This document shows, one piece after another, positions 1-64,000 of a stretch of 64,000 nt of DNA; the first letter of the stretch is position 1, and the number at the start of each line of letters is the position of its first letter. Location of the stretch: NCBI GenBank assembly GCA_036172245.1, contig JAYWIR010000016.1, forward strand, positions 3,100,001 through 3,164,000, given 5' to 3'. This stretch comes from Raillietiella orientalis (lineage: Eukaryota). Both the position numbers and the translations under genes were made by a program. Under the pieces are notes generated by a model. The model made no database searches, was not told where the DNA came from, and saw nothing but the letters and a program-made list of their open reading frames with translations.

Positions 1-14
1 TCAAATTCAGTTAC

Positions 15-185
15 CCTATTGATAACATCATTTATTTCATAGTTATCAAACTGAAGAATATTTGCATTTTTCATCAACTCCATTATTTCTGCAAGACACT
101 CTTTTTTGTCTGATAATCTCATTTGGGACATAGGATCTGAGGATGGCAAATATTTTTTCCTCATCATACCAAACAGTGTTACAAA
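15..185 (-). CDS. Candidate orphan coding exon (57 codons, phase 0-0) of an unidentified gene running off the left edge
   Basis: The minus strand reads cattag|TTT...AGG|gtaact. It is exactly 171 nt and stop-free: FVTLFGMMRKKYLPSSDPMSQMRLSDKKECLAEIMELMKNANILQFDNYEINDVINR. No family recognised. Confidence 0.3.
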
Positions 186-2283
186 CTAATGGCTGAATTT
201 CAAAATTCATAACACCTTCATCGATAAACACATATGAAATTATATCCTGATTACAACTACATTAGAAAAATGGAATGTTTGCATCAGTGTTAAGGTCCTT
301 CAAAAAAAGCAATGTATTAAACAGAAAAACAGCAGATACTAAATGATTTTGACAAATTTAACTAACATTCGCTCTTTTCTTTCAAATCCTCCAGTAAGTA
401 AATCCATAAAACAGAAGCGGCAATGGAAATGTGTAATTCACATCAACAAATAGCATGAAGCTTTTCCACTTAGTTTTTCTCAACCCAGAAGCACCCCTCA
501 AGAGAGAAAAACAGTTAATGCTTGGATGTTTGAGGTTTTAATATTTGATAACGTGAAATGACTGAATGGTCACATACACAGAATATCAGTTTAATCCAGT
601 AAACTACACACATTAAGGATTCATATTTAACGGAACTTTATGTTTCGAATTTTATTTCTTGCTTTTTCAATTCGCACCATATGCAGATTGTACACATCTG
701 TCAGGAAAAAAAAATTTCTGGTTCTGACACAAAGGACATGCGGTTCTCATAAAATCTCTGTGTTGCTCAAATGAACTTTTATTCATTTTTCCTGACGAAA
801 CGCCAAACTTCCCACTCTTCCTCAAGGCTCCTTACAAGACACAAGGAAAACCAAAACAAACAAGGGATTACCAACACATCTTAATATGCGAAATTGATAA
901 CTTTTAACTAGAAATTAGTTTCAAAATCAAATGCATTAGATCAAAAAAGTGTAGAAAAATAACGGATAATTTATTAATTATTTGAAATCAATTAAATGGG
1001 GAACTGATGTCCGGGCAAACAACCGATGGTACTACGCAACAACTGCACATAAAAGATTAAAAAATAGGAAGTAGTAGAAAATTATAGATTCCCAATATGT
1101 TAGCGATTAAAATTCGATATCTCGTTCATAATAATACATAATTTTTTGTTGGAAAATCATTGAAACTAAATGATTATGCCAAGCAAGCTATGAAGGGTGA
1201 TTACCTAATCTTTTACAATACTTTGGAATTTAAAATGTTAAAAATTCCCTACATCTACTACATCTTCATCACTGTATCCAAGAATTTTCGACAACAGATT
1301 TGCATGCTCATACGCTGAATTTTAGGATATTCTCTAAATTCATTATTATCATCCATCAAATTTCAGAGGTGTAAAAGGCCGATTAAACTGAACAGATGCA
1401 AAAATGTATTTCTAACTGGAAAGTGAGAAGGTTGTTTTATTTTGACTTCGGACATTGTTCTGCAGATCATTTGAAAGTGACTTTAAAATAGCAAAAGGGT
1501 TTCCATTATTAGTTAGAAACAAATGTGGATTTTGTTAACTTCTCGTAACTGAAAGCCATACACGTTATCATAGAAGACATTTATTTGAATGCACAAATTT
1601 TTCCTCGCATCAGGATTGAATATACTTTCTTAACTCCTTTTCTTTCGGGACTTCACGCTATCTGCTGAATGTCTTTTCTTCTCCGTAACGTAAACTTTTC
1701 TGAGTTTATGACATTCCATAAAACAAAAGCACAAGCAGTTTTTCATTTTTATGACTCACTTACTTGAGTAAATGAATCTGATTATTTCCACATTCATTTG
1801 AATTTCACGGGAGAAGCTATTTAGTTCTTAATCTCATCAGTCAGGTTTTCGATATCCGAAAAGTTTGCACTTGGAAATAATTAGTTGCCTACTAAATACG
1901 AATTTCTTAATACCATATTTTTTTTTCTAACCACTTCATGGTTTCTTACTTAGAAATGCATAGTTTTTCCTAACACTGCATTTTCGATGCTACATTTATT
2001 TTTGTTAAAGACAAAAAGGAAGAACATTTCAAAAAGTAAAGTTTTCCATTGTTCTTCTCTTTGTTCGCTCCTGATATCACTGTAATTCAATACGATGCTC
2101 TTGTCCTCACTAATCATTGTCTACATTTGTGTTCATCGCATTTGACATAATGGAAATTGCAGTACAACTGTTCTTGCCATGGTTTTTCAAATGCTTATCC
2201 TCGCAAGCTCTTTTTTCTGTTTTACAAAAAGGAAAGCTTAATATAGAAAATTATTGTGTTTTTTTTTATAAGACATTGTTCCC

Positions 2284-2286
<3 letters not shown>

Positions 2287-2319
<33 letters not shown>
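2287..2319. repeat. (TC)n microsatellite
   Basis: About 16 uninterrupted TC units. Confidence 0.95.
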
Positions 2320-2323
<4 letters not shown>

Positions 2324-5300
2324 AGATCAGATCCAATGTTAGTCCTTCATGAACTTGGATTGACAATGTAATTTTTGATACAGACTTGTTTGTCTATCAA
2401 ACCAGATTGTTCACGGTGAATTTTTTCATCTCAATTAAGAACTCCTTAGAATGGAGCATGGGATTACAAAATAAAGTGGCAGAATATGGTTGGGAATGTT
2501 GTTCCTTCCACGGTTAATTATGATCGAAACTTCCCTATCGGATCTTCGTAGTGCCATGAATAAAAACCGTACACTTTTGACTCGAAGGCAACTTCTTTCA
2601 GTAGGACGTATGGCCAGAGTGGGAAAGTAAATCTTTTTTCACATGCGATATGTGAAAAACACTGCCACTCCTTCAAGTAGTTTAACTTGAATGGCAAAAA
2701 AAAAAAAAAACCTTCTACCACTGAATAAATATTGATTATCATTTGCAAATGTGTGTGTTTTCTTGTACTTCGGGTGCACGACAGATAGACTTTGTCGGTT
2801 GATTTAGGGCGTGCGTCTTTGACGGAAGGATTTTGAAACACATCGTCTACACGAAGACCGTTATCTTACATGAAAATGTATGATAATCAGGGTAATCTAA
2901 TGATGGTATTATAATGAATCTAAATAATTGGTAGCTGCATGAGTCAGCACTCATTACCGTCTACATGGTTACTGATCCAGCTCTTGTTGCTGCAGTTTCT
3001 AAGCAACACATTTTTAACTCGTGGGTTCCTTGCAGCCACTGTTAAATAACTCCAGCTAATAAAGTACATGCTTTTTTCCCCCCCCCCCCCCATCTCTTAT
3101 TTACTTGAGAGGCCATTGTGCACATGGAAGACTGGAAATCAGGTATAGGACAGGAGGAGACTGATGAAATTCCCTCCTACGAGAAAATTTATGTCCTTAT
3201 AACATGCATATCTCAAACACTTGCGTAAAGTGGTGCTGTCATTAATTATCTGATATGCTTCCACGGAAACGTTCTTGACGACTGACCTGGAAACATTGAG
3301 ATCATGCGTACCAAGGAAGCCTTCAAACCGTTTTTATGTTCACTTTTGCATTCCTTTTCTCTCTTTTTTTGTTGGAAAACAAAAAACAAAGAAAGAAGGA
3401 AGGAAGGAAGGAAGGAAAATAGTTAGTTTGTTTCAAAAGTACGTGCTTTGCATTTTCGGGAGACTGGGAGGAGAAGATGCTGCAGTGGCGGGAGATTCCT
3501 CCCACGTAGCAACGGCGGAGACGCTCCTCTCTCTGCCGCGCCGGAGCGCCGCCGCTCCCCGTTGACCACGGCTTGGGTGCCGAACGCCAGTCGCTGGGAT
3601 TCGGGAACCCTCCCTCCTCATCCCCTTCATTATGCGTACAACTACGTTTGATCTCCGATCAATACATGACGTTTCGATTCGATTTTCAATGCAACTCCAA
3701 TCTGTATGCTAACGACTGGCTGGCTGCGCCTTTTCCACCTCGGGGGTTGCGATCTTCGTGCAGTTCCCAGGGACGTGTGCAAGGGACGTTGTGTGAGTGT
3801 GTGTGTGTGTTGATTTACCTTCCTGCCTGCTGTCACTTGCACTCGCACGGATTTCTCTCCAAAACAGTGTGATATGTGTGGCACGAGACCTTGTTGGCGC
3901 TCAAACGGCCGCTTGCAATTTTAGGAAGTATTTGTCGTGGTAGAGAAAAAGCATGAGCAGCGGAACTCCCGGCAGATGTTTGCACGGGGAGCGTTTCTCG
4001 CCCTCCTCCTCCTCCTCCTGCTCGTTTCCATAACCTGCATCCTCTGGTTTTAGCTCCGAGCTCGCTTGTGCACTGCAGGAAGCGCTCTTTTGATCCTGGA
4101 GGAATTTACGAATTGCGATTCGGAGAAACCAAAAGAAAAAAAACACTGCTCCACGAAAGTCAGCATTTTGCGATGCTCCCGCTGAAGCGATGTTTCCGAA
4201 AGGTGAAAGGATCCCGCAGGATTTCCGCGCGAGGAGCGGACTTGGTCCTCGCGTTGCCTGGACACCACCGGGGAGAAGCAGCTTTCAATCAGTAGCTCAC
4301 GCATGCACTTGCATTTCGAAGAAGAAGAAGAAACGGGAAAGAGACAAAATTGAGCATTTTTCCTTTTCCTTTTATTGCATCGCGCCTCCAGCCAAGCCTC
4401 GTGAGGGTTTTGCTCAGACCTGGGTTGTCGTTGCTTCCTGAACAATTTCTCGCATCTGCTTCTTTGTTCGTCTGCAACCTCTTCGGGCTGAGGCATGGGC
4501 ACACTCATTCGACTCTGTACGAACGGCGGGCATCCGACAGATCCTCATCTTCGCCGCGGAAACCGGGGCACGCAGCTCCTCCGACTGTACCCTACGGAGA
4601 TGCAAACATTTGTTTTGTACATGTCGCAACCGTTCGCAGTACAGGCGTCGGTGGGGGTGCTTTGTTTCCCGGAGACGCCGCCAGGGGCGGCGGAAACAGT
4701 GCAGCCGTGGGTGTACCATTCTGCGGAAAAAGGAAAAAAAAAAAAGAAATACATAAAATACAGTGAGCGCGCGTCCCTGCGTTTCCAAACTGCACGGAAT
4801 TCTGAAGCACAGTAAATTTGGAGGTCTGGGCAATGAAGTGTGGGGTATCTTGTCTCGAATTGAAAATGACTGATGAGTTTTTTTTTTTTTTTTTTTCATT
4901 GAATAGGTGACCTCCTCCGTTTGTACTTCGTTCGAAAGATTAGCAAATTTAAAGATTAGGGTTTAAATGAACACTGATCTAAAAAATAAAAAAAAAAACA
5001 CTTTCAGTGATGCGATTGCTAACTGGAGAAAACAAAACACATGGAAGCGAAAACGAATTGCGTTGTCCTAAAACACCGCTTCGATTTACGACGTTTGCTC
5101 GTAAATCGAAGAGAAAACGAAGAGCAGTGCAATTCGGCATTTGGCAAAAATCGAATTCGCGATTTCGGAAACGCAGAGGACGGAGAAATGAATTTGGTAA
5201 TGATGATTCCCACCCTTACTTGCGTCGTTCGCCACCAAGATGTCTTCATGATACACTGCTGCCAACTTACCCAGTTGGCGAGCTGTACACCGAGTCGGAT

Positions 5301-7529
5301 ATCCGCTGACTGGTGGATGCGTACGAAAGCGCAGACTCTGTACATACAGATGCGATGGTTCGTGACTCCATTGCCTTCGTACTTTGCATGAGTAGTCGTA
5401 CATCGGACCAAGCGTTCATTGTCCATGCTGGGAACAAGGGATGTGTGAATATCCAGATCAGCAAACGTCCCTCTATCGAAATGTACTTCATTAATTTGTG
5501 TAGAGTTTGCGTTTCGCGGTCAGCAGCTGCATTCGTATTTCAAAAGCATCGTACGAATCATGTTTTCAATGAAAGCAACAACAACCTCAAGAACTTCACG
5601 CCCACACCGAATCGGACGTAGATGACCGTAATCGTATCCTCGACAAGCCTTAGACAACTTTCAGTTCAGATCTTAATCGACCCGCTGATAGAGCACAAAG
5701 ATGCTTTTCACGTTTCTACATACACAGGAGAATACCTACACACGCAAACGTGGAACACGACAAAGACGTGTGTGTGATTGGGCAGTACACTGTGCTTCTT
5801 GGATATACCTACGGCATGCATACCATCAGATGTGTACTTTCCCTAAAATCATGGATACACAGCATAAAAAACCGGTCCTGAATGCTCTTGGAAAACGTGG
5901 AAGGATATGAGGGACGCGTATTTTCCGTGTGCTCTTCTCCTCGTTCTAGGAATTTCCCACACATTAAACTTTTATGGCAGGCGCATGAATATTGTGAGTT
6001 ACACAAATCCTGTGACCTCGTTGTTAATTAAATTCTTACTTCTAAGGGGGCGAACTTCGTGGCAATCTTTGAAATCACATTTCTACCAGAAATTTCTGTA
6101 CGGTTACTCTAAATCCATCCTGTTTACTTTCTTTCCTCTCCGGTTTCTATGGAGACAGAATTTTAGAAATGCATGAAGCTGCCATTTTCACGTTTTTATG
6201 GATGGCTGGAATGCCATCAGATGTACCCCTTAGCTTCATTTTGATTCGGGGAAGAACGGGAAAAAAGGTGGGGCGAGACCAGCCGAACATCGGATGAATA
6301 CGCCGCAGGGCGTGATACATGGGGACTGTTTTTCTGGGCCACCATTTTTAGAATGGAGACAACAGCAAGGTGTGAAGGATAGCTACGACGGAAGCACCGA
6401 CCAGCTCGCAGCTGCTTTTCATTAGTCATCTCTTAGCCAACGCAGAGAGTCCCCGTGAAAGCCTTGGTGGACTCTTTGACCACCAGGTGCAAATTCAGGA
6501 TGAACGACGCTCCGGGGCAAAAAAGTATTCGTTGTTCTTCACCATACCTCGTGTTCCGGAGAGCTAGCGTTTGAAAGAAGTTTCGGAAGAACACAGCCAG
6601 CTTTATTCGCTTATGGAAAACGATTGAAAATGCTCCAAGGGATCGTATCTGGAAAAGAATAGCAGGAAATCGAATCAGCAAACTCTTTAATAGGCCATTC
6701 TTCAGCATCTGTTCAAAAAGCAGGACATGCAAACTCTAACGCTGGTCTTTTACCATGAATCGAAATCAGTCCCTGTTTCGTTCTTGTGTGTGCTTACGCA
6801 GCGTTCCTGCCGACCGTATCGCCATCCCCCCCCCCCCCAACACCAAAGCGTTCCTGACGAATTGCGGTTTCCGTAGGGAGGGGAGGGGTCAGCGGGCTTC
6901 CAGTTCTTAGCTACTGGTGGGCAAGCCCTCGCGTGTGCCGGACAATGGGAAAATCAGCAAGACGCCCGCTATGGTCCGAGAGGGGGGAGAGAAAAAAAAA
7001 AAAAAGTCGCCGAGATGCCGACCGCAACATCCTGCGTCCCTTCATGTTACTTAGACCCCAGGCTTCATTACGTTTGGAGTGGAAGAAACGCGCGTGGTCC
7101 AACGACGTTTCGCAAGAAAGGCCCTACCCGCCTGGATGCGTTCCGTGCGCACCGCCTGCCCCCCTCCCCTGTCGACCTCGCGCAAGTCACAGGTTACACC
7201 AGCTTTGCGCTTCCAAAGTGCTTTTCCTGACGAAGGCAGGTCATGTATGTCCACACCCCCGCAGCTGGAAATCATTCCCGTTGCTTCGTCAGATCGAATC
7301 GTCCGCGCCAGTTCCTCCTGCCTCCTGGCATCCAGTGACAGTTCCTCGTCCCAAAGGCGTGCCTGTGGGGCAAGAGTCAGGTTCGAGACGTTTCGGAGCG
7401 AGTTCGCAGCTGGAAGCCAAATGTGGCACGACAGCGAGGGAAGCCCTCGGAACGTCAAAGCCTGCCCAAGCCACATTCCTGTGAATACTCTGCGTGTGTC
7501 AGGGACCGTCGTCCACCACACGCGCCTGT

Positions 7530-8205
<676 letters not shown>

Positions 8206-9148
8206 CAGATCACCGTATAGCGCGAGGTACGTTGGCACCCCTGTGGGGCTACACATGGATAATATACATATTTGTGAAAGACGTTTTAACAGTGAAAAAT
8301 ATTCATTATTTGTTTCACTTTGAACAAACAGAAAAATTGAGAATGTTCATTTACTCTTCAACTCGAAGTATGTTTTAGGCGTTTGCTCGCATCTACTCGA
8401 TTTAAGCGAATGCCGTGCTCTCGACTCCATCACTTCGTTTGTCGGAGAACGTCTGCTGAGCTCTTTCATTTGAGAAGATTTGCGCGAGAAGATTCGAGTT
8501 CGAACCTTCCGCTCGTGTTCTTCTTAAAGCAGAGCTGGGCTGGCGCTGCGGTCAACCCCACAGAATTCAAATGCATCCGCAGAGCCGTAGGGGACTTAAC
8601 CCATCCGCCTTGACCGAGGTCTGCCGCCGCCATCCTTTCGTCGCGCCCCTGCGAGAAGAGGAAGCTGCTGCTCCTCGAAGAGCTATCCGCGCGCTGACCC
8701 GAGTTCTGCTTCAGCTCTCGTTTGGTCCTCGTTCCCTCTCCGCTGTCTCCCCGGTTGACGGTGAGCCTCCTCCGGCAAGAGGGCTTCCATGTCCCCGTCT
8801 TTCTTTTCTTTTCCGTTTTCTTCACGAAAGTGGAGGAGAGATAAGGAATGCAGCCGTCCGTTTACCCCACGCACGTTCGCATCGAACTCGTGCATGGGCA
8901 GAGGAACCTTCTCAAGGCCCTCGGGCTTCACAGCCCCAACTCTTCCTCGGAGCAGACAAGCACCCTCTTGACGCTCACCGCAGCAGCTGGAGAAGAGCAG
9001 CCCGTTGCCATGGATGATGGTTCAGCGCCTGCGAGCACCCCGAAGACGGCTGATTCATTCAAATTTCGTGCGTACATCTATCTATGTACACACGAAATTC
9101 ATTTCGATGCTTCCCCTCGGGATCTCGGATGTCACTGATTGATTAGGT

Positions 9149-9645
9149 CAGTGATACTCAACCTTTCTTCTTCTCGGACCGCATACATAAGTTGGCAATA
9201 TCACGCGGGCCTTATGCAGGACGCTATATATTATAGTGTAATCATGTACAGAACATTTCATACGTTAATATATTTTCATGAATTCTACAAATTTTAACAT
9301 GATATAATTTTGTTCACGTCCATATACTCTATGAAAAAAAAAATCTGAAGAATATGGGTGTAAACACACACTTTTCTTAACTGTGGTGAGTTCAGCACAG
9401 ATTGTACTCCTTCCGCGTACCAACACTTAACACGGTAAGAGACGAAGCCGTACGCAACAGCGTGGTTGCGCGAAACAAACAGACGAAACAACCCGCGAGG
9501 GGCGCTCTCTGCGCGTGGGGGGTGCCAGCCGTTCGCGATTTGCCCTTAAAAAGTATTGCCCGACTATCAGTTTAAAAGAGAATTCTTAATGACTGTGAAT
9601 GATATGAGCCGCACATAGAAGCGGGCCGCAGATTGAGTATCGCTG
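9149..9645. mobile_element. Non-autonomous hAT (Charlie/Buster-type) MITE, 497 bp
   Basis: TIRs cagtgatactcaacct (9149-9164) and agattgagtatcgctg (9630-9645) are 14/16 complementary. The 8-bp TSD gattaggt/aattaggt matches 7/8 with a central TA. Subterminal GGACCGCA/GGGCCGCA motifs are present, the interior is AT-rich and there is no transposase. Confidence 0.8.
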
Positions 9646-12017
9646 AATTAGGTGGTCAAATACAGAGTTGTACGGGCCCTGCCACTTTGTATGATGTGTA
9701 AAAAGTAGCATGCCTTCGAAAGAGAACTTGGAGGTAGGCCTTGATTTGCGAAAACCAAGAATGGATAGAGTATCAGCAAATGTATAAGATTCTATAGCGT
9801 GAGGGCCACGAGCGAATGTAATGGAAGTATATTTTACAAGCATCATCAAAGATTAGGGTGGCTGCCTGTTCATCCTTTTCGATAATTATGCACACCTTCC
9901 GGAGAAAATTAAGCGTCATCAGTAAGGTGTGCGTGTACGCGTGTTTTCCCTCTCTTTTGCGGAGGATCCCGACTTTCCTTCCAGGAGTCGATGTTCCTCT
10001 TTTCTCTTCAGTTATTACCTGTCAGGTCTTACGGGGGAAAACGGGCGCCTCGTCGGTCTCCGTGCAGCTCGCCAACGCCGGGACGGGGGGGCTGCTCCCA
10101 CGTGCGCTTCAGCAATCGCCGAAAAATGGCGAGGGGCGCACCGAGCGGAACTCGCGCTCGACACGCGGAGTCATTTCCGGTCGAAGCTTTACACCTTCCC
10201 CCTCGACATTTGGACTTCAATCACGTGGACAGCCGTGTAGGTACGGACTGGGTGTGTGCTCGTCCGTCCACTGCTGGCACGCACTCGGTCCGGACGCTGG
10301 AGATGCAAAAGCCGTTGAGGCGCTCCGGGAGGGAAAGCTGTGACGATTACGCATACTTGGACGAGTTCCGGGTGAGGAGAAGCTTGCAAAATTCCCGCGT
10401 CCCTGCCTTTGCCAAACAGGATGCTGGTGGACCTCGGAGGGGCACCCGAAGAATGTATATTTTTTTTTTTTTTTTTCATTTTTGCGTGTCCCCCCCCCCC
10501 CTTCGTTGTTTGTTTTCACGTTTTGTCCGTGAGCACGGGGTAAAACGATACTTTCTGGCGTGCCCTCCCTCGCGATTGCTACTTCTGCTGCAACACACTG
10601 GGAGAGAAAAAAAAAAAAAAAAAAAAGTGTGGCGTCTGCAAAGCAAACATCACCGTCTCGTCTGCAGAACCGGATGCTGAGACTCCGTACCAACTCAACT
10701 CTGGAATTACTGGAAGCTCGGGACGGACGTAATCATTGCGTAGTCGCCGGGCTGACAGTTTGAGAAACGCGGAGGTTAACCTCGGCTATCTTTCGTCACA
10801 GATGGCTGTCCTTGCCGGGGCGAGTGGGATGCACTGCCCTTTCCCTATGCTAGTCGTCGTCGGATCTTCGACGCAGCTGGATGCTGTCGCGCGCGAACGA
10901 GGCGCGGCGGGGGACAAGGAAAAGGAAAACGGATAAGGCCGTTTCGTCATCCGACCTTGCGAAATTCAGGGGTCGCATCGGAGGGACTTCGTGCTACCGG
11001 CACGCCACGACACGGAAAGTTCGGCGCTGAAGCCACTCGGAGCAAACGTGCGGTGCCGCGAAGCACGCATCTTTAGAAAGAACGCGGTGCGACATCACAC
11101 CGCACCGTGTCACCCACGCTTTGATCTCGAGCTGTCGCACGCCGACTGACTCTTTTGTTACGCCCACCGGCATAACAAAAGACCGCACGTATCGGGGAGA
11201 GGGTGGTCACAGGCACGGATGGGAAGGGAAGCCTCCCTTCACGATCGGCACGGAAGCGGTTCCATCGGAGTTCGGACAAATCCCTCGGGGGCACGGATCA
11301 ACCAGGGGTGCCAGGACGGGACGGACTCTTCCCCTCTCCCTCCCCCCCTCTCCCCTCCAGCAGCGCAGCGCTGCAACTTTGCGAAAGGAACCTGTGGAAT
11401 TTATGTCGAGGATGTGAGGGGGAGGACGAGTGGGAACAGCTGCTGCAAGCCCGCAGTTGTGAGGGCCTGCCTTTGTGCAAGACGGCACCAACTGCACAAA
11501 GACGCCGGTTGCGCACGGAGAAGCTGCACCTCCTTGTTGGCCAGCGCCGAGGGTTCGGCTGCCCACGGCCTGCCCACGGCGCGCTCCGTTTCACGAACAA
11601 GAAAACGGGAATTTCGCTTTTCCAGAATTGCTCCTCCGCCGTGGACCTCCCCTTCCCCCCCCCCCCCCAAAAAAAAAGAAAAGAAAAGAAAAGAAACAAC
11701 AACACCCAGAAACGGATCTTCTTATTCATCTCGGCCGACCCGTGACCGGTCGCCGCTACCATCACGCATCGTGTCGTCGCTGTGCAAGCAGCATGCCATG
11801 CAAAACTCCGCATATCGGATGGGGATCCACGGATGACCTCGCTTCGAACACGCTGTGGTCCATTCTTGCGAGCCTGGGGTTTGCGGGAGTTGTTGATTTA
11901 CCACGAAGGTTTTCGTTTTCCACGCGTGAATCTGATTGGCCAACGCGCTTCCGCGCTCCTCAAGGCGTCACGCCTTCCCCTTTCCCCTCTAGGGCTGCCC
12001 TCCTTTGGCGAGAATTG

Positions 12018-12550
12018 TTTCACGGTGACACCCCTCTTGCGGAAAGGCTCGCAGCGGCAGATGCTCCCGAAAGTTCGAAGGTTAAGACGACTCCTCACAA
12101 AGAGCTGGCAACCGCGTCCGCAGAGGACGCCCGGCTCGTCTAGAGAGAGGCAGCTGTACTCGCCCTGGCGTGGGCAAACCGAACTGTTTCCACGAGAAAG
12201 GGCAACAATTTCCGCTTCTGGGCAAATTGACTGTTCCCACGCAGAAGGCAACATTTCTGCTCCTGACCAACAACGGGTCATCTACCCCTCGCGTGCTAGC
12301 CGCAAGGGTCCTTCCTGCGAAACTCCATGAAAGTGCCCGCGGTCTTTCTCTAAACGTTCCCAATCTCTCCGGGGCGCGCAGCTTTATGTACAAGAATCAT
12401 ACCTGGAATCCTCGAGAAAAATCATGATTTTTGATCATCGTCAGTGTGCGAAAGTTACGCTGTGAACCAATCGAGATCACGCGAAGTACACGCGTGCCAT
12501 CTGTGTGCATACACGTGTGTGCTCATGTATGTGTGTGCACGTAGACAGAT
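12018..12550 (+). repeat. Copy B of the old direct duplication (partner ~7530-8205)
   Basis: Same collinear blocks as copy A, without the microsatellite. Ends are approximate. Confidence 0.7.
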
Positions 12551-15500
12551 AGATAGAGATACAAGGTAGACTCCCCATATGACACGGTGCTGCGAGCTGA
12601 AAGACCATCTGTGGACAAGAGTGGACTTGGAAGGTTCGCAGCGCAGGGCCGGGTGGCCGCAGCAGGAGAGCAAATCTTCGACATAAGCGTCTGAGGAGGG
12701 AGGAACCAAGGGAGCTCGTCTCAGGGCGGTGGCTAGGAAACACGGGTTCGTGGTACAGTGCGAAACGCAAAAGCGTGGTGGGAGACAACCGCGCTGAAGG
12801 AGAGCACCTTGGGAACGGAAGGGAACACCTGCTTCCCCAGGCGAGAGAGACCCAGGCAGCAGCACTTCAGCGTTCGTGTGACACTGGAGGTTGCGACTTG
12901 CGTGTTCTGTAGAGATCGAAACGGGGCTCGACTGGATGGTTTCAAGATGGCTGCCAGGAATGGAGGGATTCGTCCTTTCAAGCAGGGAAGCGCCGTGCCC
13001 GGCAAAGCAAAATGACTCACATGGGGTTGAGTAACGGTCCATCATCGTTTGAGAGAGTGTTCGTTACTGTTATTGCCACCGAGGGTTTAAGCAGATCTCT
13101 AAACCACTTTTGTGCCGCCAACAACAACCCAATCGCTCAAGGTATCTCACCATCTCAACCCTCTTTTCTTCCAAGAGGTTGCTGTTGCCTGCTATCTTTG
13201 GAGGAAACCGGACCACCACGCTGGAAAAAACTGCCGTGGTCGGGGGCGAAGGTCAATACAAGTGCAGGGGGTCCGTACGCGAGCAAATCTTGGAGCGAGA
13301 TAGACTCGGGCGTGATTTTCATCTTCAGGAGACGACGAAGCACAACTGAATGAAGCGCGTGACGATTACTGCCGCCAACACTACGAGCGATTTCAAAAAG
13401 AGCACAAACACGATCGGCAAAACACGCGTGCACCTCGTGTTCTGCAGTAAAGGGCGTGCACCGAATGGGCAGAGGCAGCCGCGGTGAAACAGTGCGGCTG
13501 CCAGAGCGTAAGCACCAATCTTTCGAGCACGGAAGATACCTTCAGGCGCAAACTGCAAAACAACGTGCGTGGTTGTGCCACTGCCACGCGAGTGGCACGA
13601 CCTGACCGAGGGCCTCCGCTGCATCCATTCGCGTGTACCGTAAATACGTACCGCTCAAGGTGAATCTCTGCGTATTTATGATACTTCTTCGTGGCTGTCT
13701 TTTGTTTACGCTGACCAGCTCTTTGAAGACCGGAAGAAGTTGCCGATGCTTTTGATTCACAAGAGGGAGATTCTAGATTCTTTAGTTGTTTGGACAAAGG
13801 CCTTTTATGCAGTTTTTTTTTTTTTTGTTGTTGTTGTCCTTAACAAACGTGACTCTTACGCTGATGTGGGAGTCGGCAAACTTCAATCTGATCTATCGAG
13901 GCCATTTCATACTCCCACAACATCCACCATCGATGTCAGCGAGTAGCTGTCATTTCGTGACTGCCCGCCAAGTTCGCCGCCGCCCTTGGTCGACCTGCCC
14001 TTACAGTTTACGAGCGTGCGTTTCCCAGTCTTCTTCTATGTTACGGAAATCAAATTTCGGAATGCCAAGGTTTTGTGCCGGCGCTTTTCAAGCGTGCCAT
14101 GCAGGCTGCTGCTGCTGCTGCACTGCCACTCCCAAAGTGGGTAACGTGACTCTTGGACGACGGCTTTCATATTCTCATCTCAGCAGCGCGTCACTGTGCC
14201 GACTCTTCGCGAAATCGTCCGTTTCGCCCATTGGCTAATTCTCTCCCTCCTCAACTTCAGTCAGTAGCACTTGAAAGACACTTTGTTTGTCATTATAACT
14301 TGGCGATCCCATGATTACATGCCGCAGGCATCTGAGCACGACATGCGTAGGCATCGTGAGAACCACACTCGACCAGCCTCGTCACGCTTCGCGTCGAGAG
14401 AGGCTCATACCGCTCATCTCATCCTTCGCTGACCGAATCAGGTTCAAAGGCTTCCGCTTCGATTTCCGTGCACATCCGCTCGTCTTGGAAAGCATAATCG
14501 GAAAACGTTCAGAAGGTTCCGAGTTGCTGTGAGAGGAGGACAGGAATGAAAACGAGGAGGAGAGAGACCGGGTGCAGCACAGCATGACTATGCCACCGAC
14601 GGCTCTTCCCCTGACTGGAATGCAAACTCGGCTACCATCTTGGGCTGCCATGCGTGGATGTGCTCGACCTCCGGGGGAGTGAAACCGGGAAAGAATACCC
14701 CGTCGGTGGACAAGAGGGTGGGTGCACGCCAGTGTAAGCGGGTAGTGCAGCGCTGCATCCGAACCTTGGTTCCACAGATCATCCTGAAACAAGAGAGCTG
14801 TTGGAGGAAGTGACCGCTGTGTCCACACTACTTTTGCCTTCCATGAACGACCGCACGGAAGAAGGGAAACCCTAGAAGAACCATATCCCGGCAAAAATCA
14901 GATAAGACAAAGCAACAGGTGCTGCTTCCCAAGACGCAACCTACAGCAGCCAAGACGTGTACGCACCAATAAGTAAACGTGCTGCATACGTTTGCATAAG
15001 TCCGAGGGATACAAATTGCCATGCGATGCTGTTATCGCAACTTGTGAGTGGTTATGGCTTGACGAGACAGCTTCGGGCACCTACGGTCTCGTTCAACAAC
15101 GTCATTCCTCTGACCCAGAGAGCCAGGAAACCGAGAGTCAGGTTTCGCAACAAGCACCGTCCTTTTCCTCATCACGGGAGCCCATCCTTTCTCGGCAACG
15201 TGCTTTGCAATCCCCAAGGGCCTGCGGTTTGCCGACGATCCCTTTCTTCGTAACGCGTCTCGAAAGGACGGCCTTGCAGCAGCGACGAAGAACACCTGCC
15301 CGGAGGGAAAACGGTCACCAACGCTAGCTGAACTGCCTTCTTCCACACCCGAGTTTCGCATGCATGTTAAACGTATTCAAAGGCAAAACCAACCGTTCCA
15401 CCGCTTTACCGCAGACAGGAAAGCAAAAAATGTCCGAATGAAAAGCGAGCCATCTTTCCAGATTACCTTCCATCCGCTGGAAAAGGAAGACGGGATCGTG

Positions 15501-15906
15501 CGGTGGAAGGAGCCCACTGCACCATTGCTGTGGTGATCGCGCAAGTCACGCAGAGCCGCAATTACCCGAATCCGATATGAAGACGGGCGATCGCCCAAGC
15601 GAAGATAACATTTGCCAATGATTACGTGGTCCAACCGTTACGAAGACGCTTTGGGCGAATTGGTGACTCGGAATGCCACGAAAACAAACTTAATCCGTGA
15701 ATATTACACAAAGGCGTAGAATTGCCAAGCAACCATTCTGGCTATTAGGAAAACCATAAAACTGTTTTATTCTAAAAGCGCAAACATTCTGCACGCTGCA
15801 ATTATTCTAATATGTAAATGAGATCACAAAAATGGTTGGTTCCATAATTACTGGGGGATCACTACTGCAATCAGGCATAGCACTGTAGGAGGAGGGGCAT
15901 ATTTGC

Positions 15907-18900
15907 TCAGCTGTTTTTCTGGGCATCTAAGAAATGCGTGCTTTTATCTATCCAACACGCACTGTAGATTCCTCTTGAATGATTCTTGCCGAAGGAAACT
16001 TGAATTTGATGTTCACTGCACGGATCATCAAGTGTCCTGTATGGATCGCCACGGGCATAATTTTTCGGTATATACCTATGGCAAGAAGCACCGACTCCTT
16101 GCTCGAGAATGCTTGCAAGCCCACAAGTTGTACTGTAGGTTACAGTGCACGCTTGCCCTAAACGGCAAGGGGATGTAACCGCCATGCTTGTCACCCTGGG
16201 TTGCAATCTGCAAGGAAACAGCATATATCTCGCACCAAGAATTCCATACCTTTCATTCTCTCCAGGGTGAAACACTATGCTGTTTGTGTACGTGAAGACA
16301 GTAGTTGTTTCTATAGATGGGCCTATTGTAGGCAGTTCATCATCTTCCTCTAGATCACTTAAGGTATAAACATCGTCTAGCTCGACTAAGGGCAACTCGC
16401 CCTTGACCTGTATACCTGGACGATCGTCAAATAAACCATTCAAATGAGGAGTAGCCAAACATGCCCACACAGCAAGAGTCTGAGAGCCTTCCAATGGTTT
16501 AACAATCTGAACAACTGATGAAGACACTGTACAGATCAATCTTCAGAGAACCTTCAGTTTTTTGCCAAAAGACCACTGAATGCTTTTTGCTACTCCTGGA
16601 GGCAGTGAACAGTTGGGTGAACACAACCCAGCAAACAGAAAAGAGGTACACATGTCCTCAGATATCTTCTGAGATTTTGTATCTAAGCTCTATTACACTA
16701 AATCAAGAATGCACAGGCACTGCACCCAAATGTACCTGTAGATGCTGCTTCCTGGATGCATAGTTCATATGATCAGAGTGAGGGTTTCTGAAAAGGCACA
16801 GAATGAAATGTAGAACCCCTAGAAACAAACAGCGACACTCACTCTTCTCCCTCAGTGTACCCAGAAACATCAGAATCACTGTTTAAGGCAGAATCCATGC
16901 TAATGTGCTCTTTGGAGCAATTCCACGAATCCTGGTTTCTCGAAAAGCCGAAACAGTAGTCTGAATTTGACCGATACACAAATCGGGTGTCGCGTTACCT
17001 ACTCACCTGCATTCTGCATATGACTGCTGCCAAGCGCCGTCTTTAGGTTTCGACTTACAGTCCCAACGCAGTGCCACTGCAACGCATGCTGATACGTGTC
17101 GAATATTTTACAGATAGTATCACTGAAACATAAGAGCAGTGGCACGTTGTTCCGTTATTTTCGCCAAAGACCAACCACTTCGTGCAATCTTCGGAGCTCA
17201 GGGAGCTCCAGGATTCGTCAATCTCCGAAGCCAAGGAATTCAGGTTTGCACTAAGAGCATTATATACGGAGCTCGGATGGTGGCTCGTTCGGAGCGTGGA
17301 GGTGGGCGTCTTCTTGTGAGACATCCTCTTCAGCTCCTCCTGTGTGTCGTGGTACAAGGTGAGGATCTCTGAATATTTATCCTTAAAATCGAGTAACTCT
17401 GCCTTTAACTCTTGCTGGATCTGTCTGGTGGTTCGTAAAGTTTGCTCTAGTTCGCTATTTTCAGATATCAACTGCAAAAAGAGAACAATTTCAAGAGGCC
17501 GTTCACATTGAGGGTGCGCGCAAGAATTTCGCATCCGTCTTTAAACGTCTGATGCAAACATTTACTTTTTTATTCTGCAGCTGAAGATCACAAACTTGCG
17601 CTAATAAATTCGTTATCTCTTCCTGCTGCTGGAAGATGGTGGTCGTTTTTCGCGCCACTTCGTCAGCTAGAAGTTTCGAATTGCTGTTTGCTTCGCCTGC
17701 GTACACAAGAGCCCGGGGGGTAGGACTTACAGCTCCCGGATCACAGAATACCTACTGAATTCTTTGAATATTGTGTTCAGGAGTTTCTGCTCTTTTTGCT
17801 CACACTCCTCCGTCGTTCTCTTCAAATTGCAAGTGTCCTGTCTCAAACTGGCGTTTTCTTCCTCCAACGCACGTATTTTGTTTTGAAATAGTGCTAAGTT
17901 CGATAACCGGGAGCTGGCTGGTAAATCTTGAAACACCGAAAGAGGGGGGAGGGGGAAAGAAAAAAAGAATACAAAATGAAGGTATGCTTGAAGGGAAGAA
18001 TGACGATTGCAGCTCATCAAAAAAAAAATGAGCCGAAGAAAAGAACCCAAAGCACACCAAGTGCAAACCGTTGCGAAAGTCAAACCGCCAGTGTACAACT
18101 CACACCATCATGAGCAGCACAGCGAACTGGTCAGGGAATGACACGTACGGTTCGAGCAGCGTGGGGGGGGGGGGGGGGGGGGAAATTTGCTCGACACACG
18201 AAAATGTGGATCAGCCTCGCGATGGTCAGTCACACGTCCCCAATGCATGTACTCGTAAAACTAAAGCGTACCAGACTCGGTGTCACTATCTATGTCTGCA
18301 TTGTACAGGCGAAGGAGTTCCGATTTCAGCACCACATCGTGGCGCAACTGGACCAGTGTTTCCTGAGTCGCGACCGCTTCACTTTCCAGAAGTGCATTCC
18401 TCTCTTCCAACGTCTTGTTTTTCGCCAACAGCAACTGACCGATGCGAGCCGCTAACTCCAAATCCTTTTCCTTCTGATCATTCAAAACAGAACCAAGTGA
18501 GAGGCAGGAAGACTGTGTATCCTCACTTCTAGTAATAACTGCGTCAGAGCATCTACGTCATTATAAGTTTTGATCATCTGGATAACACGATCTCCACAAA
18601 GAACTGAAATGTGCAACATAACATGACTGGTCACATCGTCTACCAACTTGGAATGTGAACACCGCGACACATAAGCAAGGGTCATCCGTGAGGATATGTA
18701 CTTTGCTCGCGTTGCGGGCGAGGGTCACGTGGGATGCAGGATATGTGACTTCCGCGACCGTAAGGGGTTTCTTCGCGAAGGAGGAGGCACGGCCAGCGAC
18801 GGTTCACAAACATCCGAAGGTCTAAGCTGACGTCTAAAGAAGCATCGGCACTCTCGAAACTCTTGATTGGTAAGGAAAAAAGAGAAAAAAAGAAAAGAAA

Positions 18901-21900
18901 AAAAAAGGAAGAGAGAATGCAGTGGTGCAACCGCAACAGATGAGGAGGAAAAAAAAAAGAAAAGAGATTTTCGCATACTTCGATGGCACCGCAGGCCGTA
19001 CCGCAGCCAATTCGAAGACCACAGCACGCAGTGGGGGTTGGCGACACGCGCGGAAGCAGTGGGGAGCGAAAGAACACGGGCAGCAACTTCTGCCGCCGTT
19101 TTCAAATATTTGATTCCTTCGAAATAGCACAAACAAACATTCTCGCGGACAAAATGGAAAAAACATGCGGCATAAGAACAAGAAATGCCGCCAAGACAAG
19201 ATGCAAGCAAACATTAAATTCACTTTTATCTTTACGTGGACCTCTAGGTAACACCTTGGTGCGACGGGTCATGAAGATGAAAATTTGATTTGTGTATACC
19301 AGGAAACCGACCTTTGGAACAAGATATGATCTTTTTGCATGGTTTCATAACAAATGCCACGCTTTCGACGCCACATTTAAAGTCCATTCCTTCTCGATGA
19401 TGACCCCGGTGGGTGCTTCGAGCATTGTACGTAGACATCGTGTACGGTAGACATCCGTTCATCCAGCCATTCCATCGAATTACTCTCCCTGTCCCTCTCA
19501 ATTTCTCTTTAAAAAATCAATCAATCACTTTTAAGCACCTATCGCAAGCGTTAAGTAATTGAAACATAGCGTTTTGAGCAACACGAAGCTCGGATCAATC
19601 CTAAGATTTCTGAAAATCAAATCACATCACAACACCACGGTAACGCGAGTGTGTACCAAAATCAGGCACCGATCCTCATGAGAAAGGCTTCAAGCTATGA
19701 GGACAACCTTTTTTTTTTTTTTTCTCCTCCCATGCAAAGAAACCGAATTACAGCTCAAATAAATGATCACTTCGTAATTTCAGTACTTTAACGGAAAAAA
19801 ACCATCTATTCAGGTTAAACTGTAAATCACAACTAAAAGCCACAGTATTTTTTGGGTAGGAAAAAAAGGAAAAAAAAAAAAAAAAAAGAAGCTTAGCTCA
19901 TCCCCAAACACCTAAAAACATCCATAAACAAGCGATTCATGACAGATAATTAGCAAGCATATTGGTATGGACATTACAGAATGGACGAATCCATGCGACT
20001 GCACGCTTAAAATTATCGTGTAAATTCTGGGGGGGGAGGGGGGAGGTCCTTCCTCAAATATAATGTGATCTTTACTGTAACGAGCGTTTTCGAGAAACGC
20101 AATTTCGCTTTTGCTACATACTTGGTAGCAGCAGTCTCTTAGCTTCTTTCTCCTGGCTCCATGCTGTGCTGGCAAGCTCTACAGAAAGCCAAGAAGGAAA
20201 ACCCTCACATTCTGGCGAACGAGAAGGAGCACCGTCTCACCAGCATCTCCCCGCACTCGCGAGATGCGTCAACACATCATCAAATCATTCCCACGGTGGT
20301 CTTATCAACACGTACGTTATCCCAGACGAAAGTTATCATCCTTGCAGGCTACGAGCTCGACCGGTCTGAGGGTAAGCAAAAGGATTCCTAACGTAATCTT
20401 CGACGCTCCGCCCAAGAAACAACCCCGCACTGCAAGTGTTGGGGTGTCGTAGGTCAAGTGGTCGCGCTCTAAGGACGAGGAGAATTGCAATAACAGGCGC
20501 GCTTCACTAATATACGGAAACAAAAGCGAAAGCATGACTGTATGTATGGATGGTGAATGTATGTATGGTGAATCCCTCTTCCAATTCAAATGCAAGCAAT
20601 CAAATCAGCTACAGTTCCAAATTATCATTTACCCTGTATTTGTCAGCACAAGAAACCGGGAAGAGTACGCGGAAGAACATCCATCAGCTGTTTTGAAGGT
20701 GAGTCCGCATCCGTTTCCGATGACCCGCAAACTCACGCTGCCAACGGAGCTCACGAGCACGGGCAAGCTGCGAAAAACGGGAGAAAGTCCACGGCAACTT
20801 CCTCCAAGACGTAAATCCGCTGCCAAGATACGGGATGTTTCGCGAAAAAGGAAAGATCCGACGCCCGATTGGGAACGGTGGCCTTCAGGTGACACGGTCC
20901 ATGACCGGCACGCTCGGTATGCCGACACGGGTCATCACTTTCGCTGTGTCTGCACCGCTGTGCGTGGCCATGTCCCCTGCCGAAGTCTCTTGGGAACGGT
21001 ACGTATGAAAAGCGAGAGTCGCCACATCCCCCAATTTACCTTGGGCATTTTTGTCACACGCTGCTAAAGAAGTTTTCCTTTTTTCGTTAACAGGAAGAAT
21101 GGAAAAGTTGGGTGCTTTAAGAGGTCACATAAAAGTGAGAAACAATCTCAATGATACGTCTGACACCTTTGGGGAGCGACGGAGGCTCCGGAGGCTCCCT
21201 CGCGGATTGCCATGCCTATCCGAAACACGCGACAAGAGCGACCTAGCCAACACCAGGACCTCTGATGGAAGCAAAACTAATAAGGCAAAGGAAACAAGAA
21301 AAAAAAAAAAGGTCACAGGGAGACTCCGGAAACCATACAGATGGGAGCCATTGCATAATCGGGTAGGGATCGGAATAAAATGCACAACACATCCCTAACG
21401 ATTGAGAATATGGAAGAAACGATGCTCGGCATGGGGGAAAAGCAGCAGCGGAAAAACCTTGGAACACTTTGGGAGACACTCGGTCTTCGTTTCCCACTGG
21501 GAGCTTTTGAAAAACTGGCAAAATGATTTTTCGCATGCTGTGGATTCGACACAAAAAAAAGCAAGCGCATGCAGATAACCTGATTACAAGTGGCTAATCT
21601 TCGCTAGATAATGTATCCCGCAGAAATCTCGATGAGAAGACTTTAGAATTCGGCTCTGGCAGATTCCATGCGACTTTGCATTAAGAGTAGCTTCAAAAGC
21701 AAGCTAAGAACGCCCGAGGGCAGCTCGAAGCACGTTCTGTGCACTCGCTTAGATTTACTCTCGTGATTTTTAACAAGATGGAATGCTTCTGGAGGCACAT
21801 CATTGGGAGGAAGACCTGGAAGTCGAGGTGCACTTCAACTGAGCAGCGATCATCTTCAGACCTACGCTCACATTCGCGAATGCTCACATTTATTTTGGTC

Positions 21901-24900
21901 AACAGCCCATGGCTCCTCAGAAAGCACACTCTCCGGGATGCCTTTCGCTCTTCTCATTTTGGCCTTTCAAAAAAAAGAAAAAAAAAGGCCGGCTCAGATG
22001 GAGGGCACGTGGAGCACTTCGCTTACGAGAAGATACAGAGTCGTGCCCGGGGGGTGCCAGTACGGATTTCACAAAGATCGGTCCACGGAGCAGCGTGCCA
22101 TACCCGTTTCGTGTTATTTCTTCGTGATCTAAGCCTAAGGGAGCATTCCTAAGGGAGCATCCGCCTACGCAAATACGGACTCCCGAAGCAGTCGGGCAGC
22201 CACGCGACGTTTCACGCACTTTCAAGGAGCGGAGATCTTTTCTAATGCACACTTTTCAGATTCCAGTGACTTGGAGAATGCCCACCCGGCAATGTTCGTG
22301 TTCGGCCCCGATGACCAGGCACACAATAGGTTTTCGACTTTTGAAACAACGACAAGGTAAGCACGCAACCTCGCTTGAACGGGGGGCAACCGGTCATACA
22401 TTTTCGATTCAGGAAGCGGGAAAAGTGAAGCTCGGCCACGTGCCTTAAGGCACCATTAAGAAACAGAATGATGATACTGGTACAAAAAGCATCTACGAGA
22501 ATTTCGGAGCCAAACCATTTTGCCGAGATATCGAAGTAGCCATCCGCATCTGATCCCCGGTGTCTGCAGGAGGGCCACGAAGCCACCGATCCCTGAACGT
22601 CTCCGCACATCAGGACCACCTTTTACAAGATTATCCACCTCAGTTTGTCGATAACTGACTGCGGGCGTGTCGACACTCCCTTCCTTTTCGCTTGCGTGTA
22701 ATCTGCAGGAGCAAGATCCCGGAAAAGTTCATTTCTCATCGCATCTTTCAGGGGGAGCACACGGATCGGAGTGACCGAGTGGGCAACCTTTACAAGCCCA
22801 CACTGAATCGATTTGTGCACAATCAGCTTTTCAAGAAAAGCTTTTTAAATGTAATCCATCAGATGTCGAAGACGCAATGCACTGCGGATGCACCAACGGC
22901 CTACTCGAAACAACAGTGTCTCCCAACAACTCCACAGAAAATTAACCGTTTGTCTGGCTAAGAATTTCAGTCATTATAGACTCGAGGAACAGAACCTGCC
23001 AATTTCCGGTTACTTCACAGGTGCAGGATTAAAAAATGACAAATATAATGCTTGCCTCCCTTACACATGCTTAATGATATTCAACATGAAATGCTCTCTA
23101 ACATTTATTGTTTTACATTCTGAAGACTGTACGTACAAACGAGGTAGATGCCGCTTTACTTACGAAAATACTTCAAAGTTTCCTCTGCTTGTTCTATAGA
23201 TAGTTCATATGTATCATTCACTTTATTATATGTTGACAGCAGTTGGAACCAGTCCTGATTTTCATATCCTGAAAAATTTACTAATTTTATTACAATGAGT
23301 TGATGGAATTTTTGAGAAATTCTTATGACATGTAGAATGGAGGGACAGTTTAGTAGGCAGACATATACATATCGATAAACCAGGTGTTTGGTAGTATATT
23401 TTGTAATTTGTTCACTACGGTAATAAAATGGTCTATTTAAGTACCAACAAATGGACTCAGTTGAAGCAAAGTTGCCAAGTCAAGTGAGAATGGCAATACG
23501 GAACTCTTAATTTATGGTGAAGTGTGAAACGAATAGCTCAAACAAAACATACAGCAATGCTTGTAACAGTGATGCAAGAGTCGTTTACTCCAACATAAGT
23601 CACTGATTACCACAAAAAGTGATTCAAAACTTACGTACCTAAACTTAGATTGGATTGTGAAATGGAATTTGTTATGAATAAGACTACTTACATGTAAGAA
23701 CATGGAATCTGATGAAGGCAAAACACACTAGGAAGTATTATTCCTGGTGTGTTTTGCCAGATGAAAATATGACTTACACACATACACCAAATGAGATTAC
23801 CAGATAAAATAACTCAAGGAACATGCATTCACATCACAGAATAAATTATTATTTACTCAAGATTTCTTCAAATACAACTCCAATTATATTGAGATAATCA
23901 CAAAGTGGAGAAAATATTAAATGCTGTGAGTTCCATTTACTAAACTATCAGTGTATTCTGTTGATCTCCAAGTTATGAACCTCTATTCACGAGTTGTAGT
24001 TTTCAAAACTAAATCTTGTGTTACTCTATTGTGGGCCAATTCTTTTGTTAATTATGAAATCATCACTGAATCCAGAGCTATAGCACTTAACCCTCATGTT
24101 TCCCTTGTACTTTCATATTTATGCTACGTGCTTAGCAAAATAAACGTTTCTTTGCCCCTTACTGCTATTGAAAATAATTCTTTCAAAATTCATTTTCTTC
24201 TGATTCGCAGAGGAGTCTGTATTTGCTAAATGTTACAAGAGTAGTACAAATTCAAGCATAATTTTATTTTAAGTTACCCATCCTTCAGTATATTATCTTC
24301 CAGTATTCTTACTGAACTTTCAGTTTTGTATTCAACTCAGTATTTCTTATTTGGGTGTTTAATTGATTGAACAGACTAGTTTCCTGTAAAGACATCTATA
24401 AACAAGAGTTACTCTTAAATGACACTATGAAGCTAATGCTAAATAGATAAATATTAATGAATACCGATTTGTAGGAATGCACTATAAAACCAAGAATGCT
24501 TAACATTAAGTACAACAAAATGGAGCAAAATATGGCTTCCTTGAAAGTTTTGATTTCTTTTAACACAACAATAGAGAAATATGTGATACAATTAGGCAAA
24601 TCCAGGAAAAAAATTCATTCCCGTAATGAAAAAAAATTTCAGTCCGAGAATCTTTTCTAACTTTCCACCATGTATATCCAATCCATTCCTTGTTTTGAAG
24701 GAAATTTTTTAATGTTTTCCTAAACTTTGTTAACCAAAAGCATTACATATTTCTAAAAGTTCTTTTCATCAAAATTCCTCAGAGGGTATCGGAGAAAACC
24801 GATAAAGTAGCATTTAAGAACAGGGCTCTCTGAGCAGATCAGGTGGAATTGCATGTAATCGTTTGTTGCAGCATGTGGAATAAATGCATCACAGTAACTG

Positions 24901-25346
24901 TTAAGAGTGGAAAACTTGTGAATTTGCTTATAGTGTCAGATAATAGGGAAATATAAATATCCTGTTTTGTGGATAAATGCTGTGGAAACGAAATACATCA
25001 AGCATGTGGAACTTAAAAATGCATTCACCAAATAGACAGCATTGAAAAACATTTCCACAGTAAGAACCAGCATACCTATGCGCAATGGAAAATACCACAC
25101 CAAAATGTCAATTACCTGAAAATTTTGTCAATGAATCCGCACGTAACCTATACAAAGGCAGTTGTTCTTTAACAAGACTAACCACTTCAATTTCGGCTAC
25201 TTCTTCGGATACACATAACTCTGAAAAAATTTCGAATATAAGAATTCATGTATTCTATAACATAGGGCATATTATAATTCCCAATCTATTTTCTTTCCTA
25301 CTTAAACATTACCTGTAACGATGCCGATTTCTTTCTGTACCGACAT
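15907..25346 (-). CDS. milt: Trafficking kinesin-binding protein Milton/TRAK (HAP1_N + Milton domains)
   Basis: Phase-consistent GT-AG exons: 25346-25313, 25220-25116, 23268-23164, 18603-18527, 18473-18272, 17926-17756, 17696-17566, 17471-17176, 17122-17007, 16960-16843, 16787-16736, 16689-16552, 16506-16250, 16207-15907 (the last intron is in-frame and inferred). Motifs: [107 protein letters not shown]. The extreme C-terminus is less certain. Confidence 0.95.
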
Positions 25347-26451
25347 TGAATCTCCATTCCCCAAGGAGTATATGAATTTGGCAGCCAGTTCGTGTCATAA
25401 GTGAGTCACCATACTTATGTAATTAAAACTGTCTTTTTTAAAAAACAACAACACATAACAATATAACCAACACTTGGGAAACAACATTACCCCCTTTCAC
25501 CGGTGTAACAGAACGTTACTTACAACCACAACACGAACCCTCTTCACGGCATATGATGCATTCAGTATTGCACTGTTTGAAAATCTACAATTCAACAAAC
25601 AATAAATAGCAAAATAATTGAGGAAACGGAAGCATTTATACAGGAAATGTAACAGAACAATCTTGTTTTTAATTTGCTATATTTCCCTTGTAGATAAGAC
25701 TGTCTTTGAAATGTGCATCAGACTAAACGATTATAGGAATAGCTCACATTTGAATATATATTTTATACAATTTTAAAATTTATTTATAAGGGAGAGCGTT
25801 TCCCATTAAACAATTCACTGTTCTAGTAGCTCATTCTTAATGCTAACACAAAGATGTCATTCCTAACAATTCCTTTATTATTTTCTCAATTACCGAGTTC
25901 AACAAAACCACCAAGTAACAAATTTTGATAAATTCTGGCTAAGAATTCAGGAAAATATTATAGCAATAAACATACATTAAAGATTAAAATGAATGCAAGT
26001 GTAGCTAAAAACGATAGCTACAGATGCTTGCCTTCACTGAATTTTGGTTGCAAACTGCAATTCACGAAACAATATTAGGAAACTTAGCAAACGTCATAAT
26101 TTAATTTTGAAAAATTCCAATACTGCCTTGACAATTTTTTTTTTTTGACTCAAAAGGCCTCATAAGCATTGTTCATGATAGCATTTTTTAATGTCCCATA
26201 TGTTTAGAATTCACAACTTGTGCACTGCAAAGTAAACATTTTTTGTAGGACTTGTAGATGTTCAAACTCCCGCTGCACGTGCAGTGATATACTTCCTCGG
26301 AAGCCAGCTTTACTTCACACCAATCGTGCTTGTGGGTATTTGGATGTAAATGTTAGAAAAAATCACTTGAATCACTTTATCATTCCAGGATTTTTGGGAA
26401 ACTGTTATTACGTGTTGAAGCTCGATGTTTCTATTGAGCAAAGATTCATAG
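25347..26451. promoter_or_regulatory. Putative shared (head-to-head) promoter/5'UTR region of milt and KYAT
   Basis: The divergent start codons at 25346 (-) and 26452 (+) are 1.1 kb apart. No core promoter motif was identified. Confidence 0.45.
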
Positions 26452-28087
26452 ATGAATAAGTTGATTTCTGCGACCCCGTATGTGCGATTCGGTAGAAATT
26501 ATGTGACCTCTGGATGGAAAAATGATCCACTGCTTAAGTTTAAGGCTGCAGAGCGCCTAAATGGAATTGAAAAAAATGTGTGGTAAGTACATAGTCTTCA
26601 CCTTATATCAAGTAACATAGTTGAATTCCTTAGCATGTCTCCTAACATTGTTTTTGTTATTCAGGATTGAATTTATACAATTGGCAATTGAAAATAAACC
26701 CTTAAATCTTGGACAAGGGTTTCCTGATTTCAATCCACCACAGGAAGTAACAAATGCCCTGTCAGATGTGGGAAAAAGTGATGATTTTTCTTTGCATCAG
26801 TACACTAGAGGCTTTGTAAGTATTGAATAAAGTTAAGGGACTTTTTCAGCTCATAAAATCCTATTAGGGTCATCCACGTCTCATTAATATTCTATCAAAA
26901 TTGTATTCTAAATTGGTGTCACAAGACATTAATCCAAACACTGAAGTCCTGGTTACAGCAGGTGCCTATGAGGCTCTTTTTTGTTCTATTTTGGGAAACA
27001 TAAATCCTGGAGATGAAGTTATTATAATTGAACCATATTTTGATTGCTATGAGCCCATGGTACGACTAGCGCATGGTATTCCTGTGTTTGTATCTTTAAG
27101 ACCTAAAAGCCATGGAACCATAACTGACTCAGAAAATTGGACACTTGATTTGGAAGAACTGAAAGCTGCATTCAGCACACGCACAAAAGCAATAATACTG
27201 AATACTCCTCATAATCCACTTGGGAAAGTATTTTCCAGAAATGAACTAGAACTACTCTCACAACTTGTTCAGCAGTGGAATGTTCTAGTCATTTCAGATG
27301 AAGTGTATGAGTGGATGGTATATCCACCAAAGGAACACATTCGCTTTGGTATTATTTATGACTACTTACCAGCTGTATGAATATTTTTTATATAGCTTCT
27401 TTGCCCAACATGTGGGAAAGAACTATAAGTATAGGGAGTGCAGGGAAAACTCTTAGTGTGACAGGATGGAAGTTAGGGTGGGCTTATGGCCCTAAACATC
27501 TAATTCAAAATTTACAGCTTGTTCATCAGCATTGCCTTTATACATGTGCTACTCCAATACAAGAAGCTGTAGCTTGCAATCTTGAAAAGCAAGTGAACTG
27601 TTATGGAACCCAAGAATGTTACTTACAGTCTTTGGCCAAGGAATTGTTACCTAAAAGAGAACTTTTATCTAATATTTTGCAAGATACTGGTTTTCATCCA
27701 GTTATTCCAGAAGCAGGCTATTTCATGATGGCTGACTGGACCAAACTTGGTGAGCAACTGTCCACAAAAAACTTATTCTGAATGTATTTCCATGTAATGT
27801 TAGGTGGTAAAATTTCCCCATTAGATACACCTGTGTCAGAACAACATGAGGCTAAAGATTATAAATTTGTAAAATGGATGTCAAGAACGTGGAAACTCCA
27901 ATGCATTCCTTGCTCGGCATTTTATCATTCTCAGCACCAATATTTGGGTGAACAGTTCATTCGATTTTGTTTTATCAAAGTAAGCAAAAATCTTAATTAA
28001 GAATTTATGCTTTTATTGATGCAGAATGAAGACACACTGTTGAAAGCTAAACAGATTTTGAAAAAATTAAAGGCTACCTACTGTTAA
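26452..28087 (+). CDS. KYAT3: Kynurenine--oxoglutarate transaminase (KYAT1/3 family, class I PLP aminotransferase)
   Basis: Exons 26452-26582, 26665-26815, 26868-27348, 27396-27749, 27804-27979, 28025-28087. Motifs: NLGQGFPDF, HQYTRGFGHPRL, VTAGAYEAL, IIIEPYFDCY, LNTPHNPLGKVF, ISDEVYEW, the PLP lysine in SAGKTLSVTGWKLGW, and IRFCFIK. The basic N-terminus MNKLISATPYVRFGRNY resembles a mitochondrial presequence. Confidence 0.96.
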
Positions 28088-28739
28088 AAGTTTCCGCTAA
28101 TGCCTTCACCAAGCAATGTCGTATGCATTTGAACCTAAAAGCGTTTTTAAAATTCTGCTTTTTTTACAGAGTGTTGAATTAAAACTAGATTTTCAGTCAA
28201 TCTTGTTTAAAATGACTTTGGGAAACACGAAATTTTTTACTCACGGAAATTTAAATACAAATGCTACATGTCAAATTTTATTGAATTTTGTACACTTTCT
28301 TTCATGGTGTACTTGCATTGCATATCCCTCGCATGTAAGTACTGCATCACTGTGGCATTTGGTTCTTGTTACAAAGTGCTGTGTTATGTGAGAAACGTAA
28401 GAAATTTTTTTTTTTTTTATACAAAAGTAATGAGAAGCTGTTTTAATCATTTTGTAAAATTAAATCCTGTAGAACTCCTTGATCATGATTAGAAAAACTA
28501 AACAAAACAAACACGAAGGTTTTTCGACAACTTCAATTTTAGGCACTTGAGATTCTACCACCTCGCGGGCAAGGCCGTTTTCCCGGTTCTTGCAACGCTT
28601 TTTCCTCTTTACTGTGAACTGCATTCTGAACATTCAGTATTTGGGATTATATGGGGCCAGCGCACAAAAAAAATGATAAAAATGACTTGTAAAATAAACG
28701 ACTCAAGTGTTGCTGCTGATTACCATCACAGCATGGTGT

Positions 28740-29479
28740 CCTTGCTGTGATGGTAACCCTTGAGTGTGCCCCCCCGAAGAACTTTTGATCCCTCCATCGT
28801 GCTCGAACACTTCTGTGTTCACCCTTTCTTGGAAGCAGGAGGTCATCATGCTGGTGCATTGGGGTTTCCATTCCAACCAGCGGACGAACTGTGTTTCCGG
28901 GGGAGTTCTCTCCCCGAACTGCAAAAGGTGCGGAGAAGCCGAAACGCTCCCCCACCTGCTTTCGGACTGCGGTGTCCTCCAAGGACTGTGGAGGAGGCTG
29001 CACTCAGCTCTCCTGCTCAAGGGAGACACCGCAAGGGATTTGATGCTCCCCTTCACGCCAGGCGACCTGTCCTTAGGTGCGATGGTCGCAACGGTCCGTT
29101 GCACCCGCGCCATCGACAAGGCCCACCGAGAGCTGGAGACGCAGACGATTCGTCGACAGGCCACCGGAATAGCCGACGAGAACATGACGTCGGCTGCCGC
29201 GAGGCCTCATCTTCCGGAACACGCAAGGAAGATCTCTGGCATCCAACGCCGGTTCCGGAAGAAAGGAACGGCCGAAGCCAAAGACCCTTCCCCTCCCCAT
29301 ATCTTTATTTCTATTTTTTATGCGTGTATTTGTGGACCCCTCCCTCCCGTTCCGGACTTTCGGATGTACCGACCGTCTGCGTGTCGGGGAGCCCTCCCTT
29401 CGTTTTTCTGTGTCTTTTGTCCGGGAACTCTGTTCCCGGATAGTTTAGAAATAAACGCCCAGGAGCACCCGGGTGGGAA
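28740..29479 (+). mobile_element. 5'-truncated non-LTR retrotransposon (L1/Tx1-like ORF2 C-terminus with zf-RVT knuckle)
   Basis: ORF 28764-29501 contains CKRCGEAETLPHLLSDC (CxxC...ET..H...C). It is flanked by a perfect 12-bp TSD, acagcatggtgt (28728-28739 and 29480-29491). AATAAA is at 29450, and the element is a GC-rich island in AT-rich flanks. Confidence 0.85.
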
Positions 29480-32003
29480 ACAGCATGGTGTTCATAGGTA
29501 GTTAATGCAGAAGTTGTTCATTTCGATTCAATGATTTCAAAATGCTAGTTTTCAGCCTTTTCGGACTTCAGTCGTCGCTGTTCTTGCCCTTACCTTTCTT
29601 CGTATTTGGCTCAGGACTGCGATTGCTGTGCAAACGTGGGAGGATTTTGTTAAACGTTGACGATACTTCCGTCGACTTGGTCCGTTTTCAAGGGTTCCCA
29701 CTTTCTGCGTGCGCACGCTGACGCGTGCCCTCCGGGCCGCCCGTAGAGACTGCGTAAGCGACCAATCTTTGCTAGGCAGCTCATCTTTGTCTTCCACCCA
29801 AAGACAGAATTTCGAGCTTATCGAATTCGCTTTTGATTCTTTCATATGCTCAGATTTTGCTGTTTTCTTGCAATCTTTCACAACTGCACTCAAGGTCATA
29901 TTGAGTTTTCTTGTTTGCCATTCCTAGTTCAAGGAGCGTGAAGCTTCCAGTTGGAATAAAACTTTTTCCGAAACACAGGACTCCAGCATCATCTTGGTGT
30001 CTTTTTTTTTCTTCTCTCTCCCTGAGGCGATACTTCCACTAATCGGAACCATTTCCCATCCCCAAGTGTAGTGGCAGTCGTGATGTCAAGGTCTCTTAGC
30101 TTAAGTCTTGGCACAAATACTTTTGAGTGATTTCGGTCGTCAGTGTCCTCAGCAAAAAGCCAGCAATCATGAATTTCAGTCAGACAGCTCTTCCACTTAT
30201 GATTTGAGATGGGATTACGCGTTAACGTCGCAATATAAACGCGAAACATTACTTGATGAAGAACGATAGGATAAATATATTATTACTATCATCATTTTGA
30301 GATAGAAGTGCTTTAAACCCAAAAGGAAGCACGACTAGGATCTAAAAATTCTTTTCTCAGGTTCAATTGAACACTGAATTCAGTTGGATGATTTCGAGTT
30401 TGTTACCTGAGACCTATGGAAATACACCAAACAACCGCAGTTACTCTTAGTTGTTTGGGCCGCATATAGCGAACCAATTAATTGCCACCACATTATGAAA
30501 TTGTTTTGCTTTTTGAAATGCCTTGAGATTTCTCTGGATTGAGAGATGACTGTGTGAAGACAAAGTGAATGTCACACATGAATAGCTGATTTAGTGATTT
30601 ATGATGACATCGCTTCCTAAACGGTTGCATTGCATGGTTACGAAGTATGAGGCATTGACAGCAACAACACGGAATGCATGTTTCTGAAATCCAGGAAAGG
30701 AAAATTGAATCCAAACAAACTTTCCCGTTAACTGTGCGTAAGTGGCATCGGCATCTAATTACCAAGTGCCATTAATTTCTGTGGCCCACAATGTCATCAA
30801 AGACAAGATCGGTATTCATTCAGACTGCACGTTTAGTTGATCCCACTCTAATTCTTAATTACTGATATGAACAACTTTGAAGATGTGGGGCAAGCAACAA
30901 ATTCCAAAAGGTATGGAACACTCTCCAGGAGAAATCGATTAAATTGGAATATATTTCGAACAACACTTACTAAAGTGTGTCCTTATGCAGAATACATAGT
31001 CATGAATCTCTATAAAATATTGAATATATGTATTACAGTGAGCATCGATGACCACAGAATAAGGAAACTACAAAAAAGGAAAACGTGAATTCTGCTCACT
31101 ACCATAATGAACTGAAATGCTCTTCCGCATGTGCATAGCAAAGAGGAAATTGTTCATGGACCTTGTAAAATTTTGTTTCACCAGTGAGTTATGAGCTGTA
31201 CGTATAATACAATTCAATGTACCACATTTACTCGACTGGAAAACCGTTTGGAAATACCATTGAATGGAATCTCATCAAAAAGGATTGACCATCGGTAAGG
31301 CAAGCAACCAAAAAGAGCGTTCGCATGGCATAAGTTCCAGGTGACTTGAAAGTATAATTTTTTGTTGTTGAAGAGTTGGTATCTGTTTGCAGGCACAATT
31401 TGCTCGTTTCAATTTACTGGTCGTAGGCTTCTAGAAATGATACAGTCAATAATCTTCAGCTATAGTCAAGACCTATAATTCTGTTTCAAGCAGTCATCAA
31501 AAAAGACAGCCAGCAATAACAATTATTTTTTTTGTCATAAGCTTTGATTTAGACATTCAAATAGAGAATCGTGTTGACATTATTTAATTTAATTGTTAAA
31601 AATAAACGACACGTAACATTCCAGTATTTATTTCATTTCTGCATCGTAAGGCTTGTGGATAGTTTGCTTTCATAATTCAAATTTATTGCTTATCCAAGTA
31701 TTAGTCAACTTTGGAGAAGATCATGTTGATCTAAATGCATCTCCCTTGTTGCAAGTGCTCGTTTATTTGGATTTGTAATTCACTCACTCCCGAGGCACCC
31801 CTGTTTTTGAAAGAATTCACCGAAGGCGTTTCCGCCGCACCAAAGTCGGAATTCTCCTATTCATTTCCCTTGCGTTGTTCTCACCATGGATGAAAATTAT
31901 GAAGTGCTTGGTTCCCCATTGGCCAAATTTCTGCCTTGCTGGTTTCAGAATTAGATCAAAATCGAAGATTTGGGGATTTCTCTGCCCGCACGAATCACCC
32001 ATC

Positions 32004-32735
32004 ATGTTGTTCTGGTCAGAGTACGATAAAGAGGCGAGGAACGTTAATCAGTATATCCACAGAGTGCACAATGCAGCCCAACGGGACAGATTCGAGTTCC
32101 ATAAGTAAGAGTAAGCACAGTACAGTAATCATAACGCTATGTACTCCTTGTTTGTGTGAAGAGCAGCGCTAGTGATACAGAGTTGGTTTCGAAGTGTTTT
32201 AGTGCAGAAAGCAATAAAACACTTAAATCATCAAGCACTTGTCATTCAGAACGCATGGAGGAACCATCGTAGGCGCGTGTTCCTGAAGAGAGTCTCTCGT
32301 GAGATCCAGCAGAAGAGAGATCTGGAACTGCGACAGAGGATGTGTATAAAGATACAAGCTTCGTTCAGAGGTTACTACAGTAGACGAAATGGAAGTTGCT
32401 TCCGAGATTGGAAAAGATACATTGATTTGGTTTCGGAAATCAATGCTTTAATGCTGGAATCGTTAAGGACTTATCAACTGCTACAGAAATTTGAACAGAA
32501 GAGAGTGTAAAGGGGATGCTAACTACGGGACGCTCGAGTAAACATCTAAACGCAGTTTCTTGTGCGGACATCGCTTCGACGCGTTTTTGACATTTTCAAA
32601 AGGACTCCGACTTCATGGACCTCGGAGAAAAGTCTGCCTACGGTGGCAACTTTTGGGGACCTGGGAATGTGTCGTGCGCAACTCATAAAACGGTCGATGT
32701 CTCCCTTCCCTCTTTTCCGGTACAGCAATAAGTGA
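32004..32735 (+). CDS. SPATA17: Spermatogenesis-associated protein 17-like (three IQ motifs)
   Basis: Exon 1 32004-32104 (MLFWSEYD...FEFHK, gtaaga donor). Exon 2 starts at 32162: AALVIQSWFRS...VIQNAWRNHRRR...IKIQASFRGYYSRR...KRYIDLVSEIN, with SPATA17-like spacing. It ends either at TAA 32508-32510 or through a weak-donor intron to exon 32556-32735, so the 3' end is uncertain. Confidence 0.75.
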
Positions 32736-35700
32736 TGATACATACCACTAATCACGCAATAAATCTCTGAATTACTTATTACTACTAACAACCACTGATT
32801 TTATTCTGATCTGAAATGGTTTTCTACGAGGACCTTCCAGCCTCTGATGAAACTGCGTGAACATTTCAATGCCATATCAAGTGGCTTGCACTTGTATCAT
32901 AGAAACGTCATTTTCATCTCAACAGGAATTAGTAAAAGTTCCTAAGCATCCCTGCTATCGAGCACATCTGGATACCTTTTTTTGCACATAATTCAATCCG
33001 AGGCAAAGATTATTTGCAAGCATCTTTTTTTTCATGTTGCCGAAAAACTATTGCTGTGGTGATGGTGGCTTGTAGTAACAGCATCGGTCTCTTTCAGTAG
33101 GGGATGCGTTGCATCCCACTCATTTGCTCATTAGAAAAGTCTCGAAACCACAAGTTGAGATGAGACGATGAGACAATGTGCAGAAGCTTCGAAAACATCA
33201 AATGTAAAAGACCTGAGGAAACGCTCTTCGTGCTCCGAATCAATCCAAAATGTAAATAAATGCACATTTTCTACGAACGTAGAAGGTGGTGTTCACCGAA
33301 ACGGAATAAGGCAATACAATCCATGCACCAATAAGCACAGAAGAAATATGATTAGGCCTTCTGCATAGGTACCAAACAATCCGTTTGATTGGAAGATTTC
33401 ATGATCACTAACGTTGCAGATAAAGTGAACTCGGTGGAAAGAGAAGTACCAAGAAAGAGTATAGGTGGCTAAATGTTAATCGTAGGTACCCAGAAAACGA
33501 AAATGAATACCGAGACTCTGAGCATCCTGCCCAGCAATCGGCTCTCATTCGCACAGGAAACGCGTCCAGGCTTGGTCCAAGTGAAAGGGCAACTCAGAAA
33601 CTAATCGTCCGTATCCAGTCCATCCCAGGAGACGGCTCGGAACTTCAGCCAGAACAAGTGCGAATGAATTTTCTTTCTTGAGGCTACGAAAATACCGTGT
33701 TTTGATGGTAGCATTTTTTAATAATAGTAGGGTTCATTGATCGTGTTTTTTATTCATTCCAACGAACTTGAGCAAACGCAATGAGCTGAAACGTCTGGAA
33801 TAGAGAACATTCGCAAACCAAAGAAAGTACAGAAACCTCAGAGTAAGAAATAGTTCGCTGTTTTCAGTTCCATCCGCCTTTCAAAAGCTAGGATTCAGCT
33901 CCGGAAAAAAAAATAATGAAAGGAGAACAAATATCGAGATGTGACTCTCTTGCTTTCCTCCGGAGAAGCGTTGGCATTGGTCCAAGCATAGGAGTTTAGA
34001 CGCCCTGAGATCTCAGGAACCAGGAAACCATGCATTCCTGCATGAACTCGAGATCCTTCGCACATGTGTACGAACCGCGTGAGACTCATGATGGTGAGCT
34101 CTGATGTACAAGACACAGACGAAATGTACATCAGGCTCACCTTGAGCAAGCGTCGGACTGGCCAGGGAATGCAACTCAGCTCTCCGAAAGAGATTACACT
34201 TGGTGCAAGTCACAGTAACTTGAAAGCAACAGTACAGACACTCTATTTACGCCTTGGTCCCATAGCGAAGGCAGACAGAGCGACACAAAACACATTGTAG
34301 ACAATATGCATACCAAAATTCTGAATAGAATTTGCTAACTGTAGCTTCTCGATGAATTCCCTTCGCCTTTATGCTCTCTTCCTTGCAGGAAAATAAGTCT
34401 AACGGCTATATTTCAAAAAGCCTATGGACACTGACGTCTAGTACACAAGCCACTTCTGACAGTACATGCGCACACGTAGTGCACTAACCGGACAGTGATT
34501 GCGAGCATTCCGGCTTTCCTCAAGGCTAGCAGTGAACCTTGCTTACCCTTCACAAGCGAATGAAAGAAATCACTTCAGAGCCGTAAAGACCAGATCCAAT
34601 GAATGACCTCCGGAAACTGAGCTCCAATAAAATAAGCACACACTGTTAGCGACTTGCAATCCTATTCCCTCTATGAAGACACTCAAAACCAGCTCCACTA
34701 CCATCTCCTTTGCTATTTGAGAATAATCTCACATTCGTGGTCTTCCTTGAAGTCGAGGACTCCAGATGCTGGTCATTTCTTCGACTTCTGTGGATTTCGA
34801 ATGATTTGTAGCTGTTGTTGTCTCCTAAGTGGACTTATGCAGTAATGCCTATACTCGCAGTGTGTGCAAGCACAAGAAAAGTCCATGTGACTCGCCTCGA
34901 TTATTTTGGATGCAATAGTATTCAGAACAAGTTAGGATCAATTTCCAATGCATTCCCTTATTTTTGCAATTCGGCATTGCATGTTATCAGCCCAGACAAC
35001 TCTCTTTCTAGGGTTTCCACTGCCTTCTTGTCGGACTTCCAATCTGCTGGTTTTCAGCACCGTCCTTTCTATTCTCAAGCGAAAGCAGTCTCGCCCATTT
35101 CATTTTTTTTTCTCCTTTTCTTCCAATTCTTATTCGAATCGCCCTCGTTTCTTTGAACGAGATCCCATTCCATTATTACGTGCATTAATCCAGAATAGTG
35201 GTAAAGTTTTGTGTGATTGGGTTAAGCACTTTGTGACAATATCCAATTGTGAGCAAGAGGATCGAATGCATTACACTCACACGACTTATATTGCACCTTG
35301 ACCTATATTAAGAGTTTCTTTTGTCAGTGTTCTAGAGTAACCTAACCTGCATACGCGGTCCTGATATTCATCATGTACGGTGCATGTTTTTAGCACATAG
35401 GCTAAGAACATGCAGTGTAATTTGCAGAAATCAGCAGGCGATGCGCGAAGCAATGCCTATTGCTTCCTGAAAGTACAGCTTGCACTTATTTGATACAAAA
35501 ATGAGACCATTCATGTCTCTTTAAAGAATACTGGGGCAAAAAGAGTTGGGATTATAATTCCAAAAGAAGCATTACTTTTTAGGACTGTGCTAATGAAGGG
35601 GTCACTGGAAATTCCCAAACCAGTAGCAAGAATAGCAGCAAATCATGAATGAAGTAATGTTGTTCAGCATCATGCAGTCCTTACTACTGGTTCCAAATCG

Positions 35701-36179
35701 AAGAATCGGATTTTCAATTGGGAGAAGTTTGTAAACCTCGTCCCTACTGAATGCTCAGACACCAAAGTGCACAGAAAGAGTGCCTGGATGGAACCCACCT
35801 TACTCCGAAAACAAGATCTCACTTCTCCATCTTTGAAATACTGTTTAAATTGAATTAATGAAGCTTTCCTTTTCTTAGAACGCCTTCTATTCAGAGAGCT
35901 GCTAGGCTCCATCCTGTTTCTCCTTGACTGTCTTGAAACAGCCTCTTTCAGAAATTTCCCGTTTTTCCGTACTAGTCGTCAGGACATTTAAAAGTTTGTA
36001 ATACGTGTTACAAATTTTCATAAACGTGTACGTGCGAACAGAAAAATTATTACCATTATTCCACCAAAGAATGAAAGTTCCGAAACACATCTGGTACGCC
36101 CGAGTTTCCCTCGTAATGCCATTCGTTTGAACCCATGCGATGGAGCGTGTGCTTCCAGCAGCAGAATGCAGTTAATGGA

Positions 36180-39100
36180 ATGGATGCAGTTAATTTTGAT
36201 TTCGTCGTTCCATTTCACGGGACAGATGTAAGGTTAAAAGGTGTCCATCCGGAAGATATAGATCACGAGGGGATCTGTGAACTGTCGGACAGATTAGTGG
36301 TGCAGCATGGGATTCCAGGGTATCTTTCAGAAGGTTGTTAAAATTGCGTTTGTTTAGTCACATTACATAACGTGGTTGCGCAACCTATTTATTCAGGAAC
36401 CCGGAATTGGGTGGCTGTTTTTGAACCGCTTTCCGCCCCAGAGCATGGTTCTGTGTTTGCCCCGGTTTAAAAACTGATGATCCATTTGAACGCGAGCACT
36501 TACGTTTATGGAAAACTTCAAGTTAGAAGTTCGTGAATGGCCATAAACTTGTTATGCATTTTAAACTCTGGAATCTATTATGTGAATGTGGAAACCTTTA
36601 CTTGTGCCGGTTTTGCATTTAAACTCGATCGGCATTTTTTCAATTTCAGATATAATATGATGCAAATCCTTATAATTCTATACGACGCTAGTATTAAAAT
36701 TCAGCAAGATGTTGTCTTCTGAACTTGTACTGAGCTTTCAAACCGCATTTACAGAAAGTAATAAAAAGAATTAATGGAGGTTTGTTTCAGAGATCATTCC
36801 CATTGTACAAACATGTTTACAGAATAATTTGGAAGCCCATTTTGACAGACAGGATGAAGTTCTACTTGAGAACATGCAACATACTGATGACTTGGTTTCT
36901 CAGTGGATGAAAGCCTGTGAGAAGCAGGTACAGATTTTTAAAATCTAAAGTTGTAATCTGAGATGTGTGTGTGCCAGTGGTATGGTTAGTAATCTAGTTT
37001 CTGTATGAGATTGGTACTGTGAAACTTTCTCCTGCTACTTGCTGTAGCACGGATAACTACTGTGGTGAAGTGCTGCTGATATATCAAAGTGAATCTTCAC
37101 ATAAGAATTCGTTGCATCAGTGGACTCTTAGTAAAGTTTGAAAAATTCAGTTATAGTAAACAGTGTTGTCATTATCTTTGAAGGTGCCAAATTTAGATTC
37201 AGGAATTCTATGATTGGATTTGCTTTCACTATGCACTTTCATTTGATTCATTATGATTATTTAAACACATTTTGGAGCATAACTGAAATGTTGCTGAGCT
37301 TAATTTGCTTACATTGCTCTGAATCCTTTGAATGAATTTTTCCAAATCTTGACGCAACCTCAAAAGTTGAATGTGAATAGACATTCTCAATAGTGTTGTA
37401 GAAAAATCAGATTTGTTTTTCCAGACCAATCAGTTTGTAAATGCAAAAAGTTGCATCATATGGATGAAGTCTCTACTTCTTTTTCTCCTGATGTGAGTGC
37501 TCAATTTTTATTTCATTTTACATTGTTTTTTCTTCCACTGTCTTGTAGGTGTGTGACATCAGGGTTGCCTGTATTGATGAATTTAGGAAAATTTGGTGTA
37601 TGAATGTATAGGCATGTTGTGTACACATGAATGCTTCAGTATTCAAGTGAATACCCTGTTGGTATAGCCATAAGTTATTTTATAATTATGTCATTTAAAC
37701 ATTGTGGTGAATTATTACTGACAGCAAAGGAAGTTTGCTGCAGTAATAATTTGTCTTCTGCATGTAGCTGTTGGATCACATTAATATTGAAAGTGCTTGC
37801 AGTAGTTAAGATTTATCAGTTAACCAACTAATAGCAATAGTTATCACCCTGTGTGATTATCATTATTGTTCATTTTTCCAGTACATTGTATGGAATCATT
37901 CACATTTTGACTTGATTTTATTGATTCATCAAATGTTTCTGTGGTTCTAAGTTTTAATTTTACTCTCCACATTTCCGCTACTAGCACCAGGAGACTCAAG
38001 AAAAGACTTGCACGAAAGAAGATCAGTTGTTTTGTGAAATGTACCAGAAATTAACACAGTCAGTAGCATTAGAAAATGTTCTCTTTCTGGAAATGGAACT
38101 CATAGAAACATTCCAGCAACAGTGCAAAGATATTCTTTCTGTTTACAAGTAAGTTTTGATTTTTCTCATTTACATCATGATTTTTATCACTTGCTCTGAT
38201 AAGTTCAGATGCTTCCCAGAGATTTCCCTTGAACATGAGTTACTGGTTTCAAAGTTATCCGTGTTGCATCGGCAATTTAAAAACCAGTTCAGAGAAGAAA
38301 TCGTCAAAATCGAAAATCAAATGCAAAAAGGTACTTTAAAAAAATTGACAAGCTTTGTAAGGTTAGTTTTGACTCATCCTTGTTATTTCATTCATTTTGT
38401 CACAGAGAATTTGGGCCATCTGTCTGCCAGTCGGCTTCCCACTGTAGTGAGAGCTTCACCATTCATTTGGGGATGCAAATGAAGCAATCTGTCAATTTAC
38501 GTCTAACTATTGCAGAACTGTTGGAAATTCCACTTGAGTCTTCGTATGCTGAAAGGTGGTTTTTAAAGTCTTTTAAAGAATGTTTGGTTATAATGTAAAG
38601 ATTTAGGAAATCCCAATGTTTGAATTCCTTGCTGAGTTTGTATGGCACTAATTTGAATGGAACTGTGTTACTTTCATCAGATTCCAGGACAGATTCAGGT
38701 GAACAGTTGTTTTAATGATTATATGATATCATAATGAGTAAAATGATCCCTTGATGATAATACTCAAAAAATCAATCCCATTGTTAAAAATTCAGATTAA
38801 AGATTCAGGCATTCTGCTCATAAGGCCGAAAGCTAATGACCGATTATTTCAACAGATTCGTTTTCTGAAAATCAGAAATCTCGCAAAAAACACAGCAGTC
38901 ATTTGTACAGTTTGCATTTTCATAAACCGAATGTCTAGTGTTCCTCAGAACTGCTTGCACCATGCCTGAGTTACATTTCGAAAACGTTTTTGAACAGTTG
39001 TCATTTGTCAATGATGTTATCATCAAGGAAGCTTTGCAGTGGCGTGAAAAACATCCTTCTGTTCTGGATGACCAGCTAAAAACTGCGCAGGTTAGAGTTG

Positions 39101-39666
39101 CATAAAAAAAATTAAGACTAATCAACTGCAGTAGTGTCGTGGATTTGCTTTAGGTGATGTACTTGTCACCCATCATTCCAACATACCAGATGTGCAAGTG
39201 GTATTCCACTTGGTATCAGATGGATCTCACGTCCTGAAAAACATAAACTCACGTAATCCTTTGATTTTGGGGTTAAGAAACATTCTTCGGATTGCCAGCC
39301 TTTGTGATATTACCACCTTGACCCTCCCTTTACTGTTGACACAGACCATTACCGAGGTGAGCTTTTGAAGTTTTAGCAGTGTTTGAGATCTTGCAGGAAA
39401 TGACGGTAACCTGGTGCTTGCGCATGGCAGAGCTGATGTTTAAGTGTATCAAAGGGTTCCTCATTGAGATGAATTCTTGGGGAGGGTCCCAGATCAAAAC
39501 ATTGCAATTTGTGCTACCCAAGGTATACATAATTTCAGTTTTTTATTTATACACTAATGACTTTTTTTTTCTAAAGGATCTTTCAGAAGATTTGTTTTCT
39601 AGCATGACTACCCTTCTTTCCAGCATATTTCGCATTGCCACCCCTTTAGTGGTATCCTCTGTTTAA
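36180..39666 (+). CDS. FERRY3: FERRY endosomal Rab5 effector complex subunit 3 (C12orf4 / DUF2362 homologue)
   Basis: Exons 36180-36333 (alternative in-frame ATG at 36135), 36791-36927, 37985-38148, 38209-38361, 38406-38555, 38607-38698, 38939-39090, 39135-39356, 39397-39522, 39577-39666. Motifs: SESFTIHLGMQMK, LSLYGTNLNG, ELHF, GDVLVTHHSN, VVFHLV, RNPLILGLRNIL, DITTLTLPLLL, EMTVTWCLRMAELMFKCIKGFLIEM, TLQFVLP. Confidence 0.92.
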
Positions 39667-39711
39667 ATGAGAATGTTCCTTTCTTCCAGATTTACATGTG
39701 TGAATTGAGAT

Positions 39712-40227
39712 ATGCTCAAAGCGAAGTTTTTATCAGAGACATTCAGTAAATGTTCTGGCAGAATTGTTTATGTTTCTTCTTCAAGTCCACATTTTAAAAA
39801 TAGTGCTTGTGATCAAACTGATTTAATTGGTCCTCTTGATAAACACTCTAACTTGCTGCGGGTGCATTTCTGGCTTCCAAATGCTACTAGCACCAAACTG
39901 GAGCACAGGTATTATCAGCTACGTCGGAAAGTATATAACTGGAACCATAAGTTCTGGAGGGAACACAACGAAGATTTCCATCAAGTAGGACTTCAGTATA
40001 GCTAGTGCATCTGTGTAGCATGTCTGTTGCAGTGCAAAACAAGATACCTGCAGAACTCAGAAGATCTGTCGTTGTTCTATAAGCAGTTTTTGGATGACAA
40101 ATGGCAGGTTCACTATCAGTATAATTGGCAGTGGTACAAATATAACATCTGCATCACTTTGCTAGCCGCGCTAGTCGCTGTTTCTAGATTCCTTCAGAAA
40201 ATCCATAAGGGAATAAAGGCTCTATAA
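39712..40227 (+). CDS. COA8: Cytochrome c oxidase assembly factor 8 (APOPT1 / DUF2315)
   Basis: Exons 39712-39984 and 40033-40227 (48-nt GT-AG intron). Motifs: DLIGPLDKHSNL, WNHKFWREHN, FYKQFL...HYQYNWQWYKYN, plus a presequence-like N-terminus. Confidence 0.92.
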
Positions 40228-40268
40228 TATCACAGCTTTCCATGCATTTTGCAAGGGTATTATAAAAA

Positions 40269-43200
40269 TCACATTGCTGTTTCCAAAAGTTTCGAACTGC
40301 TTGAATTGAACGAGGAGTCGCATATCAGGGGCTGAGTGGGTTTTTTTGCACTTGTTAGCTGTCTAGTTGGTTCTGTGGATGACACGGAATTCGGAACATA
40401 GGAACTACGAAAAGGATTTCCGTTATTGTAAGCAGCTCCGTCAGCCATGCAGGACATTGAATTGCTGTCCTCCATAGCCGATTTGTACGTTGAATAGTTC
40501 GTAGTTATAGTCGAATCCTCTTTGTAACCACGATTTTGAAACGTTATGTTGAACGGGGGGTGCACCATAGCATTAACGGTTGCGTTTTCGAGCTTTGGGT
40601 CATAAGCAAACCGATCGTCCAGAGATGACATGGTTGTGGAAATGTTGGTATTGTGGGAATCGAGGTGTTCGTATGCCATGTCGTCGGATGTGAGATTTCT
40701 TTCCGTGGACAGGTCCGCACTGTCGTTTTGGTTCCGGAAAGAATGCTTCAGGTTGTGAGGATACAAATATTGCGAGGGCTGCAAAGAGAAACAGTTAATC
40801 ACTGTTCATCTCGATTTCTCCTTTTGCATGGTATTGCATCGATGATTTTACTGCGTTTCCCCCCCCCCCGCCAATTCGAACCTCATCTCACAATTTCCAT
40901 CATGTTTCTAAAGATTGGGATGTGTACCTCGAAAATATGGCTGCGTGTGGGCACTTATCGTGTCTACACAGAGCGGTCTTCCTATTGCTTATCGATTCGC
41001 GCAGGGGTGTCGCCGACCCCCATGTGGTGGTTTGGCCCTTGGTGCGTTCTACAGCAGTGCGGCATTACCGTATGAGCAGCGAGAGAAGAGTTCTAACTTC
41101 ATTGTAACTTTTGTTCGTACCATCGACCAGAGTTCGATTTTTTCGTTCTCTTCTCGGCCAAACGTGCGACAACGTCCTGCCGAAGCTTCCAAGATCAACA
41201 TCAGCTTCCTCAGAACGCAACGTCCAAACAGAAGCAGATGGAAACGTAATGCCCGACGTCTCCCTCGATGGTAACGTTTTTGTTGTTCCTCTGAAACGGA
41301 ACCCGAGCAACGTCTCAGACGATGAACACGCCTGGAGCGTCTTTCCCGAACGGTCACAGCTTTCCGGTCACACAACCTCACGGATTTTTCAGCCGAGTTC
41401 AGTGCCTCGCCCGATCACACGAGGAGCAGGTTGGTCCACTTGACCGACGCTAACAAAAACAGATGTGCTTATGAGTGACCGCAGGCCGGAGCGCCGGGAA
41501 ATCGTTTTGGCTGCTCCGTATCTTACACAGAGGTGGCCGCCGGCTCGGTCTTCGACCTTTCCTCTAGGTTCATAGAATGAGTTGGCTCCTGACCAGGTGT
41601 AGACCGATGATGGCCTTTTCGCCTCAGCCATCAGTTCGTTTGAATTGGAACCGTTTGCTGCCCTCCCCGCCCCCATTCTCAGAAAAGCGCAAATCCTGTT
41701 AAATCAATCGGAGAAACGAAACCTTACGGTGATTGAAGGAACGGCGCTGTCCGAGGATAGAAATGTGGAATATTCCAAGTTATGCAACAAAAAGTTCTAC
41801 TTCTGGGACTATTGCTCAAATTTCTCCCCCAAAGAATACCGAATTGCCTCCGCAAGATTTCAGGCAAACGAATTCCGGCAGACAAATGACAAGATAATGA
41901 TTTCTAGTCTTTCTGATCCGAGCGTTCTTGCCACCACTACTTTGTTTTTCCCATGCTGCCCTCGAAAGCCCAAGGGTAAAAGGTGTAAAGCTGGATTTTT
42001 GAGCTGCTCTTTCTTTCCCCAAAAGGCCTCTCTGGCGCGCTGCCACGAGCTCTCTGAAATTTTGGCATTCCAAAAGTCCAAGGTTTCCAGTCCAGCACGT
42101 TGGAGTTGGACGTTTCCTTTTTCTAAATTCGTTTTGCGTCACGCGGGCGGATGCAACCGCCCGTTGCCTTCGAAGAAGTCCGGCACCGGTTCTTGCAATA
42201 TCCAAGAGTTTTCACTTGGTGCTGTGTGACCGACTACCTGCGCTCCACCTCGAGGATTCCGAATGGACCACAATGTTCTTCCCAATGATGCTGACGCGAC
42301 TTTCGCTTACCGCGACGCCACCCAGCGATGCCTCGAAAGGGAAACGTAATTTGCGTCTACAGCTCGTAATCTTGCAGGAATTAAGCCCAGCCTCGTCGGA
42401 AGGTTTCGAAAAGGCACGTAAAACGAGCTACTCGTGCTGAGCAAATCGAATTGCAGTCCGCTTGCTCCATTACGCCTCCGGTGCCAGCATCCTCCTCCAC
42501 TTCCTCCCCCCCCCCCCGATCGGCCGTTCGTCACATACGGTATGGACTCTTGCAGAAAAGGTGTTTTCCGGTTTCTCAGGCCCCACATTTTCCGACTGCT
42601 CCCCCAAGCAAGGCGATTCTCGAAAAGCCAGGAGCTTCCTCCTGCAGTCTTAGTTCAAACGAGACTCCTCAGCCTTGCTGCGGTCCTATGGAAAGATGGG
42701 TTCGCCAAAACCCCGTCAGCACTGGCGACAGGGTCAAGCGGTCGAAGAGGACATCCCTGCGAACGAATCACGTTGAGAAAGCGTCTCCGGAACTGCTCTT
42801 GTCCATGCTGTTCCCTTCTGTGTAGGCAACCGTTCACGAATGTCCGCAATAACCGGCGTCTCCAACAGGCGCCATATGCAAGTTGTCTAAAACTCTTTGC
42901 GCACATCCGGATGGCAAGTTGTCGCTTAGTGCCTTGGTTTGCACGGGGACGGAAGGCAGTCTTCTGAACGTGCAACAGCGGCGGCAAAGAATCGACAGAC
43001 GTGAGCCGAGTTCACCGGTAAGCCTCATCACCGGAATGACCGAACGGTCGAACCTCGGACAGGTGGTGGCACAATGGCGCGCAACAAGGGAACTGCAGCC
43101 CGGAGTCGTCGAAATCGACGTGTGTGTCGTTAAAGACGCGAAAATCTACGGGATCGTCGACTCGGATCGACGATGCAGCAGCAGCTTCCCGTTCCAATGT

Positions 43201-46200
43201 TGGTGGCCCTTTGGCACAAGGCCCTCGCGTGAAATCGTTTGTGAATCCGCAAGGAGCCGCGCCACCACCCAGCAGCAGCAGCAGTGCTGCCAACGGCGCC
43301 AAGAGGCGGCGGCCTCTCCACGCGTGGCGAGCTGCGCGCGGAGAAGTTTCGCGAAGCTCTCGTCCCGAGCGGCGGTGGTGACTTACCGACATGAACCTCC
43401 TTGCGTAGTGGATGTTATAATTCGATCCCGACAGGATGGTGGAGCGGCTGGAGCGGATGGACTCCCGGATCGAATTCTTGCGCACGAATTTCTCCTGCCG
43501 TCGATACTTCGATTTCAGCAGCCAGACGATGATCACAACAACGATCATCAAAACGGCCACCACTGATACAACCATGGCCGTTAGTATCACGTTATCGGAA
43601 ATCCAATACAGAGGGTCCAGATGTATTTTGGGATCTGAAAAGTTGCGTGGTCGTTCGCATGCAGAAGAAAAAAAAAACCGGGAGAGGCTTGCATTCCGAT
43701 GCGGCTGGGGTGCATCTCAACAACAAGCAACACGACTGCCCCCGCGATTCCTCCTGAATCCCTCAGCTGATTTCACGGTCAGGTGGCGCGGCGGTTTCCG
43801 ATTAATCGGGACACGCGTTGGGAAAGACAAGCAAAGAGTTGAAGGATGAGGGGGAGAGGGGAGCACAGCGATTTCCGGAATCCACTCGGAATTCCATCGC
43901 CGCGTTGAGCAGCGAACCGATCAGATATCCTTCTTGGAGGAGGTCGTTCAAGGGGTCATCTCCGCACGAGCTCTCAGCGTTTGCGTCATTGAATCGATGA
44001 TGGATTCCGCTAACCGCCGGGATCAGGGAGCCACAGCGCAGTATCAGCACCACGGCCCACCTTTTAAAAGGGCTGCCTCGGCGGTGCATCCCACCGCAAA
44101 GGATGCAGATCGGAAACGGGAGACGCACGCTCACACGCCATGGTTACCTGATTCGCAGATGAATGGAAGCTCGTAATCGCATCTCACGATGCTAACCGCA
44201 CCGTGGACCATCACCGTGCACTTTCCGATGCTGTCGTAATGCTGCACCCACGTCATCTGTTCGTCGGCGTAGTTTTCTTGTATGTACCTCAGATAATTGG
44301 TGATGTCATAGTAATGGTTGTTCTGGATGTATGGCATCGACGCGTTCTGGCTCTGGAGAAAACAAAACCGGATAAGGAAGCGTGCGTTCGTATGACCCTT
44401 TGAGAACTGATCTCAGATGCCACCATCCTCACAGAAACCTAAGCAAACATGGCGTTGTCTCCATAACGGAAACGCCGACTTTGGGGAGGCATCTCCAGGC
44501 ATTTACTTTGGATCGCCCTCAGATCAGCCGTCCCGTGTCTGAAGAGAATAGCAGCGAATGTGCGCTTCGGGAAGTCCCACCTCTTCCCCCCCCCCCTCTC
44601 TTTTCCTCTTCCTGTTTTTTCTTTTTGACCCGGCGCTGACGACTCAGAAAACCGGTGCGTTCTGAACGTGGTCAGGTCGGGGAAGGACAAAGAATGATGC
44701 TGAGGGACCACGTGCTCATGTTCATCAGGGAATTTAGAAACGGCCAAAGAAACCAGGAACACCCCCTTGCCTTCCCTCCTGCAAGCTTCCACTTTCCTAC
44801 TTCGTATCCCTAACCGACTGGAATTGCGGAATCCGGCTGCGCTTCTTCGTCGTCGGAGGCAACCGGAGCACCGACGTCATCTGATCTACCCTTCTTGGCC
44901 GCACGTTCCCCCCGAGGCAGGTGCTGCTGTTCCTCTCCTCCTGACTTGGAAGAGTCAAGATCCCGTATTGGAAGATCTCAGGGCAGCAAACACGCTGCAC
45001 CGTACGAGAAGGAAGGGAGAGGGGAAGGGGACTGGCGTGCCCAGCGTTTCTGGAACGTTCCAAAGCACGCAGCTTCCAGCGAGGCTCCTCGCTGCCATCA
45101 CACTCTGCGCGGAAGCCCTCGAGCGCAAATCAGACAAATCCAGGAGATGGAACGGAAAAAGAGAGAGGACCTTTCCGGTGGCGCGTTCCTTGAGGAGGTT
45201 CTCCCCTCCAATAAAACGGCGGCCTCTCCGCTCAGTTCGGATCGGCAGTGGCAGCGGAGCAGCGACGGAAAGAAAAAAGTAGGGGGAAAGAGGACAGCCT
45301 CCCAAAATCCCCGAAGGACCACCACTTACTCGGCAAAATTCCTTCGCCTCCGAAAATCTCAGAGGCCCGCCCACGTAGATGTAGCAGGTGCCGCTGATTA
45401 GGCGCCAATTGGGAGGACACTTCCCGTCGAGGAGGGAGCGGTTGCTAGTGTGGAAAGGTTCGAAGTTCACGGCCAGGTACCCTTCGTCATCCAGATTGTC
45501 CCGGATGCGCCCCATGACGGCAGCAGTAGTGTTGTAGCCCCACCAGTTCCACCGGGCTTCGACGGGAATCTTCCAGGAGTCGATCCTGAAAATTTCGGAG
45601 AGCGTCGAGCGGAGAGAGGAAGCGCGAATCGCTGTTTGTGGCTCGGCGATCTCCGAAACACAATCGGTCGCGGAGTGGCAGCAGCGGCAGCCGCCATGCG
45701 GAGTCATGGCCGCTCTTTTCGCAGAGGTCCGGTCCCCTCCTTGGCAACCGCGAGCCACACGGCAGGAGAGCTGACACCCACGTGGAGGGGAGAAAAAAAA
45801 GAAAAGAAAAGAGGGCGAAGAAACAGTGCTGAGGGGTAGTGGGGAAAGGGTGGGAGGAGCGGACACGAAAGGGGGACGAGGCGGGGGAGCAGCAGTAGCG
45901 ATAGTAGCACTGGACGGAGAGGAAGAGGGGGTGAAAGCATCGTCAGAATCCCTGGCATAGAGGAAGAAACGAGCCTTCGCACGGTGCAAGGGATGGTTCC
46001 CATGCCGTTCCAAGGAGCGCGCGTCTCAGTTAGGGCGGCTGCAGAACTTGCGTTTCCTTGGAACGTCATCGAAGAGAAAGCTGCCCCACCCTTCACCCCC
46101 TCCTCCCTCTTCAGTCCTCCCCAGCGCTCCACTCGGGAGAGAAGGAGACCGAAAAAGTGCGCGCGCGTCCTCCCTTCTACCCGGGAGCTTTCCCTCCGCC

Positions 46201-49200
46201 GGTCCACGGCTCCTTTCCTCTGGGAAATCATCCCGGAGGCGAACTAAGCTGTCAGGACGAACCGGCGGAGAGAAAAATCCCTGGAAACGACAGAGATGCT
46301 CCAGGCGGTTGCTGGGCGGGTGCAAATGTTCCTTCCATTCTTGTCACCGTCTTCCTCGCCGCTGCGGCAGCTCGCCGGACTGCGCGCCCCGTCGGCGCTC
46401 GCCGCTGCCTCATTCGCCGCGACGTCTCGTGCGCGCATGACGACTCTCCTGAGTTACTTCCCCCCCCCCCCCCCCCCTCTATCCCAGCCTCTTTTCGCCG
46501 CCGGCGCCGGTACCTGGATGTGTTGAGGGTCGCCAGCTCAATGCTGTTGTCGGGGTTGACGAAGTAGTTGTCCGAGTACCGCTGCCCGGAGCTGTTGGCG
46601 ACGACGGTCGAGCGGACTCCACGGGACACGGCGGCGTTCCTGGAAGACGTGAGCCTCGCACCTGCGCGGGTGAGGGGAGAAGAAAGAGACCCACAGGTAA
46701 AATCCGTTGTGTGAGACGTGCTGAAAGATGGGCAGCTTGGCGGCGTCGAACCCGTTGACCACCAGGACATGCTCCGCCGTGTTCTCCGAGAGGTAGTTGA
46801 AGCTGAAGTTTGCGACAACCTGAAGGCAACCAGAGCGTGGGCGGGACCGATCGCCCCCCCTCCTTCCCGACTCGAGCGCCTTCCCGCCTTTCGCGGGAGG
46901 AGAGGGAGACGCGTGCTCCTTACCTGGTCCAGGAGGATCGTGGAGCGGTACGGGGAGAAGTTCCGCGTGACGAAGTTGTGGAAGACCTGGACCTTCTGGA
47001 AGGGAGCGTTCCTCCTGCCCACGATCTTAAGGGCTTCGAAGTCCCGGTTGCCCGCAAAGAGGCAGTTCCGGATGATCCCGTTCAAGGAAGCCGCCTCCGA
47101 GCTCGAGTCGGCGAACAGGGATAGGCCTCCTTCGTTGTAAGCCACCAGGTTGTTCTGGAAACGAGGAGAGGTGAAGACGGTGGGGGCTGGGGGGCAAAAA
47201 GAAAGGAGGAGAGGGACACAAGAGGGAAGGAGAGCGGGAGCGAAAAGCGGCGCAGGGAATGATCCCGTAGAGGACACGGCAGCAAGGGAATGCCGGCAGG
47301 AGAAGTAAGGAAAAGAAGGGAAGGCGTGAAGGAGGGACGACGCCCCCACACTTACCCGGAAGTAAAACTTTGGCGTGTTCTGGAGCGTCACCTGGACCGA
47401 CGCTTCGGAAGAGGTGAAGTTTCCGTGGATGCGCCGCCCGTTGCCACGGATCTGGTTCCACTCCATTGTGATGCTCGGGTAGAAAGTTCCCGAGTTGCCG
47501 TACCAGATACCGCCGAGGTAGTTGCCACGTAGCAGAGAATGGGAGATGTTGTGGGTCGCCTCCCGATCTGCGGGTGGGACCGGATCGTCAGATCGACTGC
47601 CTCTTGCTGGTACCCCCCTTCCCTACCCCTCTCCGAGGGCGAGAGATCCCTGCGCACTTGCGCGAGTAAGTGCAGCTCGTTTCCCTCCTCCCTTCCCCAC
47701 GTTGCCATGGTCAAGCGCAGGAGCCGCTGAGAGATTCGGCGGCGATACGCAGCAATAGCAGCCGTTGAAGAGCGCGTCGCCCGCGAAGAAAAAAAAGGAA
47801 AAGGAAGAAAAAAAAGGTCCCTCCGTGGACCGGGACGAGATGACTGTACCTCGCGGCACGGCACTGCGATTGGACCGAAAACCTCCGTGTTGCTGTCAGG
47901 CCTCTGCAGAGCAGGTCCCAGGGCTTCTTCGTGCCGCTGGCGAGAGCCCAACAGACGGTGTCAGCAGTCGCCGGGGACCTCGACGGACACTACGGACGAG
48001 GGAATCGGGGAGGCCGTCCTGAGGCGCAGATGCGTCAAGGAGGTCCTCTTCGAAAACTCCCTCCACCTCTCCTCCTCCAGTTCCGCTTCCTGGGGATGCG
48101 CTTTTCGAGTGTCTCCCTCGCGACCGAAAAGTGGTCGCATGTGGGTGGCAGCTGCACCCGCAGACGTACAGAACTTTTATTGCGAGGAGGAGGGTGGGCG
48201 CGATGCCCCATGCCCAGCCCTACGCCGCACATAGACTCGCCCTGAAGTCAGACAAATCGCTAAAAAAACGCGCCGTCAGGAAGAGCGCCCGCGCACGGGC
48301 CGGTGGTGGCAGACGCTGTGCTTGAAGGCGGAACGAGGAGCGGCGCTTCCCCACGCCCCTGCCACCAGCAAGAGAGGAACTTTTTCTTGGAGACACCGGA
48401 AACCGGGAGCACCAAACGGGCCCTGCAAGTCTGGGGAAGATGCTCTGCCGCCCCGCGTCCCTCCACGCTGAAGTGGGAAAGAGGGAAGGTCCCGGAACCA
48501 TTCTGCGCACTCCTCCGTATGGCGCGGTCATCTCGTTTTTCGAAATCTCCAGTATCCACTGGGGCCAGAGACCACTACTTCCGGACCACCCGGCAGTGGA
48601 CCGGAAGCTGAAGGTTCCCTTCTTTCCACCCCTATTCGTGACGCACGGAGGGGAGGCCGCCATGTTTTTCGACCAACCGCCGTCCCCGTGCATCTAGGCG
48701 ACCGCTTCTCTTTCCCTATACCTTCTTCGAGACAGCCGCAAGGCGGAGCATAGGGAGCGCCGAAGCAGGAACTTCCCGGATCTTCGGTCGCTTCCTTCGC
48801 TCCGCCTTTCCTGCCACGAGCAGGCCAGATCCCAGACTCTGGAGCGGTGGTCTCCCGCGCAAGCGCGATGGACTGGAACTCTCCGGGACGCACAAGCTCA
48901 AAGGGGAAGAAGGACGCGTTCTTTCCCCCCCCCCCTTTCGACCGTTTGCTCAGTTTCTCCTTCTCCCCTCTCTCCAGAGACGCCGTGACGCGGCTCCTGC
49001 AATGGGAGGTCATGGCGACGGCGAAGTCGAGAGGAGGAGGAGGAGAAGGTCGCTCGAAACGCTGCGTTCTTGCAAGCGACGGCGGATCTTTTCGTGCCAG
49101 GCAGGTGGGGAGGGATCGATCGTCACCTGGACCAAAGGACGCCAGAGGCAGGGTCGTGACCTCTGCCAGGAATCCGTACTGGTGGCTGCCTCCAGATCCC

Positions 49201-52200
49201 CGGAAGTGGACACTGAGGATGGCGCTCTCCGTCTTCAGGAAGCGAGTCGCGTGCTTCTGTCCGAGGTGGACGACGTCGATCCGCTTCGCCGTCGCGTTGT
49301 AGACGCTGCCATCGTAGATCTCGAGGACGTCGGACGCCGCCTCGGGCCGGTCCCACAGATTCGCCTGCAGCAGGCGGAACCCGAAGCTCTGGATGTCGTA
49401 GTCGTTACGAAAGATTTTCACGCACTGGACCGGGTGGTCCCGGTACTGGTAGTACAGGAAGACGCGCTCCTCCACCAGGACCACCTTCTCCGGATCGCAC
49501 ACGTCGACGAAGCCGAACAGGGAATGGGGGAGGTGGACATGCCCGAGCAGGGACAACCACCGGTTGCTCTCTTCGCTGCTCTTCCCGACCAGCACCAGGA
49601 TGTGGACGCCGAAACCCAAGTTGTCAGTGATGCTGCGGAGGAAGGTGCCCCGGAAGGCGGTCGGTCCGTGCCCTCCCGATCCGCTCACCTGTTGTGGAGC
49701 AGGATGAGACTTTCCTGGGACGACACCATGCTGATCCCGTGACCCGAAGAGTTCCTGACGATGCTGTTTTGGATCCTGGGATTCGTGAGCACGCACTGCA
49801 CGGCGGGAAAGGGTTCGCCGTGCAGCATCCCGGCGCCGTAGATGTCCACGTATTCCAGGACCGATTGCCTGGAGCGCTGCTCCTCGGGAGCCAGCGCGCC
49901 GAACTCGTAGGCGCTGGATTCCTCGAATCGGTAGGGAGTGAAGCTGCAACAGAGAGGTCCGAAGATTCCCGAGGAAGACGAAGGACCGGGCTGCAAACAA
50001 ACCCGGAGGGGGTGGGGAGGTGGGAGCACGAGCGGAAGGCTCTGTTTCGCGCTCCCATTTACAGTCCAGGGCTCCTCCCGCCCACCCGTTTCCTCTTACG
50101 GCTATGCAGAAGATGGCATTCGGGAGAAAAAAAAAGGAGCAAGTCACCAGAATGAGGATAAAAGGGACGGGGCTCGAGGGACGGAATCCATGGTGAAGAG
50201 GGAGAGGGGAGAGGTGGGGTGGGTGAGGGACAAGAAAAACACGCGCGTGCATTCACACACAACAATCCAGGAGATGGTGGGGCACGAAATTCCAGGATGG
50301 CGAAGGACCGGCCATCCTGGAATTTTACAGGAAGTACCTTCCTTCGTATGACGGAGATGGAAGAGAGCTGTCACGGGATTCCATCCTCCCGACACGGAGG
50401 GAATCACGAAGCTCTTGGGATCAGCGACGGAAGGAGGTGCGGTGGCACTGCGGGTGGATCGCATGTTCCGGGAAGAACATCCTTCGTCTGACGAAGGATG
50501 GTCGTTCCCGGGACATGCGACCGGGGAAAGGGGTTCCAGAGGACCCGATGCGTGCCATGTCTGTCGCACTGCCGAAGGGGGAGACCCGCCTTCCTAGGGA
50601 GGGAAGAGAACAGTGGCCTTTTCGGGCTCGCGGAACTGACTTCGCCGAACGGGGCTTTCATGCTCCTCCTCCTCCTCTTTGAATTCCCTTGGTGAGCAGC
50701 TGCAAGATGGGAGGATGCACAGACGGGGTGGGATGTGCGTGTGTGTGTGTGTGGGGGGGGGAGTAAGTGAGGGAGGATTCCTCTGCAAGGAGAGGCGAGG
50801 GGCCATAGAAGCGCCTGCAGGTGGAATCTCCGCGTCTCTCTCTATGGTCGTCGCCGCGTCGCCCGGGTGAACCGGCAGCAGTCGCTCCAAGGTGGGGGAG
50901 ACGGAAGCCGTTCCCGGATAGGTGGTCACGCGTTGGCGACAAACCTGGACCAAGAAAGGCTCCTTGGGGAGAAGAGATTGTTCTCAGCTGCTCCCTGGCA
51001 TCCAGAAGTCTATCCTTGACCACGAGGACTCCGGAGAGAGACGGCAGCAAATCTTTCCGGAAGCTTCGCGACCGAAACAGCTGTATCCAGGGCGACTGCC
51101 ACTGCTCCTACGGCTGTCCCAGCCGTAAAAGGAGCGCCGTCCCTTGTCAGCGGAGCGAGGGAGAGGAAGACGAAAAGGATACTAATGTGCAAGGGAGGGG
51201 GAAGAAGGGGTTAGTGGGGAGGGAAGAGATAGTCGGCCGCTATAGTCGGGCCGAGATAGTCCCCGACGGTCGCAAGTATCGACCGAACACAAGCAAGAAA
51301 ATTTCACCCACGAGGGTGGCGGGTGAGGTTCTCACTCTTAATGAGGAGCTCTGTCTTACCGTATGCCTCCCCAAGGCTGCAAATCCTCCGGGAGGTTGGG
51401 CTCTCCGCAGTGGACGAACACGAACTCGAGGCTGCCGCGTCGACACTCAACGCGGTCTCCGTCTGCGTCGCGGTCCAGGCGCACGGGGCACTCTTCGAAC
51501 CGGGTCTCGTCCCCTGACGGTTCCGGAGGGGCAGAAGCATTTCTCCCAACCTGTCCCGCTGCAATAACTCACCGTGGCAGAGGTACGACTTGGGCCACGA
51601 CAGCACGCGGTCGAGAAAGTCGTACTGGTAATCCTGCCGGCCGTCGTGGCTGTAGAACACATTGGCACCAGGGAACCCCAGCTCCCCGCATACGACCCGG
51701 GCGTTCTTCCGGGTGAACTTCCTGTCGCAGACAGGAACCCACTGCAAGGTCGTGCGGTTGTACACCTCCAGGAACCCCCTATCGGAAACCGCGGAGCAGG
51801 GGACGTCGGGGCACAGCCGGATGTTGGGCACCTGGCCGGAGCCTCTGAGGGTCAGGGATTTCGCGAGGTGTGCCTTCAAGGGCTCCATCCTGATGACTTC
51901 CTTTTCCGTACCGCGCGCGTGCAGGATTCCCAGGACAAGGATCCCTATTCCCGGAGGAAACTGTAGGTGGACCCCGGGCTCGATAGTGAGTACGGCGTCC
52001 GGCATGATGGTGAGGTCGGATTTCACGATGTATGGCTTCCCGCGTTTCGCCAGCGTGAGGGACTCGTGCAGCCTCCCACCGAGGTCGTTGACGTCCACTC
52101 GAGGGGGAGGAAGGAACGGGGAGGAAATGGGAGCGTCGAAGAAGTTGTCCATGTAGAACGGGGTGAAGTTGGCGATGGCGTAGCTGTTCCACCGATCGAA

Positions 52201-55200
52201 GTCGAAGATGCGTCTCTTGATCTCCATATGGTTGGCCGTGCCCCACCAGTTCTGCTGCATGTGGAGGACGCCGCCCAGCCTTCCGGCGGGCACCCCACAA
52301 ACGAATTCGCACTCCATGCCGTTCCCTCCGAAGAGGTTGCCCTGCACGTGAACCCTCTGGATGCCTTTCACAGCGACGGCGTAGGAGGACGGCACGCAGT
52401 CGGGAGTGGCGCACCGCCGGTAGCCTCTGGGTTCCGTGTTGTCCTGGACGACGTTCCGGAAGAACTCGGAGGGCACAAAACCCATGATTTCCGACTGGCT
52501 CCGGATGTCGTACTCCACCACGAAGCGGCAGACGTTGCCTTTCCAGGAATTGCGGGACACCAACATGTACTTCTCCGTTCCCTTCACGGAAAACAACCCG
52601 TCGCTGCACTCGTTGCTGCTGAAGACGTTGTTGTTGACCAGGACACGGGAAAAGTGCCCTCCCAGGGAGAACTCGAACTGCCTGTTATCGACGAAGAGGT
52701 TGTTTTCAATGAAGATGCTGTGGCTGATGTTGGCGTTGTACTGAACCACGTAGGGCAGCTGAATCGCCAAACCTCCTTTCTCGTTTCTTCTTATCGAGTT
52801 GTTCTGGATCCTCCAGTGGAAGATGGTGTTCGCATCGCGGAAAGTCCTGGAAGAGGAGCATGAGGTCGGGGATCGAGAGCAGACGGCGGCGGGGCGGGGA
52901 TGGGGTGGGAGTGGGGCAAGCCGGGAGGAGCAAGGCCACCGATCACTTGCTGCAGGCCACAACTGACCAGGGGTCGGTCCTTGCCGAGCAGGCGAGGCCA
53001 AACAGTGATGCTTGTTCCGAGAAGCATGGTACTGAGAGAAGGATCTCCGTGGCGAACGGCGTAGCCAGGATGAGGCGTAAGAGGAGAAGAAAGAGTAAGA
53101 CGAAAAAGAGGAAGAGCAAGGCGTAAGAAGGTGTGTGATGGATGGAAGAAGGTTGGGAGAAGCAAAGCTGATTGTTGATGCAAGTCAGCGAGATTTTCAA
53201 GCCCTACTGCTTGAGGCGGATGATGACGGATAAACAGGAGACTCTAGACGGAGAGGAATGCTGATCTCGAAGTGGAGAAAGCACGAGCGTGCACCGGTTA
53301 GGAGCTCACAGAGAGTTCGGGATGACGCGGAGGTTCATGACACCTCAGCTTTAAACCGGGCAGCGGCAAGGAGCAAATGACTGGAAGGGCGGGGGGCTGA
53401 CCGACTGCCAACGCCGGTTCGCGTTTAGGGTCGGTCCGAGCCACATTGACTCTTGTCCTCGAGGGAGGAAGAACCCTTCATTAGCACGGAAGGGCTCGAG
53501 GCGGTTTCCTGCCAAGAGAAATCGCAAGACGTGTCGGCGGTGGCGCTTCCGAGTGCAACTTAAGTGAAGTTGACCGAACGCAACATTCTGGGAAGTGCGA
53601 GAACCGCTCCAAACGAAGATTCGGGTGGAGCGCAAGACCTCGAGAACCGATGGACAGGGGGTCCGGACGGGTAAGGGATGGTGGTTGACACAAATACTGG
53701 TAGTGGTAATCCTGCGCCCAATGCATCAAGCTATACACCGAAGAGGAAAATAAATAAAATGGCAATTAAATTTTCAGCTGGGGTTGGATTTGGTTAACCG
53801 AATGGATAAAAACGGCTCGATGAAAACGTCACGGCTACCATGGAGACGTTGTAGCAATTATGACTATGCTGTGAGTTGGTGCTACAGCCGTTAATGTGGG
53901 GTCAACTGAAAAGACGCAATCCATTATTGACACAATCGGTAGCACAACTAAAAGGAAGTGTAATTTAGCGTCCGCCTTTGTTTTATTATTCTTACGTACA
54001 AAAATGTCATCCTGTGATTTCGTAGGTCCTTTAAAGTATAAGTAGGGAATGAATCCTACCTTCAGAGGATAGACTCTGCTTGATAGGTGTGCATAGAAAT
54101 GGAGTGGTTTGCAAGCTGGGTGCGCCGCGATGCCGCGTGCGAGGTCATGGCGAAAGAACAGTCGTGCATGCAAGAGGTAGAGTGGCCACTTGGAGGGAGG
54201 GAGGAGACACATTTGTCCGCAGCTGTAGTATGTGGAGGAGGAAGACAGTGGTTGCGTTCGGGTCGCGCGAAATTCGGTGTCGGTGTCCTGAAGAGGTTGG
54301 ACCGGTACCCGAAGCGGGCCGGTTCGAAGCGCTTCCCTCTGGTCGACGACCTGCAGCGAGTTTCCGCGCGCCCGGAAGCGGAAGGGGCAACTGAGACCGG
54401 AAGCTGCTCCGACTCGAAAGAAACGGCAACGCGGGGACCGCGCACCTCGTGCGTTCGCGCCGAAAAGCCCGAGCCCCACGGATGGGATTGTCGCGAGTTC
54501 GCCACGGGATAGGTGAGAAACGGGAGTGCGGAGCGGGGGGGGAAGGAGATCCTTTTCCCCGGCCGCCCTTTCTAGAGCTCCGGGACGGAGGTGCCCAAGA
54601 AAGAGCGTGAGGGGACATCGAACAAACCCGTGCAGGTGGCGCAGGATCCTCCCGTTCATGTGCACATTGGAGTCGTTGAAGACGATTTTCATCTCGGAGA
54701 CGTTGGTCGGCTTGCCGTCCCCTGGCTTGGACTCCAGAAAGACGGCTTCTTCGCTATTGAACGCCAGTTCGTTGCGTCCGTGAATGACGATGGACTGGTT
54801 GGAGTGCCGGAAGTACTGGTCCCCTCTAGCATTGGTGTAGCTGCAGGAGGGAGGAGCTGGGAACGCGCACTCGTCGCTTTTTCGTCCTACCCTTCGTAAG
54901 TGATCATGGAGATGCCGCGCCTGTTGCGCTTCAGCTCGCTGTGGAAGATCTCCAGGATGGGCTCAGGTTCGCAGCTGTGGTAGAACGACGGTTTTGCTGC
55001 TCCTGAGTGATGAGAGAACACCCGTTGGTACCAGAGCTCTCCGGTAAAAACGACCCACGGCCGGGAAGAGGCGGCTCGGGGGAGACAAAGAAGCGCGCGT
55101 GAGAGATTGCGGAGCTGCAGATGACAGAAGAAGAAGATGGGATGTACTAACTCTGGACGGAGGTGAGCATCAGCGCCACCTCGAAGACGGGACTCCCGGA

Positions 55201-58200
55201 GAATCTAGAGTACCTCACGCTGATGATGCTGGAAGCGGAGACGCAAGGGAAGTTCAGAGCGTCTCTCCGCACGTCCCAGTGCCTGCTGGTGGACGAGGGG
55301 TGAGCCGAGTCGAAGATGACGATGGACAGGTTCGCTTCGATGGGGAAGTAGCTGAGAAGCTGGATGCCTATGACGAAATCCTCGTCCGTCTGCCCCGTGA
55401 AGACGGGTCCAGATGGCGCGCGTGATTCCTCCCTTCCTGGAAGCGGCGCTCTAACGCACCCGGAACCTCGTCGTGTTCTCGAAGGAATCCGCTGACGCGG
55501 CGGAGGACTGCATGAACAAGTAGGCGCTGCGGTACTTCCTGATGAACACCTCCTCGGGAGACGCGGACACCTGCGGCAGACTGACCACCAGCTGTTTGGT
55601 CGTCTTACTCCAGCTCAGGAGCTGCCTCCTTTCAAAGTTGGACAGCGTGGGTTCGAAGTGAATCCCTGACTCCCGGTTGTCCACAATTTCGGAATCTGGA
55701 AGGTTTCGAAGCTCGAGATGTGAGCCGGGAGAGGAGCAAGGGGTGCAGGTGCGTGGTGTGACGGGAAGCGCTCCTTCCCGCCTAGCTTCTACAAAGCGGC
55801 CTGGTTTGAGAGGTCGGTGCCCGGACACGTCGTCAGGGGGCTGCGCGGTGCCTGCAGGCGAGGGGAGAACACGCTCGGAGCATCCGGACCTCCTTTCCGG
55901 GACATTTCAGAATGGGGAAAACTCGTCGAATTCCAGGCAAATCGAAAGAAGTCCAGTCGCCTTGGGCGTTCCCTGTGCGAGCAACTACAGGCCGAAAGGA
56001 GGCGGGGGATGTCGCAAGGCGGGGACGACTGGCAGCGGAAACGCCTACAGGCAGATTCTCCGTATATCCTGGCGAGGGATCCGAGGGGGGTGGGAGAAGG
56101 AAAGGAGATTCGCGCGCGCGCCTGTGCAGGACTGCCATCTCCGAGACGGTTCAAGGAAGCCTTCTGAGCCCGCGGTGGCGGAGGTGCTACGAGGATCGGC
56201 CGAATGGTGTCCTTTCGAGAGCCCCACGGCGGGCTCTCGAAAGCTCTGTGCATGAGCAGCAAGCAGCCGGAGTCTCCGCGGGGATGCGCAGGATAGAGGC
56301 TACCTGGTGCGGGAGAATTCCCGTTCTGCGTTGGAGGGAAATTCGCCAGGCGCCTCTCTCCAGGGGCAACTCGAAGAAACGCCTCGGAGAGCTCCAAGAG
56401 AAATCCAACCGACACTTTCGCTGCTCAGCATCGCGGAACAGCAAACTATCCGAGCTACTGAGACCCCTGTGAGCGCCGTCCACGGAGAGGGGGAGGGGTA
56501 GGACCGAGACGGAGTGGGGAGAGAAGCGGGATCGCTGAAGCGAATCGGCGATACGTGCGCAGCCTCTCCCTCTTGCTCATGGAGACCGACATGGAGACAT
56601 GGGGACAAACAAGAACCTCCCCAACTCAGGAGTGCCAAGGAATGGTGCTAGGCCAGGAAGAAGCACGGAGGAATCGCAAGCGACAGCAGCGACCGCTCCC
56701 GAGGGACGCCTCTTAGCCAAAGAGACCTGCCGCCCGAGCTTCCGTCCAGGAATCCCTGCAGTCTCCAGAAAGGAGGGTCTCGAAGATCGAACCAGGAGAG
56801 GAAGCCGCGATCCCATCGATCCACGAGTGATTCCTCCTTCCAGAGAGTCGAGACGACTTCCTTCCGAGCGTGCTCACGTGGGTCAACAAACGGCTGTCCA
56901 AAGACCGACGCGGCCAAAACATCCAGAGGATGCACCGGCTGGGATGCCCTGGGTGTCCACTCACCACGATCGAGTCCGCAGAAGACGTTATTCTGTCGAA
57001 GGTCAAGCCCCGAGGGCTCGGCATAGCCACGAAAACAACCCAGTGTGACGGACCTAAGGTCATGACCGCATCCGACAAAGGCTTCTCCCTATTTCAAACA
57101 GCCCTCTGTCCTTCCTGCTCACCCACCGACGCAGCGTTCGCGCGCCACCCTTTTGCGCAGACCGAGGAAACCCTCGTCCACTTTATGCGATGCCGGGAAC
57201 CCTTGAATTGACCCTCATCTGTAGAGTCTGCAGACAGGAGGCTGGTGTCAGTTGCGTCCACTTCATGCAACAGCAACCAAGTTCTGGAGGCAGCCGATCA
57301 CACAGCAGGAAACTGACCAATAGGAAGACATGGGAGGATTTCTGGCACATGCTGCGAAAAGAAGGAGGGAAGCGGAGAGGAGAACGGAGGGAGGGGGGGA
57401 TGGAACGTCTTGGAGAGAGTCTGGAAACATGAGAGAGAAACGAGGGACGAGTTTTCCAGCCACGAACGAGAGAAAGGGAGGGAAGGGGGGATAGTCTGAG
57501 TCCCACGGGCGTGATCTGGAGAGTGCGTGGTGTGCCGAGGAGGACCTACCAAGGAAGCAGAGCAAAAGAGTCGTGACTTCCTTTCTTGTAGTGAAGAGGC
57601 AGCAGGCCACGGTGGTGATGACCCGGCACTGCCCGGAGATGCCACGTCGAATGTGGAGGAAGGAGTGAGGTGGGGAGGAAGTGCATCCCGCAGCGCAGCG
57701 CCCCAGCTGGAGGGCGAAGGAATCGACGACCTCTCCCCTGCAATGCTGAGCCCTTCACCCTGGATGATGCGCCCGGTCTTCTTGCCTCCATGAAGAGCCG
57801 AAGTGACCGAGAAGATCTTCCACTGTGTACGGCCATACCGTGCCGACGCAGCAGAAAGCGAGAAGAAGGGCGCGGCAAGCCCGAGTTCGAAGGGCAACTA
57901 CATGCGCACCGCACAAGAGCAGAATACTCCCTAGCAAAAAAGATGATGCGTTCTCGTACTGGAAGGCGAAAGACACGCAAAGAGCACACCGTGGACGCAG
58001 AGGAAATCCCAGACCTCGAGTTCGACGTGGACGCTAGCGTAGAGTCGGGAAGAGGGAACGGGAAGGGAGCATGGCTGATCGGGAGCGATCCAGCATCCCG
58101 CGCAAAGGTGGGAACATTGGAAGTCTTCAGTCGAAATCATTTCAAAGTGTCGCTGGGAGGGGAGGGGAAGGAGGGGAGTCAGGCAAAGGAGCAAATCTGA

Positions 58201-61200
58201 GGATTTCCTCTTCCGGAGGCGGCAGAAGCTCACGAGAGTTGGATGCTCGATACGGTCGAGTGCGTCATGCGGTCCAGGGCGGTCTGTCCACGTTCCTGGG
58301 ACCGGCCGGCATCTCGATTAGAGGAGATAGCCGCGAAGAGTGGGTGCCCTCAGTGGACATAAGTTGGCATTGGCGCGATGGCTGCTCCAAGAATCGAGGA
58401 TAGCTAGGTGCAGCGTACGTCGTCGTCGCCCTGAACAGATGCATCCTTGGATATCCTTTGCACCTGTTTCTACGTTCCGCATAAAACACGGAGGAAAGGG
58501 TGCCCGGGGTGCACGTTCAAACGTTCGTTACCACGTTCTTGGTGTTCAGGTGGGCACGAAGCTCGTTCGAAGGGCGTGCCTTTACCGGGATTCGAACCCG
58601 CGGCCCCTTTTCACTTCGGAATCATAGGTTTCCGTACCGAGCCTGCAGGCTTGAGTTACGGATGGAAAGACTGGTGGCGGTCTTCCACTGGAGAGTGGAC
58701 CATCCAAGCCTGAGCTCGGTCGCTCGCAGGGAGGCCACCAGGAGCAAGACTCTATGCCCCTCGCGCCCGAAGCATCAAGCACCTGGCAATAGAATCGAGG
58801 GAAGGCTCCAGCTAGGATGGAAGGGACACCAAACCATCCGATTCTTCAAATTATGCTAAAGCTCGCGAGCTGGACAGCCCAGTGCAGAGGAGTGCAAAGT
58901 TTGGTACAAGGAAGGGAGGAGGAAGGAACGCTCCCAGATTCTGAGGAGCTTGAAAATATAGAAACGAGTAAGGCGAAACCCGCATCCGGCTCGTGGCACC
59001 CGGTCAGAAGTGACCTCAGGGCAGACAGCCACGATTGTTTCGACACCGACTATGTCCGCTCTTTGGACCGCCACGCACCCGAGGACTGGGAGTTCCCAAA
59101 GCGAACTCATACAGGGAACCTCGAGAGCGAAAGCGGGAGAGAATCGCGCGGACCGATGGGCAGGTACGCGACCTTGAGGGAAAGCAGCGAGTGCCTCCGC
59201 GTGCTCGTCTTTTGGATCCAAGAAAAACTCGCTCCCGGAACGTGTGCGGTCCCCCTGGAGGCTGCGCGCTCGGAGATGTGGCTCGTGTGGTCCTACCGCC
59301 GGAAAAGACGACGCAAACCCCTTCACTTTTCCATCTGTTCTCTTAGGAGTCATCGATGACAGGTCATCACTACCCGACCGGCTCCTGGTGATCACAGTGA
59401 AGGGGAGACGGCTCAACGATTTCGTTGCCTGCGCTCGACACCCCAGGGTAGCTGGGTGCGCGCAACCACTCTGATGCTGGAGCACGCGATTTCGTGGCTC
59501 CTAGAGGGATGAGAATGGATCTCCAGCACTGCTCTACAAACGTGCCAACCTCCCGCTCGCAAGGTTGGGGTGGGAGGTGGGGGATCACGAGAAGGCCCAT
59601 TCGCTTTACCCGCAGTCTCTCTTCCTCCCGTTTCGCGAATTTTGGGACGAGAAACTCCGGAAGACGGTCCCGAGGGTGTCGCGCCTGCGCCATTCGATTC
59701 GGCGGGACTGCTTCCCGCGCGTTCTCTTCTGAGAAGAAGAAGAGAGCACTCGTGGACGCAATTGGCTTCATTTTGAAGGAAGCCAAGCGCGAGATTCACC
59801 TCACGAATTCTTCCTCATGGCGCTCACCGGCTTCGCGGCTGCAAACGCAGGCAGACGCCCAGGCGAACGGCGGAACTGTGCGGTGAGGGATGACGTTTCC
59901 CCAGGGAGCCGCTAGTGGGATGTGGCGCTGCTTACACCCGTGAAAACCCGCTGATGCCGCGCTTTCTAGGCAGAAGGGTGGCTGCGGCGCGATCCGGGCG
60001 AGCACGAAGGGGAGGGGAGGAAAAACGAGCATCCGCTGCACTGCATTCGGCGGCGGATGCAGGGAAAAATACGATGCGACGATGAAATCGGAAGGAAACA
60101 AGAAAAAGTGGTGAAACACACATTCGAGCCATCCGAGGACCCTTGCAAACGATTATCGGGACACGGGGCGACGTGAGCGCAAGTATGTATGGAAATGACA
60201 AGCGTCCAAGTTTATCGGTCAGATGAGTCTCCGGCCATCGCTCCAGACAAGAGGGGGAGGCGAATACAACATTACCCAAGAGTTTCAAATCCAGAGTTCT
60301 CAAGCAAATCCCATGTCGCTGATTCCTCAGGAACCGGGAGCGAACTATGTGCTTGGTCCCCTTCTCCCGGTTGTAAAAATCCGAGTACACTATCTCCAGT
60401 CCATCCAGCAGGTTGTCCTTGACAACAACATCTTGGACGACATGATGGTTGAAGTCGATTTGAATCGCTGAAAATCAGCAACATTAGGATGCAGAACCCT
60501 CTCGGTAGAGGCAAAAGAAGGGGTGAGGAGGGAATAATAGAAGGAAGGAAGTAAACTCCTCACGTACTCCCCTCCCCCCTCACGTGTCTCTCTCCAGCCC
60601 CAATTTCAAAGACGGGGAGGGGGGGAGGGGGAATGTACCTGGACTCAGAAGATTGCTTCCGGCATCAAAAAGACCAGCCCTCTCAATAACAGCGTGCTTC
60701 AATATGGACCTTTCCGCAGTCATCCCGAACCGAATCCCGGACCACGCCAAGTCGTAGCACCTCAGGACGACGTCTTCGTCGTGGTTGCAGGAGTTGTCGA
60801 TGTCGTCTGCCTGCTCGGCATAGCACTGGGTGACATCCGTGTCGAATTCTGTGCACTTGACGTTGCTGTCGTGCATTTCAAGATCGATCAGAAACCAGGG
60901 CTTGGCAACGGGAGGTTGCAACAGCAGCACATGCACGCACGCGCTCAGCGAGCACCCTTCCGGAACACGTGCGCAAAACGGTGGGGTCGCGAGGACAAGC
61001 CCATGTGACCAGGCGCAACATGCGGCCGCGACGAAGAGCAACGAGGCCTTCCAGGAAAAGGGTCGAGTCTTTCTAGTAGGCAAAAGGAGAAGGGGAATCG
61101 CGTTCCGAAGCACGCCATCCGAAAGGATGCTCCAGGCATAGACAGGTGAGCATGGACCCGGTGGTCCGACATCCTGTCCATGATATCCCCTTCTGGCACG

Positions 61201-64000
61201 GACATCGACATCGCGACGAACGTTCCACGCAAAGCTACGCGTTCTCCAGACAGTAATTTCAACGCACTGCGCGTTGTTCTTAGGCTCGGGGAGTAGGGCG
61301 GGGGCGAGCAATGGAAGATCCAATCGCCTTACCTGAGGACGATGTTCACGTCTTCATATTCGCCAGATATTATCGACTTGTTCAGCAGATGTTGTTCCGC
61401 GTTCAAGACCAGACCAAGCTGATGACACACCACAGCGGAATCTTGCACGGTCCAGCCGTAGTTGCAAACGGACCCCCACTTTGGACCGATCTTCACCTAC
61501 ATCATAAGGGAAAAATGTCGATCCGAGTCAGCTCGAAAGGGGAAATACGGACGGAGGGAAGACACGCGTACCGGCAGCGAGGGTGGAGGCAACCGCACAG
61601 CGCAGAGCCTGAACGTAAGACTAAGACGGTGGGGGGAGGCGAGTCCCTCCCCCTCCGCTCGCGTCGAAGACACTCGGGTAGTTTTCGCCTACGGGGTTTC
61701 CGGCCCAGAGTGCGCCCGAGTAACTGCGCCGCGATTCCTCCCTGCCGTCCGCCACCTTCGTCTCTGAGGGAATTCTCACCGGAAAAGGATTGGAAGCGCC
61801 TTCCGAAGGAGCAGGGAGGCTTGATGATCAGCCGACGACAGGGGGAAACTAGAACTGGTGAAGCGTCATCAGCGGGAAGCTGCACCGGTGCGAAGACGTG
61901 CCCTCCACCCCAGACTCTGCAGCGATCGGTTCGGAATCTGACGCGAGTTCCTGCAGCTGCTGTTGGGTCCATCGTCGAAGGGAGCAGCAGCCCACGGTCA
62001 TGCCCGCAGGCGCAAGAACGCGGTCGCGAATGGGAGATTCGAAAAGGGTGCCACTGCGGGGCAGTCCGTTCCCTCACGGGGAGAAAAATCGCGCTTCTTC
62101 GCATCCCTTCGTGACCGAGAAGAGATCTGCCTGCAGCACCATCTTTTCCCCTTCCCTCTTTTCTTTCCATGCGCGAACGCACCGCTTGCGGGACTCTCCA
62201 GGTGCGAACTCGACGCCAGAGGGGAGGCCGGAAAGAACCGTAAAAAGACGAGCGGGGGGATCTTACCTGCAGGACCCCCTCGTTCCTGTTCTGGCCACCA
62301 ACCAGTCTCACGTTGAGAGACGAACGGTTGTACCCGAAATCTTCCAGCAAGGAAAAGGTGACCTGGTGAGCACTGCTGTAGTTCGTTCCCTCGGCGTGCA
62401 GCTGCCCGGCGACCATCATCCCAACCGCGCGGTCGAATTTCAGCGTCGTCCCGAAAGGGATCTTGAGTATGCCTCCGGGTCTCACGTAGATGTCCCTTTT
62501 GACCTTGAGGACCAGCGGCTCGTCAGTGTACGAGATGATCTCTTGTCCCGTCAGCTCCCCGCCGATCTCGGAGTTCCCGGGGACGTAGAATGTGGGGATG
62601 TACTCGTCCCCTCTCGAGATGAAATCCGTCTCGGGGTCGTTGTACAGCAGCAAGTAAGGGTTGTAGATGACCTTTGCCAGGTTGTACCGGTCCTTCCTGT
62701 CGAAGATGCGAGAGAATATGTACGAAGCGTCCTTGGAGCCCAGCCAGTTGTACGAGGCGTTTATGGACACGCTCTGGTCGGTGACCCTGGACGCGATCTC
62801 GTAGGCCGACCTGTTGTTGGACAGGATGTTGCGGTACACCTGCACGTTGCTGGAGCCGATGGCGAGCACCGCGCCCACCCGCTTGCGCAGGTTCAGCCCG
62901 GCGAACGGTTCTTTCACCTCGTTGTCCTCAACGAAGTTCCTGGTGAACAGCAGGTGCTGCAGGGAGCCGTACTGGGAGAGCTCCAGGATGGCCACGAACA
63001 ACCCTCGGTTGCCGGTGAATCGGTTGTCGCTGATCTCTATCTGGGCGGGAAGGGTGTCCAAAACTATGTCGTCGTTGTTGTTCTGGATGAGAATGGTGCC
63101 CGTTTTCTGCCCACGGAACTGGTTGTACGCCACGCGGCCATCCACGTTGACCGCCGGCGAGAGGTCGACGGCCAGGGCATTTCCCCTGAACTCGTTGTTG
63201 CCAACGACGAAGGAGGTCACCGCCTCATTCCCTTTCAGGCAGGATGTTAGCTTCAGCGCGGAGCGACGGTTGTTCTCGAAGATGTTGCTGCTGACGTTCA
63301 CCAGCTTGACAGGAAGGGGGTTGCAAAAGTTGCCCACCACCGCCCCGTGGTGACCGTTCTGCTCGATCCTGGAGTAGGCAACCACGACCACGTGGCGCAC
63401 CGGGACGACTGCAGAGGTGCGGTTGGCGAAAACAGCGACTCCGTGCTCTGTGTTCCTCTGCACCGTAGAGCGGACGACGTTCACCGCTCCTCCCGCGTAG
63501 TGGACAAACACCCCGGAGCCTTTGTTGTACTCCAAGGTGCTGTGGGTGACGTTCACTTCGCCTGCCCCGCCGGCGACGAAAACGCCCCCGACGTGACTGT
63601 TGTTGGCCACATAGGACTTTCTGACGGCTACCGCACCGCGCGAGTCCTTCACGAGGACTCCCGCGCCCTCGTTGGACAGAATTCTGCAGTGCTCCAAGAC
63701 GAGGTCGGCCTTCTTGGCTTAGGGTTGGAGGGACAGGTAATGCGAGCAGCGGACACCCCTCCCTCCCTTTCCCCTTCTCCGCATCCCTCTCTCTGAAGTT
63801 ACCTCTGTCGCTGCTGACCTTGATGTGGACGATAGCCCTCTTGCCTCTCAAGGATTTGAAGCTGATGTAGATCACGTTGTGCGACGACGACACGGACTGG
63901 GGATACGACACATTGTTGACCCGGTGGTCGAGGAGCACCCGTCCGATCTCGTCGGATCCGTCGCGAACGGTCAGCGACGCCGTGTCGTTCTCCTCCGCAT
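40269..64000 (-). CDS. bark: Protein bark beetle / anakonda (tricellular junction protein: SRCR, CUB-like, PbH1 repeats, C-type lectin, TM, PDZ-binding tail); 5' part outside the window
   Basis: Phase-consistent exons: >64000-63803, 63717-62267, 61496-61333, 60865-60639, 60467-60276, 55695-55460, 55389-55152, 55002-54891, 54840-54628, 52846-51573, 51513-51360, 49943-49689, 49632-49127, 47567-47356, 47154-46924, 46819-46695, 46639-46514, 45585-45330, 44352-44148, 43634-43387, 40778-40269. SRCR motifs VRLVGG...EGVLQV...WGSVCNYGW and GFLEVYNRTTLQWVPVCD; lectin GKCPPNWRLISGTCY...LPFICE; TM VILTAMVVSVVAVLMIVVVIIVWLL; C-terminus LLETAM. Confidence 0.95.
58500..58665 (-). mobile_element. tRNA-derived SINE-like fragment in a bark intron
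   Basis: The minus strand has an A-box-like aggctcggtacgg (58644-58632) and a perfect B-box ggttcgaatccc (58598-58587), 33 nt apart. There is no acceptor stem or cloverleaf. Boundaries are approximate. Confidence 0.55.

What the first reader, a model, noticed from the sequence alone, without database searches (positions are those of the whole stretch)
39577..39730. FERRY3 and COA8 are 45 nt apart with an unpaired splice acceptor between them: candidate dicistronic/operon unit
Seen: the FERRY3 stop is at 39664-39666 and the COA8 ATG at 39712, on the same strand. The spacer has no AATAAA/ATTAAA and no room for a 3'UTR plus promoter. It does contain a strong polypyrimidine-CAG acceptor (ttcctttcttccag, ending 39689) that neither CDS needs. 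An in-frame TGA at 39706-39708 excludes a spliced FERRY3-COA8 fusion protein. Established: this layout typifies SL trans-spliced operons and Drosophila-type dicistronic mRNAs, and FERRY preferentially associates with mRNAs for mitochondrial proteins. Inference: COA8 is made from a FERRY3 co-transcript, resolved by trans-splicing, by cis-splicing from an upstream FERRY3 exon, or by reinitiation. That would couple an mRNA-transport subunit to a mitochondrial client.
Basis: partly seen in the sequence, partly recalled or inferred. Interest (0 to 1): 0.75.

Follow-up and report, generated by a model that had tools for sequence, protein, structure and literature searches.

The report
FERRY3-COA8 tight pair, possible operon
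Two unrelated animal genes, FERRY3 and COA8, lie only 45 bases apart on one strand with a strong spare splice site between them, so they are probably read as one transcript, but no RNA data were available to show how the second message is made.

Summary
FERRY3 (Pfam Fy-3) ends with TAA at 39664-39666. COA8 (Pfam PF10231, 155 codons, one 48-nt intron) starts at ATG 39712 on the same strand. Between them lie 12 straight pyrimidines plus AG (39676-39689), a pattern found 18 times on the two strands of the 64-kb window together.

FERRY3 has no AATAAA or ATTAAA. The only canonical signal in 39300-40500 is AATAAA at 40212, inside the end of COA8. No core-promoter motif stands out above background upstream of COA8. 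FERRY3 transcription must therefore run into COA8.

My best reading (about 0.45) is a Ciona/Oikopleura-type operon with almost no intercistronic DNA, resolved by leader trans-splicing at 39689/39690. No RNA run was listed, so this is untested.

Rivals are an internal COA8 promoter, cis-splicing from an upstream exon, a 38-41-nt mini-intron that gives FERRY3 another tail, and reinitiation.

The proposed functional link between the two genes gains no support: 0 of 80 FERRY3 loci from metagenomes carry COA8 nearby.

The scan has already flagged many similar tight pairs in this same arthropod-like genome. One of them is reported to have RNA evidence for a leader. This locus is another candidate member, not a new kind of system.

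The parts
36180..39666 (+). FERRY3 (C12orf4 / Fy-3) gene. The 3' half is well defined; the 5' exons and the start codon (36180) are approximate.
   Evidence: Pfam Fy-3 hits on 38281-38595, 39135-39356, 39397-39522 and 39577-39663. tblastn with homologue P0128 covers its residues 119-543. The N-terminal exons were read by eye against P0128.
39577..39666 (+). Last FERRY3 exon, with stop TAA at 39664-39666.
   Evidence: Reaches Fy-3 profile position 498 of 498. P0128 aligns to its residue 543 of 548.
39662..39667 (+). TTTAAA overlapping the FERRY3 stop. It is the only poly(A)-signal variant near the end of FERRY3 and lies 22 nt before the acceptor AG.
   Evidence: Hexamer scan. That TTTAAA can act as a signal variant is recalled, not tested.
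39667..39711 (+). 45-nt spacer between the FERRY3 stop and the COA8 ATG. It holds ATGs at 39667, 39673 and 39696.
39676..39689 (+). Splice-acceptor-like site: 12 pyrimidines (39676-39687) plus AG (39688-39689). It is the proposed trans-splice site, with COA8 mRNA beginning at 39690.
   Evidence: Its pyrimidine run is longer than at the four real cis acceptors checked nearby.
39706..39708 (+). TGA in the COA8 frame, 3 nt before the ATG. It blocks any reading into COA8 from the acceptor.
39712..39984 (+). COA8 exon 1 (91 codons).
   Evidence: PF10231 at 2.7e-13, profile positions 2-55.
39985..40032 (+). COA8 intron, 48 nt, GT..AG.
   Evidence: The unspliced reading meets a stop codon.
40033..40227 (+). 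COA8 exon 2, with stop TAA at 40225-40227.
   Evidence: PF10231 at 3.1e-13, profile positions 76-121. The spliced 155-aa product aligns with 9 homologues and keeps the conserved motifs.
40212..40217 (+). AATAAA, the only canonical poly(A) signal in 39300-40500. It is the likely shared 3' signal.

Best explanation
FERRY3 and COA8 form one transcription unit. RNA polymerase starting at the FERRY3 promoter reads through the 45-nt spacer into COA8. This is inferred from the absence of a canonical poly(A) signal and of room for a terminator and promoter.

The COA8 message is then cut free by splicing at the spare acceptor at 39688-39689, most likely by addition of a short spliced leader in trans. 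That would leave a 22-nt genomic 5'UTR (39690-39711) before the ATG.

The FERRY3 message would end within the 23 nt between its stop and that acceptor. As in Ciona operons, the poly(A) site and the trans-splice site may coincide. TTTAAA at 39662 may act as a weak signal.

Shown here: the gene identities, the spacing, the rarity of the acceptor, and the lack of signals. Inferred: co-transcription. Not shown: the leader, the mRNA ends, and whether this animal trans-splices at all.
For: 1. The two genes are on the same strand and 45 nt apart. FERRY3 ends exactly where its homologues end.

2. The run of 12 pyrimidines plus AG is rare: 18 in 128 kb of both strands, and 2 on the + strand of the 17-kb genic stretch. 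It is stronger than the four real cis acceptors checked in these two genes.

3. There is no AATAAA or ATTAAA for FERRY3. The only canonical signal is at 40212, inside COA8. The closest FERRY3 relative found (L074, 61-67% identity in the segments of the shared exon, same intron positions) has an ordinary 3'UTR with AATAAA 83 nt after its stop and no COA8. So the junction here is a derived, compacted state.

4. This layout matches published operons. In Ciona, 16 of 18 operons lack AATAAA within 40 nt of the upstream poly(A) site, and poly(A) is added at the G of the acceptor AG. Oikopleura intercistronic regions are 23-30 nt (PMC1488885, passages read).

5. In the 512 nt before the COA8 ATG there is no TATA, DRE, E-box or Ohler-type motif. 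There is one Inr-like TCAGTT, against 0.36 expected by chance.

6. As a lead only, not tested here: earlier notes of this scan list many same-strand pairs 36-234 nt apart in this same genome. One of them (e1-7631493) is reported to have RNA showing a leader spliced on just before the downstream ATG.
Against: There is no RNA evidence of any kind for this locus.

No spliced-leader RNA gene, and no other Rfam family, was found in the window.

The acceptor has possible weak cis partners 38 and 41 nt upstream, while a real intron of 40 nt exists in the same gene.

After splicing at 39690 the short 5'UTR would still hold an out-of-frame ATG at 39696. Its 17-codon frame overlaps the COA8 start.

The two other + strand gene starts in the window (kynurenine aminotransferase and FERRY3 itself) also have a TTCCAG acceptor shortly before the ATG. 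Those have plausible donors 53 and 65 nt upstream, so they look like ordinary 5'UTR introns. An acceptor before an ATG is therefore not in itself a sign of trans-splicing here.

The pairing is not conserved: 0 of 80 FERRY3 loci elsewhere carry COA8.
Confidence: 0.45

Rival explanations
1. COA8 has its own promoter inside FERRY3's last exons or last intron. The two units simply overlap, and FERRY3 transcripts run on to the AATAAA at 40212. The pyrimidine tract is incidental, or acts as a TCT-type initiator.
For: Overlapping tandem genes are common in compact animal genomes (recalled). The pyrimidine tract matches the TCT initiator pattern YYCTTTYY at 39677. An Inr-like TCAGTT lies at 39535 in the last FERRY3 intron.
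Against: The Inr match is at background frequency and has no DPE. No TATA, DRE or other motif was found. A run of 12 pyrimidines plus AG is rare, which argues for a splice function. TCT initiators are typical of ribosomal-protein genes, not of COA8 (recalled).
Confidence: 0.17
2. COA8 shares the FERRY3 promoter and a non-coding 5' exon. That upstream exon is cis-spliced directly to the 39689 acceptor, skipping all FERRY3 coding exons, as in nested or alternative-exon loci.
For: FERRY3 seems to have a 5'UTR intron: a GT at 36094 and an acceptor ending at 36158. So a non-coding first exon with a usable donor may exist. The acceptor at 39689 is strong.
Against: The donor would have to skip about ten good acceptors over 3.5 kb in a genome whose introns here are 40-66 nt long, apart from one of about 460 nt. 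The putative first exon contains an ATG at 36071.
Confidence: 0.12
3. The acceptor belongs to FERRY3. A 38- or 41-nt mini-intron (39652 or 39649 to 39689) removes the stop codon and gives FERRY3 an alternative 19-residue tail ending at TAA 39747-39749. COA8 expression would then need a separate explanation.
For: Weak GT sites lie at 39649 and 39652, both in phase 0. A real 40-nt intron exists in the same gene (39357-39396).
Against: The unspliced tail (PLVVSSV) resembles the homologues' tails (PLILQANS in P0128, PLRLSSSS in L074). The alternative tail resembles none of them. The donors GTGGTA and GTATCC are poor, and 38 nt is below the smallest intron seen.
Confidence: 0.08
4. A mature dicistronic FERRY3-COA8 mRNA is made, and COA8 is translated by termination-reinitiation or leaky scanning, as in Drosophila-type dicistronic genes.
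For: The two genes share a single canonical poly(A) signal at 40212. The FERRY3 stop overlaps an ATG (TAAATG, ATG at 39667). That ATG opens a 13-codon frame, in the COA8 frame, that stops at TGA 39706-39708, 3 nt before the COA8 ATG.
Against: Reinitiation after a reading frame of more than 500 codons is inefficient without special elements (recalled). The spacer shows no unusual RNA structure (z = -1.41). This reading leaves the rare strong acceptor unexplained.
Confidence: 0.08

Closest known systems
Ciona intestinalis SL-resolved operons without intercistronic DNA (Satou et al. 2006, PMC1488885; passages read)
   Same: Same-strand pair less than 100 nt apart. An unpaired acceptor lies just before the downstream gene. 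The upstream gene has no canonical AATAAA (16 of 18 Ciona cases). There is hardly any room between the upstream 3' end and the acceptor.
   Different: Here the animal is arthropod-like, not a tunicate. Neither the leader nor the poly(A) site has been seen. In Ciona the poly(A) site was mapped to the G of the acceptor AG; here that is only proposed.
Oikopleura dioica operons (intercistronic regions of 23-30 nt and no AATAAA in upstream cistrons, as cited in PMC1488885; median 31-33 nt in PMC7986045)
   Same: The distance from stop to acceptor is 23 nt. Introns are very short (40-54 nt for the five at the 3' end of the pair). No canonical signal is present.
   Different: A different phylum, and no RNA proof here.
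Caenorhabditis elegans operons (SL2 type with spacers of about 100 nt; rare SL1 type without a spacer)
   Same: An upstream and a downstream gene are read as one transcript, and the downstream mRNA is freed by leader trans-splicing. The SL1 type also lacks a spacer (PMC1488885).
   Different: The SL2 type has AAUAAA and a spacer of about 100 nt, and neither is present here. The three characterised SL1-type operons keep AATAAA (PMC1488885), and this junction does not.
Drosophila-type dicistronic mRNAs (recalled, no paper read)
   Same: Two unrelated reading frames lie on one strand with a short spacer and a single 3' signal.
   Different: Those do not need a splice acceptor between the frames. 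Here a rare strong acceptor sits in the spacer.

Membership tests
SL-resolved operon with little or no intercistronic DNA (Ciona/Oikopleura type) | Neighbouring genes on the same strand, less than about 100 nt apart | tested here: met
   45 nt from stop to ATG, and 23 nt from stop to the acceptor AG.
SL-resolved operon with little or no intercistronic DNA (Ciona/Oikopleura type) | An unpaired splice acceptor just upstream of the downstream start codon | tested here: inconclusive
   A strong acceptor is present. But weak GT sites 38 and 41 nt upstream cannot be ruled out as partners, since the shortest real intron is 40 nt.
SL-resolved operon with little or no intercistronic DNA (Ciona/Oikopleura type) | The upstream cistron lacks the canonical AAUAAA near its 3' end | tested here: met
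   No AATAAA or ATTAAA in 39300-40211.
SL-resolved operon with little or no intercistronic DNA (Ciona/Oikopleura type) | A spliced leader is joined to the downstream mRNA at that acceptor | not testable with these tools
SL-resolved operon with little or no intercistronic DNA (Ciona/Oikopleura type) | The organism has SL RNA genes and SL trans-splicing | not testable with these tools
No genome is held. No Rfam family was found in the window.
SL-resolved operon with little or no intercistronic DNA (Ciona/Oikopleura type) | A polycistronic precursor spans the junction | not testable with these tools
   This needs RT-PCR or long-read cDNA.
C. elegans SL2-type operon | AAUAAA of the upstream gene, followed by a spacer of about 100 nt with a U-rich element before the acceptor | tested here: not met
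   No AATAAA is present, and only 23 nt lie between stop and acceptor. The U-rich element is recalled from memory.
FERRY3 / Fy-3 (Pfam PF10154) | A match to the family profile above the curated cut-off, reaching the C-terminal end | tested here: met
   94.6 and 67.6 bits against a cut-off of 25.8. The last exon reaches position 498 of 498.
COA8 / APOPT1 (Pfam PF10231) | A match to the family profile above the curated cut-off | tested here: met
   50.5 and 50.3 bits for the two exons against a cut-off of 27. Conserved motifs are kept in an alignment with 9 homologues. Profile positions 56-75, a linker of variable length, are absent.

The most novel reading that the evidence does not exclude
This arthropod-like animal uses Ciona-style operons with no intercistronic DNA. 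The FERRY3 message would end, and the COA8 message begin, at one and the same phosphodiester bond (39689/39690), with a spliced leader added to COA8. Together with the other tight pairs flagged in this genome, that would be a case of operons in Arthropoda. A 2021 survey stated that operons had not been reported in the trans-splicing crustacean groups (copepods and amphipods) (PMC7986045, passage read).
Probability: 0.4. Interest if true: 0.7.

Novelty: new member of a known kind. Interest (0 to 1): 0.4.

Why it matters
If RNA confirms it, this junction is one more data point for operons in an arthropod-like animal. That would add a further independent origin of animal operons, and a second lineage in which the poly(A) site and the trans-splice site may coincide.

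On its own the locus is a candidate, not a proof. The attractive idea that an mRNA-transport subunit is deliberately coupled to a mitochondrial client is not backed by any conservation of the gene pair. The pairing looks like a lineage-specific product of genome compaction.

Tried and rejected
RNA evidence: the look-up of sequencing runs on 36000-40400 (kind rna) listed no RNA holder.

Whole genome: none is held.

Rfam on the whole window: 0 matches at gathering score.

The search for homologous proteins, all three searches used. COA8 exon 1 at near lengths gave no candidate. COA8 exon 1 at longer lengths gave 17 candidates, none significant. The FERRY3 exon at longer lengths gave 3 hits, all Fy-3 only and none with an organism name.

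COA8 exon 1 against 1.84 billion representatives gave 116 hits, of which 114 are 73-354 aa long. Of the three longer ones, P0002 has no COA8 or Fy-3 domain in Pfam, and P0001 and P0004 were not checked and are assumed to be repeat matches. Of the 10 long hits checked with Pfam, 0 carry Fy-3. Names in the top clusters were oyster, starfish, wasp and mammals, which is too distant to place the window.

Earlier-findings look-ups by place (near, relatives) returned nothing.

The similarity between the junction and a second pyrimidine-AG site at 35878 is only about a 1% event: 4 of 413 genomic windows and 5 of 2000 shuffles reach its score. I do not claim a junction motif.

The reading frame that ends just before 35878 (35653-35850) has no Pfam hit and no ESM Atlas lead. 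A three-gene operon is therefore not supported.

RNA folding of 39630-39740 is unremarkable (z = -1.41).

The bacterial promoter/terminator scan is irrelevant to a eukaryote and is ignored.

ORFs downstream of FERRY3 in relative L074 show no recognisable gene.

A literature search for C12orf4 together with APOPT1 found 2 papers, both expression lists and neither about linkage (search listing only).

Full report
**What is there**

The window is eukaryotic, with very short introns. On the + strand, Pfam identifies the 3' exons of a FERRY3 (Fy-3, C12orf4) gene. Exon 39135-39356 scores 1e-26 and exon 39397-39522 scores 1.5e-18. The last exon, 39577-39663, matches only weakly (E 0.031, 13.8 bits) but reaches the end of the profile, position 498 of 498.

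A 548-aa homologue (P0128) aligns up to its residue 543 at 39660, so the gene ends here, at TAA 39664-39666.

Forty-five bases later, ATG 39712 opens a COA8 (APOPT1) gene. Exon 1 is 39712-39984, a 48-nt intron follows, and exon 2 is 40033-40227. Each exon matches PF10231 at about 3e-13. The spliced 155-residue product keeps the family's conserved motifs when aligned with nine homologues. It lacks only a linker of variable length.

**Is the acceptor more than chance?**

The site is 12 uninterrupted pyrimidines (39676-39687) followed by AG. That pattern occurs 10 times on the + strand and 8 times on the - strand of the 64-kb window, mostly in GC-rich low-complexity DNA. In the 17-kb genic stretch 24-41 kb it occurs twice on the + strand and never on the - strand. 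The chance of one falling in a given 45-nt interval is therefore about 0.6%.

The four real cis acceptors checked in these two genes have interrupted tracts and are weaker.

One amendment to "unpaired": weak GT sites lie 41 and 38 nt upstream (39649 GTGGTA, 39652 GTATCC). This gene has a real 40-nt intron at 39357-39396. Use of either donor would delete the FERRY3 stop and add an unrelated 19-residue tail. The unspliced tail resembles the homologues' tails, so I rate this reading low. It cannot be excluded without RNA.

**Signals**

Between 39300 and 40500 the only canonical poly(A) signal is AATAAA at 40212, inside the last codons of COA8. Near the FERRY3 stop the only variant hexamer is TTTAAA at 39662, which overlaps the stop and lies 22 nt before the acceptor AG.

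Other genes look different. The kynurenine aminotransferase gene in the same window has an ATTAAA about 95 nt after its stop. The closest FERRY3 relative I could find (metagenome locus L074) has AATAAA 83 nt after its stop.

In the 512 nt before the COA8 ATG there is no TATA, DRE, E-box or Ohler-type motif. There is one Inr-like TCAGTT at 39535, with no DPE, against 0.36 expected by chance. The pyrimidine tracts also match the loose TCT initiator pattern.

The spacer RNA has no unusual structure (z = -1.41).

So FERRY3 transcription must pass through the COA8 start. This step is a firm inference.

**How COA8 is most likely made**

The layout matches the intercistron-less operons of Ciona and the 23-30-nt spacers of Oikopleura. 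In Ciona, 16 of 18 mapped operons lack AATAAA, and poly(A) is added at the G of the acceptor AG (PMC1488885, passages read).

My best reading (0.45) is therefore a FERRY3-COA8 precursor that is resolved by leader trans-splicing at 39689/39690, with the FERRY3 3' end formed at or just before that point.

The rivals are:
- an internal COA8 promoter with overlapping transcripts (0.17);
- cis-splicing from a non-coding FERRY3 first exon (0.12);
- the mini-intron that gives FERRY3 an alternative tail (0.08);
- a mature dicistronic mRNA with reinitiation (0.08).

The last rival has one curious feature in its favour. The FERRY3 stop overlaps an ATG (TAAATG). That ATG opens a 13-codon frame which ends at TGA, 3 nt before the COA8 ATG.

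Two points count against trans-splicing. An out-of-frame ATG at 39696 would remain in the 22-nt 5'UTR. The other two + strand gene starts in the window also have a TTCCAG acceptor, 63 and 21 nt before their ATGs, but with plausible donors 53 and 65 nt upstream. Those look like ordinary 5'UTR introns.

**RNA**

No reads could be laid. No genome is held, and the window contains no Rfam family. The mechanism is therefore untested.

**Relatives**

A scan of metagenome contigs with an alignment of the 74-residue FERRY3 exon returned 80 loci (98 confirmed, best 80 kept). tblastn found no COA8 in any of them at E up to 1e-4. A COA8 profile built from 107 or fewer of the 116 representative hits also found none. 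Its best chance hits were two at E = 0.36, while the positive control on the window's own exons gave 1.5e-26 and 5.4e-14.

Of the 80 loci, 55 have at least 700 nt beyond the match, 33 have at least 1500 nt, and 19 have at least 3000 nt.

The closest loci (L074 and L079, 61-67% identical in the segments of the shared exon) share the window's intron positions but not the junction.

Among the 116 COA8 representatives, none has a length that would fit a FERRY3-COA8 fusion model. Of the 10 long ones checked with Pfam, 0 carry Fy-3.

The pairing is thus lineage-specific as far as can be seen. No close relative was sampled.

**The functional idea**

FERRY does bind mRNAs for mitochondrial proteins in human cells: 66 of 252 bound transcripts (bioRxiv 10.1101/2021.06.20.449167, passages read). 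Nothing here suggests that the linkage with COA8 is selected for that reason.

**Context from the scan**

Earlier notes on the same genome call it arthropod-like. They list many same-strand pairs 36-234 nt apart with spare acceptors: UTP23-NAXD, SLC35C1-QARS1, PGAP1-STRAP, VHL-RUVBL1, PLPBP-MARS2-ZDHHC16, WASHC5 plus a partner, and Ku80-CHRAC1-EF1delta. One of them, REXO4-CNBP, is reported to have RNA showing a leader. I could not test these notes. They raised my odds for trans-splicing, and they mean that this locus is a further instance of something the scan has already found.

My own weak check of the taxon: the aminotransferase reading frame scores higher against the kynurenine aminotransferase chains 5veh and 1yiy (216 bits) than against the mammalian enzymes (181-188 bits). 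I recall those two entries as mosquito enzymes.

A 2021 methods paper states that operons had not been reported in copepods or amphipods, the arthropods known to trans-splice (PMC7986045, passage read). My searches (listings only) showed no later report. The one candidate I opened, the Parhyale genome paper, speaks only of a polycistronic miRNA transcript (PMC5111886, passages read). No supplements were consulted.

**Verdict**

The co-transcription inference is sound. The mechanism is unproven, and the functional coupling is unsupported. I file it as a candidate new member of a known kind, of moderate interest.

Noticed in passing
window 35841-35878 (+): This is the only other run of 12 pyrimidines plus AG on the + strand of the genic stretch. 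It lies about 300 nt upstream of the FERRY3 ATG. It is preceded by the same 10-mer (CTGTTTAAAT) that spans the FERRY3 stop at the COA8 junction. The similarity is only about a 1% event (4 of 413 genomic windows, 5 of 2000 shuffles). No recognisable gene ends there. It could be FERRY3's own 5' splice or trans-splice site.
   Followed up: partly
window 39664-39714 (+): The FERRY3 stop overlaps an ATG (TAAATG). That ATG opens a 13-codon frame in the COA8 frame, which ends at TGA 3 nt before the COA8 ATG. A second, out-of-frame ATG at 39696 opens a 17-codon frame that overlaps the COA8 start.
   Followed up: partly
window 39091-39134, 39357-39396, 39523-39576, 39985-40032: Introns are extremely short (44, 40, 54 and 48 nt), with weak donors (GTTAGA, GTGAGC, GTATAC, GTAGGA) and interrupted pyrimidine tracts.
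   Followed up: yes
window 42000-64000 (- strand frames 51307-53184 and 61505-63718): A GC-rich block (55-62% GC, against about 37% around FERRY3) has very long open frames on the - strand. They carry SRCR and right-handed beta-helix Pfam matches. This looks like a large gene of quite different composition, not the retrotransposon island I first assumed.
   Followed up: no
window 26336-28087 (+) and 17058-18724 (-): A kynurenine aminotransferase gene on the + strand has its ATG near 26452, a likely 53-nt 5'UTR intron, and ATTAAA about 95 nt after the stop. A TRAK/Milton-like gene (Pfam HAP1_N) lies on the - strand. An IQ-motif exon lies at 32160-32507 (+).
   Followed up: partly
L074 6001-6790; L079 136-840: These metagenome contigs carry the closest FERRY3 relatives found (61-67% identity in the segments of the shared exon). 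They share the window's last two intron positions. In L074 there is an ordinary 3'UTR with AATAAA 83 nt after the stop.
   Followed up: partly
window 39607-39623 (+): A second acceptor-like site (10 pyrimidines plus AG) lies inside the last FERRY3 coding exon, 66 nt upstream of the spacer acceptor.
   Followed up: no
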